DNA from: Takakia lepidozioides
Lineage: Eukaryota > Plantae > Bryophyta
Assembly: GCA_030704615.1 (NCBI GenBank)
Contig: CM060734.1
Location: 13,268,001-13,332,000, forward strand
Length of the DNA stretch: 64,000 nucleotides
Reading direction: 5' to 3'
Part shown: positions 1 through 64,000 of the stretch, in pieces
How positions within the stretch are numbered: the first letter of the stretch is position 1
Layout of the letters: every line of letters begins with the position of its first letter
The notes under the pieces: generated by a model
The model's database searches: none
Told to the model about the DNA's origin: nothing
What the model saw: only the letters and a program-made list of their open reading frames with translations
Translations under genes and position numbers: made by a program

Positions 1-1461
1 ATATTGGAAAATGTGGTTTTTCCCGTGTTGGAGGTACCGCCATTTGTGGCCCTACACCCTGCCCTTTGACAGGTGTTGGTCCTCCTGTTGGTGTCGGTCC
101 TTGAGGACCTGCTGTTGTAGTGGTGGAACTCCCACCAGGTGCTGGCCCCTAAGCACTCCCTGCTGCTGGCTCTTCTGTACTTACAGTATTCCCAGCTCCA
201 GTTGCACTACTTCCCACACTCCGTGTCCCCCCAGAGCCAGATCCAAGCTGCCCGCCTGATCCCCCTGAGCCGACACCTTTGTTGGCATGTGATTCAAGTG
301 CTCCACTTGATCCAGGTCCAACAGGTTGGGATGTCCTGGTTGTAGTCTCAACCTCAACTGTTGGGTCTACTTCTTCATACTCTTCATCTTCCAAATTCTT
401 CTTTCTATTTTCATCTTCCAAGTTCTTCTCTTGGATTTCCTCTTCCTCACTCATATAACTCAATTGAAGTGGTGTTGGAGAGTCTGAACTCTCCGTTGGC
501 TCTGCCACATCTTCCTCTCCTTCTTTGTCTTGTAATTCAGAAACTAGAGTTCCTGCTTTTGGTGTCCCATGCCAACTCTGATCAAAGATTTCTGTCAAAT
601 CTTTAATCCAGGGATGTATCTCAGATCTCTCCCCTCGTGGCTGATCTTCTTCCTGTACCAAATCCCTTAATCTTTCTTGTAAGGAAAAAGAAGGAGTGGC
701 ATCCAACTCTGGTTCTTCCGGTATGGGTGATGTACTCTCTGGTCTTAATGGTGTGAGAGGTCCAGATGATTCCCCTATGTCTATTCCTCTCTCCCAAAGA
801 GGATAATTAGCTTTCAAATAACTTTTTTTTTTGCTGAATATCTGTGGAGTCTAGCTTCTCTTTCATCACTCATGTCCCATGTCTTTCATATCTTTAATGA
901 GGCAATAACCAAAACTTTCTTCTATAGTATCTCTCGTATATGCCTGGATTTCTTTCAAGCTTTAATGCACCCTTGGCTATACTAGAAGTCTTTGTTACCA
1001 TATAACCATATGGCAAGCACGTCTGGAAAGCTGTTCTTGGTGTCAGTTTGATCCACAGGATATCCTTAGGAATCCAATTCTTTACCAGTACAAGTTCTTC
1101 ATGCATATGAGTGTAAACATTCACTTTCCGTTCCTCCCAGTCTTCAAACTCCACTCGTTCAATGGATACCAATGCTATCACATAAACCAGTGTTGGTAAC
1201 CAACTTGCTCTCCCTCTACAGGCCACTTGATAAATCTTTATCACTCATTTCTCCAAACCCCACTCAGGATCAGCATCATGCACTCTCTTAAGAATGTTTT
1301 CTTTGCAACCGTCTGGCAATTCCAAGAATCTATGAAAGAATTGTTTGGACAATCTTTCTTTCTCAGTTCCACAGGGAATTTGATTCACATCAAATTCTTT
1401 GATTCTCCAACCACCATAATCCCACCAGATGCCTGTCACATCTAGTTGTTCTTGACTCAGG

Positions 1462-1479
1462 TCCCCAGTATGGTCGCCA
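1462..1479 (-). promoter_or_regulatory. Primer-binding site, tRNA-Arg type
   Basis: TGGCGACCATACTGGGGA lies 2 nt after the LTR CA and resembles the plant Arg-primed PBS TGGCGACTCCACTGGGGA. Confidence 0.7.
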
Positions 1480-1481
1480 AA

Positions 1482-2242
1482 TGTCAAGCGGCTTTTACTC
1501 ACCCATCCCTTTGCTATCCAAGGTGGGAACTCCAAGATAGAAGAGTTGGATATCTCTAAGCACTCAGCCCGCTCAGAACAACCAGTCATGACCTATAACT
1601 AGTGTATCATGGGAGTGCTTCATGTTTGTATTCCTTCTTGTCTTCATGTCAGCAAGTTACCTTATTGTTATATTTAAGTATCAGATTGCTTCAGCAATCT
1701 ACCAGGTTCCAATCACTCATCCATTCATTCCACAGCTTCACTCAGGTCTCTCTACACAGTGCGAGTATGGAATATGTATCAGATTAAGATCTATCAAGTA
1801 TCAGGCCGAAGCCATGGTGTCTCTAATATGCTCTACAGTACATCTCTACAGCTTGCATGAATCAAGCATCAACAGTTCGTGTCTCCTCCTTCATTGCGCT
1901 CTCCATCCCTCAGCTCCCGATCGTCCTTCTCTCCCTGATGGCCAAGTCGTGATCCCCAAGAAGTCCTCTCCCCGTTGCTACTCTGCCTTTTCTATCTGCA
2001 AACTGTTGTAACTGCCTAACTAACTAACTGCCATCCAGACAGAATATACGTTCCCTCTGCCGATGGCGTTCCCACACAGTCGTTCCCTGCCATGGTAACC
2101 GTTCCTTGCGAATGCTGTGACAGCTGTGCCAAATTGTGTCAGCTGTGACTGGCTGTGTTGGATTGTGTTGAGCTGTGTTTTCGGGTTGTGACTGACTATG
2201 TTGGACTGTGTCGAGCTGTGCCGGGCTGTGACTGGCTGTGTC
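1482..2242 (-). repeat. 5' LTR of element A, lacking its first ~140 bp
   Basis: Ends CCGCTTGACA on the minus strand, matching CCGCTCGACA at 10501-10510. The match to the other LTR stops inside the CACAG array. Confidence 0.9.
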
Positions 2243-3500
2243 AATCGTCAATTAGACAAACTATCCAGGTTCAATCAATGGTCTGGTATGGAGCTCAGTC
2301 TGCATAAATGCGTCGTTACCGCAGCCACCCATCACAGTAAGCTCTCCAAAACCACTATTGCTTCACACTATAAGCTGCACATTCAGTACCTTAACAAAAA
2401 CTTCCCATTCTTAGGACCGGACGAACCATACACCTACCTCGGTATTCAACTTGTCCCTTCGCTCACATGGCATTTGCAAAAAAGTGCTACTCTTTCTAAA
2501 CTAACTGATAGAAGCTTGGCCCTCCTCAAGGCCCCTGTCTCCATACATCCCAAACTCTCACTAATTCAATCTGTTCTTAAGCTACAAGTCCAATACTCCT
2601 TCCATGCCGCACCCTTCTCCCTTCTTGATGTCAAACTGATTGACAAACACTTCATACAACTCACGAAACGTATATGTGGTCTCCCGACCAGCACCCCTAA
2701 CGTCTTCACCCAGCTACCCACAAATATCTATGGCATTGGCACCAGCCCACTAATTACCTCCTACGCCCGTACCCTCGGCACACAACTTCTAGAAGCTCTC
2801 AATGACCCCGGGCGACTGGGCCTTATCTATAGGGGCCTCCTCCAATCCCTCGCCACCAAATATAATGGCCTCTACTCCCTACCCACTCTTCACCCACAAT
2901 CCTGCTGGCACTCCCCCACTGCTCATACTTTGCATATCTTATGCCATATGAACATTAGTATACAAACCGATCTTCCGAACTACCCCAACTCCATCTCCCC
3001 TCTCGAACAAGCATGGCTGAATAGTCCATCCCTCTCCGAATTTGAGAACTCTCATCCCCGCCAAAAAACACCTATCCTTACCTACTTCAAAGAGAAACAC
3101 ATTACAACGCTCGCTCAACTTACCACAGCTTCTGGATATTGGCTACTCACCCCAGTGAGTTCACACTCAAATACTCCAGAGCCACAGTTAAAACATGTAG
3201 GTTCCTCTTCTACCTCCGCTCACTGTTCTGCCATCAATCCGCCTCCTGCACACTTGAGTGCGACCTACCATGCACTCTCTTCCCTCACAACAAACAAGAC
3301 CTTCTCCCTCGATATAGGGCACCCCCGGCCCTTCTATGCTCCACATGCTTAATGTTTCCCGAGCTATGTCGGACCCTGTCAGTCCCGCCAGCCCCTCTTC
3401 CCTACCCTCCCACCCCACCCCCCATGGTGCGGAGCCGCTCATGATCACACCCTCCACCCCCATTCTAGAGTCCCCCCACACTACTACCAAACCCTCAACT
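2243..3500 (+). mobile_element. LINE RT C-terminal half (post-YADD and thumb region)
   Basis: ORF 2198-3352 contains NRQLDKLSRFNQWSGMELSLHKC, YTYLGIQL and YGIG. Confidence 0.85.
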
Positions 3501-3504
3501 TCTC

Positions 3505-4065
3505 GAGGATGCCCTGGAAAAGGGCAAAGAGGTCCATGGTGACATTGTCAAACTGGAATTGTACCCAATGTCATTCTGAACTCTACCCTGGTGGACATGT
3601 ATGCCAAATGTGGGAGCATTGTGGATGCAAAAGGAGTGTTCAACACTATGGCTGGTCGAGATGTGGTGTCGTGAAACGCGATGCTTGCAGGGTATGCACA
3701 GCAGGGGCGCGAGATGGAGACCTGGGAGACGTATGAGCAATTGATGGGGGAAGGGGTGAAGTGCAACCATGACATCACCTTTGTGTGCGTTTGCAATGCT
3801 TGTGCAAGCCTAGCAGCCCTGGAAAAAGGACAAAGAGGTGCATGGTGCCATCGCCAAAGCTGGAAATGTAGCAGATGTGATTCTGAATAATACCCTCGTG
3901 GACATGTATGCCAAATGTGGGTCCATCGAGGATGCAAAAGGCAATGTGTGATAAGATGGCTGAACAAGATGTGGTATCATGGAGCGCGATGATCGCAGGA
4001 TATGCCTACCAGGGTCACGGGATGGAGGTTTTGGATACCTATGAGCAAATGATGGGCAAAGGGTA
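3505..4065 (+). pseudogene. PLS-class pentatricopeptide repeat gene fragment
   Basis: Frameshifted motifs TLVDMYAKCGSI (twice), DVVSWSAMIAGYA and ITFVCVCNACASLAALEKG. Confidence 0.85.
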
Positions 4066-4124
4066 CCACCGACAGTTTGGAGGCTGTGATGGCTGTATAT
4101 GTGTGGGGAAAAAGAAGCGAAGGG

Positions 4125-5058
4125 ATAGAGTATGGGTCCAGATTCATCCAAGAGGGCCAGATGTCGAGCACAAGATTAAACCTATGATTCCCCGTGGATT
4201 AATAGCTACAAGAAACCTGCAAGGGTAGGTGGTCAACTGGCAGCAACGGCACAATTGATAAAATCAGGCACCTTCTTCAACACATTTCAGCCTGTTTTTC
4301 CCTCTTATCTGAATCGGCCCTAAATTTTCATGTTGATTCTGCAAGTTAGCTGGTTGAGTGAATTTAGTTTGGAGTGACTTTGACATGATACTGCCAATGT
4401 AACACCAGGAAAGTATCCAGAAACAGGTAACAGAGACGTGGAGAAGCTGTGGAATGAATACTTTCTGACCCCAGTCAATGGTGGGACAATCGAGGCAAGA
4501 AGGTGAATGCCTGCTGGATTACCAAGAGTAGCAGATGCCATTGAGCATAGGAACTAGTGTGATTATAAGTTGAGTTGGGTGTTTCCTAGAAAAAATCTAG
4601 GCTGTCATTGTCAGCTGCTAGCAGCAAGGCAAGGATGTATGCATGATCTATGTAGAGGCATGGATAGCTAAAGGGGCAGGGAGAGAGTGTGGGTCCAGAT
4701 TCATCCAAGAGGGCCGGATTTCAAGCTCCAGATTACCTATGATTCCATGTGGAAGGATGACTACAAGAAACCTGCATGGGTAGATGGTCAATTGGAAGCC
4801 GCAGCAGCAACAACACAATTGATAAAATCAGGCACTAGTAATCAAGGCACCTTCTTCAACACAATTCACCCTGTTTTTCCCTCTTATCAGAATCGGCCCT
4901 AAATTTTCATGTTGACTTCTGCAAGTTAGCTAGTTGAGGTGAACCTTTGATAGTTTTGAGTGACTTATACTGCCAATGTGACAATAGGAAAGTATCCAAA
5001 AACAGGTAACAGAGACGAGGAGAAGCTGTGGAATGAATACTTTCTGACCCCACTCAAT
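4125..5058. repeat. Imperfect ~370-bp direct duplication (4125-4480 vs 4683-5058)
   Basis: Shared blocks GGGTCCAGATTCATCCAAGAGGGCC, CACAATTGATAAAATCAGGCAC and GAGAAGCTGTGGAATGAATACTTTCTGACCCCA. Confidence 0.85.
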
Positions 5059-5423
5059 GTTTCACGGTTCAGGGTTTAGCCTATGTCTCTATTTCAGGGG
5101 TGGAATGATTTGCCAAGTACATTTTGTTGCCACCACATGATAGATATATAGCTGAGTAGCTTGTAGCTCAGCTACGATGCCTACTGAACCATTTCAGAAA
5201 TGGGGACTAGACTTTGTTGGACCAATTAATCCACCAGCCAGAAATACACATAACAAGTATATAATCACAGCCACTGATTATACTAGAAAATGGGTGGAAG
5301 CTAAGGCTTTGAGGGACAACACAGCTAAGTCCATAACAAGGTTCCTGTATGAGAAAAAGGACCTTATGTCATACAGAAGATGTATGATAACAACACAACC
5401 ATGTTACAACCATTAACAAAGAG

Positions 5424-8400
5424 ATGCTTGGTAGAGTCAATGCCAGTAAGTTAAAGGGATACAGTGGTATCCATGATAAACCATTGCAGCATGATTTGCA
5501 TCTTGAAACACAGATGCAGTCACAGCCTACATCGGTAACACCAAGGGAGCATGAATTAGCACTTATCGTTAAGCCGAAGGTGTATGGCCATCGCAAAGAA
5601 CACGGGTGTTCACATAGCTATCACAGCCCACCACAGTTTGACACAGCATATCACAGCCCACCACAGTTTGACAGAGCATATCACAGCCTACCACAGTTTG
5701 ACAGAGCATATCACAGCTCACCACAGTTTGACACAGCCTGTCACAACCCAACACAACCCACACAGGTTGCACAGTCCATAGGGTCAGTGACAAGTGGACG
5801 CGGGTTAACGTCAGGAAAGTGGCCGGTGAGTGTAAAAGAAGTTTGGAAGTCAAACTCGGAGAATGTGCCACGCGGACAGAGGAAAACGTTAACGTCAGGA
5901 AAGTGGCCGGTGAGTGTAAAAGAAGTTTGGAAGTCAAACTCAGAGAATGTGCCACGCGGACAGAGGAAGACGAGAGCATGTTTAAAATCGAACACGTGGC
6001 CTAAGGGGCAAAGCGCTCCGTATTGCATGTACTGCAATAGCGGGTGCCATCATGCAAGAAGACAAACAGGGCCGTCAAAGTACCTACCCGGTACCTCAGC
6101 CGAAACTAATTACGGGCCCATTAATGCATCCAAGGGACATGTAACAAAACCTCTTACGCGTCCAACAAAGGGGGACCTTTGCCACATGTGCAGTCCTAGT
6201 GGGCATTCCAAGTGGGAATGTGAACAGATGGGGGTAAAATTGAGAAGTTACCCAATGAGGCAACAGCCAATCAGGAACGAGAATTTCATGCAAGTGGTTC
6301 CCTCCAAGAAACAAGAACAAGAAATTAAAAATGTTATGAGCGGAAGAGTAGGGGTTGCTCCGAATAACCAGCATCTCGACGGGAGGGGCAATCAATCAAA
6401 GCTATAGCTTTGTAGCTATGGCGTGGGATGAAGAGAATTAGGGGAATGGAGGATCTTAGGGTGAAGAGCACCACGATTCTACAGAAGCAGACAATTGCTA
6501 CACCACAGGCAGTGCAGCTGCTGAAGGAGTTACGATTGGAAGGGCTGCTACGCAAAGAGTGGTCCTTGCATCATCGGGGGTTGATGATTCAATTTATTCA
6601 GAACTTTGAGCCTCGGACAGGAGTTACTCAGGTGAAGGGAGTGGATATAGAGATTACTCCCCAGTACCTGCAACAACTGTTCGAATTGCCATCTGGTCAG
6701 GTGAATGTGGATGAGCACAGGGCAAGATTGCAAATAGGGGATTTGTTCCAAGAAACGAGTTTCTTTAGGACCCAGGGATACACCTGCACCAAGGCCGAGT
6801 ACCCAGGGTTAAGGGAAGTTGGCCAAATACTGAACGTTCTGTTTGCCATGAAACAGAATCAACAGTACCTTAGTAGATCTTTCACGGATGAGGTACTGAA
6901 AGCCTTGAGAGGAGAGGATGTAGCTTGGGCAGACATGATGTTCAATGGTTTGGTAGAGGAGATGAAGTGGTTACAAAATACTACTGCTAAGTCCCCGATC
7001 ATTGTGTCTGGCCCAATAATTACGCAAATTATCTTTGACTCTTGTTTGCTTGATGCGCGAGAACGCAAGGAGATGAGAGTGTTTGAGACAGCCACAACTG
7101 CAGTTGAGGAGCAAGGCTCTTCACAAGGTGAAGGGGGATTGGAGGGGCAGCACCAGTCCAAGAGACAGAAGCGGGATGCGATTGTAGTGGCAGAAACCAC
7201 AAGATGTTGTTTCCATAGCTCTTGTGCAGGATGAGGAGCAGCACAGGGGGCTGTTATTGCTGAAAGCACGACCTTTGGAAAGGAGGAAGAAGTTACTTCA
7301 ATGCCACAACCACCACAGTCAGTTGACTCGGTTGCCCCAGGGGTAACTCAGATTGTACATGCTGTCACACCGGAGCCTCTTGCTGTGGAAGGAGAAGGGT
7401 TGGACATCCCCACTATAGAGCAGGTAGTGGCAGAAATTGAGAAGGATGACCTTCTCTATGAAAACTCTGGCATGGTCGGAGAACCAGTAGCACCAAAGAT
7501 GCAGAGTCTGACCAAGGGAATCCCTGCTGTGCAAGTCATGCCCAAACTTGTGGAGGAGGTTGAAGGGGTAGAGTGCAAGGGCACGACATCACCTATGGAG
7601 GATGAGGTTGTTCAGGAAGAAGATCCTGTGGGATCATGGCCTGACTGGTTTGTGAAACATCAAACTGTGGAGGACTAGGGAGAACAGCAGCAAGTTCTCC
7701 ATGAAGGCCCACAGCAGGCCATGTTTATGAGCTCCATAAGCAGGACACTTAATTTGTTGGGCACCTATGTGAAATCCCATGTTCCTTCCATGCAATTGGC
7801 AGCATTGAGGGAGGAGCTCAAGCAAGAGTTTAAGGCAAGAATTGCCACTGAGTGTGCAAATAAGGTGGTCTCATTGCTGACTTGAAAGCTACTATCCGTC
7901 GCAATGATGATACCTTTCAACAGTACAGTCAGGTTGAGGCTCAGAAGGACAGGTACATCCTTGAGTTGCAACAAACACTCACAGCACGAAAGAATGAGCT
8001 TTCTGTGACAAACAAGGCTTGGAAGGAAGCCAATAATTTGTCTGCTGCCTATGCAGCTCTGGTTGAACCTCATGCGAAGCGTATGGAGAGTTTGTAGCAG
8101 CAGTTGCAAACGTATAGACTCAAGGAGGAGTAGGATCTCAGGGGTGCTACACAGGACTTGGTGGATAATCATCTTTTGCAAGTGTGGTTAACACAAGGGC
8201 CGGTGGAAGGGAAGGCACCAAGGAAGCTCACCCAAGAGGAGATGAATGATCTCAGACTGCAGGTGCAGAACATTGCCACAACCACTATAGACAATGTCTA
8301 TAGTCGAATAGCTGAGTTGTAGGATGATGTGGAAGAGCTGCAGACTCAAGTGGATGACTTGAGCTCCAACATTGACAAAAGAGCCTTTGTTCCCGAGGAA

Positions 8401-9582
8401 CAGCTGGTGGCTGCTTATTTGCATGCGCGGACTCTGATTTTCCAATCCTCATCACAGGAGGTGCAGGACTTGCCAACAACAGGAGGGACAGTGGCGCCAA
8501 TATCACAGCAACCATAGCAGGTCGACACTGTTGATACCATGGCTTTGTAGCAATCTGAGGTTTGGGGGGATGCTTCTTTTAACCCTCCTAAGACTCCTGC
8601 TGCACTTGAGTACAATCGGACTATGATTATGCCCTTCAACCAAATTCCCATTGTGATAGATTTGGCTTGGAAGGAATTGAGTCCTCCACAGTCTTTGGCA
8701 CACTGTTACTAGATCATGCGCATTTGGTTGCCAGTGGTGACTCGGACTAAGGTTCTTCCAAATAACCGACCCATTGAAGATCATCATTTTGCAAGGTACT
8801 GGGTCTGAGGCAGGCACCATGCTGAAGGAATTAATTGCCTTCCAGATTGTTCATGGGTACATGGTTTATACTATACTACTTGTTTCATTGCACGCTATCA
8901 CATTGAGCAGCAGAAGATGCAGACGAGATTTCAGAGTTATTCCACTAGGGATCATTGGGTCTTACCTTCAGTTCCACCCCATACGTATCTGTATGATGTG
9001 AGGATCATGTTGCAGAAGGATCCCCAACTTCGTTCTTGGTTCAACTTTGCTTTGGACAATTTGGCCAAAGAAAAATTGGACCTTGACGATCTTTTTTATA
9101 AGGGACATGAAGTCAGGAAATACTTACAATGTTCCAAGGTCGTTGGCACACCCCTCATCTATACGGACAAGGAGCTCCGGGAGTACACTAATTTTGCTTG
9201 CAAGATAATGATGCAGGTTTTAAAGTTTAAACTTCCAGACATGGTGGGCAAACATTGTGTGCCACGCAGGATTCCCGAGAAGATCAGAGCACCGAAAGTC
9301 CACATGGGGGAAGATGATTCTAATACAACTGTTTCTATGGAGGAACCTTTTGACATGGCTGAGGACTATGCACTACAAATGGCAGAGAAGAAACGACGGG
9401 GATCTCCTATGCCTGAGAAGTTACCTCCTTATCAACCAAAGGAAGGACAGACGTTTCCATTTGGTGACCAGTCATCTCCACCAGCCAGTGATAGGGCCCG
9501 GGCTCGCACACAGAGCCCTCCACGGGACTTTCACCGACAAAAGGGTGTTCGTTCACAAAGGTTTGCTGATCCTAAACAGTAA
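5424..9582 (+). pseudogene. Disrupted accessory ORF region downstream of pol (Zn-knuckle-like peptide, plant-retroelement extra-ORF domain, coiled-coil region)
   Basis: Co-oriented ORFs 5424-6407 (CHMCSPSGHSKWEC), 6428-7234, 7301-7678, 7882-8097, 8329-8517 and 8917-9582. Confidence 0.6.
5612..5970 (+). repeat. Tandem repeats: 30-bp unit x~4 and 84-bp unit x2
   Basis: AYHSPPQFDT/R peptide repeats, and GTTAACGTCAGGAAAGTGG at 5804 and 5888. Confidence 0.9.
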
Positions 9583-9620
9583 ACCGTGAGGACATGGCTT
9601 TTTGAGAAGGGGAGGGGTAA

Positions 9621-10510
9621 TGTTAGAGGGCTATCTGGGACTTAGACAGTTTTACGGGTTTTGTGGGGTACCCTTAATTTTTGCGCAGACTTACGGATGG
9701 TAGACTTAGACCAACACAGGCTTTAGGGGTGGTACACAGCCTTACATAGTCTATCACAGCCCGACACAGCCAGTCACAGCCCAGCAGAGTTCGACACAGT
9801 CCAACACAGCCAGTCACAGCCCGGCACAGTCCGACACAGCAGTCACAGCTGACACAGTTTGGCACAGCCGTCACAGCATTCGCAGGGAACGGTTACCATG
9901 GCAAGGAACGACTGTGTGGGAATGACATCGGCAGAGGGAACGTATATTCTGTCTGGATGACAGTTAGTTAGTTAGGCAGTTAGAACAGCTTGCAGATAGA
10001 AAAGGCAGAGTAGCAACGGGGAGAGGACTTCTTGGGGATCACGACTTGGCCATCAGGGAGAGAAGGACGATCGAGAGCTGAGGGATGGAGAGCGCAATGA
10101 AGGAGGAGACACGAACTGTTGATGCTTGATTCATGCAAGCTGTAGAGATGTACTGTAGAGCATATTAGAGACACCATGGCTTCGGCCTGATACTTGATAG
10201 ATCTTAATCTGATACATATTCCATACTCGCACTGTGTAGAGAGACCTGAGATGAAGCTGTGGAATGCATGAATGAGTGATTGGAACCTGGTAGATTGCTG
10301 AAGCAATCTGATACTTAAATATAATAGTAAGGTAACTTGCTGACATGAAGGCAAGAAGGAATACAAACAGGAAGCACTCCCATGATACACTAGTTGTAGG
10401 TCATGACTGATTGTTCTGAACGGGCTGAGTGCTTAGAGATATCCAACTCTTCTATCTTGGAGTTCCCACCTCGGATAGCAAAGGGATGGGTGAGTAAAAG
10501 CCGCTCGACA
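9621..10510 (+). repeat. 3' LTR of element A (890 bp, TG...CA)
   Basis: Starts 3 nt after the PPT, ends CCGCTCGACA, and has an inverted partner at 1482-2242. Confidence 0.92.
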
Positions 10511-11054
10511 AGTTTATGAGCGAGAATGGCGAGATCGTCCGCATACGCGGCTGCAGAGATTGCGTTGGTAGAGGTTTTGTAATGATAGCCTAAGTTACCA
10601 CGATCAATCCATCTAAGGAGAGGTTCCAAGAAGATAATAAAAAGGTAGGGGCTTAAGGTATCCCCTTGGATGGTACCGCATAGGATAGGGATGGGGGGGG
10701 GGTGGTGCCATAGTATGAGCTGCCGGAGTATTCCGTGGTACTCCCGTTGTAGATGTTATCTATGAGTTGAATAACATCAGAAGGGTAACCCAGGTCTGTC
10801 ATGATTGCGAGAAGTCGAGCATGGTCTAGGGATCCATAGACGTTTTTAAAGTCAATGTAGAGGAGATAGATGTCTTGTTTGGTGAGTTTGGCATCTTCAA
10901 GGGCGGAGATAACATATTGTATTTGTCGGGTGGTACTTCGTGTGGCTCGGAAGCCTTCCTGGGGATCACTGAGGATACGGTGGTGTTCCCCATACCTGGA
11001 GAGCATTGTGGTCAGCAGGCTAGTAAAGAGTTTATATATAGTGTTTGTTCGCAC
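10511..11054 (-). mobile_element. LINE RT N-terminal half, cut by the element A LTR just after YADD
   Basis: PQEGFRATRST, LYIDFKNVYGSLDH, GTIQGDTLSPYLFIIFLEPLLRW and YADDLAILAHKL followed directly by LTR. Confidence 0.9.
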
Positions 11055-12489
11055 CTCATATTATTACGGTGTGGAGATATTCACCCCAATCTAGGCCCTC
11101 CCACCCTTAGCGATATCATTTTCCTACTCCCACCCGACCCCCAAGAGAGATACTCCCTATATTTCCACCCTGACACGATGTCACTCAGCATAATTACCGG
11201 CATATCCTCGACCACTTCTCCCCCTTTCACAGCCCCGCCCCTCCCCGCCCCCCCCCCCCCCCACAGCTTATCTCTACTTTTGGCCTTCCCACCAGTCTAT
11301 ACCTCGCCCTCCACACAGCCATCCATAAACTCTCTACATTCCCCACCCAACACATCCTCTTCTATCTGATCGTCCTTGTTTCCCCTCTACCAACTACATG
11401 CAACCACTTCTTTGAAACCCACTCCGAGTCCCGCTTACACTCACTCCTCCTCCGGTTACATAATCTTCCGCCATGCCCTCACAATTACCTAGCCCCGCCA
11501 CACCACCTGGCTACGCTACACTCATCTGTCAAGGTATTTTACCACTAGTGTGAAACTAGCTAGGAAATAGCTAGCTTTTACATATTGACATTTGGGATTG
11601 GCCCAAGTGTAAGTCTAGGGGTTAAGGCAGATTTAGGCCCTGGAGTGGTTATCTTCATGGCAAGCGTGGGAGGCTCATCTTTTTCGAGTTGAGCCTCACC
11701 GCGCCTAGCTATGGCGCCGTAGTGTGGATTCCCCATGGCGTGGGGTGCACTTGGCTTGACTTGTATTTGAGTGATGAGGTTATATATGCATGAGTTTATG
11801 CTTCAGCTTTGTGAGCTCGCATGAGCTTGTGCTTGTATTCTTCTTCTTTATCACTCGAGAAAGATCAGCTCGTATCTGTGAGTGCCAGATACGAGTTAGT
11901 TGTAGCACTTGTGGTTTTCGCTTGAGAATGAGAGAAACCAGGTTGTTATGCATGTGGGTTACGATATGGTAGACCTTGGCATTCGATCTTCAATTTCAGA
12001 GATAAAAGCACCATGTTGCAGGTAATTCCAGAGCACCTTGATGGTTTCAGATTGTGCACATGCATAAGCAATCACGATTGGAAAGAGGATCAATTAAGAG
12101 CAGGTTATAGTGGCTTTGGTGGCAAAGCTGAGAACTGACCTTGGGAATGCGAGCTTTCATTGTGTGAAGGATTGCAAGACCAAGCGAAAGGGCTGATTTG
12201 GCTTGGGGCAAATCAGTGCACTTTGTGGAGTATGTTGAGATTGGGTTTCAATCTCAAGGTTCAGCATTGAAAGGGCTCTTGCCATGGCAAGAGCAGGGCT
12301 GGAACAGGAGCTAAGAGGTGCGGCAAGGCCATGGAATGTGCACCTAGGGTTTCAGAGCTTGGAAGAAGAGCTCTTGCACCACAAGAGGAGTGTCTTGTGG
12401 CTGGAAATGTAAACCTTAGGGCTTTAGGAGCTTGGCAAAGGCTGTGGAGTGCTTAGTCTTGTCATAGAGAGCATCAAGGAGCCAAGGAG

Positions 12490-12910
12490 CCAAGATAGGG
12501 GGCTGATATTACCTCTTGTGTGAAGGGGATACATGTGTGGAGCATGCATTCAGCCAAGATAGGGGGCTGATATTACCTCTTGTGTGAAGAGGATGCATGT
12601 GTGGAGCATGCATTCAGCCTATTGAAGCTTCCATCTTCAAGCTTGGAGGGCAAGCAAGGAAGAGGGAAGGGCTGACTTCTCTTATGTGAGGGCAACGCAT
12701 GTGTGGAGCATGCTTTCAGCCCGTTAAAGGCTTGTATTTTTAGGTTTGGGAGTGCAAGAAATGAAGGAAGGGGCTGGTTTCCCTGTAGGGCATGTGTGGA
12801 GCATGCTTTCAGCCCGCTGAAGCTTGTATTTTCAAGTTTGTGGGTGCAAGAAATGAAGCAAAGGAACTGATTCTCTTATGGTGAGAATGGGGCATGTGTG
12901 GAGCCCATTG
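12490..12910 (+). repeat. Repeated CATGTGTGGAGCATGC(A/T)TTCAGCC motif (~5 copies) in the leader of copy 1
   Basis: Copies near 12533, 12596, 12698, 12791 and 12893. Related motifs occur in copy 2 near 59732 and 59840. Confidence 0.75.
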
Positions 12911-13414
12911 AGGCTCTTGTTTTCAAGCTTTAGAGAGCTAGAATGGAAGGGCTAGGGCTGGTTTCCACTTGGGGTGAAAGAAAAACATTTGTAGGGCATA
13001 TGTAAGTTGGGGTTTAACTTCAAGCTTGAAGGGAGCACAACTCTTGAAGCAGCAGGTGCAGGGGCTGGATTAGGTGCGAAGGGGCGTGCTATGGTCAAGA
13101 AAAACGCGTGAATGAGTGCCTACAAGGGCTGGAAGTCAGCCATGTTTGGTTAGTCGCCATAGGGATCAATGACGCTGTTTTGTGAGTTAAAAGGAAGCTT
13201 GTGCACTTAGTTTTGGTTGGAAACATCTTCCTTTGGAATTAGAGCTACTATTGGTGGTGTGTGGGAGCCATAAAGAGCAAGAATACCTTGCTGATTTCCT
13301 CACAGCCGCCATAGCTCGGTGCAAAGAAACCTAGAGTCCAAGAGACACAAACCCTAGTTGGCGTGGCTAAACCCCTTCAGAGAAATGGCTAAACTGCCAT
13401 GAGCGGCCATGGAT

Positions 13415-13815
13415 GCGGCTGTGATGGGTTGTGACGGACTGTGACAGGTTATGGCCTGTGGGGCTATGACTGACTGTGACTGGCTGTGACAGGCTGTGAC
13501 CTGTGGCCTGTGGGGTTGTGATGGGCTGTGACGTGCTGTGACAGGCTGTGCCCTGTGGCCTTTGGGGCTGTGACAGGCTGTGGCCTGTGGGGCTGTGATC
13601 CTGTGACCTGTGTAGGGCTGTGACAGGCTGTGACGGGCTGTGCCCTGTGGCCTTTGGGACTGTGATGGGCTGTTCCATGTGGCCTTTGGGGCTGTGACAG
13701 GCTATGACCTGTGGCTTGTGGGGCTGTGATGGACTGTGACCTGTGGGGCTATGACCATGTGACCTGTGTAGGGCTGTGACAGGCTGTGACGGCTGTGACC
13801 AGTGATCTGTGTGGG
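13415..13815 (+). repeat. CTGTG-rich minisatellite (GGCTGTGAC / CCTGTGG units)
   Basis: Dense degenerate array visible directly in the sequence. Confidence 0.9.
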
Positions 13816-14750
13816 CCTGTGCTGGTCTATGGTGGCCCATGTTGACCTGTGGACGGCCTGTGCTGACTCGTGGAGGCACTGGTGGACTGCCTGAGGACTG
13901 GCATGTGGTCTTGAAGGCCAAATTTTGAAGCTCGTGGAGGGCGGTTTGAGGAGTGTCTTCATGATATTCCCATGGTCATGCAAGTGAGAGAAGAGAAGAG
14001 AGGAAGAGTGTTGGGATGAGGGCATGCTGGGGTTAGGCATTGCTTTAGCTTCTCTTCCTCGTAGTTTTCCCTCTCATTAGGCCAAGACCTTTCCGTAGGT
14101 GGAGGCAAGAGTCAATCCGGGTTTGGGCTGGGGTGTCCTTACAGGAGCAACACCGTGGAGTTGTTTTTGGTGTGGGGGAGTTGTCGTTCTGATTTCTTGT
14201 GTTTGGATCCCCTCCATACCTGCATGCTTGACTGTGCGTCATGTTAGTTTTGTGTGGGCGCTTGTTTTTATAGGTGATTGGTCCGGATTTGATCACCGGC
14301 CAGTCCTAGAGCATGCTGTCGATGGTGAGGCTGGGATGATGACCAGTCAGACCATCATTGTTTCTCCTATGGTGAGGTTGGAGGTGATGACCAGCCAACC
14401 ATAGGAGTGCTTGCGGTGGATGCAGGTGCAGGTGTATGCTATGTTAGGAACCTAGTATTCCAAACCATAAGCCGCAACAGGTTCTCTACCCGGTTACCTT
14501 GTAGAGAGGGGGTTAGGGACATGTTCATGACAGGTTGAGTGACAGTTTGTCAACACGGAGGTGCCACTAGTTGCTGGGGACAGTGCCGGTTCGAGCACTA
14601 GTGATACTAGTGGGTACACGAGACAAGGTGTGCGGTTTAGGCCACCTTCACCTCCTGTGTCTTCTACGGAAGGTTCTGATTCGGATTGTGAATCAGGAGG
14701 ACTCTCACCGGCGGTGCAAGTTGTTTCCTTGCCATTTCTTGTGGGACACA

Positions 14751-15850
14751 ATGGAGGAGATGTATGGAGCTACCAAGGGGCCACGAAGGTACTCTGGGGC
14801 GGTGGGCACCATCGAGTTGGATGACTTTATCCAAGAGTTTGATAGTTGGTGTGACTTGCAGCAAATGCGCAATCCACAACTGTTTACGCCTTTTATGGCA
14901 TGGAAGGGGCTATTTCAGCACCTTGAGGGGCCGCCCATGGATGATTACCATGAGTTCAGGTGGGGGCATGAGGTTGAGATGGAGGAGTGGATGATGTACT
15001 GGTCACCCGACTATGTCTCCATCACTAGGGGCACTAGAGCCACGAGGGCAGTGGCTACACCTGCCGCTGCACCGGCAGCTTCAACAAGCAGCAGTGGGAC
15101 TGGTGGTACCGAAGCTACGATGTCCACCCAAGCCACTACCGCACCAGTACCAGTACCCGTGCCTGCCTTCAACCCTATTATGGAGTTCTTCGAAGAGTTG
15201 AGAGGGAACTACCAAGGGGGTGAGGACAGAGAAGTTGCGGAGCTTGCAAGAGTTCCAACGGAAGCCTACTGAGAGCTTGAGGGAGGCTTTCACTCGCATG
15301 AGGCGCTTGATAAATGTAACCCAAGGGGTTACGGAAGCTCATGCAGTCCAATTCTGGTATGGGATATTGGACAAGGAGTTGAGGAGAAGGGTGCGGGATG
15401 CAACTCTCCTACAAGCGGCCCAACCCACCTTAGCAAATGTGTTTTTGCTGGCAGAGCAGATAGAGCTCAACATGGTGGAGGAACGAGTGGTCACGGTGGG
15501 ATTTACTAAGGAGACACCACGGGGTAGTGGTGCTCCTAGCCAACCACTACCTCAACGTGCTCAAGGTAACAAGGGGGCTCAGGTGAAGCTCAGGGAAGGA
15601 CAGAGAGGACCTCAGATGCAGGGGTCTCTCCCTTCATTTGCAGGCCAACAACGGGCGGAGGTGGTGTGTTGGACATGTGGAGGACCCCATATCAAGAAGG
15701 ATTGCCCAGAGGGAGGCAAAGGGCCGGCACATGCATAACCTGCACAATTGCAGTGTGGGCATTGTGGCAAGCACGGGCATGGAGAGGCCCAGTGTTATGG
15801 TTTGCATCCTGAGTTGCGCCCAGGCCAGTTCCAAGGGAATAATGGTGGCC
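14751..15850 (+). pseudogene. gag: gag-like ORF with two CCHC zinc knuckles (copy 1)
   Basis: ELDDFIQEFDSW and FQRKPTESLREAFTRM, knuckles CWTCGGPHIKKDC and CGHCGKHGHGEAQC. Frameshifted. Confidence 0.75.
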
Positions 15851-16679
15851 GGGGGCGAGGTGGAGCCGCCCAGAGATGATGAGGTGGCCAGGCACAAGGT
15901 GCAGGCTAAGGACAAGCTCAACATGGCCAAGGACGTGGAGGTCAGGGTGTTGACCAAGGCATGGCCAACCGGCTTCAGCAGCTAGAGTAGAGGCTCGCTG
16001 CCATGGCTACAACTCAGGTGGTACCGGCTCCAAGGCCGGATGGTCCACCTCCGGCTCCTGAGGGAGGAGATATGGGAGGCATGGGATTCATGTGCGGGGT
16101 AGCACTACCACCAGTGCAAGTGGAGTCGGCGGCGGCAGTGACCCGAGGAGCAGCACGAGTTCCTGAGCCACGAGGTGCAGAGGTGGAGTTGGATCCACAG
16201 CGTGGGGAAGCAAGCCGTCAGGCGAGGCTTCCTCAATCATTCACATTGGCGGAGACAGTGTCGACGTCATCCATGGCACCTAGTTCTCGCCCGATTGTTA
16301 CCGAGGCGGAGGTTACTATGTCATTGGGGAGAGCTACATGGGCAACACCACTACCTAGTGTTGCCAAAGCTACGGCAGCTAGTGTCTGCTGGGAGCGGCC
16401 ACATCTTGTGTGCCAGGCTCCATTGTTCTCGGCTACCATAATTGCGACGCAGGGGGTAAGACCAGCTGAGGTGTTCAGGCTGGCAGCTACACTCTGTGAG
16501 AGTGGGGAGGTTACTTCATCTTCTGCGGAGATAGTGGGAGGTGTAGTGCCGGAGGGATCCTCGGATTTGAGGGTCAAGACTGCCACGGCGGCACCATGGC
16601 AAGTTGCAACTGTCAGGTTGATGGAGCTGTCAGCTAGGCCAGCCATTGAGCGCGCCATGGTGACACCTGGAGTTGTCAT

Positions 16680-17050
16680 GGTAGACAACCAGGATGACAT
16701 TTTCTGTTTGAGTGTACCAGCAGGCAAGAGGTACCGGCCACTACGGGTCTTGTTGGACTCGGGGCTCAGCCATTGATGTTGGGCAGAGCTGCTATTATAG
16801 GCTTGGCCTCACGGAGGCGGATATGGAGCCTTGTCATTTCTAGATACAGACGTCTCTGGGAGGATTGAGCAGGCTCGGGCATGACACGGCGTGAGTTGGC
16901 TATCAGACTACGGCCGGATCACCCTATAGATGACTCAGTAATGTGAGCCAAGGCCATTGTGACAGACGCGGTCTCATACGATGTCCTAGTTGGTGGGGCA
17001 GTGTGGTACCCCATGGGCTTCACCCTGGATTTTTGGGAGGAGTCAGCTTC
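16680..17050 (+). pseudogene. Aspartic protease domain (copy 1)
   Basis: RVLLDSG active-site motif at ~16744 and YDVLVG at ~16977. Confidence 0.7.
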
Positions 17051-17439
17051 CTATAGGCTGGATGGCAGTCAGGGAAGGCCAGCGTGTGTCAGCTCCTGTG
17101 ATGTTTCATAGGAGGAGTTGCGGTTGCCCAGCGGGGCAAGATGCCGACACTAGCAACATTCACAGCTGCAGTGACTTGGCCTGGATAGTTGCTAGAAGGG
17201 CAACACCATTCAGAGGATGACACACCTCCAGAGCATGATGACATGTATGGTTGGCGGAGTTGCCTGCCATGGTTGCTCAGACTCCAGTTGGGGCACGAGC
17301 AAGGATTTGCAGCACGGGTTGCTGATCGACGGGTGCAACAAGCCTGGGTGGAGGCTTTTGTACCCTCAGGAGAGGAGAGAGTGCGGGGATTGCACCAGGA
17401 CCACCTCAGTTGTCTCCATTGGACACCACACCTATTTTG

Positions 17440-18410
17440 TGGGCAGTATCCGGATGAAGGCTTTGCCTTCTGGACTTGTTTGGTGGGATCAGCCCGGATT
17501 GGCTGCTGTGCTACAGTAGGTGTACGAGTTCGATGTTACTTATGTGGCGAGGGATGAGATGTACGACGCGTCTCACTTCACCATGTTTGCCCAGTTAATA
17601 CACAGTACCCTGAGTTGTTGCCGGTGTGCTGCGTGATTTCGTGGATACCAGCAGACATTTCCTTGCTGGGGGCGCAAGATTTGGAGCGGGTTGGCTCCAT
17701 CCACTTGGTATGGCAGGTTGGCCTTGCCAAGGGCATTCATCACCGGGCATGGCAATGGATTGCGAGACTCGAGGTCGGGTCTGTTTTGGGAGATGGTGCG
17801 GGTTTTTGCGCCACTTACAGCTTCATCAGCTGTTCTCTCCGGCATACTCTTGCGAATGCCACTGAGGGCGATTCTCGGCCAGGGTGATGGCCAGTTGCAT
17901 CAAGTCCGGTCGTTGGCTTGGGTGAAGCAGTTGTTGGATGTGGAGTGTAGCTGCAGGGGGGTCACGGGCTCATCGTCCATGGCTATGTGGACTACCTTGA
18001 TGCAACCCGCACTGCTTAAGCATGCATTTGATGGGGTACAGCGGCGCACACACCTCAAGTGGATAACAGTTGGACACAGAGAGGCAGTCTCAGCGTGTGA
18101 GACACGATGACCGTTTGCCTTTGGCAGTGGTCAACAAGGTGGGTCAACCACAAACAACATTACCTACACTGCTCAGCTTCCTAGGATCGCATGCCTTTCC
18201 GGATAGTGGACCTAGCCTCCTGTGGGATGCTCAGTTGCAGCAGTTAGTGGAGCCTAATGCTGACGAGCGTGAGCGGGCAATGGGTTTTACCATTGGTACC
18301 ACAGCGGTGCCGTCTCTTTCTGAGGCATCACGTCGTCAGGTGTTAGGGCAAGCAATGGATCTCAATTGCTTGACCTGGATTATCAGCTTGGCTATGGCTG
18401 AGCAACGCAA
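17440..18410 (+). pseudogene. DNMT3-like C5 cytosine methyltransferase domain inside pol (copy 1, frameshifted)
   Basis: LLDLFGGI (motif I), GWPCQG (IV), GLRDSRSGLFWEM, a degenerate VI, ERERAMGF (IX) and RRQVLGQAM (X). Confidence 0.85.
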
Positions 18411-18859
18411 AGTGCGGAGTATACTTCCCTTGATGGTCTCTCTGCCTACCGAGACGGTACAGGCAGTGAGTGGGGGCAAGTAGGTGAGGACCACGGGGTG
18501 CAGGCATCCATGGCACACGTGGGAGGTGCTCGAGGTTCAGAGGGAGTTGGCAGCCAAGGCGGCGGTGATGGATGATGTTGGGGATTTTTTCTCGGTGAGG
18601 AAGTCCTCAAGGATGAGATGATGGGGCAGGATGATGCCTCCTTGATGATCAGCAGGGAGTACTACTCAAGAGGTTGCAACATAGCAACCACTGGACGCAT
18701 CCTCTACCTCTCAGCCCACTGGACTTAAGGTTGTAGTTACAGAGGACAATTGGGAGCCTGACATTGGACCCATTGTCACCGATGATAGAGAGACGTAACA
18801 GTGGTTTCCTGAGGGCTTACAGGAATTGCTTTGCCTTCAGTTTGAAGGACTTGGAGCAG

Positions 18860-20170
18860 TAAGTGTCAAGAGATCTGTTTGAGTTGGCCACTTACACGCC
18901 AATCTTTCGGAGACCCTATAGATACAGTGACATGGAGAGGTCTTTGATTCAGATGAGGACTCAGATCTCTGGGAGGCAGGTTTGGTGGAGCTCTCTTGGT
19001 GGAGAGTATGCTTCAGCCACAATGATGCCAGCTAAAAGGATGTCTATGGCAATTGGACGGAGACGTATGTGTGGTGATTACCGGCCTGTAAATCGTCAGA
19101 CTAAGTCCGATAAGTATGCCATGCCTACACTGGAGGAGATCTTTGATGCCATTGGGCATGCTAAGGTCTTTAACACTTTTGATTTACGATCCGAATATCA
19201 CCAGTTGTCGATCAAGGAGGCGGACAAGCGAAGGACGACATTCTGGGGGATCAATGAGCACGACAAGGATTGCCTATAGCAGTGGCGAGTCTTACCATTT
19301 GGCTTAAGAACGCTCCTGCAGAGTTTCATAGGAGTCATGGATAGGATTCTAGCATGGTGGACTTTGCTCGGTGCTACATAGATGACATCATCATCTTTAG
19401 TGCTACGGTGGAGGAGCATGAGAGACAAATCTTCAGGTGGATTGGAGCGCTTGAGAGCGCATGGATTGAAGTTGCATCCGGGGAAGTGTAATTTTTTCCA
19501 CACCAGATTGAGTATCTGGGTCACATGATATATCCTGGAGGATTGGGGGTACAACAGACTAAGGTAGAGGCTATTGCACAAATTCCACGCCCCCCGGATG
19601 TGAGCCGAGTTCGAGCTTTCATGGGGTTAGCAAACTACTATAGACGGTTTGTCAAGGGATTTAGTGCTATCGCAAAGGCTCTAACCAAGCTGACAAGGTG
19701 GACCAGGAGTGGCAGTGGGAAGATGAGCAGGAACAAGCTTTTCCAAGAGCTCAGGCGAGGTTTCCTCGGCTCCTATCCTGAGACGACCTATCAGGGGGCA
19801 TCCCTTTCAGCTGCATACGGATTGGAGCATGCTGGGACTTGGAGCGGTGCTCACACAGGTGGATGATGATGGAAGAGAGTTCGTAGTGGCTTATGCTAGC
19901 CCGCTCGAACAACGCTGAAGAGGCTAAGTACAGCTTATATGAGGGAGAGTGCTTAGCTGTAGTGTTGGCCGTGGGCACACTTCAAGTGGTTATCTTATGA
20001 CAATCTTTTCAACCCTTGTCACGGATCACACACCACTCAATGGTTGATGGAGTCAGACAAGCTTACGGGGAAGCTTGCACGGTGGGCACTCATACTCTAG
20101 GAGTATGACTTTCAGGTTTGTGCATCGACCGGGTTTGGTCACGGGATGCGGATGGATTGAGTCGCATCCT
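18860..20170 (+). pseudogene. pol: Reverse transcriptase and RNase H (copy 1)
   Basis: RMCGDYRPVN, FDLRSEYHQ, YIDDIIIFS, RAFMGLANYYRRFV, LHTDWS and YEGECLAV. Confidence 0.9.
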
Positions 20171-20529
20171 GCACGAGCCAGCAGGATGACACTGAAGCTC
20201 AGTGGCATGTGAGACGGATGAGGAGATGGTGCCACATCGCATGTTGTTTGTGTATCTTGGCAGCGGGAGGTCAGATTGGACCTACAACAGGGATGACTAT
20301 AGACGTATTTTGAGGACCCTGAGGCTAGGATCGAGCCAGGTTGTGCCAGAGATATAATGAGGATTCGGCTGTGTTGGACTACCTCCGTACTGGAGACACG
20401 ACAACCACTGTGACTGCCAAGGAGAGGGATCCGATCCTGCAATGAGCAAGAGGTTCAAGTGGGAGGGGATACACCTACTCCGAGTGTAGGAGGATGGTCG
20501 GGTGAGGATTGTGCCTCACCCAATACAGC

Positions 20530-21735
20530 GTGCACGGCTAGTGCGGCATACCCATTAGGAGTTGGGGACATTTTGGAAGTGCGACGCACTCACAGTTTAC
20601 TGTCAGGGGGTAGTATTGGTGGCGTGGTATGCGTACAGAGGTGCAACAGTCGGTGGCTAGGTGCATAATGTGTGACAAGGTGCGTGCTTCAATCATGGGG
20701 GATTGGGCTACAGGTGGAGTCTTGACTTCGCAGGACCGTTGCCACTGACTAAATAACACCACCACAAATATGTGTTGGTGATGGTGAGCACTTCTCCAAG
20801 TGGATTGAGTTGGTTCCATTGCCTGACAAGGCTAGTGAGGGGGCTGCGTATGCATTCTTGGATCGTGTGCTTAGCCAATTCGGTGCTCCAGCTGAGGTAC
20901 TCACGGACTAAGGGAGAGAGTTCTTGGGGGAGTTTCAGGTTTTGTGTGATAAAGCCTTGATAGACCACCGCACCACTTCTCGGGATCATCCTGAGGCCGA
21001 TGGCTTGGCAGAGAGAGTTGTTCAGACGGTGAAGAGGGGTTTGCGCAAGTATGGCTTGCAGAAGGGACACCTAGGAGATTAGGATCTTCAGGTGCTTTGG
21101 TTAGCCATGGGCTACAGGTTCGCCAAGCAAGCATCACTTGCTTCCTTCTCACCATATTTCCTTCTCTTTGGCCAAGAGCCGGATTTGCATGCTGCCATTC
21201 GTAGGGACACTGCTTAAGTTCTTAACCTTGATGATCCGGACGTGTGGATACGTGCATGTGATCAGCGTGCAAAGTTGTTCAAGAAAGTCATGCCCATGGC
21301 TTTTGAGAACCTTGCCATTGCACAACACCGTGACACGTTGAGGTATGCCACTATACGTGGTGGAGGACATCGTCCTGGGGTTCGGAGGTTTAGCCCTGGT
21401 GACTATGTTTATTTGCAGCAGACTGCTCATACAACCCTGGATGTGATTGCAGGGCGTGTTATTCTGAGGGTTTGAGAGGTGTTGCCCTCACGAGTCCTGA
21501 TCCTAGAGGGTCGGGATGGCATAACTTGTGCGTAATTGTACGTCATGTCACCTTCCCAATGTCGATGGCAGTGGTACCTGAAGGTTTGAGGTGCATGCTC
21601 TGTGGGTCTGCCAAAGGGGCAGCCACCATGCTGGTGTGTGATCGATGCTTAGGAGGTTGGCACATGGGATGCTTGACACCACCTCTTGAGAAGGTTCCTG
21701 ATGGAGATTGGTTGTATCCACACTACTTGGAATAG
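20530..21735 (+). pseudogene. DDE integrase with C-terminal PHD finger (copy 1)
   Basis: WSLDFAGP, VLTD and ADGLAERVVQTVK. PHD CMLCGSAKGAATMLVCDRCLGGWHMGCLTPPLEKVPDGDW at ~21590-21730. Confidence 0.88.
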
Positions 21736-22959
21736 TGGCAGTGGACATGACTAGAGGCAGCTAACAAGACATGGGAGGCCAAGCTCATAGGAGTCAATAC
21801 ACGAGATCCCAGGCTCAAGTTCATAGGTTGCAAGACGGCGACTAACGATGGGGCAATTCTTGCACCCGACCTCTTGATCTATCGAGTTTGAGTGTAGTAG
21901 GGACAGTGGTGGAGGACTGAGGCTACAGTCACTATCACATCTTGTGGCTACCTGGACTTAGAGGGACCTAAGCACCAGCTAGGGGGGCGATTGTGTGGAC
22001 TAGTGACTGCCATAGTGGGCAGCATAGTGGCAGTCTAGTGGTTGGACTAGTGGTATACTAGTGTGTGGTATGCACATGTGTTGTGTGGTTTGGGACAGCG
22101 ATGTAGTTGTGTAGCGATATGTATGCGCACGATACATCTCTCCACTTATTGCAATCCCATCCAGGCACGGTGCACAAGGTTCTTGGTGACCACCTAGCCA
22201 ACACCACCCCTACCCCAGAACCCAGCACCACCATTGACAAATTTACCTTCCTCTCCCCAGACATACTCACTGCTACGCTAAAAGCCCTCACCCCTCTCCC
22301 GGGATTCTCCCCCCCACCCCCAAACCCATCACAGTTATCCACATCCCCTTTACCAGGCACAGCTCCATCTGCACGCCTCCACATCCCAAATATCTGCACT
22401 AGTTCCTTTACTATCACATCTTGGAACGTTGGCTACTTACTACTAGCATTCAGAGCCTCATCCATCTCCTAACAGACTTCACTCCCCCCCATATTATCAT
22501 GCTGCAAGAGACCAAATTGCACACACGTAACACTAATAGCTCTTACATCAATAAACTTCTCCCAGACTACTACCTATTATATGATAATCCCCTCACTGCC
22601 CCCACAATGTCTTCTTAGGAGATCAGCCCCGTACAAACCCACTAGGGGAGGCGTTGCCCTTGGCATCCTACGCTCCCACCACTCACCCAGCACCACCACA
22701 AAAATCACCTTGCCCATACATCTTAGGTCCCACCTCCAGATTGTCCACTTACACCCGTCAGCTCTCACTCCCATTTTACTAATTCACTTGTATATGCCCT
22801 CACACGATGAGGACCTGCCAATGATACCCGAACTCCTAAGCACCATATCCACTACTATTACCCACCTGACCACCAACAATACCATGTCATATTGGCAGGA
22901 GACTTCAACAGGGACATTGCACTTCTTGGCCATACCAACGAATATAATAGGTGAGAGGT

Positions 22960-25900
22960 GAGAGGTGAGGGGGGATGGTGGTGGTAGTGCTTAGATTTAT
23001 GAAGCGGCCATCGGGGTAGTGGACGATAATAAATACAGGGGGGTTGTTTGATACATAAGGTGTTCGGATAATAAACTGGGAGTATGGGTGAGGGGCCATT
23101 TGTATGCGTAAATTTTGGGTGAAAGGGAGGGTGGAGCTGGTGGGGGGGTGGGTGTATGTTTGGTAAGTATACAAGTAGGTGTGGTTAGAGGGGGGGCAGT
23201 AATATAAATAAACTTTAGCCTGGGGGCCTCTTGTCAGGAGCGGGCAGGGATGTAGAGTAGGAGTAGAGCTTGTGGTTTGGTTAAGAGGGGGGAAGGAATG
23301 GGCGGACGGATGATCTTTGTCATGGATGGACGCGGATGAATGTGCCCGTGGGAGTTTGAATTTACGGTTGTGGCTGTCAGGGATGTGAGGGCGGGTTGAT
23401 GTGATGTTGAGGACATTGGGTATGTGGCGAGCGGGCACGTTGGCCATGTGGCCGGTATTAATGAGGTGGCGCGATGATGTGATGGACAAGACTGGGGCGC
23501 TGGGCAAGCTCCCTCGCACCTGCGAGACTCACTACCCCCGTCGCCACAGCCAACACACACCCCTGCTCACCACACCGGCACGATTGTGATTGTAGTGGGT
23601 GCGAGGGTAGAGAACTTGTGCGCAATCCAGGGTGCATTTTGGAGAGTAAGCACTTGGAATGCAGGTGGAAGAGTGCATTGAGGCGGAAGGAAAAGCATGG
23701 TATTGCGTAGTAGAAGCCGGAAATACAAGCCTCCTATGGTGAGTAGTGATATGGAGAAGCAAGGGAGTCCAAGTGAGAGCTAGGGAGAGTAGAGCTGTCT
23801 GGAATAGACTATGGAGAGTGAAATGGCCTCTGGATTTAGCTAGGGACTCAAGCATTGGTGTTGGGGGCGTACATGGTAATGGTGCTCATCAATTGAGCCT
23901 TGGTGGTGTTCAGGGTCGGCAGTGACGCTGGCAGCAGCTGAGGCTCCGTTTTGACAGTGGCTGAGTCCACTGGGCTGAAGGCGGGGGGGGGGGGGTGGGC
24001 GGAAGTTTGATGAGAGTCGTAGTCGGTTGGCCCCTGCTTGCAAGTAGTTGCGTTGTCGGAAGAGATTGGGGTAGGTAACCCTGGCGGGGCAGCTTATCCA
24101 GCACAAGCTTAGCATGATTGTATAAGTTTTCCAGGTTGGCGCCAAGATTTTTGGTGATGGAGTCTTGAAGTGAAACAAGGTAAGAGTGGTGAGTTTCATG
24201 TTGGGTCGCAATGGTGAGGACGAACCTGTTCTCCATGGCTGCTAGATCACCCTTGAACTCGGATTTGATAGAGATGGCATGTGTAGCTAGTTTTTTGTCA
24301 ATCTCGGACATCAAAAAGTCATGCCCGTGCTTCGAGTTTGATGTGGATTTGATAGAGATAGAGTGGACAGTGTCAGCGAGGGCTTGGTTTTTGTTGGCTA
24401 CCCTCAGCCTGTCAAGAATTCCCGCCGCTGGCGGTGTGGCCCCGTTAGGGCTGATGGTATGCGGTTCGAACTGGATGAGCCTGTCAATTACGAGCACCGG
24501 CGGACGGTTGCACCATTGTGCGTAGACACTAGGATTCCGGCAGGTGACTCGAGCCATTGCGGTGTGTCTGGATTTCTCCATCCTGACGATTATGTTGAAG
24601 TGGATATGCTCCGTGCTGTAATTGCCGAAGATGCCAAGAAGGGCTGCCTCAGTGGCAGCCTACGAATGCAGCGGGTTAAGGTTTTTCACCACCAAGGTAA
24701 GGGCATCCCGCTCGGCGATGGCCTCTTGTGGTGTTGCGGTGATCCCTGCAGTCATGCTGGATCGACGAGTGCGGAGTTGCGGTTTGATCAGGGAGTGTTC
24801 GATGCGGACGCCTTGTATTAACGTGCGCTTCTTGGTATCCTCCGCAGCTAGATAGATAAATTTTTTTTGAAGTAGGTCCTGCCTTCTGATCATAGAGGAT
24901 TTCGAATTCATCTCCGTGCTGGTAAGTTTCCATGACAAGGTGCATGGTAAGCTTACTGGCGAGTTTGCCGAGCAGAACTTCGCTGGCTAAGCGGAGAGAT
25001 AGTCAGGCGAAGCAGGTAGGTCAAATGCTTTTTCAATTTTACCTTGCATTTTCGCCCCCGAGGCCATTGTCATGACGAAGGCGCGGTTTCCTTTGAGCAA
25101 TGCTAGTCCATCCGTGGCGGGGTGCAACAACTCCACCTTGAGAAAGCCATTCCAAGTTTTGCTCCCAGGCTTGGTGTAGGCAGTGACTGGGGAGTAGAGG
25201 ATGGTTCCCAGCGGGATATTCATGTCCTCAAAGCGCTTGGGGGCTCGGTAGAGAGCTAGCTCCTTGGGCATGTCTGTATCAGCATCAAACGGATGATGAT
25301 GTGCGGGGGCGAGGCCGAAAGGTCCGAGACTGGGTCAATCTGGGTGCTTTTGGGTAATTGGGTGAGCGGGAGGAGCTGGCCTTCACAGCCGTCGGGCCTT
25401 GTTGATGGGAAGTGGAGCTGGGAAACATGCGGGAACGCCTTTGGACAGTGGCGTATTTCTTGAATTTTGGAGTTGCACAGGCCAATGTACTGGAGTCCAA
25501 AGGAGGAGCGCTCCTCTGTGACGATGGGCAGCGCGGAGTCCACAGCATATTGCTCGAGAGTGGAGTATCTTGTCCAGAGATATTGCGGGTTGGAGGAGCC
25601 TGGAGAGCCTTCGCGTGGTGTGGGACTTTGCGAGCCTTTGGACTTTTTTTGATCTGAGTGGCTGCTCCCAGCCTCACTGTTGGATTCGCTAGCAATGCGC
25701 TTGGTGCGGGGGTGGACAGCCAACTCCTCCCTTGGCGGGTTGAGAACTGCGTGGAGTGGCGCCTGAATCTGGGCAGGTGTAGGTGAAAGCAGCGGGGGTG
25801 TAGCAGTGTGACCTCCGGATGGCTGCCCGTTGTTGATCTTGGCCGGGCTTTGCGTGGAGCGGGCTTGATATGCATTCTCTGCTGCAAAGAATTCGTCCGA

Positions 25901-28900
25901 GGGATGCATGTCACTGGCTTCCATCCCATCCATGCCGTAGTCTTTGTCCGTGTGATTAGCCATTGAGGTAGAACGTGGAACAGAGAGGGAGCTGGATTTC
26001 TTGCTACGCGTGACTATGGAAGAAGAAGGTCGCTGAGCCTTTTGAATATTGCCACCCCGTTTTTGTACGCTGCCGAGTTTAGAGCTAGACATGCGGAAGT
26101 GGAAGCCTTTAGCTGGAGACTGTGCTAGAGAGAGAGAGAAATGAGATGTAGAAGATGGGAATTGAGAGCTGGGGCAGTGATGGTTAGGGAGTGGGGTGGA
26201 GAGATTGTGTGAGGTGAGGGGTGGTTGCAGTATATATGAGCAGGTAGGTTGGTGGTGACTTCGCAGCACTTGGCGGCGAGGCCCCTCTGGTGTATTAATT
26301 GGAGCCGTTGCCCATTTGTGTTTGCGCGGCGGCATTGGGGTGTTTGGGAGAGGGGGGATGTAATGGAGAGTAATCGAAGTGCTAGGTGGTGACGGGGGTC
26401 TGTCAGCGGGCAGAGCTATGCGACGTAAATTGTGAGAGATCCGATGTGTTGGGGGGTGATGCTAGCCGTCACAGAGTTAAATTGAGAGTGATGGTGAGGA
26501 CGTAGGAGGGGGGCGTTAAGCCAATTTAGGGAGCTTAGCATTAAGAGGTTTCTGTCATTGTAGACTGTGGATGAGAAAAGGAGTGAGTGTGGATTGGGTG
26601 TGTTAATAACGTGCCTGCAGAGGGGGGCGTGCATTGGCTGGCGCAGGTTGAAATTTATGAGAGTGTGACTACTTGTAGTTGTGATGCTCGTGTGAGTTGT
26701 GGACTGGGATTTTACGGGTAATAAGGGGCATGCATTGGTTCCTGTGCAGAGCAAGGGAGGGGTCTGAGATTGTGTGGTGAGGCTTTGGATGATGTATGAG
26801 GAGTATAGCTATGGGTGACTAACTTGCTCCTGTGCATGTGTGGCCAGGTATGCATGTGGCAATCTGAGATGGAGGCGGGCAGAGACCCGCGGAAAGGGTT
26901 TGGGGGGGTTGTGGGGGGCTAGGATAGAGTAGACAGTATAGTGGGACATGAGGATTGGGGGGAGATAGGGGTCGATCTGTGCTTTGTGTAGCGGGTATAG
27001 TTATCAGAGATGGTATATGGGCTGCATTGGTTGTGTTGAGGGCATGGTAAGGGGGAGTATACAAGATATGGGCCATGTGGGCTTGTTATGTGGTTAGGAA
27101 CCGAGGCCCTGGACTGGGGCAGCATGCAGTGGAGGCAATGAGGGGAGAGTATGCATTGGGGGAATGCGTGTAGAGTGGGTACGTATGTTGGGCAAGTGTG
27201 TGGAAACAGCTGGGGTAGAGAGATCCATTGCCCTTGAGAGAAATTGACATATGCAGGGCATATTGTCAGAGTTGAATTAGATACAGAGAGCCATTGAATC
27301 AGAGTAACATTTGGAGTGGAAATTAGGTGTTGTGAGAGGTCCACGTTTATCAAGTAAGCTCGGTGGGCAGACTTGGGCAGTTTGGATAGTAGGTGACACC
27401 TAGGAAGATGTCTGAAGTGATGATTTTGAATAGTGACATAAGGTGGCGAAGTGAGTTTTATGGGCAGATGGGGGGGTAGGGCAAACCTGAGAGACAGTGG
27501 CCATCTGGAGAGATGTGCAAAGTGGAAATTTCTGTATAGATAGGGTACATATGCGGGCCATATGTGACATATTGGTTGGAGTCTTGTGGCAGGGCCATTA
27601 AGAGAGGGATTGCAGTTAGTACAGTAGATAGGAAAATATGGGGGGGGGCCCGGTGGTGCAAGGGCAGAGTACAGTGAAGGGCATGAGGAGGAGTATGGAT
27701 TGGGGAGTTTGTTGTAGCAAGGGTGAAACTGCAGGGCAGAGGTGCAGTAGCAGTTGGGGTGGAGAGAGCAATTGCAGACGAGAGACACAAAGATATGTAG
27801 AGCATATTGTCAAAAGTGAGTGAGAGAACGAGAGCCATTGAGATTGAATAACACTTGAAGAGGTACGTAGACTGGGTGGTCCATAGATGAAAAATAAACT
27901 AGGTAAGTGGAGTGTAGCAACTTGGTTAGAAGATGATACCTGGCAGGATGGCGAGAGTGACGGTTCTGAATAGATGGAGGAGGTGGTAGAGGGTGCTGCC
28001 GGGACAGCTGGTCAGGTGGGACGAGACTGAGGTTCGGGAGCCATCTGGGGAGATGGACGAAGTGGTATTTGTTGGGTATAGAAGATACATACGCCGAGCA
28101 TATGTGAGACTTTGAGTGGAGCCTGGTCACACAGCCAGTGAGAGAGCGATTGTGGTTAGTACAGCAGACAGAAAATGGTGAAAGTGCTACATTTGCTGTG
28201 TAATTGGGAGGGGCAATGCAGTGCACAGGATTGGCAGGCAGTGAGAGTGCTGTTGGGTGTGGGAGCAGAGAGGTGGGATATGCAGCAGGGTGCCAGTAGG
28301 GTAGCAATGTAGACAACAAGAATTCGGGCAGACTGTAGTTGTTCAGTATGTAACAATGGCATATAGCATAGATGGTGGAGGGAGTGGTAGTGGAAGTGAA
28401 GTGGATGATGGTGTGGTTAGGGGCCTTGGGTGGTGGCTGAGACATAGAAGGGGTTTGGAGCAGAAGATCTGGGGTGCTGGGTGAATTGAAGGTGGGTCGG
28501 GGAGGTAGGACTGAGCACTGGAGTAGTGAGTAGGGCTTGGAAGTGGTAAATGCTGCGTACAGTGTTGAGCAAGAATTGGGGAAAGCACCAACAGAGAAAT
28601 GTGGAAACGATTGCAATAAAGGAAGGAGTGGTATAAATATTGAGTGAGGGGTGAGTATGCTTCCTGGTAGAAAATAGACGGTAAGGTAATGGATGTTGGA
28701 GCTGGAGCCGCCTTCTTGGCAGGGATATCGGGGTCCAGATGATGATAAGTGACTCCATGCCTCGAGATCGACACTCGCCCTCGCCAAGGGCTATAGGTAG
28801 AGCATAAGGTCCGCCAGTCCTTATACGCCATTGTGTGCAGGCCCATTCATCATATGAGACTGTTCATGTAGAGTACTAGAAGGGGGGTGGGAAAGTGTCC

Positions 28901-29640
28901 ATACACCCAGATCGTCAATATCAAAAGCGCCGAGCTGAGAAGTTGTGCTCCACGGGAAGCACCTGTGGAGAAGCGGGTGTATGACAGGGGGAAGCAACCC
29001 GCCGGTGTGGACTGCTCGTGGGTAGAGGATAGGCAGATTGACCCCTGATGGGTAGTGCGTCGTTGTGAGTCTGGCAGCTGAATCGCAGCTCCATAGCGGA
29101 TAGAGGGGTGGAGGATGGTAGAACTTCCAACACCAGACAGGGGAGCTTGAATATGCCAAAGTAAGAATCGATGCAGTAACCATAATGTGAAATAGCGAAT
29201 ACACCGTAAAGAGACCCTCGAGGCCATTGGTATGGTGAGCTTTGAGCAGACAGGTATGGCGACCATCTGGAGGCCTGATGCAACTGGCCTGACGAGAAGG
29301 GATATGCCGAGCGGTCGTAGAACAGAATCGTTCCCAAAATGATGAGAAAATGAGCAATAGATAGCTTAAAAGACGCGTAAGGGAGAGACGAGTCTTACAT
29401 TCGAGGAAGAACGAGGTAGGGGTGCTGCGAAGCAGCAGAATATCGCCCCGACCCGCGGGACGAGCTATGGCTGGAGATGAAGCTAAACCCCCAGCTAGGG
29501 GTACATTAGCGGAACCGCTGTCGGGAGGGGAAACGCCCATGAAAAAAAAGGGAAAAGATGGTGGAACCCTATAGAATTAGTCATGACTAAGAATTTAGCA
29601 GAGGCTGGCGGCGGGAAGGCGGAGCTCCGCCTTCCCCTAG
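22960..29640 (-). mobile_element. 5' region of a long LINE (leader plus frameshifted ORF1-like frame 26092-23900)
   Basis: Chain of co-oriented ORFs 25256-26335, 24987-25271, 24660-24938, 23910-24581 and 23840-24211. Same C-rich sense bias as the RT/APE pieces. Its 5' terminus is shared with 62396-62481. Confidence 0.55.
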
Positions 29641-31506
29641 GACGAGGTGGACCCACAGATTAATGACATCCAAAATACTATTCGCAACTTCAATTGGGGT
29701 GCGGACTCCTTTGACAAAAAGCCTAGACCAGCGGTGTCATGGGCCCAAATCTGTCTCCCCAAAAATCAAGGTGGTTTGGGGGTAATGGACCGAGGCACCC
29801 AAATCATGGCTCTTCTGGGCAAATGGGTGGTTCACTTGGTAGGCCCTGAGGGTGGTTGGTGGAAAAGCCTCATTATCCCCCACATTAAAGTCAGCTCCCC
29901 ATTGCTATCTAAGCAATAGGGCCCATCCCTCAGGTGGATAACTCATGGTTTCAGTCATAAATCTGCAGGTTCCCCCCTATGGCAGGCCATCTGGGCAGTT
30001 TGCAGGAAGAAAGCTCGGCCCCTACTTATTAAGTCCGAGCCTGTCTCTTATGAAGAAACAATGAGACAATTTTTGACCCTTAACACCAACGATCCTTCTT
30101 CACTACAGAAACAACAGACTGCCAAATGGTCATCTTGGGGCTCTCCGTGGCTCACATCCGGGACATTTGGGATGGTAATTCCTTCGTTTCTCACGAGATC
30201 ATCAACCAAAATGTGGGCTCTCTCAGGGGTAATGCAGGTTACGGCATGCTGCTTCAAACTATTCCCAACCATTGGGTTTCTATCCTCCAAATACGATAGC
30301 CCACTCTCAACAGTTCACAGACTGCTCAACTATGACATGATAACCAGGAAGACACCCTCCGCTCTGCTACTCTCTGTAACATCTGGAAAACTAGGTGTCA
30401 ATGGGCTTTGGGTGGAGAGCGGTCCTACACTTCTCTTTTACTGACCACTATTTTCTTGGATGTTCAAACTGAAGCAAGGAAGGCCTTGGTCAAAATGCAC
30501 GCAGACATCTGCAGGGATCCGGAGGCTGAGCCTCAGCTCTTTAATAAATTCAAAACTACATGGGGAAGAGGAGACATCATATGCAGCGCTTCGTCAGCCG
30601 ACTGTCACTGGTCCCCGCATCCCCCTCTTGTCTGGCAAGTGAATCAGACTCCCATCCCCTGACTCCCCGGAATTCGAGAGGGAGGTTAATTGGAAGCACC
30701 TCTCCGGCCGTCGTGCGGCCAGGCAACGCTCAACTGCTAGGCTCAGCTTCGACACTTAGTCTTTCTGCCAACTCCAGCTCGGAATGATGGTTGCAGGCTC
30801 CGGCAACTCCCCCATGGCATGACCTGATGCTTCCCCCTGGGCTCAATTCTCCTTATAGCTCATGCTGCAGAGGTCATACTTATAAGCTATTCCAAAATCA
30901 AGAATCCACAAAAGTCTCTCAAGCTCTCCTATCCCTCCCCCCCTGGTCCAGGCGAAATCAGTTACTATTCAGCTCAACTGTGGCTTCGACAATTAGTCTT
31001 TCTGCCAACTCCAGCTCCGAATGGTGGTTGCAGGCTCAGGCAGCTCCCCGATGGCATGTCTTCAAGCTTCCCCCTAGGCTGCCAGTTCTTAAGAACCCAA
31101 TGTCTCTCAAGCTATCCTATCCCACCTGTCGGTAGAGGCGAAATCAGTTACAATTCCCTCATCTTTTGTCTAAGTATCTCGCCTTCTACCTCTGTATCTC
31201 CTCAGGATAGATCGTAGAGTTCTCACACTTTGCCACCGTTCCAGCCCATTCTAGAAACTACTCTGGCCCGCCAGTCGACCATCGCTGGCCGGGTCGTCTT
31301 CCCTCTGGGCTCACTCCTCGTGGGCCCATTGTGAATGGATTCTTTTTTCATCCACTACGCAAAGTTTCATCCACTATGGATTGGGTCACTCCCCGCTGAG
31401 TCTATGGGTTCGCCCTCGCCAAGTATTGGCATTATGGCCCCTTGGGGTTTGTTTTTTCCCCTCATTAATAAAATTCGAGGGCTATTATCCCTTCTTTAAA
31501 AAAAAG
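29641..31506 (+). mobile_element. 5'-truncated L1-clade LINE (ORF2 C-terminus, 3' UTR, poly-A)
   Basis: IRNFNWG...VSWAQICLPKNQGGLGV...LLGKW, AATAAA near 31467 followed by an A-run at ~31498-31505, and a duplicated UTR block (30716-30860 vs 30946-31080). Confidence 0.8.
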
Positions 31507-33296
31507 GAAAAGAAGCCATTCCTGCAGAAAAATGAGTCCATTTCTCCTACTTCAACCGCACAAAGTGATGTTGAATCTCAATATGTAGAGCAATTTCACG
31601 GAAGCAAGGCCAGGTAATCCCTAGGGATTCGTTTGAAGGAGGGTCGGATGAATGGGGATGGCGCAGAAAGGGGTGTGGATAGAGGTAATTTGGCTTGTGA
31701 GGTGTCAAGTAAAGCGAGAAATAAGGAATGGAGGCCACCTAGAAGCTACCATAGTTCTAGAGCTTTCCAAAAAGGAGGATGAGGTGGTGGGCCCTTCTAG
31801 AAGGTCCCACCACCGCCTTGAGACACTACATAAAGAGGGTGAGGGCTCCCTTTTTAGGGGTTTCTTGGGCCTCCACCTCACTTTGGTGGGCTTTGCTAGC
31901 AAGCAGAGCCCCCCATAAAAATGTAAAATTGGAACCTATACCATCTACGAATAAATGTTTAGTTTGTACATGGAACGTTGGATCCGAAATGCAAATTTGA
32001 TTCAAAAAATAATCATGCGACCTTTACGATGAGGATGACCAATATCCAGAAGCAGCCATGTAATTACTGAGCTGCAGATAAAGCAATTGTTGGCTGCTTC
32101 TTACTGCTCCAGCAACTACAAGCATTTGACACATAAAAACACATCCTATGGTAGATAGGGATTTTTAGTATTTTTCAGTAGGAGACATCCTGGGGCACTT
32201 TATCCTTTTTTCTGAACAAGTCCACGATCAGGTGTCAGGGATCCTGTACGCATGTTTCGAGACAGAAATTGGGGAAGATCAGATGTGTGTCATGTTTTTC
32301 TGAAGCAAGAGAATCGGAGGCTCCCATATGAATTAGTATGGCACCCGTTGTTGTAGCGGTAGTGGGTGCATGATTGAGAATGCCGAGTCTCCACCAGGCT
32401 AACACCTTCTGCCGCTAAGAGATAGATCGGCACCTGCTTTCAACTACTGCCCAATTCCATCTGGCCCTCGGCCATTGATGTGAAGCAATGGCAGAGGTTT
32501 GGAAGCATGTCGCACACACATACATCAGTCAAGAGATCTGTGTTGCTCCAGATTTTCGAAGAGTGCATCTTCAGCACTGTGGCTTCGTAGAGGAAACCCA
32601 CCTGTCATCCATATGTCTGTATGGGTGCACAAAGAAATTCTTCCAGGACTATTTGTGGCTTCAGAGATTGTGCTTTGCGTGTTAGGACCTGCCCATTGTC
32701 AGAGAGGAGGCAGAGGAGATGGAGGGAATTATTACATACTTGAGAGGCACACCGGGAGCCAGCGATTTTGGGTCCGTGCACTGCTGAAGAAGTCACTGCC
32801 AATGTGTCCTTGAGCTCACTCACCGCCATTGTCACTGGTATGCTTTGCCGCTCTCCCCTCTTCTGTGGCTTTTTGGTTTTGTGACATCAGCCATATCATA
32901 ATTCACACCCTTCCAGCTGCATCCTCTCAGCAACAAGGCCACCCTTTAACTTTCCCTTGTAGTATCGATGCGAAAGAGTTCACAAATAACAATTCAAGTA
33001 TCGTTGTTGGGTTGACTTGGACAACATTTTCCAACTGTCGTCTTCTAGGTATGCAAGGAACATCTACAGAGCGAAAAATTGTGGCACTAAATTATATTAC
33101 CCAGCCCTGTTCTTGTCACAATTAACGACAATCCAGTTGCAAGATATTGATCGGTTATCTGAGGGTTGAATTTGACATCAAATTAGTACCATGATTGTAC
33201 ACCTGTTACAGTAACGCCGCCATGATACATTTGGTTGTGCTTACACTACCCACTGTGGAAACGGCAGAGAGAGGGAATCTGACAACAGAGGGGTGA

Positions 33297-36200
33297 ATGA
33301 CAGGGGCTACGTCTGGGATAGGGACGGAGACTGCACGGGTACTTGCAAAGAGAGGGGCACATGTCATTCTTGCTGTCCGGAACACAAAGGTGGCAGGGGG
33401 AGTGAAGTTGGGAATACTTGAGGAAAGCCCGGATGCACATGTGGACATTGCACATCTGGACCTCAATTCCCTCTCATCTGTACACGAATTTGCAGCTCAA
33501 TTCAAAGCTCGGAATATTCCTCTTCACATGCTCATGTCTGCACCATGCCTGTCCCTTCTACTTATGTAGATCTTTGCTTGCAGGGAATGAGTTACAAAAG
33601 AGACAGAGAGAGGAAGGTAGCAAAGGGTACGGTACAATAGAGCTCTGACATGCATTATTCGAAGAGATCACTTTGAATTTGAGGAAATCTGGACACAGTC
33701 ATGCATTAGGAATCTTGAGAAGGAAAGGGCATGATCAAGTACGCCGACATCCTTCACATTCTCAATGGTGGATCAAGTACCAGTCCCGACTCTTCTTGAA
33801 TTCCATCTACTCTTTCTTGAAGGATGTGATCCTCTGAATAATGCCAGGCCTGCAGGCTGTTGGTCGAGGATGACTTCTCACTCTGGAGATTAGCTCTGCA
33901 GATATTCTTGGATCTGGAGAAATAGTAGAATCTAATTATCAGAGTAGTATAAAAAGACAAAAGAAATGGTTATGTCTGAGAGAGGCCCAGTTGTCCAAGT
34001 CATAGGGTATAAAAAGTGAGTCAAACCAGAGAGCTCCACAGGAGGGCCCATAGGAAAGTAGAAGAACAAGAATCCACATCAAAAGACACCAGAGGTTGCC
34101 GAAGACGAAGTACCTCATGCAGGTAAGTTCTCAGATAGCCCGGAAGAGAGTGGAACTTTTACTGCATCCAGAACAGCCCGAATGCTTAATAAGGTGAAAG
34201 CAAATCTACGGAGTAGCTGTCGAAAGCTCTGGAGTTAAATTGGCTATGATTGTGCTCAGAGCTTTCTCAATTATGTTCGTATGTAGTTGATGTACACAGC
34301 TTCATTCAGCAAAATTTTGAAAGATTGAGAAGTGATGGTTGTGGCAAGGAACTACTTCAAGGATTCTCACAGATATGTTGGGCTGTAAAGTAACAATGCA
34401 GGTGCGATTTTTTTCAAGTTCCAGGGAGATGGCTTGGAGAAGACATTCGCTACAAATCACATTGGCAAGTAATAATGTGTCCTTCTACTCTGTTGTTATT
34501 CAAATCTGTTGATGTCATTCTGTGAGGATTTGTCGTGATCTTGTGACTCATTTTCATGATATCTCTCCCTCAACCATAGCATACTTTTAGTTGATGGAAG
34601 AGTCCCGTGATCAGTTTCAGCAGGGGTCATGTTCCGCCAATATCAATGCACCGATGAAGTTCTGCATATGCAGCCCAAAGTATGCATGGGGTTGGCAAGT
34701 ACACACAAACAGTGACTGTGCTTCATCTTTTGAACCATCACATGGTGTGTGTGGGGCAAAAAACCAATCTTCTTTAAATGTGGATGTTCATTCACAATCA
34801 TAGTGACATGGCATGCAGGCCCGTTTCTCCTCACCAATCTGCTTCTTGATGTCATGAAAGCAACAGCCGAGGAAACTGGGATTGAGGGGCGCATTGTGAT
34901 GGTGTCATCTTTAGGTTACAAGTTCACTTACAGTGGTGGAATTGCTTTTGACAAGCTGAATGATGAAAAAAGGTAAAGATAGTCTACCTTTCCCTATCTC
35001 CTTCTCTCACCTCATCTCGAGTGGTTTCTTGTTGTGCTACTTTGTCCCATAGGGGTTATTGGACAAATCACACAGCAGATTGATGCTTGTGTAAGGGGAT
35101 TTCTAGAGGATATCTGGAAAACTCAGGTCGATTGTCTGTTCCAAGGTAAGTCATACTACCTGCGTCAGCCCTGACAAAGGTAGTTTCTGTCCCTTTGTGT
35201 TCCCCTCAAACTGGGCGCAGGGTCAATGGCCACAAGGCTACGGCAAACAACGTCTTATAAGTACATTTTCAAGGGCGCTCCTTGTATATCTCTCTGCGAA
35301 GCGCAGGGAAAGTATTCTTTCACTAGACTTTCCTCTGCACAAATTAAGTGGCTGGGTATAGTGGGAGCAACAAAGCGCAGGTGCAGCTCCTTCAGGGAGG
35401 CATGCGTTTTATTCTATGACTGTTTTGCTGCAGGAAGAAGGCGCCAATGTGACAAGCAACGCACTTCACCCTGGCCCTATCAACACCAACTTAGGTGGTG
35501 ATCACAATAGCATTCTGAAAAGTAAGGTCTCTCACTTGTTCCTCGCCCCATGTAGTGCAACATTTAGGTGTCTTTTGGTAAATGTGGGAGGGTAATGCCT
35601 CTTACTTTGGCTGGGTGGACCATCAATTATATTCTCCCAAAGAGGCCTATGTGGGGAAAGGGGTTGCACTAGAGCGCCACAGGCTACTCCAATAGTGGTA
35701 TGTACCTATTGAAGATAAGGGGGAGGAAGGGTGCAAGCAAGAGAAAGGACAAGAGCTTCATGACGTCCAGAAACATCGAACTTACGGAACATGGTATTGT
35801 GTCTGACAGAAATTCTTTATGGTGCTGCTGCCCCTTTTGTGAAAACGGTTCCTCAGGTATGCTTTACAAGGCTCACTTTACACCAAACTTTAGCAGAAGG
35901 CGCAAGTGCATGCAAATATTGGCTGTGTTGGTAAACTGTAAATCACCTGGGTGCAATAGTTGCGGTGCTATTTATTGAAGTAGCTGCCTAAGCATTCCAA
36001 TTTGAAAGTTTGCGGATAGTATTTGCATCTACCCGTGCAGAGCATGGTGTCTTGCAATTAACATTGGGATAGCCAACGGATAAAGGCATTGAGTGGTGAA
36101 TGGCCTTAGTATCTGCACCAAGGCTGACATTGCGCATCTGGAGGCCCTAAGGATGTTCCTAATTGAGTTTTGTCAGCATCTGGTTCGTCAAGAATACCAA

Positions 36201-36476
36201 CCTCATAGACAAGCAAATGAAGGATGACAGCACTTTCATGTTCAGTTGCTGAGCACAAAGGCAAGATGCTTGATTACAAATAATCTGAAAGAATAAATTT
36301 GGGTATTACATGCGGCCACGACATGTTATGTGGCCACCAGCCCAGCTCTCAAGGGGGTATCAGGGAAATTTTTTTCCGACTGCAATGAGGAGTCATGTTC
36401 ATCTTATGCCACTGATGCGGACGCAGCAGCTGCTCTTTGGAAGTTCAGTGAGGACTTCACAACCTCCAAATTGTAG
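33297..36476 (+). pseudogene. Tic32/retinol-dehydrogenase-like short-chain dehydrogenase (multi-exon, probably non-functional)
   Basis: Exons ~33297-33535 (TGATSGIG, LDLNSL), 34391-34464 (NNAG...FATNHIG, GC donor), 34819-34972, 35434-35521 (LHPG), 35810-35856 and ~36312-36476 (ATTCYVA...GKFFSDCN). No YxxxK exon found. Confidence 0.8.
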
Positions 36477-37809
36477 CTGAAATACAATGGCTGGCATGAC
36501 TCTCCACGAGTGCCTGAAACTTGTAGCTCTTCGCCCTGTAATTCCCGTTTATGGAATCACTCCATTCTTTTTGGGTTCTTGTATTGTTGTTATACTCCAT
36601 CCTTTGCATCTAAAGCTTGCAATGTAGACATGGATTGAAGACTCTCTAAGGTTTGGCAACATTTCAAAACTGGAAGTATTTCTGGATGCTTTGACTGCAA
36701 AATATAAGTTTCTCATAAGGAGTGAAATGCACCTCTATAGGCATGACATCTCAAAGTGGTTTGGTGGTTTGGAAGAAACATATCGCCTCTATCTTGTTTT
36801 CCAGCTTTGAACATTTCATGGCTGAGTCAAAAGCCCAGGCCCTTTTGGGGTTTACTTATTGGGAAATGAGTTTGTGCTTTGCTATTTGGCTGGAATTGTT
36901 TGGGTGTTAAAATTTGGTGAAAAAGAAGTGTTGTAGAACCAGAACTACCTCCATGAAGGTAATTCTTTATTCATACGTATATGTGCACATTACCTACACG
37001 AAGATACGCTGGGCGCTCGCTGGACTGTGGGCGCAGTGCAAACGCGGATGCGTGCTTCGCTTCTGTAGTCTCTCAGAGTGTGTGTGGGCTGCCTTCGTCT
37101 GAGTGCTGGCGGTTGGGGGGACGCCATTACAGACCGTTGCTCCATGGCAAGCTTGTTATGCATAGCGGCATCTAATATATAGAAACTTCTCTTATGTTCT
37201 TCGGACGACCTGCATTTGTTAGTGGGCGATGGGCTCTGATCTGGTGACCCAGGTTTTGAGAGGATGGTCTCTCAGGATGAAGGTCATAGAGGCACACAGA
37301 GAGGGTACGAGTTGTTTCTGCTCATTAAGCTGCTCGGCAAATCGGCTGGAGACAGTATGAAGGACACAGGGTCTTTACTGAAGCGGGGAGGTTAAACACT
37401 ACCACAAATCTTGCTTAGTACATCAGCTCTCAAGCACTCACTTGGTTGGCGATTACTACGACTGTGCTTCTCTTTCGTAGTCACGGTATTGAACGTCGGA
37501 GACGTTAAGGTCAACAAATACACATGGAAGTGACGTGCATTAGGTCCTAGAGTCTATGTTGAGGAATGGTTTGCGCTCCTAGAAGCTAGTGGCAACTCAG
37601 GCTATGTGTGTTTTCTGCAGAGGTGATTGGTGAGTATGGCAGTATGAAAGAGAGGATGAATCTTGGATGATGGCTCCCCATGTGTGAGATAACAACTGAA
37701 AGAAATCCCTTGATGCGGAGGATCTAGTGCCAATTGACAGGAGAGCATTGGCGCAGTGAGTGTTGATAGCATTTTGACGACTGCACCGAGCAGTCGATTC
37801 GGGAGAGAG

Positions 37810-40555
37810 ATGCCACGATCCGATTCACGGTCGCCTCCTCGCAAGGGTAGGCGAAGGTCGCTGGTACGCTCTCCATCGCCTCCACCGCCGCCATCGCCTC
37901 AGTCACCGGCAGTAGACGGAGGCGAGACCACAGAAGCCGCTCTCCTCCTCTTCTTCATTCACATGGCAGGTGTGTTACAGTGAGCAAGGCATGGTTGCTT
38001 GGCCACTTTCTCAGTCTATTGTTACGCTAGAAGCCATGTGAGAGTGGAAGAGTTGTCGAGAAAGAGAGAAACAAAATATCCAGAAATTGATGGGAAAAGG
38101 AAAAAGAATGAGGTGGGACCAGACAGGCTCGGGATGGAAGGAGGGGGGTTTGATGACGCCGCTGCTGTTTTGAAGAAAAGCAGGAGGCCTTGGGAAGTCA
38201 CTTCTGGAATTTTACATACGATTCTTCTGCTTCTGCTGAACCCTGATGGCTGCCCTCTCCCCTGTGATGACGGTACCCCTAGATGCGCCTACCCTGTTGC
38301 TTTCAGCTTAGGCGCCGAAAAGTTATTCAGATATTGGTTTGTGGACTTGCTTACTTCTAGAGGTTGCAGAGGTAGGATTTTTCATATAGTGCACTCCTGA
38401 AGTCTGTTATGTTGATAGATTGGAAAGTAGATGGTGGGTTGGAGAAGCCATAGCTAACCGCGGTCCAAAGAAGTATGTGACAGCTTTAGTGGGATTGCTC
38501 CCTTCTTGAAAGGGAGGAGCTTGCTGTAAGAGATAAGAATTCTATGAGCTAAGAGTTGGCACTGGTTGGATGCAACTGGCACAAGTAACTTTCTTAGATG
38601 GAGTTTGAAGGGGGTTTTGCCAATCTGTGCTCTTCAAATAACCACTGATGATGTGTGCTTTTTGGTGTAAACAGGCGCAAGAGTAGGTCGATATCCCCCA
38701 GGCGAGTGAAGCGGCGCAGTCATTCACGATCGCCTGTGCACAAGTCTGGAAGTCCTAGTCTGATCTCTGTGGAGCGAAAGCGAGCTCTAGACAAGGCATG
38801 TGCAGATGAAGAACTTGAGACAAAGAGGTACGTCCTTCCTTGATGATTGAGTTTTGGTCTCTCCTTGAAATATTGGAAATTTTTGTTTCTGGATTGTGTT
38901 TTCTTAATTGATTCTATAAGGTCTCGGCTTCAAAGGATTCTCTTTTCTAATTGTTAACCATAACTTCCTAGGGTTATTTTGTCTTGTCAATATCCACTCT
39001 AACCGTACTTAAAATAAGATCGACAAAGTCTTGGAATCTAATACATCTGTTGGCCACAAGGCTACGGCAAACAATGTCTTAAGTACATTCTAAATACATC
39101 TGTGTGATCTGGTTTATACAGGGGGCATATTGTTAGAGATGTGTGTTGAGTCTCATCAATATTGGCTGTGTTTGCCCTTCTCCAATCCTGTTGCGGCATG
39201 AAAGTATTATCGAATCAGTCTCTTTTTTCTACAGCTGCAAGTTCTCTCTTGCTATCGCTCTTTGTCCTACGATTTGAACGTTGGCTGCACTGAACTGCTG
39301 GCAGGTGTCAGCAAGAAGCTGAATTGAAGCTAATTGAAGAGGAAACTTCAAGAAGAGTGGAGGAAGAGATACGCAAACAGGTTCAGGAAGCTTTAAATAC
39401 AGAAGAATTGAGGAAGGAGATTGAGATGAAATTTGAAGAGGGTCGCGAGAAGATTTTTGATGAGATTGCTGGTCAGCTGGAAAGTGAAAAGGAGCAAGCA
39501 CTTGCTGAAGCCAGAAAAAAAGAGGTGAGCCATTCATAGTGCATTGAATTTTTTCCCCTGTTTGAAGAAACATGTATCACTACGAAAGAAGCAACAGGTC
39601 GCATTCCTCCCTATCTTGTTGCAAAAACATATATATGCAGACTTTGCAGCACTTATATGTGCATTACAGAACTCAATTTGAATATAAGGGACTCGTGATA
39701 TACTTACCGTGTGATGATAAAATGTCTGGATATACTTCGTCCTATTGTTTACCAAATGCACAGGTAGGTGGTGCTTGTGTTGTTGCTTGGGACTTGTGCC
39801 CTCTGTTTGCATATTAGGGTTGTTGGGAGGCATTATATTGGTTAACTTGATCTTTGTTGACAAGTAACCATGTGTTTAAGCTTCGGCAGGTATACTGCAC
39901 TGGAAAGAGTAAGGTGCTTAGAATAGTTTTTTAATTAATGCTTTCAGGGCTTTGTGGGAAGCTCCAATAGAGTTTGTCTTTTGAAGTGGTTGCAGCTCCT
40001 AATCTGTTTTTTCGATCCATATTCACCAGGCTCTTAAAGCTTACCTCTGTAGGTCTATCTGGAAGATCCAAGGTCTTGGTCTTGCTGGGTAGACTCCTGG
40101 GTTTACTGTCAATCTCTTCTAAAGTTGTGCCAAGAGTGGTATCCCGTAGCAGTCACACTCTATCACTGATCGACGAGGAGGTCTGTAAATACTTGCTGTG
40201 GTTGATGTTCAGAATCTGAAGAATCCATTTCTTACAACAACTGTCCAGTGTGGTCACGAGTGCTGAACATGTAGAGTAAGTTCTGTTTCAGGAGCAAGTC
40301 GAGGAGAAGAAGGGAGAGCTGGATAGGATGTTGGAGGAGAACCAGTGGAAGATAGACGAGTCACAGAGGCGCGCTGCCGAGGAGCAATTAAGAAAAGAAG
40401 AAGAGCGGTACCGGGAGTTGGAAGCATTGCAGCATCAAAAGGAAGAGGCTTTGAGACGCAAAAAATTGGAAGAGGACCAGGGTCGTGTTGAACAGATGAA
40501 AATTCTTGGGAAGAAGAATACTCGTCCCAAGTTGTCATTTGCCTTTTCAAAATGA
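37810..40555 (+). CDS. ARGLU1: Arginine/glutamate-rich protein 1 homologue, 4 exons (37810-37969, 38675-38827, 39305-39524, 40292-40555)
   Basis: RS-rich N-terminus, LIEEETSRRVEE, LEEN...EEQ, C-terminal ILGKKNTRPKLSF and GT-AG introns. Exon 1 needs one extra base. Confidence 0.88.
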
Positions 40556-40949
40556 CACAGCAGATGGCTTACTGCTATTGCTAGCTCTCCCCCCCCTTCA
40601 TCCCTTCTAGTCCTTTAAATGACTTAGTGACAGGAATTCTGTGGTGACGCATCATTTACTCTTAGGATTGGTACAAGGAGACGAGAAAAATGGATTTCAA
40701 TACTGGAGTAGAGGTATGGCTCTCCCTATCACTGTTTGTACAATGTTCACTCCACACATTGAAGCATCAACATGGGCTTGAATTTCAGAAAGTCTGTTCA
40801 TGTGAGTCTACTGTTGCTACAAATGAATTCCATGCCACAGCACATAATATTTGACAATCCTTCGAAGCTATTTTTCATGGCGATTGTGCACACAGGCAGG
40901 GCTTCAAGAAGATAAAATAACCATATGCATGTGCCTGGTGTTTATTTTG

Positions 40950-43900
40950 TCACAATAGAGGAAGATGGGCCAGTTGGGGTGATTCGTTCGATGACAGTTA
41001 CGGGGCAGCACCAATACGGGCTTACCATGTGGTGTGGGTTCATCGTAGGCATTATTTGGGAGCACCAGGGAGAGCGATGGAGGGGCAGACAGTTAGCTTT
41101 CCAAGCTGGTAGTGTTCGTCTACCGTTAAGATGGAGTTGATGAGGGGTTGGGTAGTGTAGAGCCTTGTTGGTGGCATAGGCATGCAGTTGTGTTAAATGG
41201 CTGCTACAGTGGGACCGAAGTAAGGAGGGGAGAGAGATGGTTTGGCTACACGCGTAGCATATAATTTGCTTGGGAGGCCATGGATTGTGGCTGGGGCTAT
41301 TTGGTGGGTTGTTATGACGGTTGCATTTGGTTACAACCAAGTTGCAGCAGTAAATGTGTAAACAGTTATGTGGAAATTTAATGTTGGAAGATTTGGAAGG
41401 CCAGCACATGGTGGCTTGATGATATGCAGCTGTGAGAAGCAGGCAGTTTTAGTTAATATGTCCGATTCTTTGACGCGAATATGATGATACATTTTAAGAT
41501 CTAGTGGCCGAGCTGAAGCAGCGGGGGGGGGTAATAGATTGCTGTAGGTGTCTGTATTAATGAGGGGGGGTGAAGGGATGGCTGGAATGAGTAGCAGCCT
41601 TATACTTGGAGGTGTGATGCTAGGGGTGTTTGTGGGGGAGTCCGGGTGCAGGAGGGTGTGATAGGGTGGTTTGTGGGGTGTATGTGGGCAGTACTTGGGA
41701 TTTTGTGGTACAAAAGAACGAGTAATAGTTCTGTGGGAGTGTCGATGAGTGAGGGGTTGATGGGCACAGTGGGTGGGAGTGGTCCAGTGGTTGGTACCCA
41801 GACAGTGTAGGGGGAGGATAGTGGGGTAGTGTATTATTTTTGGTTGTGCTGTGGGTTTGGGGATAGTGGGTGATTATGGCCAGTGAGTGTATTTTGCATA
41901 AGGTTGTGTGGTAGTATCACAAAGGGAGAGTGAGAGTGTGGTGGTAGAGACAACCAACATGTAGCCCACTGGTAATGGGCACATACCACGTTGGATGTGG
42001 TTGTGGGTTCAAACCACGGTCTGGTGTGTCATGAAGGTGTCCACCTTTCAGCTGGAAGGGAGTAGCCCTTTGTGGTGAAGTGACACCATGAGTTACGCTC
42101 CCTTCGGGAGGCCCGTCATACTTTTACTGTTTTATGGTGGTAGAGAGTTTTGGGGTGTGTATGCAGGTAGGTCAGTGGGTGGGTAGAGGAGCATGAGAGG
42201 GTGTATTGCGGAGGAATGATGTGATGAAGTAGTGTATGGTAGTACTGTGAGGAAGTGTTGTGAGGGAGTCGTTTGATAATAGAATGTTTGGTTGGAGCCA
42301 GCAGTAGGTAAACCCCAGGTGGGTACCAGCCTAGCCTCTGTACACTGAGAAGACAAGCCGGCTGTGCAATGATAAGAAGAGAGTAGCTAGAGTACTTAGT
42401 ATAACAGGCGCCCGGGGCAGCTGGGGGAGCTGATGCTGTGGGTGTTGAGGTGCTTCTTGGGGTGCTGAAACCTAGGTGGTCATAGGGGGGCGCCGATTCG
42501 AAACATCTAGTCTGCAGCAGGGCAGTCTTGTCATAGCCTATTTCTTCGTAATTGCTGAGTGGGTATTGGGGCATCTGTGTGGTCGGTGATGTAACAGTAC
42601 ATGGAAGTATCTAGACGAACCTGCAGCCATGGTCCAAGGTAAAGACAACTTGCCAGATATTAGCGGTGTGGATAGCGGGGGGGGGGAGCATAAGCAGAAA
42701 ACATGTAGGCAGGCTGCAGCAGGGATGACATGAGCTAGGGTGGGTGGGGACTTCCCTGGGAGTAGAGGTGGTGTGCATCACTGGGGCCGAAGTGTGTGTT
42801 AGCTTGCCTGCCAGCGAGGGTGAGATTCCCAGAAAGAGGAAGGCCCGCGTATGGATTTTGGGAGCCTGTGGGAGAGTCGAGGTTCTAAAGCCACCAAAGA
42901 GGTGCACCACGTTAAAGCAAGTAAATTTAATGGGTATCAATCCACGTGCAATTGATAGAGAGTAGGGGGAGGAGACAGCTGGGGCTATGGGAATGTGAAA
43001 GCAGGGAGTTGAGGAGATGGGGTCAGGCACAGGCAAGGTGTTTAGGACAGACTGTTGAGAGGTGAGATCCACAAGGGGGTTGGTGGAGAGAGAAGTATAC
43101 AAAGTGTCAGCAGTGACGGGGACAGAGTGACAGGAATTGATAAAGGGCAGGGGCAGTGTAGCCGCTTTTGTGACGGTCAAAAGAGGAGAGTGGGAGCAGC
43201 AGCTAGTGGCGGCAGGCTGTGGGTAGGCCGTGTGCAAGTCAGACCATGACATCTGGAGAGGAGTACTGCGGATTGGCAATAGGGGGGTAGTGGGGGATGG
43301 AATGATGGTACCTGGAGTGATTTGGGAGAGGGTCAATCAGCCCGAGTTTTGATAGGTCGATCTGCCGGCAGCTTGATGGGCTGCCAGTTTTGGTGAGGAT
43401 GTGGTTGGCAGAGTTGAGGGCAGCGTGGATGAGCGCATCAGAGTTGTCACAATTGTCAGCTGGGCCAGCTACGTAGCTGGACTGATACGACTGTTTTGGA
43501 GCAGATGGTAAGGATCGCAGACAAGGGGGTCGCATGGGTGGTGTTGCTAGCAGCATCACTTGGGGGGGACGCATGACCAACATTATCAGTACAAGACATG
43601 GTCCAGCAGCTATGTGGGGCATGGGGAGTACATGAAGAGGCAGGGCAGGGGGGGGGGGTAAATGAATGGGCATGAGCTGGGGATGTCAACAACAGATACA
43701 GCTGGTTTGTACGAGATGGGTGTATAGGTCTTCTTGGGATTCATACACATCCTATGAGGGGTTAAGAGCAGTGAAACAGGTAACCGCAGAGAGTCAAGCA
43801 AAAGAGAAGAGGTAATGTATTGGCTAGGTATTGAATTGATAAGGGGGGGGTGGGTCCATAAGCAGGAGAGGAGGTTAGACAACTCCCTGTGCATCAGGGG

Positions 43901-44170
43901 CCTAAGAGGCCTTGGGTAAGGGACTGAAGACGCCATTGACCACTGCTGGTGGGGGGCTGGTGGGTGCTGAGGCCCGAGGCCAGGGCTCCACGGCTGAGCA
44001 GTAGTGCTTGACTGGAATTAAGTGGCCAGGCAGACTTCCGTTTCGGCCAGCAGGTGTACCACAGCCCCGATGGTAGTGTGAATGGGGTAGAGTCAGCAGA
44101 GGGGAGTAGAGGGGGGTTCCTCCATGCACCGAGACCCAGCTTCAGCATGCCGCATGTGCCCCACCCTAAA
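40950..44170 (-). mobile_element. Degenerate LINE-like fragment
   Basis: Same strong strand bias and Pro/His/Thr-rich broken frames as 22960-29640. No diagnostic domain recognised. Confidence 0.35.
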
Positions 44171-44903
44171 CAAACCAGTACTCCTTTTGCAACAATAACG
44201 CCATCAATGATTATCAATTTAACAAGCTTAATTCTGCGATCTGCACAAAACATTGATTTATTTATTAGTATATTTTCATAGTAACAAGTTATTTTACAGA
44301 TAATAAATTCATGCAACTTTCAGCTCAGTAACTATAATTCTTGAGTTTTGTTATTCATAAAAGGATAAAAGTAACATTTCAACATATATGTTAGGATGTA
44401 GGGTGTTTATATTGTGTACACATCAATAATCGTAGTGCATGATTTATTGTACCTTACTTTATATATGACTGAAGTTAGAACATAATTCATTTTATGACCA
44501 AATTACAATTTAATCTTAATAAATATTATTTGTAACATTAATCTAACCAATTCTACATATATGTCATATTTTACACTTCCAAAAGATCAAACAAAAAATA
44601 TACTTAAAACTATCTATTGCAATAAGATAGATATATTATTTTCAAATTATGTGAATGATTTTATAGTATGTGTATTTTTTAATATTTCTAATAATACAAA
44701 CATATTTTCAGGCAATAAACAAAATATCTATCAAATCCATATGATTTATCAATATATGTATATTTCCAAAAAGAAACGTAGGAGCGAAAGCCCACAAATT
44801 CAGGCCCTATAAGAGGGGGAAAAACTAACCCTCTTTCATTATGGGCCATGAGACCTAAAGGACGATCAACGCCCAGGCATACCATCACGAACAATCCACA
44901 CAC

Positions 44904-44979
44904 GGTGCAGGATACCAGGTTTGAACCCTGAACCACCAAGGCGACACACTGTGCACTTACCAGCTGAGCTACCAGCCCA
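44904..44979 (-). other. tRNA-like pol III head (SINE head or tRNA pseudogene)
   Basis: A-box TAGCTCAGCTGG (44971-44960) and B-box GGTTCAAACC (44927-44918). No clean cloverleaf. Confidence 0.55.
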
Positions 44980-45319
44980 TGTGCAAATTTTAAATTTTGC
45001 CACGTGGCGCAGCAAGAAGAGGCGCCGCCAAATAAATCAAAATAATAATAAATAAAATTAACAAAAATTAAAAAGAATGGAGTTTTAAATTGTGCCACAT
45101 GGCGCAGTGTGGCGCTCCGCAAAATTCTGCCACGTGGCTCAGCGCGGACAATCGCAGCCAGGAAATATATATATATATATATATTTAAAGAAATTAAAAA
45201 AAAACTATTTTTTATCGCTGGCGGCGCCCCGCGACTCCGCCACGTGGCTCAAAGCGGACAGGCGCGGCCCCAAAAGTTATCATTTATAAATTAATTATTT
45301 AAAAAACAAAAACAAAAAC

Positions 45320-47158
45320 CAAAACCAAAACGATTTTCTATCACTGGCACATGGCGGTTCCACGCGGCGGGACGCGGACAGGCACAGCCCACAAAAACAA
45401 TATAAATAAATAAATTTTAAAAAAAAACCAAAATAATTTTCTATCGCCGACGCATGGCGGCGCCGTCCGATCCCGCCAAGCTGCGAGATGTGGACAGGCC
45501 CCGCCCGAAAAAGGCCAAAAAAAATTAAAAAAATTAAAAAAACCCATGTGGCTCTGCCATGTGATTCTGCCACGTGGCGTGACGGGGACATGCGCCGCCA
45601 TATATACGAAGAAATCTTGGTTTGTGGATGGGACATTGCGTCCATAATGGTGCACACATGACATACCATTATGGTACTCCATAATTGTGTTTTCTCTAAA
45701 ATTAATAGTGGTCATTTTTTTTTGGTTCCTATGTAAGAGGGTCATCCCATATGCATGCTCATTTGCAACCGCCATGCAAACTTGGAGTGGAGAGCAAAAT
45801 GGAGTACTGGCGCGAACGTCAATAACAAGTGTGCTTTCAGGTTAGTGTTGGGGGTGTTGCGTACGCAACAACCTGTAATTTGCATTGTGGATTTTTATTG
45901 TTTTGTGTTATGTCATTATACGTTATTTCAATAAGGAGAATATAAAAAAGAAAGAAAGAGCATCGTCGAACATATGGGTGTAGCATGCGCAACACCCCTA
46001 GTAAAATTAAAAAATTAATAAGAGTATAAGAGTAGTTATAATTTATAATTTTAAAAAAAAAAAAAAAAACCAAAACGATTTTCTATGATTGGCACATGGC
46101 GGTTCCACGCGGCGGGACGCATACAGGTGCCGCCCGAAAAAGACAAAAACAAAACAAATAAACAAACAAACTGCGCCACATGGCGCGACGAGGACAGACG
46201 CCGCCATATATATGAAAAAATCTTGGTTTGTGGATGGGACGTTGGATGCGTCCATAATGGTGCACACATGACATATCATTATGGTGCGTCCATTATGGTG
46301 CTCCATAATTGTGTTTTTTCTATAATTTATAGTGGTCATTCTTTTTTGGTTCCTATATAAGAGGGTCACTCCATATGTATGCTCATTTGCAACCGCTGTC
46401 CAAACTTGGAGTGGAGAGCAAACTGGAGTACCGGCGCGAACGTCAACAATAAGTGTGCTTTCAGGTTAGTGTGGGGGTGTTGCGTACGCAACAGCCTGTA
46501 ATTTGCATTGTGGATTTTTGTTATTTTGTGTTATGTCGTTATACGTTATTGCAATAAGGAGAATATAAAAAAGAAAGAAAGAGCATCGTCGAACATATGG
46601 GTGTAGCATGCGCAACACCCCTAGTAAAATGAAAAATTAATAAGAGTATAAGAGTAGTTATAATTAATTAATTGTTATTATTTTAAAAAAAAACCCAAAA
46701 CGATTTTCTATCACTGGCACATGGCAGTTCCACGCGGCGAGGAGTGGCGCCGCCCGAAAAAGGTATTTTAAAAAATTATTATTAATATATTTATTTAAAA
46801 ATTATTTATTTAAAAAAAAAACATGTGGCTGCGCCACGTGATTCTGCCACGTGGCGAGACGGGGACAGGCGCCGCCATATATATGAAAAAATCTTGGTTT
46901 GTGGATGGGACGTTGGTTGCGTCCATTATGGTACACACATGACATAGCACTATGGTGCGTCCATTATGGTGCTCCATAATTGTGTTTTTTCTATAATTAA
47001 TAGTGGTCATTCTTTTTTGGTTCATATGTAATAGGGTCACTCCATATGTATGCTCATTTGCAACATCCGTCCAAACTTGGAGTGGAGAGCAAACTGGAGT
47101 ACTGGCATGAACGTCAACAACAAGTGTGTTTTTCATGTTAGTGTGGGGGTGTTGCGTA
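45320..47158 (+). repeat. Tandem array of three ~620-750 bp units; the third unit resumes at 60963-61110
   Basis: AAATCTTGGTTTGTGGATGGGAC at ~45612, 46218 and 46888. GTGTTGCGTACGCAACA at ~45854 and 46476, and split at 47158/60959. Confidence 0.9.
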
Positions 47159-47957
47159 TGTCGTGTACCTAAGCATCGTGCCACAACATACATCGTTGTC
47201 CACCACACAATCTAAGCACACAATCCTAGATTACCACAATGATAATGAAAGTGAACATAATTGAAACCCTCCACTCAAGAATCCACTCAATCACATAAAC
47301 TAAGTCAAGCCAAGGGCACCCTTGCTAAGGGAATCCACCCTACAAAGCCCCCACCACACTCTCTCTCTCAATACCTAGAGCTATGGAGGTGAGAGAGGCT
47401 CATGGAGGCTCAACTACAAGAAGATGAGCCTCCTCCATCCTCACAAGCGGAAAACCTATCCCATGTCCCAAGTGAGGCTGGACACCTCACTTGGCATGTG
47501 AGACCAAAGGAAGTCCCAACACACAAAATATAAATATAAATATATAAAATGTCTTAATTAACGAAAAGTAGGTAATTCTAGATAACCATGACTAAAACCA
47601 TGACAGCTGTCGTGCACCTAAGCATCGTGCCACAACATACATCGTTGTCCACCTCACAATATAAGCACACAATCCTAGAAAGTTATACCACAATCGCCCC
47701 CCTAGCTGGTGATTAGGTCCTTCTAACACCGGATAGCTGACAAGTATCCATCCCAATAAGATCATCGCGTGGTCATCAATCACCCCCAAGTCCCAGTATC
47801 TGAAGGCAATAGATCAAGAGGCCGGGTGCAAAAGTAGCCCTATCGTTACTCGCCTTCCTGCAATCCATGGCTTTAATTGGGTGTCCATGGCATTGAACTC
47901 CCGTTAGCTAGACCTTGGATCACTTGTCAACCTCACCACTGTCATGCCCCACTACCT

Positions 47958-48892
47958 CTATCCAAGGCATCATGGACACAACCATTCTCCACTATGAACC
48001 TCCTCAAGTGGCGGTGTCAAACATCCTATGTGTCACCCCCCTTGAGCATTTGTCACACACCAACATGGTCGCGGCACCACCAGCATGCCCACATAGCATG
48101 CAACGCAACCCTGCAGGTACCACTGCAAGGTTGGGATCTATCCTCCTATCCACATGTGGAAGGTGACATGACGCACAATTGCGTACATGGTCCTTCCATA
48201 CCATGCCATTTCGACCCTCCAGAATCAACACTCCTAAAGGCAACACCTCCCGGACCCTTAGAATCACACGACCTGCTGTGACATCCAAGGTCGTAGGCGT
48301 TGTCTGCTGCAGATACACATAGTCCCCAGGATGGAAACGCCGAACACCTCGCCGTTATCCCCCTCCACGTATAGTGACATACCTCAATGTGTCTCAGTGT
48401 TGGGCAATAGCAAGGTTCTCAAAAGCCATAGGCATGACTCTCTTGAACAACTCTGTCTGTTGGGCACCTGCTTGTGTCCACACATCATCAAGGTTGAGGA
48501 CTACTGTAGTCTCCCTGCGAATAGATGCAGGCAAATCTGGCTCTCGGCCAAAGAGAAGGAAATAAGGCGAGAACGAGGCAAGTGATGCTTGCTTGCTAAA
48601 CCTGTAGCCCATGACCAACCAAGGTAGCTGAAGGTCCCAATCTCCCAAGTGTCCCTTCTGCAAGCCATACTTGTGCAAGCCTCGCTTGACTATTTGTACA
48701 ACCCTCTCGGCCAAGCCATCAGCCTCGGGATGATCCCGAGAAGTAGTGCGGTGATCTATCAAGGCTTGCTCACACAAAGCCTGAAACTCCCCCAATAACT
48801 CTCTCCATTTGTCCGTGAGTACGTCGGCTGGAGTACCAAATTGGCTAAGCACTCGATCTAAGAATGCATACGCAGCCCCCTCACTTGCCTTG
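47958..48892 (-). pseudogene. Integrase core/C-terminus and PHD finger of copy 2 (N-terminal part at 55842-56170)
   Basis: HEELGHFG...CMVC...WSLDFAGP...LPDK joins ASEGAAYAFLDRV...VLTD...ADGLAERVVQ across the nested element. PHD begins CMLCGHAGGAATMLVCDKC. Confidence 0.88.
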
Positions 48893-51800
48893 TGTCGCGG
48901 CCCTTTGCCTTGAGGGCAGGGGGTCGGGACACATGAGGGCTGCCCCTGTGGTGGGGGGCAGCGGCAGCGATAGGTATGGGGGGCTGAAGCACCCTTGAGT
49001 GCCCAAGGCACTCAAGGAGGCGGAGGCGCTCACTAGGTGGAGCCCCGCACACCGGGTTGCGGTGGAGGTGGCTCCACAAGGGTGGTGGTTTAGTGGGACT
49101 TAGTGGGGTGGCATAGGACTCACCATGGGGGTGGAGACCTCGAGGTGGGAGTCGTGGGGAGTCTTGGGACTCATCACGGTCCATTGGGGCCGCGGTGAGT
49201 GGGCCAAGACTCACCGCGACTCACCACCGGGAGTCGAGGGTTTTCGTGGTGGTTCGCCATAAAATGGCATGGCTGGTTATGAAACCCCCGCGGACAGCTA
49301 CAGAAGTATATATAGGGAGTAGTAACCCCGAGAACGGTGCAAGCCCGTTGGTGACCAAAAACTAGTGAGAAGCGAGCGAGCGGAAAGCGACCAAAGAGTG
49401 GGGAGCTGTTCCGGACTGCCATCTACCAAAGGGAATTCTCCTAGTCCCAAATAGGTGGAGGGTTTAGAGGGAAGCGGAAGGGGACCGTTATGTCCCGGTG
49501 AGCAGCCGAAACTCCAAGTTGGCCCGGCGGCCAGGTTGGGAGTCAGGCGCGCGCATCAAAGCGAGTAACTATGACTTGAAGGGGAGTTTACCGAATGAGG
49601 TGTGCGACACTTGGTATCAGAGCTTAGAGTTCAGTACGCGATCGTCCTTGGGATTGGCCTCATCATGGGGTCGGGCAAGCCGAAGCGAAAGCGGAACGGC
49701 CCAAAAGATGATGACCCGGTGAGCCCGATGGGGGCGACGTGTCACCGAGGCGGCCGTTTGAGGAAGCGATTAATGTTTCCGAAAACGAGGCCGCTCAGGA
49801 GCGGGAGGAATCCGAGGAGTCGGAGCCCGAGGAATCTTGAGAGCTCCGACAAACCAAGAGATGCCTCCCATGCCGGCAGCCTTTTGGGAAGGGTTGTTGG
49901 CGCAGTTTGGCGGGACGTTGAAAGACGTGTTGAAGGCGGCTAATGCCACTTCCACCAAGGCAAAGTTTAAGGTGAAGCCTAAGGAACCCGGCACCTTCGA
50001 GGGCGTTCGAAACCGGAAGGCACTCAACACCTGGCTCCTGGAGCTAGAGCAGTACTTCCGGGCGGCCAAGTTGAGTGACGAGGATCGGGTGGAAGTGGCT
50101 CCACCTATTTGAGGGGCTATGCTCAACAATGGTGGCAGAAACGCCTTCACGACCGAGGCCCAAGCCCGGAAACCTTGAACTGGAGTGGTTCAAGGAATTG
50201 ATGAAGAGACAGTTTGTGCCCCTCAACGCGTCCTGGCTTGCCCGGGACAAGATGAGGAATTTGAAGCAAACAGATGACATTCGGGGGTATGTCCAGGCTT
50301 TCAATGTGCTGTTGCTCGAAGTCGCGGACATGGCAGAACCAGAAATGGTCTTCAACTTTGTGGCGGGACTGGCCCCATGGGCTAGGCGGAAGTTGGAGGA
50401 GAAGCCACCCAAGACTTTGAACGAGGCAATTGAGAGAGCTGAATGTTTCTCGGATGTCCCTAGGGGTGAGAGACAAGGCCGTACGGAGCTGAACCACAAG
50501 AAGACCCGGCGGGAAGGTGACTCCTCCGACCGGAAAAGAAGTGGGATAGGCCACGCGGCGAAAATGGCACGTGGAAATCGAAGGGAGGCCTTCACACGTC
50601 AAAGGCGGCACCCGGTGCTTCGAAAGGAAAAGCGGGTGGAGCGCTTATGGCGGACAGAAGGCGACCTTTGATGGAGTGTGTTTCAATTGCGGGGAGCCCG
50701 GGCACATGGCCAAGAAGTGCACGAAGCCCCGGCAATTGAACATGACTCGGGCGACCACGGAGCTGTCGGAAGATACCATCAGTCGCTTGGTGGAAGCGGT
50801 GGTCGCCAGGACTTGCAAGGTAGGCAAATTTTCTTTGTGAGTTGTATCAGGAAACTGGCGCCTTACGAAAAGGGAGTCAGTTGTTCGTGGATGGGATAAT
50901 ATCCGGAACTAATGTGTCGTTGTTGGTGGACACAGGAGCGTCGCACTCCTTCATGACGCGGCGGCGCGAAAGTTGGGACTCCCGACAAGTGACGTGGGGG
51001 CCTCTATTGAGGTGCGCTCTGCCAAAGGAGAACCTCAGTTGGCGACAAGGTTGGCGTTTGATGTTCCTCTTCAACTGGGGAGTTGGGAGGGACGTGAGAA
51101 CTTCACTATCTGCGAGATCGATGGAGTGGATCTCATTTTGGGATGACCTTTTTGAGCAAATCCGGAGCGGTCATAGATGGCCGCAAGAGAGTAGTCACGC
51201 TGCCATGTGGGAATGGTGGCGAGGTTTTACGAGTGTCGGAAACGCCCAAATCCGTGGGAGGGCGAATAAACCTTCTATCAGCAAAGGAGTGGGCCGTGGA
51301 GGAGACACACGAGTCCCAGTTTTTGCTTTACATTAGAGAAGTGAAAGGAGAAGGCGATGGGGAGCCGAGCCCAGATTGGATCAAGGGGATTTTGGAGAAA
51401 TACCAGGATGTGATGCCGGAGGATTTACCAAGCGGCTTGCCACCGCGAAGAGGAGTTGACCACAAAATTGAGGTGATACCGGGATCGGAACCGCCTGCCA
51501 AGGCGCCCTACCGGTTGAGCCACAAAGAGTTGGTCGAGCTGAAGACTCAGCTCAAAGATCTAATGTCAAAGGGGTACATCCGGCCGAGTAAGTCACCTTA
51601 CGAGCCCCGGTGCTATTTGCAGACAAGAAGGATGGGACGCTGCGGATGTGTGTCGATTACAGGGCTCTGAATAAGGTGACTATCAAAAACCGGTACCCTT
51701 TGCCAAGGATCGACGACCTCTTCGATCGGTTGGCAGGAGCGAAGTATTTCAGCCGGATCGACTTGCGCTCCGGCTATCACCAAATTTCGGGTGGCGGAAG

Positions 51801-54800
51801 GAGATGAGGAGAAGACCGCGTGCAGGACAAGGTATGGTTCATATGAGTTCTTGGTGATGCCTTTTGGGCTCACCAATGCACCAGCGACATTTAGCACGCT
51901 GATGAACAGCCTTTTCCAGGAGTGGTTGGATGACTTTGTGATCGTGTACATCGACGACATCTTGGTGTACTCGAAAACAAAGGAGGAGCACCTGGAGCAC
52001 CTCAAAAGGGTGTTCCAAAAATTGCGAGAAGGGAAGCTGTATGCCAAAGCTTCAAAGTGCGAATTCGGGGTCACAAAAGTGGAGTTCTTGGGCATGTGAT
52101 TACACAGGATGGGATCAAAATGGATGACAGAAAGGTGAGGGCGATCTTGGACTGGGAGCCTCCGACTTCGGTCCCGGGAGTGCGATCCTTCCTAGGACTC
52201 GCCTCCTATTACCGGAAGTATGTGAGAAATTTCGCCAAGATCGCGGGGCCGCTGTCGGACCTTCTGTGTAAATCCAAAGTCTGGGTATGGAACACATTTT
52301 GTGGCCAAGCTTTTGCTGAATTGAAGCAGCGGATGACGGAAGCTCCAGTCTTAAAAATCCCGGAGTTCGATCGTCCGTTTGAGATTCATACAGATGCATC
52401 GGACTTCGCAATTGGGGGTGTACTTATGCAAGATGGACGTCCAGTGGCTTACGAAAGTAAGAAACTGAATGAAGTGGAGCGACGGTGGCCGACGCACGAA
52501 AAAGAGATGAAGGCGGTGGTACATTGCCTTGAACTCTGGCGCCACTATGTTGGTTCCAACCCAGTGAAGGTGTTCACGGACAATGTCACGTGAAAGTATT
52601 TTGCCACGCAGCCCAAGTTGTCCCCAAAACAACTTAGGTGGCAAGATACTTTGGCAGTGTTCGACGTGGATATCCAGTACAAACCGGGACGGGACAATGT
52701 GGTGGCCGATGCTTTAAGTAGAAAGCAGCAGCTCTTGTTGGTGTACAAGGGCGAGACGGCGCTCCAAAGGAAGATCCGGAAGGCTTGCCGGAAGGATGAG
52801 CTGGCAAAGTGCGTGATGCAGACTTGAGAATGGGGGTTAAATCGCAGTTCCACTTGCAAAACGGACTGCTCCGGTATAAGCAAAAACGTCTCTATGTGCC
52901 AAAGGGAGGGATCAGGGATAGTCTCTTGAGAGAATGCCATGATAGCCCGCTTGCGGGCCACGGTGGAGCCAAGCGCACTGCGGCACTCTTGAAGAAAGAG
53001 TATTTCTGGCCCAAACTGAGGGAGGAGGCAGAGGAGTATGTCAAGACATGCACCACATGCCAACAAAACCGGAGCGAGTATAAAAAGCAAGCGGGGCTGT
53101 TACAACCCTTGCCGATTCCAGAGGGGACTTGGGAAAGCGTCTCGATGGATTTCATGACTGCTATGCCGCTGTCAAAAGGATTCGATGCAATCATGGTGGT
53201 GGTAGATAGGTTCAGTAAAATGGCCCATTTCATCCCCACCAAGGAGACGGCAACGGCGCAGGAGACAGGGCGACTTTACTTCGCCCACGTCTTAAAGCAT
53301 CATGGAGTCCCGAAGGATATTGTCTCGGACCGCGATCCAAAGTTTACGAGTAAATTCTGGAGAGCACTTTGGAAGAAGATGGGGACGAGGCTGAAGATGA
53401 GCACCGCCTTCCGACCTACGACGGACGGCCAAACGGAAAGAGTGAATTCCGTAGTGAAGCAATTCTTGCGGAATTACGTGTCGGCAGACCAATCAGACTG
53501 GATGGAACACTTAGACGCGGCAGAGTTCTGTTATAATAACACAGAACACTCCGCGACGGGAGTTTCCCCTTTTGTGTTGGTCTATGGAAAAGCACCTCTG
53601 GTGCCGACAAGTTGGGCCGCCCAGGACGTTGAGGAACCGGCAGTAGCGGCGGTACTGGAAGAACGCGAGCGTTTGTTGAAGCTCGCAAAGTACAACATTG
53701 CCAAAGCTAGGAAACGGTATGAAAGGCAGGCGAATCGGAAGCGGAGGGAAGTGAAGTTTGAGGCAGGCACAGAGGTCTGGTTGAACATCAAGAATTTTCG
53801 ACTACCTCCGGAAATGAGTCCGAAGTTCGTACCTCCGTATGCGGGTCCCTTTCGCATTCGGAGGTTATGAATGAGGATGTGTATGAATTGGAGCTGCCAG
53901 CAAACAGCAAGGTGCACCCAGTATTCCATGTCTCCCTTTTGAAGCCTTACTTCAAAGATGAAGCACGTCCGAATCGGCAGCAAGTGTTGCGTCCGCCACC
54001 TATGCTGTTGGATCATGAAAATGAACCTCAATGAACCCGAGTACGAGGTGGAGGCAATACTTAAGTCGAGGAGGTTCAAGAACCGAGAAATGGAGTATCT
54101 CGTCAAATGGAAGGGCTATCATCTTGTGGAGGCATCTTGGGTGCGTGCCTCAGAAATGGGAAACGCATCCGAGGCAGTTGCAGCGTTCGAAGGGCGACCT
54201 CAAAAGCGGAAGAAGCGTTGATGGGGACATCAACCTTGGAGCGTGGGGGAGGAAATGCATGCTTAGCCCGGTTTAGCTAGCTCAGGAATCCGATTGCAAA
54301 AACTTGTATTGTACAAAAATTTGTGATAAAGGAAATGGGTTCCAAATATTGTGCGTCCTATTGTGTTTGGAATGGTGATGCATGGTGTGGTTGGCTGGTG
54401 TGTAGAATGCATGCTAGCTTACAAAGTGGGAGAGGTAAATTGGGTTAATCGTGTGTTTGCGCAGTGCCGAAATCGGGTGACTCCCATCCAAGGGGCAAGG
54501 AAACTTGCGCCTTATTTGGGAGTTCAAGTGCTAGTGCGCACCTGGCGCGTGCGCGTACTATAACTGCGCTACCGAGGGGGTTGCCTTGTAGTGCGGGCTA
54601 ACGCGGAAGCTACGTGCTTCCGTTCACGTACTATAATCGTGTAGCCTCGGGACGAAGTCGTAGTGCGGCTTCGGCGTGTTCCCGTACCTCAGGCCAGCAT
54701 TCCAAGGCGGACCCAATTGTAGTGATTGGGGCGCACGGTTGGTTCAAGGTTATCTTCCTAGTCAAAGAGGGTTTCAGGTGAACCCTTGCTCAAGGTGATG

Positions 54801-55841
54801 CCAAAAGCGGCATCATGAGCGATCGCAAGCAATGTTGTTGCAGTAAGGCGATTCGATCCTCGGGGAGGATCGTTCCTTGGCCTTGAAGTAGGCCAAGAAG
54901 AGTGCACTGGGAGGAGCTGGAGAGGCTCCACCCTTGGCCGGGACTTGGAGGAAGTCGGCCGAACTAGCTAGTGGAGAGTGGAGTCAAGTGTGGGGTTTGG
55001 TTCTTTGCCATGGGACGCCATGGTACGGAAACAAACTCCTTGATGTGGGACGCCACAACTTGGATGTTCGTTTCTACAAAATGGACAAGTCGATGAGGAC
55101 ATCGACTCCCTGTTGGTAGGGGTGTGTGTCGCGGCCCTTTGCCTTGAGGGCAGGGGGTCGGGACACATGAGGGGCTGCCCCTGTGGTGGGGCAGCGGCGG
55201 CGATAGGTATGGGGCTGAAGCACCCTTGAGTGCCCAAGGCACTCAAGGAGGCGGAGGCGCTCACTAGGTGGAGCCCCGCACACCGGGTTGCGGGGAGGTG
55301 GCTCCACAAGGGTGGTGGTAGCTTAGTGGGACTTAGTGGGGGTGGCATAGGACTCACCATGGGGTGGAGACCTCGAGGTGGGAGTCGTGGGGAGTCTTGG
55401 GACTCATCACGGTCCATTGGGGCCGCGGTGAGTGGGCCAAGACTCACCGCGACTCACCACCGGGAGTCGAGGGTTTCGTGGTGGTTCGCCATAAAATGGC
55501 ATGGCTGGTATGAAACCCCGCGGACAGCTACAGAAGTATATATAGGGAGTAGTAACCCCGAGAACGGTGCAAGCCCGTTGGTGACCAAAAACTAGTGAGT
55601 AAGCGAGCGAGCCGGAAAGCGACCAAAGAGTGGGGAGCTGTTCCGGACTGCCATCTACCAAAGGGAATTCTCCTAGTCCCAAATAGGTGGAGGGTTTAGA
55701 GGGAAGCGGAAGGGGACCGTTATGTCCCGGTGAGCAGCCGAAACTCCAAGTTGGCCCGGCGGCCAGGTTGGGAGTCAGGCGCGCGCATCAAAGCGAGTAA
55801 CTATGACTTGAAGGGAGTTTACCGAATCGAGGTGTGCGACA
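48893..55841 (+). mobile_element. Full-length chromovirus (Galadriel-like Ty3/gypsy) nested in the integrase of copy 2
   Basis: LTRs 48893-49609 and 55127-55841 (TGTCGC...GCGACA), TSD CCTTG, iMet PBS TGGTATCAGAGC at 49612-49623, PPT at ~55115-55124. Confidence 0.96.
49660..54221 (+). pseudogene. gag-pol: Chromovirus gag-pol (gag, CCHC, PR, RT, RH, INT, chromodomain), frameshifted as assembled
   Basis: [53 protein letters not shown] and chromodomain YEVEAIL...EYLVKWKGY...SW. Confidence 0.93.
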
Positions 55842-56867
55842 CCTTGTCAGGCAATGCCACCAGCTCAATCCATTTGGAGAAATGTTCCACCATCACCAAC
55901 ACATACTTGTTATGGCGAATCGTTAGTGGCAATGGGCCTGCGAAGTCAAGACTCCAACGATAGCCCAAACCCATAATGGGTAAAGGATGCAATTGTGGAG
56001 TAGGTGCATTGAAAGAAGCCCGCACTCTATCACACACCATGCACTTTGCCACTAACTGTTGCACATCCGTGTGCATGCTCCGCCACCAATACTGTCTTTG
56101 CAACAAACTATGAGTGCGCCGCACTCCAAAATGTCCCAACTCCTCATGGCCATGGCGTACCAATCACGCTCGTTGTGTTGGATGAGGCACAATCTTCACT
56201 CGTCCATCCTCCCGTACTCGGAGTAGGTGAGTCCCCTCCCACTTAAACCTCTTGGCTCGTTGTAGGATCCGATCTCTCTCCTTAGCAGTCACACTGGCTG
56301 CTGTCTCTCCAGAAGGTAGGCCAACACTGCTGCATCTTCATGTATATCCTTAGCACCACCAAGCTCCTCACTGATCTCTGGATCGTCATGCACACTATCT
56401 CTATAACCAATCACATGGGATGGACCAGCTTGAGCTCCCATTGCTAGAATGCACAAAAAGGCAGATGCGTGCCATCTTGATACCATCTCCTCGTCCGTCT
56501 CACCATGCCAACGAGCTCCTGTATCATCAAGCTCACTTGTGCATGGATTGCGACTCAATCCATCCGCATCCTGATTGACTATTCCGACTCGATGCACCAC
56601 CTAGAAGTCGTACTCTTGAAGCATAAGTGCCCACCGTGCAAGCTTCCATGTAAGCTTGTCTGACTCCATCAACCACTTCAATGATTGGTGATCCGTGACA
56701 AGGGTGAAGAGATTGTCATAGAGGTAGCATCATACTGCAGCTAGACACTCCCCTTCAGAGGAACTATACTTCGCCTCGGCATCATTGTTCGAGCGGCTAG
56801 CATATGGATGGAGCATAGCTCCAATCCCCAGCATACTCCAATCCATATGTAGCTGGCCCAAATGTAG

Positions 56868-57581
56868 ACGATCATCATATCGCACTCTCTGTGGTTGCCT
56901 CCCTTGGTCCAAAATGCCCTCAACCATGAGGTTGGGTGGCCGTTGAATGGAATCATAGGCTCTCTTGAGCAACTCTGGTGGTGCAAGATTGGTCCACCAT
57001 AACCTAGGCCTATGTGCCCGTGAACCCAATGCAGCTGCATCCAACAATACAGCTGGTCCAATCCATGACCGGATCTGATGCACACTGGCCATAACCCTGG
57101 CCCGAGAATCCCCCATGAGAGGAACATTCTCCAAGATATAGGCTAGAGGTTGCATTTGCCTCGTCTGCAAGTCACGCAACATTCTCAACATCTCCCAAAA
57201 CAAATGCGATCGTGCATCATGCAAACCATTACCATGACCTGCGGGAGAATATCCTTGGCAAGGCCACCCTCCTATCACCAAGTCAATGGGACCATGCCGA
57301 TCCAAATCCTCCGTCCCCAGTATGGTAATATCTGTTGGCAAGGTCTTTTGGTACCCTTGAATTGCTGAGAGAGGCAACAACTCAGGATACTGATGTGTGA
57401 GCAAGGCAACATGGCGCATGGAAACATGCCGAGCAATCTCATCGTTCTCCACATACAAGTACTTGCGTACTTTGATTCCTGTTTGCAACACTCCTGCAAG
57501 CCCAGTGCTCATGCCTCCAAACAGGTCTAGCAAACAAATGCCTGAGTCAGGTTGTTGCCAGATAATAGGCACTGTGTCCAA
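56868..57581 (-). CDS. DNMT3-like C5 methyltransferase domain, motifs I-VIII in one open frame (copy 2), truncated before motifs IX-X
   Basis: LLDLFGGMSTG, YVEND, DIT, DLVIGGWPCQG, RSHLFWEM, YILENV and AHRPRLWWTNL in ORF 56730-57581. Confidence 0.92.
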
Positions 57582-57719
57582 TGGAGCTAACTAAGGAGGT
57601 CCAGGTGATGTCACTGAACTCCCCTCACCTACCGATGGAAAGGTCTCCTGCCATGCTTGCTGCACACATTGGCTTGACACTTGCTGCAAATCCCCAACTG
57701 TACCCTACAGTGAGCTATG

Positions 57720-58058
57720 CACAGGAACATGAGGAAGCAATTCAGCCTTGTGCTGGTGTCGCCGCTGCCCTTGTGCCTCTAGTGATGGAGACATAGTTAG
57801 GTGACCAATACTCTCGCCGCTCCTCAATCTCCACCGCATGTCCCCGCCTAAATTCATGGTAATCATCCATGGGCTGCCCCTCAAGGTGCTGGAATAGCCC
57901 CTTCCACGCCATAAAGGGCGTAAACAGTTGTGGATTGCGCATTTGCTGCAAATCATAGCAACTATCAAGCTCCTGTATGAAATCATCAAGCTCGATGGTG
58001 CCCATAGCTTCAGAGTACCGACGTGGCCCCTTGGTAGCTCCATACATTTCTTCCATCG
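57720..58058 (-). pseudogene. gag: gag N-terminus of copy 2
   Basis: MEEMYGATKGPRRYS...ELDDFIQE, highly similar to copy 1 at 14751. Confidence 0.8.
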
Positions 58059-58659
58059 TATACCACAACAATGGCACGGAAATGGCTTGCACTCTCAGCG
58101 AGAATCCTCCTAACTCTGAGTCTGAACCTTCCTCAGAAGGCACTGAAGGTGAAGGTGGCCTAAACCGCACACCTCGTCTTGTATACCCACTAGTATCGCT
58201 GGTGCTCGTACCGGCACTCTCCTCAGCAACTGGTGGCACCTCCGTGATGAAAACTCACAACCACACCTGTTGTAAACCTGTATCTAATCCCCCTTTCCAC
58301 AAGGTAACCGGGTAGAGAACATGTTGCAGCTTATGGCTTAGGCTACTAGGTTCATAACATAAACCTGCACCTGCACCTGCATCCACCGCAATCACTCCTA
58401 TGGTCTGCTGGTCGTCAACCCAGCCTCACCATAAGAGAATAATGATGGTCTGACTGGTTATCACCCCAGCCTCACCACCGACAGCACGCTCTAGGATTGA
58501 CCGGTGATCAAATCCGGACCAACCTCCTATGAAAACAAACGCCCACACAAAACTAACATGGCGCACAGTCAAGCATGCACGTGTGTATGTGTAATGACTC
58601 CATATGCAACGTGCATGCCGAATTCGGGAGGGAAACAAAATTCATTGGACCGCTCCAAA

Positions 58660-59075
58660 CAGTACACCAAGGCCCCAAGAGCCTGCCAAATCTTGGCCCT
58701 CAAGGACCCCAAATAGTCCTTCAACAAGTCGCCAAAGACTCCTCAAGCTCGCCAAATATCGGCCTCCAAGGACCCCAAACAGCCCTCCAAACAGCCTTCC
58801 AAAGGCTCCAAAAACTTGCCAAATATTGGCCTTCAAAGACCCCAAATGGTCCTCCACATAGCCTTCCAAAGGCTCCAAAAACTTGCCAAAACTTGCCAAA
58901 ACTTGGCCTTCAAGGACCGCAAATAGTCCTCCAAACAATGATCCAAATACCTCTTCAAGAGCTCTTCAAAGCGCCTTACCAAAGTTCCTCAGAGTGTCTT
59001 CCAAAAGCTCCTCAAATGACCCCAAAGATCCCCCAAATAATTCTTCAAAAGGCCCTTGAAAATCCTCCAAAAGCC
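58660..59075 (+). repeat. Degenerate minisatellite (CCAAAGGCTCCAAAAACTTGCCAAA / CAAGGACCCCAAA) in the leader of copy 2
   Basis: Repeated blocks visible in the DNA and in ORF 58575-59138 (LGPQGPQIVLQ / LGLQGPQIVLQ). Confidence 0.8.
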
Positions 59076-61569
59076 CTATATTGTCTTTATATGTCACTAT
59101 GTTCCCAGCCTATAGTGACCGTTCCTACACCTTGGTGACCGTTCCCACACTTGGGTGACTGTTCCCATGAACCTAGGGTTTCATGTGCATCTCATGCTAG
59201 GGTTTGTGCATCCCATGCTAGGGTTTGTGCATTCCAAGCTAGGGTTTGGGCTTCCTTGCTTCATGCTTACTCTCCTCAAGCATCCATGACTTCTATGAGA
59301 TACCAAGGCAAACTACCTTGATCTTCTTCACCTCAAGCCACAACCAAGCTTGATTCCATCTCACCTAGCAATGCATTTGCCACACAACAAGCTTCACTTC
59401 TCTTTGGAGCTCAAGAATCAAGCTTTTTACCTCATTTGACAAGCAACCAAGTCTTGCACTCATTCATGTGGTCATCTTTGGCCATCCACATGCATGCTCC
59501 ATTCTTGGCTTCTATGTGTTGCTTCTCCAAACATCAATACATCTCCATCTCATGCAAAGAGGAAGATTCAAGTCCCTTCACTTGCTAGCTCAAGAGTCGT
59601 GCTCTCCTCAAGCTTAAGGCTGAAACCCCAACTCAAACATGTGCTCTACAAGTGCTTTTCCTTCACCTAAGTGGAAACCAGCCCTTTTCTTTCCTTCTTG
59701 CTCTCCATGCCTTGAAAATAGAAGCCTCAATGGGCTGAAAACATGCTCCATATAAGTATCACCTCATACACAAAGGAATGAACTTGTTCCCTTCACCTTC
59801 TAGCTCTCCTCAAGCTTGAAGTTGGAAGCCGCACTTGGAAAGCATGCTCCACACATGCGCCACTTGCTTGGTCAACCACTTGCTTCACCAAGAGCAATCC
59901 AAGAACTCAGAGAACTAGCAAAAGCACTCCCTTCTAGCGCCTTAGCTTGCTTTTTTGTCAACCAAATGAAACCCCACTTGGCTTCATTTCACCATGGATA
60001 AAACAACCACTTCTTAGCTTCTCTTGAGCTACTAAATGCTCCTCAAGCTATCCTTGTTGTACTCCTTCTATGGTGTTTCTAACCCAAGCATGTGCCGCTC
60101 TTTGGCTTCCCTTTCACACCATGAACAACTAGAGCTTGCTCTTGAAACCCTAGTGTCTATCTTCTCCACATGCAAGACGCTTCTCTTGTGATGCAAGAGC
60201 TCTTTTCCAAGCTCTCAAACCCTTGGTGCACAATAATGCTTCTACAAACCCTTAATGCATTCTTTTCACCATAGAAGTCACTTCCTTGGCAAATGGTTGT
60301 CACAACACTTGAGATACAAGAGATGGCGTTCCTTCTTCTCAAACTTTCAAACCTTTTGCTTCCACACACACAAGACTTTCTTCTACAGTACTTGCAAACT
60401 CTTGTAACTCAATAGCTCTCTCATTGAGCTCTCCACCTCCTTGATGCAATGCAAACACACTCTTCCTTGCAACACCTTGCAAGCCTTGTGAGATACCTGA
60501 GCTTTCCCTAGCTCTCTCACTCCTTGGTGTACACCAACACAAGTGTAAAACTATCCTTACACTCCGCACTCGCAAGCATAAGGTCATCTTCTTGTAGTGA
60601 TAATGAAAGTGAACATAATGGAAATCCTCCACTCATGAATCCACTCAATCACATAAACTAAGTCAAACCAAGGGCACCCTTGCTAAGGGAATCCACCCTA
60701 CAAAACCCCCACCACACTCCCTCTCAATACCTAGAGCTATGGAAGTGAGAGAGGCTCATGGAGGCTCAACTACAAGAAGATGAGCCTCCTCCATCCTCAT
60801 GGAAAACCTATCCCCATGTCCCAAGTGAGGCTCGACACCTCACTTGGCATGTGAGACCAAAGGAAGTCCCAACACACAAAATATAAATATAAATATCTAA
60901 AATGTCATAGTTAACTAGAAGTAGGTAATTCTAGATAACCATGACTAAAACCATGACACGTATACAACACCCTGCAGTTTGCATTGTGGATTTCTATTGT
61001 TTTGTGTTATGTCATTGTATGTTATTGCAATTAGGAGAATATAGAAAGGGAAGAAAGAGCATTGTCGATCATATGGGTGTAGCATGCGCAACACCCCTTA
61101 TCAAATGAAAAATTAATAATAATACATGTTGACTAAGAGGGTGTTGCGTACGCAACCACCTCTTTAGGGTTTAGGGTTTAAGATTTGGACATATTCATGA
61201 AATGTAAGATATTTCATCATGTTCATTAGGGTGTTGCGTACGCTACATTCTCATCTTCTCCTTGAAAATGAGAAAATAAGTTGATAGAAAGATATCGACG
61301 TCAAGGAATATAGGGGTGTTGCGTACGCTACCCCCTCATCTTCTACTTGTAGATAATATATGTAGAAGTGTTATTCGAAACATACCTTGAGCTATGTTGT
61401 CCATGAACTCCATGAGTTTGAGAGGTCGAACCGCTACAGTAATCCATGTGAAATGAACTCAAATTGGAGGTGTAAGCCTCTTATACTGGTGGAATGTAGG
61501 TAGGTTGGTAGGTACTATTTGATAGGTTTGTACTTTTTGATAGGTAGGTTGGTATTACTTGGTAGATTT

Positions 61570-62481
61570 ATATTGGTTGCCAGCTCCACGACGCCGAAGC
61601 CAATGTGAACTGCTTGCTGTTGCATGCGTGGGGTCGCTCTATTTCAGCAGCTGTGAACTTTCCTGATGAATTCTTGGGTTGGGGATACTTCACGAGATGC
61701 GGTCACCCGTCAAGTGCCTTCCGGGGGTTGCTCTTGTGTGTATGAGGCGTGTGAGTTAGATGCGTCCAAATGGTAGTGCTGAGGGAGAGACTCTGGGTAG
61801 TGGTTATCGGGAAAATGTGCTCCATCGGCGCCTGTTGCTGGTCCCAGGGAGTCGACAAAGCATGGAGGAGCTCGAAGGAGGGGGAAAAGAAGAGAAATGA
61901 GAGCAATAAGGTCGCTGATTGTATATTGCCATAGCGATTAGGTCGAGTCATGTTCTCGGTGGCCTTGGAATACTGCAGCTTGAGCATGTCTGTGTAAACA
62001 TACTTGGTCCGCGGGGGTGTTGTGAACTTTGTGCCGATCCGTGCGGTCATAGTTGTAGGAGTACTTGAGGAAGTAGTGTCATTTTCTTCATTTGGACAGA
62101 AGTAAGTCCGCTTGGAGCTTGTTGGCGAATAGCAAAGAGCAGACAAAGCTATTATCTTTTTTTGTACTGCGATACACCAGAAAGCATATATATTGTGAAA
62201 CGTTCCAAAATTGGTTCCATGATGAGGCAAATGCCATGGTAGCAAACAGAGAGGTGGGAAAAGAGGGCAAGCTGCTGAGAAAAGAGAGGGAGAGGGGAGG
62301 TACGATGGCGACTGAAGAGTGCTTCGCAGAAGTAGTAGTCATGGATAGGATAGTGGAAATGTGAAGGGTTAATAAGACTAGGTAGGTAGAAAACTGGCGG
62401 AACCCTACATGATTAGTCATGGCTAAAGACACTGCACGGATGCGGACACGGCGGGAGGACGGAGCTCCGCCGAGCTCTCTC
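61570..62481 (-). mobile_element. 5' fragment of a second member of the long LINE family
   Basis: 62396-62472 matches 29560-29636 (GGAACCCTA...ATTAGTCATG.CTAA...GGCGGGA.G.CGGAGCTCCGCC). Confidence 0.5.
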
Positions 62482-63039
62482 ACCAGCAGAATTAGAAAAA
62501 TATGGGATGCAGACTGGAATGAAATGGAGACTTTTTACTGATGAAGAGTATGATAAGTGGATGAAAAATATCCCAAATGTTGTTCCACAGAAAGGATGGA
62601 AACCAGACATGTCATATATGAAATAAAAGATGGTTGGAATTCCTGGACCATCATGATATACTATTATGGATGTTTCTCCCTTATATTTTTATAAATATAT
62701 ATTTGTAATATATGTACATATTATATTATAATTATGTAGATAAATGTCTAATGTATGGATAAAAGAGTACCCTCAAATATTGAAAGACTTGAAATTTACA
62801 ATGTTTCATGCCAGTGATGACAAAACTCTTCGCACCTTAGTTATAAGGTATTGATGTAAACTCAGAACTACCATCAACGATTCTATTGCAAATGGAAAAA
62901 AAAAAACCTTTAGCCAAAGTTGACACAAACAAATATCATTTCACCATTCGGCTACAACCTCTTATTGGATATACGCCATTTCAATTCTCCTACAATAAAA
63001 GTGGACAAGCCATTGTCCACTTTTAATGAATACAGTGTT

Positions 63040-64000
63040 CACCAATCTTGATCAATCCAAGATGGGATCTACCATTCCATGTACACAGTGATGCATCAGG
63101 CATCGCCCTTGGAGCAGTTATGGCTCAGAATGTGACAGGCACAATAGATTCTCCAATCTATTATGCAAACAGACTACTGACATCTGCTGAAAAGAACTAT
63201 AGCACCATAGAGATGGAAGCATTGGCAATGATATATGTTGTTTCAAAGTTTCGGCATTATTTATTTGGCAATCGCTTTAAGTTTATTGTTGATCATCAGG
63301 CTTTGGTTCATTCGGCAAATCGACCACTGGCTAGTGGCAGGGTTGCTCAATGGTTATTACTACTTCATGAGTATGATTTTGAAATAGTTCGTAAACCTGG
63401 AAGACTACATGTCAACCTGAAGCACAAGAAGAGGAGTGAGATCCTTTGGACGCTCTAGGAGTGTTTCAAGCAGACTGCACAGGTCACCTTCAAATATCAG
63501 TGCAGCCTTGAGGAAGATCGACGACGATGCAGAAACGCAGGCAACACTGACAAGTTTTGGCTTACGGTACTTCATCAGCACCTTGGACTGGAACCTCAAG
63601 CATGACGAGCTCTGCAGGGAATTCTTGGAGAATTGCAATACCAACAGTCGGTCTCCGCGTGTCCGCGACACACATATCCTATTGACCGAGCAGTACTTGG
63701 CGGAGGTGTTTCATCTTCCTAGTCAGGACGTTCCAGCACACAACAACAAACCCCAGAGGTTTGTCATTCCAGATCTGTTTGAGAAACTCACACAACCCGA
63801 CCAAGGCTACACATGCAAAGACAGCAAGGATCCAGGCTTTGAGAAGATCGTCCCAGTGTTTAGCGCGTTGCTTTGCCTCGGGCAAAACAACAGCTACTGC
63901 ACTAAGGAGCTAGTAGAGCAAGTTGATTTGCCTCAACGGGCAAATCGTTAATTGGGTAGGCTTCTTGTTGAAGAAGCTGCTCCAAGAGCTTACCCGGCTG
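63040..64000 (+). mobile_element. Ty3/gypsy fragment: RNase H joined by deletion to an accessory ORF
   Basis: HSDASGIALGAV, AEKNYSTIEMEALA, VDHQAL and EYDFEIVRKPG. ORF 63436-63951 is homologous to 6428-7234. Confidence 0.85.

Follow-up and report, generated by a model that had tools for sequence, protein, structure and literature searches.

A split-repeat gypsy retrotransposon family with a DNMT3-like cytosine methyltransferase in the moss Takakia lepidozioides

Two copies of the element and their surroundings

The window is the whole stretch of DNA that we analysed: 64,000 nucleotides of contig CM060734.1 from Takakia lepidozioides (assembly GCA_030704615.1, positions 13,268,001 to 13,332,000 of the forward strand). 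It holds two copies, from sister families, of a retrotransposon that encodes a cytosine methyltransferase (DNMT). Copy 1 is a dead member of a high-copy bryophyte Ty3/gypsy family. Profile matches in the window show the domain order of Ty3/gypsy elements, which is protease, reverse transcriptase (RT), RNase H, and integrase. The DNMT lies between the protease and the RT, which is where a sequence-only reading of this DNA had placed it. The features of copy 1 are (in window coordinates):

11527..22134, plus strand: whole element, in the A-coding-B form (joints are seen in other copies, and read depth climbs and drops at its ends)
11523-11526 and 22135-22138: 4-bp target duplication CATC, which abuts both element ends
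11527..11852, plus strand: repeat A1, which starts with TGTC (other copies have joints from 11852 to 21990 and from 22132 to 11526)
11678..11689, plus strand: primer-like 12-mer in the loop of a hairpin in A1, complementary to the 12 nt directly 3' of A1
11853..11864, plus strand: primer-binding site, not of the tRNA type (it lacks TGG)
14751..16700, plus strand: gag region with zinc knuckles, frameshifted (47-57% identity to P0005 from Marchantia; zf-CCHC, Retrotrans_gag weak)
16746..17057, plus strand: aspartic protease, frameshifted (LLDSG near 16753)
17461..18384, plus strand: DNMT3-like C5 cytosine methyltransferase domain, in five pieces (profile match)
18682..18690, plus strand: conserved stop TAG followed by CAA CCA, which matches UAG-CAR-YYA, at the end of the Gag-protease-DNMT frame
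18750..19520, plus strand: RT, frameshifted
19799..20097, plus strand: RNase H (profile match)
20614..21172, plus strand: DDE integrase (profile match)
21592..21720, plus strand: PHD finger, 3' of the integrase (PF00628, E 7e-8)
21975..21989, plus strand: polypurine tract, which abuts repeat B
21990..22134, plus strand: repeat B

Judging by contig depth, the family of copy 1 is very abundant in Takakia. In run X1, the summed contig depth (which is not the same as copy number) was 2.9-3.7e5 over the DNMT and 4.9-5.0e5 over the RT, versus 107-876 in the flanks. At two sites within the DNMT, copy 1 differs from other copies in the same organism by single-base indels, so the breaks at these sites are private to copy 1.

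Copy 2 is on the minus strand and has the full set of repeats:

47159..60958, minus strand: whole element of the sister family, full A-coding-B-A-B form, with the 4-bp target duplication TACG
60599..60958, minus strand: repeat A1, 94% identical to A2
60780-60769, minus strand: primer-like 12-mer
60598-60587, minus strand: primer-binding site
56868..57542, minus strand: DNMT, open over profile positions 1-231 of 321 (PF00145, E 1.4e-14)
47608..47689, minus strand: repeat B1, after the polypurine tract, which joins A2 via the palindrome CACGACA-GC-TGTCATG
47240..47605, minus strand: repeat A2
47159..47239, minus strand: repeat B2, 96% identical to B1 over 72 nt, which terminates in GACA

The first two-thirds of the copy 2 DNMT are open. 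An internal deletion took motifs IX-X and the RT, and fused the DNMT to the RNase H. The integrase of copy 2 is interrupted by an unrelated, ordinary chromovirus (49128-55847) with LTRs of about 490 bp, a chromodomain-like C-terminus, and a tRNA-type primer site (TGGTATCAGAGC). Its ratio of observed to expected CpG is 0.87, versus 0.40-0.54 in its surroundings, and a profile search found no DNMT in it. Copy 2 itself lies within a 624-671-bp tandem repeat (44990-47158 and 60959-61350), at the centre of the palindrome GGGTGTTGCGTACGCAACACCC.

Just 3' of the primer-binding site (11870-11900 and 60580-60550), both window copies have a stable hairpin whose loop is GAGT, and it is maintained via wobble changes between them. 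This is possibly a packaging signal. The hairpin was not evident among the Sphagnum-like loci. The leader of copy 1 also contains short-period tandem repeats of TGTGAC/GTCACA (13410-13830), and related ones are found at 5590-5770 and 9710-9840, in another element. That element is 9 kb long (1482-10510), with terminal inverted repeats of about 670 bp (96-98% identical). Its ends read TGTC...GACA, and it seems to have a 4-bp duplication in which one position differs. A broken integrase of the rve-like type lies near 5190-5350. We take the element to resemble a Ginger-type DNA transposon. The frame at 22473-22960 has no Pfam match but encodes a VILAGDFN stretch, which is typical of LINE endonucleases.

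The methyltransferase and its relatives

A homologue-built custom profile was needed to trace the DNMT in copy 1. It matches in five collinear pieces and three frames (17461-17496, 17561-17707, 17704-17856, 17742-18056, and 18070-18384). These cover profile positions 2-321 of 321, and the last piece has E 5e-38. The strings LLDLFGG, AGWPCQG, LFWEM, GSRAHRP, and ERERAMGF...RRQVLGQAMD can be read directly, and motifs I, IV (WPCQ), VIII, and IX-X are recognisable. The sequence-only reading had quoted several motifs: GPIDLVIGG, ENV, and AHRPRLWWTNL are intact in copy 2, but the quoted motifs are broken or changed in copy 1. PF00145 matches copy 2, but none of the five open DNMT pieces of copy 1 has a Pfam match on its own. 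The predicted domain is 53-69% identical to 21 of the 27 homologue matches, and its resemblance to these methyltransferases is not due to chance.

When we ranked PDB entries against a single sequence, DNMT3A was first (54.6 bits), ahead of DNMT3B/C, DRM2 (30 bits), and HhaI (23 bits). With a 71-sequence profile, DNMT3A scored 93.9 bits, DRM 47-59 bits, and HhaI 42 bits, and the C-terminal motifs aligned as well. For phage methyltransferases, of which 5 of 723 matches were tested, the scores were 50-60 bits (single sequence) and 56-75 bits (profile). The motifs run from I to X without permutation, unlike in DRM. We rejected DRM, MET1, and CMT origins because of the motif order and the PDB ranking, and on the same comparisons we judge the label "DNMT3-like" to be sound, as originally suggested. 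An AlphaFold model of the domain has low confidence (pLDDT 42.5), and its top Foldseek matches are DNMT3A and DNMT3B, with an rmsd of about 8. The ESM Atlas gave only generic PF00145 clusters, which are for the most part from phage. Among 33 candidate viral contigs there was one weak match, and it is unconnected with the element. The phage C5 methyltransferases L082-L086 are themselves DNMT3-like: they match human DNMT3A/B best in the PDB, and the two that we tested reach 86-100 bits, which is above the score of the transposon's enzyme.

The DNMT is a trait of the family, as proposed from the sequence alone: we found 80 further loci. Relatives that are about 53-69% identical come from Marchantia polymorpha, Calypogeia fissa, and Sphagnum troendelagicum, with further matches in S. 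fallax (44%), M. paleacea, Riccia sorocarpa, and S. tenellum. Remoter relatives are found in Closterium, Scenedesmus, and Klebsormidium nitens (GAQ93235.1, our P0151). P0151 is a partial protein that ends just past the DNMT. In a quick IQ-TREE analysis of the DNMT, copy 2 fell in a clade with the Marchantia, Calypogeia, and Sphagnum proteins (support 100), which bears out the description of this locus as land-plant-type. This tree holds 88 of 139 rows, after random removal of 51 rows with the RNase H-DNMT-integrase order, and it includes no host DNMT3. In it, the element enzymes, including that of K. nitens, form one group against three phage enzymes, with P0151 on a long branch. An RT-RNase H tree (23 rows) gives the identical three groups. 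No host DNMT3 was among the matches of our homologue searches, one of which gave the best 120 of 470.

Across 193 homologues, the order was protease-DNMT or DNMT-RT in 48, and the DNMT lay between RNase H and integrase in 71; another 73 were DNMT-only fragments, and one lacked the domain. The 71 proteins with the order RT-RNase H-DNMT-integrase-PHD (P0036 and P0177 from Scenedesmus sp. PABB004, and about 70 metagenome proteins) form one group in both trees (support 98 and 99). The existence of this group indicates that DNMT-bearing gypsy elements reach the chlorophytes and that the DNMT has moved within pol.

Between copy 2 and the Sphagnum-like family, the DNMT has pN of 0.25 at a saturated pS of 0.75, and the C-terminal part of the copy 1 DNMT has pN of 0.20 at a pS of 0.75, again saturated. 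A rough between-family dN/dS is 0.08-0.12, based on the 10-12 of 25 pairs that were not saturated. Within the Sphagnum-like family, the ratio is 0.50-0.57: pairwise dN/dS is 0.57 for the DNMT versus 0.42 for the RT, and among its dead copies, the shared variants give 0.50 for the DNMT versus 0.37 for the RT, while private variants are near neutral (0.85). By these estimates, the DNMT is under purifying selection between families but is held less tightly than the RT.

A conserved stop codon, split repeats, and a putative primer duplex

The sequence-only reading had the DNMT embedded in the polyprotein and packaged with pol. This part does not hold: an in-frame stop separates Gag-protease-DNMT from RT-RNase H-integrase. 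The stop lies 16 codons upstream of the RT and was kept, at the aligned codon, in 45 of 47 copies (28 TAG and 17 TAA). These 47 linkers are from the window copy and from the 46 loci, out of 81, that span the DNMT to the RT. In Takakia contigs the stop is invariant, with no variant at or above 3% across four runs. In one run that may be of RNA, a contig runs across the stop with no joint, but we do not count this as evidence. The proteins P0005, P0007, and P0008 from Marchantia, P0004 from Calypogeia, and P0009 terminate at the residue that aligns with it, and in L074 (44% identity) there are stops at an equal distance from the RT. Because of this conserved in-frame stop, the DNMT is at the end of the Gag-protease frame and is not part of the RT product. 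This alters the expected dose of the enzyme, as the DNMT becomes a Gag-level product. In M. polymorpha, P0005 is an uninterrupted Gag-protease-DNMT frame of 1278 aa.

A sister group (P0212-P0228, P0029, and P0030) has open Gag-protease-DNMT frames, the longest of 1451 aa, which run on for 71-188 aa past the domain and include no RT; the stop may therefore predate the bryophyte clade. Two proteins from related elements, P0074 and P0198, have no stop. Gag-level amounts of DNMT are not required by all such elements, since some relatives lack the stop or place the DNMT between RNase H and integrase.

The repeats are split. Copy 2 reads A1-coding-polypurine tract-B1-A2-B2, and the position of the polypurine tract, ahead of B1, identifies B+A as the true LTR. 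The full A-coding-B-A-B layout was found in 5 of the 35 loci of at least 9 kb; most of the remaining loci do not reach both ends. Copy 1 is A-coding-B, and contigs of its family show both A-to-B and B-to-A joints. Copy 2, L009, and L011 carry the palindrome CACGACA-GC-TGTCATG at the junction from B to A, and decayed forms occur elsewhere. The termini are TGTC...GACA, with 4-bp target duplications that are perfect in 5 of 7 elements and have one mismatch in L038. L056, the seventh element, gave no clear call. The five perfect duplications represent four independent insertions, since L052 and L073 seem to derive from the same one. The palindrome at the B-to-A junction and the 4-bp duplications suggest that the integrase cuts circular DNA in the middle of the LTR, and the combination of split repeats with a DDE integrase implies integration from a circle. 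LTR-finding programs would overlook or mis-annotate elements with this layout, which may explain why we did not find this abundant bryophyte family in the literature that we searched.

The window family has no tRNA-type TGG site 3' of A1, unlike the neighbouring chromovirus. Instead, the 12 nt that follow A1 match the complement of a 12-mer located 158-170 nt upstream, inside A, and this 12-mer always has TGAGCC after it. All 12 positions pair in both window copies. Across 25 copies (two more loci that lack the end motif were excluded), at least 10 of 12 positions pair in 19 and at most 9 of 12 in 6; in three of these six, the anchor was misplaced. Among three families, 5 of the 12 positions have changed on both sides. 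Also, the end of the duplex coincides exactly with the end of A in the A2-B2 joint. Since this 12-bp duplex between the LTR and the primer site covaries among three families, it suggests self-priming without a tRNA. The sequence-only reading included neither the split repeats nor the PHD finger, nor the putative self-priming duplex.

Possible roles and comparison with known elements

We propose that the element-borne DNMT3-like enzyme is likely packed into the particle in amounts like those of the capsid protein, and that it likely acts on the newly made DNA of the element, which would be methylated before it integrates. We give this proposal about an even chance of being correct. The element's RNA would prime itself, with the 12-mer of repeat A annealing just after A1. 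Reverse transcription would produce B-A-coding-B-A, whose ends would join into a circle via the A2-B2 joint. The usual substrate of an integrase has CA 3' ends with 2-nt overhangs, which a staggered cut would give. The integrase would cut the ACA-GC-TGT palindrome (ACAGCTGT) within one LTR to create CA ends with 2-nt overhangs, and would insert A-coding-B-A-B. The A-coding-B form of copy 1 could arise from a one-LTR circle or by later recombination between B1 and B2. RT, RNase H, integrase, and PHD finger would be supplied through occasional readthrough of the stop. Meanwhile, the methyltransferase, co-packaged with Gag, would mark the long-lived extrachromosomal DNA in the circular stage, most probably at CG (by analogy with SymbioDIRS-Dnmt3), so that the element would enter the genome pre-methylated. 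Copy 1 has no signature of self-methylation, as its observed/expected CpG (0.46) equals that of the neighbouring DNA (0.44-0.54); depletion of CpG and CHG is not diagnostic of self-methylation.

An active enzyme might instead work in the nucleus on chromatin, where it would methylate integrated copies or new sites and so damp the family or shape its targets, with the PHD finger (21592-21720) guiding integration. A Gag-level product could perhaps be freed by the protease and act in trans, and slowed retrotransposition and effects on insertion sites are among the options listed by de Mendoza et al. (PMC5890265). However, Pfam finds only gag, knuckle, protease, and DNMT domains in the homologous proteins, with no targeting module of the DNMT's own. 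The DNMT also stays linked to particle proteins in both of the positions that it occupies, and the family is very abundant in Takakia. We consider a chromatin role unlikely.

Returning to packaging of the enzyme, we infer that RT-RNase H-integrase is made by readthrough of the stop, but there are other ways to bypass it: reinitiation past the stop, an internal promoter, or splicing. The DNMT would still be in the Gag-protease product. In retroelements, RT packaging depends on fusion to Gag, which argues for readthrough, as do a linker that leaves the DNMT and the RT in one frame in 33 of the 47 copies and a CAA directly 3' of the stop in 44 of 47. UAG-CAR-YYA is a tobamovirus-type readthrough signal that is known in plants (PMC3542737). 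On the other hand, the exact CAR-YYA context is found in just 2 of 47 copies (40 have CAACCC), and an ATG sits two codons 3' of the stop in 43 of 47, so reinitiation is possible; this ATG is missing from the window family and from L074. A hairpin 3' of the stop scores z of -1.7 to -3.4 in the Sphagnum-like family and is absent from the window copy (z 0.0). The junction of Candida Tca2 did not by itself direct readthrough and contained a minor promoter (PMC2194720), and the gene models P0010, P0011, P0018, and P0024 skip the stop, although these are only predictions. Overall, expression without readthrough seems a little less probable to us than a chromatin role.

Our proposal also assumes that the enzyme is a catalyst. 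It could instead be non-catalytic or RNA-directed within the particle, for instance by binding the DNA circle or the genomic RNA. Bulk production would fit a structural role, the Klebsormidium enzyme was inactive in yeast (PMC5890265), and ECQ replaces PCQ in 62 of 170 full-length domains, including many algal-type relatives. But among these 170 domains, the motif IV Cys-Gln is present in 144, EN(V) in 154, RxR in 155, and motif X in 154. The catalytic Cys, ENV, and RxR are retained between lineages that are just ~30-45% identical, and the bryophyte clade has WPCQ. This makes a non-catalytic role improbable.

That the DNMT is a neutral passenger recently taken from a host gene, with the split repeats as recombination debris, is largely refuted already and in our view very improbable: every copy that we read is decayed and private variants are near neutral, but the domain is intronless and under purifying selection between families, the same repeat layout and target duplications recur in independent insertions, and the DNMT has an identical position behind the protease from Klebsormidium to Marchantia (P0151, with knuckle-protease-DNMT, is collinear with P0005 from the protease through motif X, at 29% identity over 569 columns and E 1e-54).

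More speculatively, pre-methylation might be part of the life cycle of an ancient green-lineage gypsy clade (chlorophytes, Klebsormidium, desmids, liverworts, and mosses) that self-primes, circularises its DNA, uses a DDE integrase to cut a palindrome in mid-LTR, and pre-methylates the circle with a capsid-stoichiometric DNMT3. Such a life cycle would be undescribed for LTR elements, and we offer it as a tentative and rather doubtful synthesis. If it is correct, then land-plant transposons write their own 5mC, and intact Marchantia copies that are annotated as genes (such as Mp4g09160) provide a model plant with de novo methylation of transposon origin. The question of what retrotransposon DNMTs do dates from 2018 and has been held up by their hosts, which were algae with poor genetic tools; the uninterrupted frames of M. 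polymorpha would allow testing in a transformable land plant. Also, counts of "DNMT genes" in bryophytes may include such transposon frames.

Among characterised proteins, the closest PDB match to the element's enzyme, C-terminal motifs included, is the catalytic domain of DNMT3A/DNMT3B. The element's enzyme differs in having an insertion of ~35 aa between motifs I and IV, in having WPCQ instead of SPCN, and in lacking PWWP and ADD domains.

DNMT-bearing retrotransposons are already known, as the sequence-only reading noted. KnitGypsy-Dnmt3 of Klebsormidium nitens combines gypsy domains with an intronless and unrearranged DNMT3-related domain (de Mendoza et al. 2018, PMC5890265), and like the Takakia family, it has DIRS-like A-coding-B-A-B repeats, gypsy order, and purifying selection. 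Because the Klebsormidium protein has the same protease-DNMT arrangement, we view the Takakia family as a land-plant variant of KnitGypsy-Dnmt3. It is a variant and not a plain member because its DNMT and RT do not share one open frame: the DNMT of KnitGypsy-Dnmt3 is described as in the Pol ORF with the RT, whereas a conserved stop separates the two in the Takakia family. The hosts also differ: the present one is a land plant, and the 2018 paper assigns the capture to the lineage of K. nitens. It is the tree in that paper that supports an origin from a host DNMT3. The Klebsormidium enzyme gave no methylation in yeast, which its authors deem inconclusive. The main text of that paper does not mention Marchantia or Physcomitrella, and a PHD finger (0 matches), a palindromic B-to-A junction, 4-bp duplications, and a self-priming duplex were not found in the text that we searched.

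SymbioDIRS-Dnmt3 from Symbiodinium is another split-repeat retroelement with a DNMT3-type domain, and its domains methylate CG de novo in yeast (PMC5890265). It uses a tyrosine recombinase, while the Takakia family has a DDE (rve-type) integrase, TG...CA ends, and target duplications. The rve-type integrase, the TG...CA ends, and the 4-bp duplications also argue against membership in DIRS/Ngaro. Troyka elements, with CG...CG termini, a 3-bp duplication, and animal hosts, are unlike the window family as well.

Self-priming has been predicted for Tf1/Sushi and for the Tcn1 gypsy elements of mosses and club mosses (Neumann et al. 2019, PMC6317226). Predicted priming without a tRNA is thus shared with the Takakia family, but Tcn1 has a chromodomain and ordinary LTRs, whereas the Takakia family has split repeats, a DNMT, and, in place of a chromodomain after the integrase, a PHD finger. 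That survey, in the text available, has no mention of PHD or Marchantia. PHD fingers are described in algal transposons, in papers whose accessible text does not cover the Takakia family (PMC8557442, PMC9940879, and 10.1101/2021.11.30.470311). A later paper restates the range from the 2018 paper as "streptophytes and dinoflagellates" (PMC12344493). We found no report of such a family in bryophytes in the literature searched, which left most subscription journals and Repbase outside its scope. Taken together, the range in land plants, the Gag-level placement of the DNMT, the pattern of mid-LTR integration, and the putative self-priming duplex bring the role of such enzymes within reach of tests in Marchantia.

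Follow-up and report, generated by a model that had tools for sequence, protein, structure and literature searches.

Where does the integrase of an LTR retrotransposon act when the ends of its inserted copies lie inside the LTR? This question is raised by E1, an element in the window (the whole 64-kb stretch of DNA analysed here), in which two repeat segments, A and B, meet at the perfect 10-bp palindrome GACAGCTGTC (47602-47611). On the minus strand, the GACA end of A (47611-47608) is followed by GC and then by the TGTC start of B (47605-47602); the 12-mer at 47601-47612, the coordinates under which the first-pass annotation listed the site, is not palindromic. Palindromy alone was dropped as evidence, being at chance level: the window holds 83 perfect palindromes of at least 10 bp, and the motif with one mismatch occurs twice against 2.3 expected. 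What goes beyond chance is (i) the position of the site, whose halves are the element termini, and (ii) its conservation in relatives. The halves had been read as the termini of integrated copies that have lost the central GC, and both points are borne out: E1 runs from TGTC at 60958 to GACA at 47159 (minus strand), a second element, E2, runs from TGTC at 11527 to GATA at 22134 (plus strand), and the copies end at the halves with the central 2 nt gone. With a probability of about 0.65, we interpret the palindrome as the likely attachment (att) site of the element's DDE integrase, the cDNA ends having probably been joined beforehand.

Layout and coding content of the elements

The features on which the argument draws are as follows.

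47155-47158, plus strand: E1 target-site duplication (TSD) CGTA; second copy at 60959-60962, empty sites at 45860 and 46483
47159-60958, minus strand: E1, long form (B-internal-PPT-A-GC-B/A), broken by a nested chromovirus
47159-47239, minus strand: terminal A copy of E1, ending in GACA, the element end
47234-47243, minus strand: E1 B/A junction ATCA-T-TGTGG, corresponding to two predicted cDNA ends joined; variable in relatives
47240-47605, minus strand: downstream B of E1 (TGTC...ATCA)
47602-47611, minus strand: att-like site GACA-GC-TGTC at the A/B join, in the downstream LTR of E1; conserved in 31 distinct sites
47608-47693, minus strand: A segment of E1 after the polypurine tract (PPT), from the predicted U3 start T-TGTGG to GACA
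47697-47703, minus strand: E1 PPT, AGGGGGG, immediately before A; position shared by relatives
48007-48891, minus strand: remaining E1 integrase core and C terminus with a PHD-like finger, in broken frames
48893-55841, plus strand: nested chromovirus with a full LTR pair, a TGGTATCAGAGC-type primer-binding site (PBS) and the 5-bp TSD CCTTG
55822-56163, minus strand: N-terminal part of the E1 integrase (H2C2 zinc domain and start of the core; PF17921, E=3.7e-15, and weak PF00665), split by the nested insertion
56733-57590, minus strand: C5 cytosine methylase domain within E1 pol (PF00145, E=1.4e-14)
60584-60597, minus strand: E1 PBS directly after B, not of the tRNA type (TGG)
60598-60958, minus strand: upstream B of E1, from TGTC (element start) to ATCA (predicted U5 end), 94% identical to the downstream B
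60770-60783, minus strand: putative E1 self-primer (predicted RNA 5' end), complementary to 60584-60597 at 14 of 14 positions
11527-22134, plus strand: E2, short form (B-internal-PPT-A), with the TSD CATC at 11523-11526 and 22135-22138
11673-11688, plus strand: predicted E2 self-primer, pairing with 11854-11869; the E2 PPT lies at 21981

Read from 60958 to 47159, E1 has the order B-internal-PPT-A-GC-B-T-A, with an A of 86 bp and a B of 366 bp meeting at the A/B join on the minus strand. This layout, the termini and the duplications are direct observations, and the E1 junctions and the 4-bp duplication are fixed independently of any motif by two unoccupied copies of the flanking repeat (45860-45863 and 46483-46486). 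The host sequence that supplies these empty sites is a degenerate tandem repeat of ~630 bp (45308-47158 and 60959-61119). E2 itself carries neither join (A-AC-B or B/A), and its A (21991-22134) is lengthened by short CTAGTG-type repeats. The nested chromovirus, which served as the in-window control for the textbook LTR layout, sits in the E1 integrase and has LTRs that are 97% identical, a chromodomain, and LTR tips that likewise read TGTC...GACA. Elsewhere in the window, a 762-bp inverted repeat (1482-2242 and 9763-10510; 94% identity) has outer tips of TGTC...GACA and no visible TSD; between its arms lie four ORFs without a Pfam match, one of them with zinc-knuckle-like motifs, and a weak integrase-like match falls at 5198-5356, inside the pair.

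E1 is a broken Ty3/gypsy element encoding PR, a C5 methylase, RT, RH, a DDE integrase and a PHD finger. The pol order PR-RT-RH-IN, with a DDE integrase, was established by Pfam searches of ORFs from three relatives (L026, L027 and L077) and by tblastn on the window. In E2, the C5 methylase lies within pol at ~17600-18400 (plus strand), and the PHD finger follows the integrase, as in E1 (PF00628, E=7e-8). Methylase matches occur in 43 of 80 loci (the best 80 of at least 541 stretches); many of the loci do not reach far enough upstream to include this domain. The best solved-structure match of the integrase core is Ty3 Gag-Pol (7q5b, E=2e-23), and identity to the integrase of the nested chromovirus is only 23-28%. 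Named relatives of the integrase come from liverworts, Sphagnum, Coleochaete and Tetrabaena; no relative was found in viral contigs among 110 pattern matches. Among the 58 homologs examined (P0001-P0058), all 51 that match the pattern have 34 residues between the second D and the E of the core, and the GPY/F motif is not visible in their alignment. The usual spacing in integrase cores is 35 residues.

Conservation of the internal site and of the termini

The relatives comprise the best 80 of at least 541 confirmed stretches and two added loci (L081 and L082), seven loci with identical flanks having been excluded as duplicates. Within the best 80, A continues into B in 32 (28 of them distinct) and into flanking DNA in 33 (one a solo copy), 2 lack a readable end, and an A match is missing from 13; four A ends were positioned by eye. 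The arms are separated by 2 nt in all 31 distinct sites (28 of 28 from the best 80 of at least 541, plus E1, L081 and L082), the spacer reading GC in 13, AC in 9, GT in 4, AT in 3, AA in 1 and TC in 1. The first-pass annotation had proposed checking both the palindrome and its spacer for conservation across subfamilies: the 2-nt spacer is constant and the arms are kept, whereas perfect palindromy of the 10-mer is confined to 10 of the 31 sites and is imperfect in 21. Each arm spans ~7 bp, as CA(C/T)GACA-nn-TGTCA(TG), and every A and T between -5 and +7 is invariant in all 29 sites counted. The site also contains CAG/CTG triplets. Changes within it are nearly all C>T or G>A, matching the expectation for methylation decay. 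At the first position of the spacer, G>A is present in 13 of 31 sites, more than the 0.19 that decay would give on a rough estimate (p=0.003), and the AC spacer is thus probably a real variant. The A segments of six families give no BLAST match to one another, and between families the integrase cores share 44-81% identity, yet the internal site is retained; this conservation, too, is observed directly.

Twenty elements could be read at both ends, namely 18 loci (from the best 80 of at least 541, plus L081 and L082) together with E1 and E2. Each of them starts and ends at the site halves, with TG...CA termini (one start, in L073, reads TC) and a 4-bp TSD that lies within the 4-6-bp range of Ty3/gypsy; the duplication is exact in 12, has at most one mismatch in 18 and is absent in 2 (L023 and L029), and an exact TSD of 3, 5, 6 or 7 bp was found in none of the 20. 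A canonical LTR layout is likewise found in 0 of 20, the tips being internal to the LTR that the PBS and PPT define. Together, these counts favor the first-pass proposal that integration would take place at an LTR-internal site of abutted ends rather than at the PPT/PBS-defined ends. Long forms number 9 and short forms 11; the mirror form, B/A-nn-B-internal-A, is absent against the 9 long forms (p=0.002), and B/A stands at the 5' end in 0 of 20.

The B/A junction varies by indels, whereas the att spacer is constant in length. Among 16 junctions of family ii, 7 carry an additional AT, 2 carry nothing, 2 carry ATT, 2 are of other kinds and 3 are deletions; by analogy, the B/A join appears to vary as an end-joined 2-LTR junction does. 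The terminal A resembles the internal A of the same element more than it resembles the other copies on average in 20 of 24 cases, but more than the most similar other copy in only 6 of 24, which makes the cis-versus-trans test weak; the upstream B beats the mean of the other copies in 7 of 8. In the young element L082, the two A copies show no difference over 106 bp (100% identity). Both L081 and L082, which are young and have a perfect site, lie in a genome labelled uncultured Synechococcales, and their presence in this bin likely reflects eukaryotic contamination. A 127-bp terminal overlap in L081 was not accepted as evidence for a circle, since repeat collapse gives the same overlap.

Scanning for the motif with a free spacer returned 35 matches at 2 nt, 32 at 5 nt and 4-8 at other lengths. 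Of the 5-nt matches, the two that were placed (L047 and L059) are not A/B joins but a subterminal repeat inside A, just before its end. Such ACGAC-motif repeats lie just inside the A ends of family ii (e.g., L047 and L059), and these, like the repeats in the A of E2, are possible integrase-binding subsites. A solo B/A copy, the analogue of a solo LTR, occupies 6131-6609 of L049 and is flanked by the 4-bp TSD CAAT.

Contigs from the window's own organism (4 runs, at most 2 samples) provided further copies. Among the matches listed, contigs with unrelated flanks stop exactly at 47608 (X1, 34 contigs, agreement 0.38; X3, 20 contigs, 0.41) and exactly at 47605 (X2, 17 contigs, 0.42), and other contigs run across the internal site and the B/A join. 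No mixed-flank contig ends at the canonical positions, 47693 or 47240, among the 24 matches listed (424 further unlisted), and no spacer variant occurs in contigs across the E1 site among the 40 matches listed (16 further unlisted). Aligned on E2, contigs of its subfamily lead from A back to B as GACA-AC-TGTC (X2 and X3), the best-supported junction of that subfamily among the matches listed; the B-to-A join, again among the matches listed, reads ATCA-T-TGTG in 15 contigs from 4 runs and has four variant joints.

Predicted priming, the proposed route and its rivals

In all families examined, a primer site lies directly after B and a PPT directly before A. A tRNA-type TGG after B is absent in 14 of 14 elements, and the 12-16 nt directly after B are complementary to a mid-B stretch, the pair covarying between families. 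In E1, the complement extends over 14 of 14 nt, against a mean of 6.1 and a maximum of 10 in shuffles; an exact complement of at least 12 nt is present in 8 of the 14 elements (shuffle means ~6, maxima 8-11), and the remaining six match over 5-10 nt, with E2 pairing through mismatches. Self-priming of the Tf1/Tcn1 type is therefore predicted in place of a tRNA PBS. Given the primer site after B and the PPT before A, reverse transcription is predicted to yield A-nn-B at both cDNA ends; the cDNA LTR defined by the PPT and the predicted self-priming site would be A-nn-B, and the inserted ends fall inside it.

The route that we propose would begin with an RNA that starts inside the upstream B and primes itself on the site just after B. 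Reverse transcription, judging from the PPT and primer positions, would give A-nn-B-internal-A-nn-B, whose two ends would then be joined imprecisely, as in a 2-LTR circle; the resulting B/A junction is observed, and its formation at this stage is our inference. The integrase would nick after CA on both strands at the site of the upstream LTR, the 2-nt 5' overhang would be lost, and insertion with a 4-bp stagger would produce B-internal-A-nn-B/A, the very form found in the genome. Among the forms observed, this one alone retains the terminal redundancy that another round would require; B-internal-A copies and solo B/A copies are likely dead-end products of 1-LTR circles, double cuts, or A-A or B-B recombination. 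The variable TSDs and the inherited spacer point to DDE chemistry at a pre-encoded site, and away from both a tyrosine recombinase and an excision junction of the IS3 type. The circle is less secure than the internal site, because a symmetric circle with two identical sites predicts a mirror permutation as common as the long form, and none was seen (0 versus 9). This asymmetry points either to a mark on the upstream site or to an integrase that works on linear DNA and cuts it back to the outermost arms; one idea is that methylation could help choose between the two att sites. Also counting against the mechanism, two MLV papers, by their titles, reportedly find junctions or internal att sites to be poor integration substrates.

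The strongest rival retains the same internal site and DDE integrase and dispenses with a free circle, the integrase acting on linear cDNA; we consider it possible, albeit distinctly less probable than end-joining beforehand. In this case, (i) trimming to the outermost arms would give B-internal-A, with the long form arising after an RT jump from the right end to the left end that recopies A, or (ii) insertion at the upstream site would be followed by host repair joining the two loose cDNA ends. Under the outermost-arm version, mirror forms should be missing and short forms frequent, as they are (0 and 11 of 20, respectively), and the junction indels are equally compatible with RT jumps or host end-joining. 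Extended linear cDNA, however, is a postulated intermediate, 1-LTR circles or recombination would also yield short forms, and the B/A junction retains remnants of the primer site and PPT. Such remnants are retained in retroviral 2-LTR junctions. Counting end-joining first and the linear route together, use of the internal site is highly probable.

Three further rivals were considered. That E1 is an ordinary LTR element, whose true LTR is an end-processed B/A (TGTC...GACA) and whose odd layout stems from later deletion, recombination or misassembly, would suit the textbook TG...CA ends, the solo B/A copy of L049 with its 4-bp TSD, and the TGTC...GACA tips of the nested canonical element. The primer site after B and the PPT before A, however, are the reverse of what a B/A LTR requires in all families examined, B/A is at the 5' end in 0 of 20, and the layout recurs in independent assemblies and contigs; we regard this explanation as improbable and largely refuted already. 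Still less probable is copy-out/paste-in or cut-and-paste DNA transposition, of IS3/IS30 or Ginger-like type, in which excision would have joined the element's own ends to create the site. The TGT...ACA ends, 4-bp TSD and gypsy-type integrase do resemble Ginger as described in PMC2836005, and circles of the IS3 and IS30 families are described as inserting through abutted ends. A flank-derived spacer, however, would vary freely, and 29 of 31 spacers are GC, AC, GT or AT (p about 1e-15 versus 0.25); this fixed set refutes the explanation. The arms are, moreover, 7 bp long and not 40-270-bp TIRs, and RT, RH, a PPT and a primer site are present, with A and B duplicated as RT would make them. The IS3/IS30 analogy drawn in the first-pass annotation survives for the abutted ends with a short spacer, and fails for the flank-derived origin of that spacer, which is inherited within the LTR. 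We give the least credence to circle integration by a tyrosine recombinase of the DIRS/PAT/Ngaro type, acting in cis or in trans, even though the split-repeat layout is the same (PMC5890265, Fig. 4c legend). DIRS1-type integration, as set out in PMC3266345, uses an identical 3-bp core and produces no TSD; in the present elements, the 4-bp TSDs vary between copies and the two central nucleotides disappear, and this variability of the TSDs refutes a DIRS-type origin. In addition, no tyrosine recombinase was detected in 44 proteins (42 ORFs of at least 110 aa from five elements, and two long polyproteins judged by their top families), and the rve integrase was present in the same 44.

Returning to the internal site with ends joined beforehand, we hold it somewhat better than an even bet that these elements represent a green-lineage LTR clade in which (i) the att site has moved from the cDNA ends into the LTR, (ii) end-joined 2-LTR-type DNA is the obligatory substrate, and (iii) some feature steers the integrase to the upstream of two identical sites. 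From its sequence features, this would be a new variant of Ty3/gypsy integration, the layout of which has been noted before and the site and route of which were not found in print; a full-text literature search, outside which lay Repbase Reports and subscription journals, retrieved no description of an LTR-internal att site in these elements.

Comparison with known systems

If this reading is true, these elements would provide a naturally occurring, high-copy example in which a retroviral-type integrase normally works at an internal site, and would bear on the old question of whether integration can start from end-joined (2-LTR) DNA. In textbook retroelements, such DNA is a dead end. A DIRS-like layout could then arise with DDE chemistry, and direct tests of the integrase could use the site as a defined substrate of 14-16 bp. 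The relatives of the clade come from liverworts, a moss, a charophyte and a chlorophyte, and programs that recognise elements by paired terminal LTRs, such as that of PMC6317226, would miss or misannotate this abundant group.

E1 and its relatives resemble canonical Ty3/gypsy elements (Metaviridae) in PR-RT-RH-IN order, DDE core, PPT, TG...CA ends and short TSD, and differ from them in lacking a full LTR at the 5' end, in having inserted ends inside the PPT/PBS-defined LTR, and in the 34-residue D-E spacing. The closest description is that of KnitGypsy-Dnmt3 of Klebsormidium nitens, for which the Fig. 4c legend of PMC5890265 gives DIRS-like repeats (A-coding-B-A-B) with Gypsy domains, and which is named, and only named, as streptophyte Gypsy-DNMT3 in bioRxiv 10.64898/2026.05.21.726589. 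A Gypsy pol with a C5 methylase and DIRS-like A-coding-B-A-B repeats are both present here as well. No protein named as Klebsormidium was among the integrase relatives returned, the likeness drawn here being one of domains and layout, and neither termini and TSD nor an internal site, the priming or the route of integration is described in the available portion of PMC5890265. The predicted self-priming is shared with Tcn1, among the Tf1/Sushi/Tcn1 self-priming elements (PMC6317226); unlike Tcn1 and the Tf1-Sushi chromoviruses, the present elements have a PHD finger instead of a C-terminal chromodomain.

Several other assignments were rejected. Phygy and Selgy of REXdb, according to PMC6317226, have a PBS for tRNA-Trp in Phygy and for tRNA-Ala in Selgy, lack additional domains and, in the case of Phygy, target NCGN; none of this is seen here, and only the 4-bp TSD length is shared. 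Ginger1/2 have 40-270-bp TIRs and no RT (PMC2836005), as opposed to 7-bp arms and an RT, and Troyka, an animal-only group with CG...CG ends and a 3-bp TSD (PMC12440569), matches on none of these points. Membership in the DIRS order (PAT/Ngaro) would call for a tyrosine recombinase gene, no TSD and a constant crossover core, which differs from what was found. PAT, TOC and Ngaro do share the A-coding-B-A-B layout and a proposed circular intermediate; theirs is a tyrosine recombinase, with DIRS1 lacking a TSD (PMC3266345), whereas here a DDE integrase accompanies variable 4-bp TSDs.

The copy-out/paste-in elements of the IS3, IS30, IS21 and IS256 families likewise combine a DDE enzyme with insertion via abutted ends across a short spacer, as would the present elements; their junction is rebuilt in each cycle from one end and the host DNA flanking the other, whereas here it is inherited through the RNA. 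A parallel in enzyme action is with retroviruses: in vitro, PFV integrase cleaves the 2-LTR junction to give 5'-AT overhangs (PMC1180852), and HIV-1 integrase cleaves the palindrome at its 2-LTR junction (PMC1905944). The integrase considered here would similarly act after CA at an internal palindrome, with the 2-nt spacer and 5' overhangs of PFV (PMC1180852). In foamy virus and HIV-1, however, it is the cDNA ends that make up the palindrome, and the provirus is colinear (PMC1180852, PMC1905944), whereas in these elements the palindrome is already encoded in the middle of the LTR, away from the end junction, and inserted copies are permuted.

What the first reader, a model, noticed from the sequence alone, without database searches (positions are those of the whole stretch)
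47159..60958. Circularly permuted (split) LTRs on a DDE-integrase retrotransposon, implying integration from a 2-LTR circle
Seen: on the minus strand copy 2 reads A1(60958-60598)-internal-PPT-B1(47692-47608)-GC-A2(47605-47240)-B2(47239-47159), bounded by a single 4-bp TSD CGTA. The unit right after the PPT, B1-GC-A2, starts TG and ends ATCA, and A1 is followed by a PBS-like tract, so the true LTR is B+A. Established: A-int-B-A-B split direct repeats characterise tyrosine-recombinase elements (PAT/Ngaro/TOC1) that integrate circles, whereas Ty3/gypsy integrases use the ends of linear cDNA. This element has an HHCC-DDE integrase and no YR. Inference: a 2-LTR circle (junction ATCA-T-TGTGG at A2/B2) was opened inside one LTR and integrated. 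I know of no described equivalent but cannot search the literature.
Basis: partly seen in the sequence, partly recalled or inferred. Interest (0 to 1): 0.95.

Follow-up and report, generated by a model that had tools for sequence, protein, structure and literature searches.

The report
Gypsy retrotransposon with permuted end repeats
This is a decayed copy of a plant-lineage Gypsy jumping gene that carries its own DNA methylase and has end repeats ordered A-genes-B-A-B; that order was noted once before in an alga and is best explained if the element inserts from circular or head-to-tail DNA cut at an internal palindrome.

Summary
On the minus strand, 47159-60958 reads A1-internal-PPT-B1-GC-A2-B2. 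It sits in a satellite repeat whose uninterrupted units show a precise 4-bp target duplication.

The element is a degenerate Ty3/gypsy retrotransposon. It has an HHCC/DDE integrase, a Dnmt3-type methylase domain in pol, a deleted RT and a nested chromovirus.

Two findings are new here. The 14 nt after A1 are perfectly complementary to A positions 176-189, which fits Tf1-like self-priming. The B|A junction is GACA-NN-TGTC.

I scored nine element copies, from this window, Sphagnum, Calypogeia, Closterium and environmental contigs:
- Six have the ...PPT-B-NN-A-B end.
- Two are A-internal-B, each with a 4-bp duplication.
- One shows only a terminal B.
- None is conventional.

Every copy starts TGTCA and ends CGACA (the older window copy CGATA). 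The ends defined by reverse transcription are not conserved TG...CA.

The integrase appears to use ends that abut inside the LTR, which requires joined LTRs (a 2-LTR circle or a concatemer). This is inferred, not shown.

It is not unprecedented. De Mendoza et al. 2018 noted DIRS-like repeats on Klebsormidium Gypsy-Dnmt3, without proposing a mechanism.

The parts
47155..47158 (.). Target-site duplication, left copy (CGTA on the + strand)
   Evidence: Empty-site paralogs at 46483-46486 and 45860-45863
47159..47239 (-). B2, terminal copy of B. It ends ...CACGACA at 47159.
47240..47605 (-). A2. It starts TGTCATGG at 47605 and ends ...CATTATCA at 47240. It would carry the 3' R of the RNA.
47606..47607 (-). 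GC spacer at the centre of the palindrome GACA-GC-TGTC. Proposed integrase cleavage site (abutted ends).
   Evidence: The same junction occurs in L136, L129, L005 and L004. The spacer is AC in L008.
47608..47693 (-). B1. It begins TTGTGG directly after the PPT.
47694..47711 (-). Polypurine tract block (CACCAGCTAGGGGGGCGA). It is identical in window copy 1 and near-identical in L008, L129 and L136.
47712..48890 (-). 3' internal region, including the integrase core and C-terminus (about 48100-48890)
   Evidence: tblastn with P0157 and P0021
48891..55847 (+). Nested chromovirus. It is not part of the element and splits its integrase. LTRs are ~720 bp and 97.4% identical. Domains: gag, PR, RT, RNase H, IN, chromodomain. 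PBS is TGGTATCAGAGC.
55848..56307 (-). Integrase N-terminus (HHCC zinc domain and start of the rve core)
   Evidence: Pfam PF17921 E 3.7e-15
56415..56852 (-). RNase H remnant. The RT between the DNMT and RNase H is deleted relative to copy 1 (18124-19892).
56823..57584 (-). Dnmt3-type cytosine-5 DNA methyltransferase domain within pol
   Evidence: Pfam PF00145 E 1.4e-14; PDB DNMT3A E 1.7e-13
60584..60597 (-). Self-priming primer-binding site, CTACAAGAAGATGA, directly after A1
   Evidence: Perfect 14-nt complement of A positions 176-189; 0 of 500 shuffles match it; fold z -4.0
60770..60783 (-). Site inside A1 complementary to the PBS. Predicted 5' end of the transcript (start of R).
   Evidence: Covarying pairs occur in L007, L005 and L136.
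60598..60958 (-). A1. It starts TGTCATGG at 60958.
60959..60962 (.). Target-site duplication, right copy (CGTA)
11527..22134 (+). Copy 1 of the same lineage (66-84% nt identity). Form is A-int-PPT-B with no second A-B. A is 11527-11853, the PPT block 21973-21990, B 21991-22134. The probable TSD is CATC at 11523-11526 and 22135-22138. The terminal GACA is mutated to GATA.

Best explanation
The feature is a dead copy of a streptophyte Gypsy-Dnmt3 retrotransposon. It has lost its RT and carries a nested insertion.

Reverse transcription defines its LTR as B-NN-A:
- Plus-strand synthesis starts at the PPT, immediately before B.
- Minus-strand synthesis starts at a PBS immediately after A. The primer is the RNA's own 5' end, which maps inside A, as in Tf1.

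The integrase does not use the ends of that linear DNA. Its two recognition ends, TGTCA... and ...CGACA, abut inside every LTR as GACA-NN-TGTC.

Once the cDNA ends are joined, as a 2-LTR circle or a head-to-tail concatemer, the proposed steps are:
1. The integrase makes its two CA-3' nicks, 2 bp apart, on the two strands of one palindrome.
2. This opens the DNA as A-PBS-internal-PPT-B-NN-A-B, with recessed CA-OH ends.
3. These ends are inserted with a 4-bp stagger.

Only this form keeps a start site in A1 and a second R in A2, so only it can produce terminally redundant RNA for another cycle.

Shown: the anatomy, the TSDs, the conserved ends and palindrome, and the PBS complementarity.
Inferred: the circle or concatemer, cleavage by the integrase, and the transcription start.
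For: - The empty site and 4-bp TSD bound A1 and B2.
- Complete Sphagnum element L136 has the same order with TSD ATTC.
- The same PPT-B-NN-A-B-flank end occurs in L008, L129, L005 and Closterium L004.
- Every A starts TGTCA and every B ends CGACA; the older window copy ends CGATA.
- The B start and A end are not TG...CA in L008 or L005.
- A2|B2 junctions are exact joins of the A end, defined by the PBS, to the B start, defined by the PPT, in window copy 2, L136 and L005. L004 fits, but its A1 is masked.
- The PBS is complementary to a site within A over 14, 15 and 24 nt, with 0 of 500 shuffles matching, and the pairs covary between lineages.
- RNA folds pair the predicted 5' end with the PBS, z -4.0 and -6.5.
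- Intact relative P0157 is a single ORF with PR, DNMT, RT, RNase H and HHCC-rve, and no recombinase.
- Precedent: retroviral integrases cleave palindromic LTR-LTR junctions (PMC1180852, PMC1905944, PMC4372172).
Against: - No circle, RNA end or enzyme activity was observed. Everything is read from integrated copies.
- Only nine copies were scored, and only four have both ends.
- The predicted A-BA-int-B and solo A-B forms were not seen. L005's resident copy may be one such form.
- The A-int-B copies can be explained by later B x B recombination, so they add nothing for or against.
- Ordinary NHEJ-made 2-LTR junctions are often imprecise, yet every junction seen here is exact.
- A 2-bp spacer differs from the 4-bp retroviral junction.
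Confidence: 0.6

Rival explanations
1. The main product is linear BA-int-BA cDNA cut by the integrase at both internal palindromes, which gives A-int-B. The extra A-B arises some other way, for example from occasional concatemers or from gene conversion or recombination with other copies.
For: Two of nine copies are A-int-B with clean 4-bp TSDs. Cutting both palindromes of a linear DNA needs no circle.
Against: An A-int-B copy has no 3' R and cannot make terminally redundant RNA. The youngest copy, L005, has 100% identical repeats and an intact ORF, and it is A-int-BA-B. Both A-int-B copies are old and degenerate, which fits later B x B deletion. Window copy 2 and L136 show that A-int-BA-B inserted as a single unit.
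Confidence: 0.12
2. A DIRS/PAT-like route: reverse transcriptase itself builds a closed or single-stranded intermediate using the internal B-A unit as a template, and insertion depends on something other than the DDE integrase.
For: The repeat order is identical to that of PAT/Ngaro/DIRS-type elements (PMC5890265).
Against: No tyrosine recombinase is present in the intact relative. The 4-bp TSDs and TG...CA-type ends are signatures of a DDE integrase.
Confidence: 0.08
3. A conventional BA-int-BA insertion that was rearranged after integration by unequal recombination or deletion.
For: LTR elements often recombine. Tandem LTRs are known.
Against: The TSD and the paralogous empty site lie exactly at the A1 start and the B2 end. 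The same order and end sequences recur in six independent loci from several species.
Confidence: 0.03
4. An unrelated element inserted between A and B of the first of two tandem LTRs, or an assembly artefact.
For: The window is full of nested elements.
Against: The internal region has no LTRs of its own. Its first 14 nt pair with A and its last nucleotides are the PPT conserved across the family. There is no TSD at the A1|internal or internal|B1 boundary. The arrangement recurs in independent assemblies.
Confidence: 0.02

Closest known systems
KnitGypsy-Dnmt3 of Klebsormidium nitens ('Gypsy-DNMT3' of streptophytes; de Mendoza et al. 2018, PMC5890265)
   Same: It is a Gypsy-type pol with a Dnmt3 domain. 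[quoted passage not shown]
   Different: The host differs: the nearest named relatives here are bryophytes. The paper gives no TSD, end sequences, palindrome, PBS or mechanism. I could not retrieve a K. nitens sequence to compare directly.
PAT / Ngaro / DIRS tyrosine-recombinase retrotransposons (including TOC1)
   Same: They have split direct repeats, A1-internal-B1-A2-B2, which imply an intermediate in which the ends are joined.
   Different: Those elements encode a tyrosine recombinase and make no TSD. This one has an HHCC/DDE integrase, TGTCA...CGACA ends and 4-bp TSDs.
Canonical Ty3/gypsy elements, especially the self-priming Tf1/sushi and Tcn1 group (PMC6317226)
   Same: They share gag-pol with PR, RT, RNase H and IN, a PPT, and 4-5 bp TSDs. 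The PBS is complementary to the element's own RNA rather than to a tRNA.
   Different: In canonical elements the integrase ends coincide with the LTR ends. Here they lie inside the LTR, so the integrated copy is circularly permuted.
Integrase cleavage of the palindromic 2-LTR circle junction (PFV and HIV-1: PMC1180852, PMC1905944, PMC4372172)
   Same: A DDE integrase cuts abutted viral ends in circular DNA and can regenerate integration-competent ends.
   Different: In retroviruses the palindrome is the LTR-LTR joint, with 4 central bp, and this is a side route. Here the palindrome lies inside each LTR, has 2 central bp, and appears to be the only route.
Bacterial IS3 / IS30 / IS911 circle-junction transposition (from my own knowledge; not checked here)
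   Same: A DDE enzyme related to integrases acts on a circle in which the two ends abut, separated by 2-3 bp.
   Different: Those are DNA transposons copied out of the donor, not reverse transcripts.

Membership tests
Streptophyte Gypsy-Dnmt3 retrotransposons (KnitGypsy-Dnmt3 type) | Ty3/gypsy pol with an HHCC + DDE (rve) integrase | tested here: met
   PF17921 E 3.7e-15 and a partial rve hit. tblastn to P0157 and P0021 maps RNase H and both halves of the integrase.
Streptophyte Gypsy-Dnmt3 retrotransposons (KnitGypsy-Dnmt3 type) | Dnmt3-type C5 methyltransferase domain inside pol | tested here: met
   PF00145 E 1.4e-14. The best PDB hits are DNMT3A, 3C and 3B.
Streptophyte Gypsy-Dnmt3 retrotransposons (KnitGypsy-Dnmt3 type) | Repeat order A-coding-B-A-B | tested here: met
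Streptophyte Gypsy-Dnmt3 retrotransposons (KnitGypsy-Dnmt3 type) | Sequence relatedness to the K. nitens elements themselves | not tested
   No K. nitens sequence was returned. The nearest named hits are Calypogeia, Marchantia and Sphagnum at 51-66% aa identity, and Closterium at 40%.
DIRS / PAT / Ngaro | Encodes a tyrosine recombinase | tested here: not met
   No PF00589 hit in the ORFs scanned. Intact relative P0157 is a single ORF ending in rve.
DIRS / PAT / Ngaro | Inserts without a target-site duplication | tested here: not met
   4-bp TSDs in window copy 2, L136, L007 and window copy 1
DIRS / PAT / Ngaro | Split direct repeats A1...B1A2B2 | tested here: met
Canonical LTR retrotransposon | The same complete LTR at both ends, with its TG...CA termini next to the TSD | tested here: not met
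   The ends are A (left) and B (right). A complete B-NN-A unit occurs only once, at the 3' side.
Canonical LTR retrotransposon | PPT immediately 5' of the 3' LTR and PBS immediately 3' of the 5' LTR | tested here: met
   This holds for the B-NN-A unit. The PPT is conserved and the PBS is complementary to a site in A.
Tf1/sushi-type self-priming | PBS complementary to the first nucleotides of the transcript | tested here: inconclusive
   The complementarity is strong and covaries. The transcription start was not mapped. In L136 a TATAAAA lies ~25 nt upstream of the site.
Integration from joined ends (2-LTR circle or IS-like junction) | A circular or concatemeric DNA intermediate exists and is cut at the abutted ends | not testable with these tools
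   Only the products can be seen: exact A|B joins and conserved GACA-NN-TGTC.

The most novel reading that the evidence does not exclude
A whole clade of DDE-integrase LTR retrotransposons, the Gypsy-Dnmt3 elements from streptophyte algae to mosses and liverworts, never integrates its linear cDNA ends. It inserts only from joined-LTR (circular) DNA, which its integrase opens at a 2-bp-spaced palindrome inside the LTR. This would be a natural, obligatory version of the circle-integration route long debated for retroviruses, and convergent with both DIRS-type elements and bacterial IS circle junctions.
Probability: 0.5. Interest if true: 0.85.

Novelty: new member of a known kind. Interest (0 to 1): 0.68.

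Why it matters
Retroviral and LTR-retrotransposon integrases are taught as enzymes that act on the two ends of a linear reverse transcript. Circles are regarded as dead ends.

Here the integrated copies themselves record a different rule. The ends the integrase uses lie side by side inside the LTR, so the linear DNA must first be closed or joined.

This offers a natural system, present in culturable model plants such as Marchantia, Sphagnum and Klebsormidium, for testing three things:
- integrase cleavage of abutted ends;
- how DIRS-like repeat architecture can evolve without a tyrosine recombinase;
- whether the element's own Dnmt3 acts on such episomal DNA.

There is also a practical consequence. 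LTR-finding software will misannotate these elements, because they have no pair of matching terminal LTRs.

Tried and rejected
- **Metagenome pattern scan.** I scanned metagenome contigs for the conserved B end. It returned 120 loci, almost all chance matches in unrelated contigs. Only L052 resembled a B end, and its form could not be scored.
- **Pfam on copy 1.** Ten copy-1 ORFs gave no hits because the copy is too frameshifted. tblastn with intact relatives mapped its domains instead.
- **Uninformative loci.**
  - L135 (Marchantia) and the 5' half of L004 (Closterium) are masked by Ns.
  - L006 is fragmentary.
  - L132 and L133 keep only the last ~50 nt of B.
  - L001 to L003 are too short.
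- **tRNA primer.** The window has no tRNA genes, and there is no TGG-type PBS after A. A tRNA primer was dropped in favour of self-priming.
- **AB-LTR model.** I considered A+B as the true LTR with a lost 5' B. I rejected it because no PPT precedes A2 and the PBS follows A, not B.
- **Nested-insertion model.** Rejected; see the rival explanations.
- **Steps not run as such.**
  - For a local BLAST only, I concatenated the two host segments flanking the nested chromovirus. Nothing else was altered.
  - Flank-ORF continuity across copy 1 was checked by frame arithmetic only, not by a joined translation.
Full report
**1. Observation**

- A1 is 60958-60598.
- Then comes the internal region.
- A G-rich polypurine block follows.
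- B1 is 47693-47608.
- The dinucleotide GC follows.
- A2 is 47605-47240.
- B2 is 47239-47159.

A1 and A2 are 94.3% identical. B1 and B2 are 95.8% identical.

It also sits between the PPT and B1, so it belongs to B. The A2|B2 join is therefore exact.

The boundaries are independently fixed because the element interrupts a ~623-bp satellite:
- The left flank aligns to neighbouring units up to 47158.
- The right flank aligns from 60959.
- The two alignments overlap by 4 bp in the uninterrupted unit (46483-46486).

So CGTA is a genuine 4-bp target duplication in the palindromic target GTTGCGTACGCAAC.

**2. What the element is**

Minus-strand ORFs give an integrase zinc domain with the start of an rve core, an RNase H remnant and, unexpectedly, a C5 cytosine methyltransferase domain (PF00145, E 1.4e-14). 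The best solved relatives of that domain are DNMT3A, 3C and 3B.

tblastn with intact relatives maps the copy as follows:

| Feature | Coordinates |
|---|---|
| DNMT | 57584-56823 |
| RNase H | 56852-56415 |
| Integrase N-terminus | 56307-55822 |
| Integrase core and C-terminus | 48891-48100 |

The RT is deleted relative to the other copy in the window. The integrase is split by a nested chromovirus at 48891-55847. That insertion has 97.4%-identical LTRs, a tRNA-Met PBS and a chromodomain. Copy 2 is therefore dead.

**3. The second copy in the window**

Copy 1 (+ strand, 11527-22134) is 66-84% identical to copy 2.
- It begins TGTCAAGG.
- It has an A-like region ending ...TTTATCA, followed by a related leader.
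- It carries the identical block CACCAGCTAGGGGGGCGATTG.
- A B-like region follows and ends ...GCACGATA.

It has no second A-B. Read this way it is flanked by CATC on both sides, and its terminal GACA is mutated to GATA. Removing the element plus one CATC keeps the flanking open reading frames in frame. I checked this by frame arithmetic only and did not run the joined translation.

**4. Which unit reverse transcription sees**

The PPT block lies directly 5' of B in every copy.

Directly 3' of A1, the first 14 nt (60597-60584) are the perfect reverse complement of A positions 176-189. None of 500 shuffles matched this.

The same relation holds, with different sequences, in relatives:

| Copy | Complementarity |
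|---|---|
| Calypogeia L007 | 15 nt |
| L005 | 24 nt |
| Sphagnum L136 | 15 nt with one mismatch |

RNA folds of the predicted leader pair its 5' end with this site, at z -4.0 and -6.5.

This is the architecture of Tf1-type self-priming, which has also been predicted for plant Tcn1 elements (PMC6317226). It places the start of R inside A. Therefore:
- U3 is B + NN + the first part of A.
- R-U5 is the rest of A.

The transcription start itself is inferred.

**5. Which ends the integrase sees**

I collected relatives through the DNMT ORF and fetched their loci. Of the nine copies scored, six carry the PPT-B-NN-A-B-flank 3' end. Besides window copy 2, they are:

| Locus | Source | Structure seen |
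|---|---|---|
| L136 | Sphagnum troendelagicum chromosome | Complete A-int-PPT-B-GC-A-B, flanked by ATTC on both sides |
| L129 | Peat metagenome, same family | PPT-B-GC-A-B-flank |
| L008 | Environmental contig | PPT-B-AC-A-B-flank |
| L004 | Closterium sp. NIES-53 | PPT-B-GC-A-B-flank |
| L005 | Environmental contig | Intact 2352-aa single ORF with 100%-identical repeats, in the same order |

The remaining copies:
- Two are A-int-B: window copy 1, and L007 from Calypogeia fissa, which is flanked by CAAG.
- L132/L133 shows only a terminal B.
- No copy is BA-int-BA.

Every A starts TGTCA. Every B ends GCACGACA (CCCGACA in L005 and L004; mutated to CGATA in window copy 1). The last ~45 nt of B are the best-conserved non-coding part.

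By contrast, the ends defined by reverse transcription are not TG...CA in L008 (TTGAGG... and ...TCTTTTA) or L005 (GAGGAATG... and ...CTTACTT). The integrase signature therefore lies at the A start and B end. Those two ends abut inside each LTR as GACA-NN-TGTC.

**6. Mechanism (inferred)**

A linear BA-int-BA DNA cannot yield A-int-BA-B unless its two ends are first joined. Where the A end and B start can be defined independently, the A2|B2 joins are exact end-to-end joins. The simplest substrate is therefore a 2-LTR circle. A head-to-tail concatemer would serve equally.

Two CA-3' nicks on opposite strands of GACA-NN-TGTC lie 2 bp apart. They would release ends with a recessed CA-OH and a 2-nt 5' overhang. 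That is the form of a 3'-processed retroviral end, ready for strand transfer with the observed 4-bp stagger.

Retroviral integrases do cut palindromic LTR-LTR junctions (PMC1180852, PMC1905944, PMC4372172).

Only the A-int-BA-B product retains a start site in A1 and a second R in A2, which would explain why it is the propagating form. A-int-B copies could arise in three ways:
- from 1-LTR circles;
- from double cutting;
- from later B x B recombination.

Both A-int-B copies seen here are old, so I cannot choose between these routes.

**7. Comparison with what is known**

The Fig. 4c legend of de Mendoza et al. [quoted passage not shown] A 2026 preprint refers to streptophyte 'Gypsy-DNMT3' as already described.

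I found no paper giving TSDs, end sequences, the palindrome, the PBS or a mechanism. That library is open-access only.

The window copy is therefore a new member of a known kind, probably from a bryophyte. Its nearest named relatives are Calypogeia, Marchantia and Sphagnum at 51-66% amino-acid identity. What is new here is the mechanistic reading and the breadth of the clade.

**8. Unresolved**

In L005 the young element sits exactly in the B|A palindrome of a second, divergent copy.
- The left junction, GACAGCTGTC|TGTCAGG, fits a 4-bp TSD of TGTC.
- The right junction lacks TGT.
- The resident copy reads flank-A'-B-GC-A'.

The resident copy may be the predicted A-BA-int-B form, or it may reflect recombination between a circle and a resident palindrome.

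Noticed in passing
Relatives come in two domain orders: PR-DNMT-RT-RNH-IN, and RT-RNH-DNMT-IN-PHD.
   Followed up: yes
window 48891-55847 (+): A young chromovirus is nested in the integrase of copy 2. Its LTRs are 97.4% identical, its PBS is TGGTATCAGAGC and it has a chromodomain. I could not read a clean 5-bp TSD at its edges.
   Followed up: partly
window 45000-47158 and 60959-61350: A satellite of ~623-671-bp units with internal sub-repeats hosts copy 2. The insertion point is a 14-bp perfect palindrome.
   Followed up: partly
window 11174-11526 and 22139-22700: Copy 1 lies in a C/T-rich sequence that continues into a LINE-like ORF, with an endonuclease-type ...SWNV... motif near 22430. The flanking frames stay open and in frame across the empty site.
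   Followed up: partly
window 1482-2242 vs 9763-10510: A 760-bp inverted repeat at 94% identity, not examined.
   Followed up: no
window 58660-58960 (copy 2) and 12488-13830 (copy 1): Tandem arrays of 66-102-bp units lie in the leader and upstream-of-gag region of both copies.
   Followed up: no
L005 8592-19184: A young element is inserted exactly at the B|A palindrome of another copy, followed by an inverted partial A. The left junction fits a TGTC TSD; the right junction lacks 3 bp.
   Followed up: partly
window 62982-63443 (+): A further Gypsy RNase H fragment unrelated to the two copies.
   Followed up: no
window 47159-47204, 47608-47653, 22089-22134; also L136, L129, L008, L007, L052: The last ~46 nt of B, which contain two CGATGT-like motifs, are conserved far better than the rest of the non-coding ends. 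This is a likely integrase-binding region.
   Followed up: partly
window 26001-28000: GC skew is unusually strong here (+0.52). Not examined.
   Followed up: no
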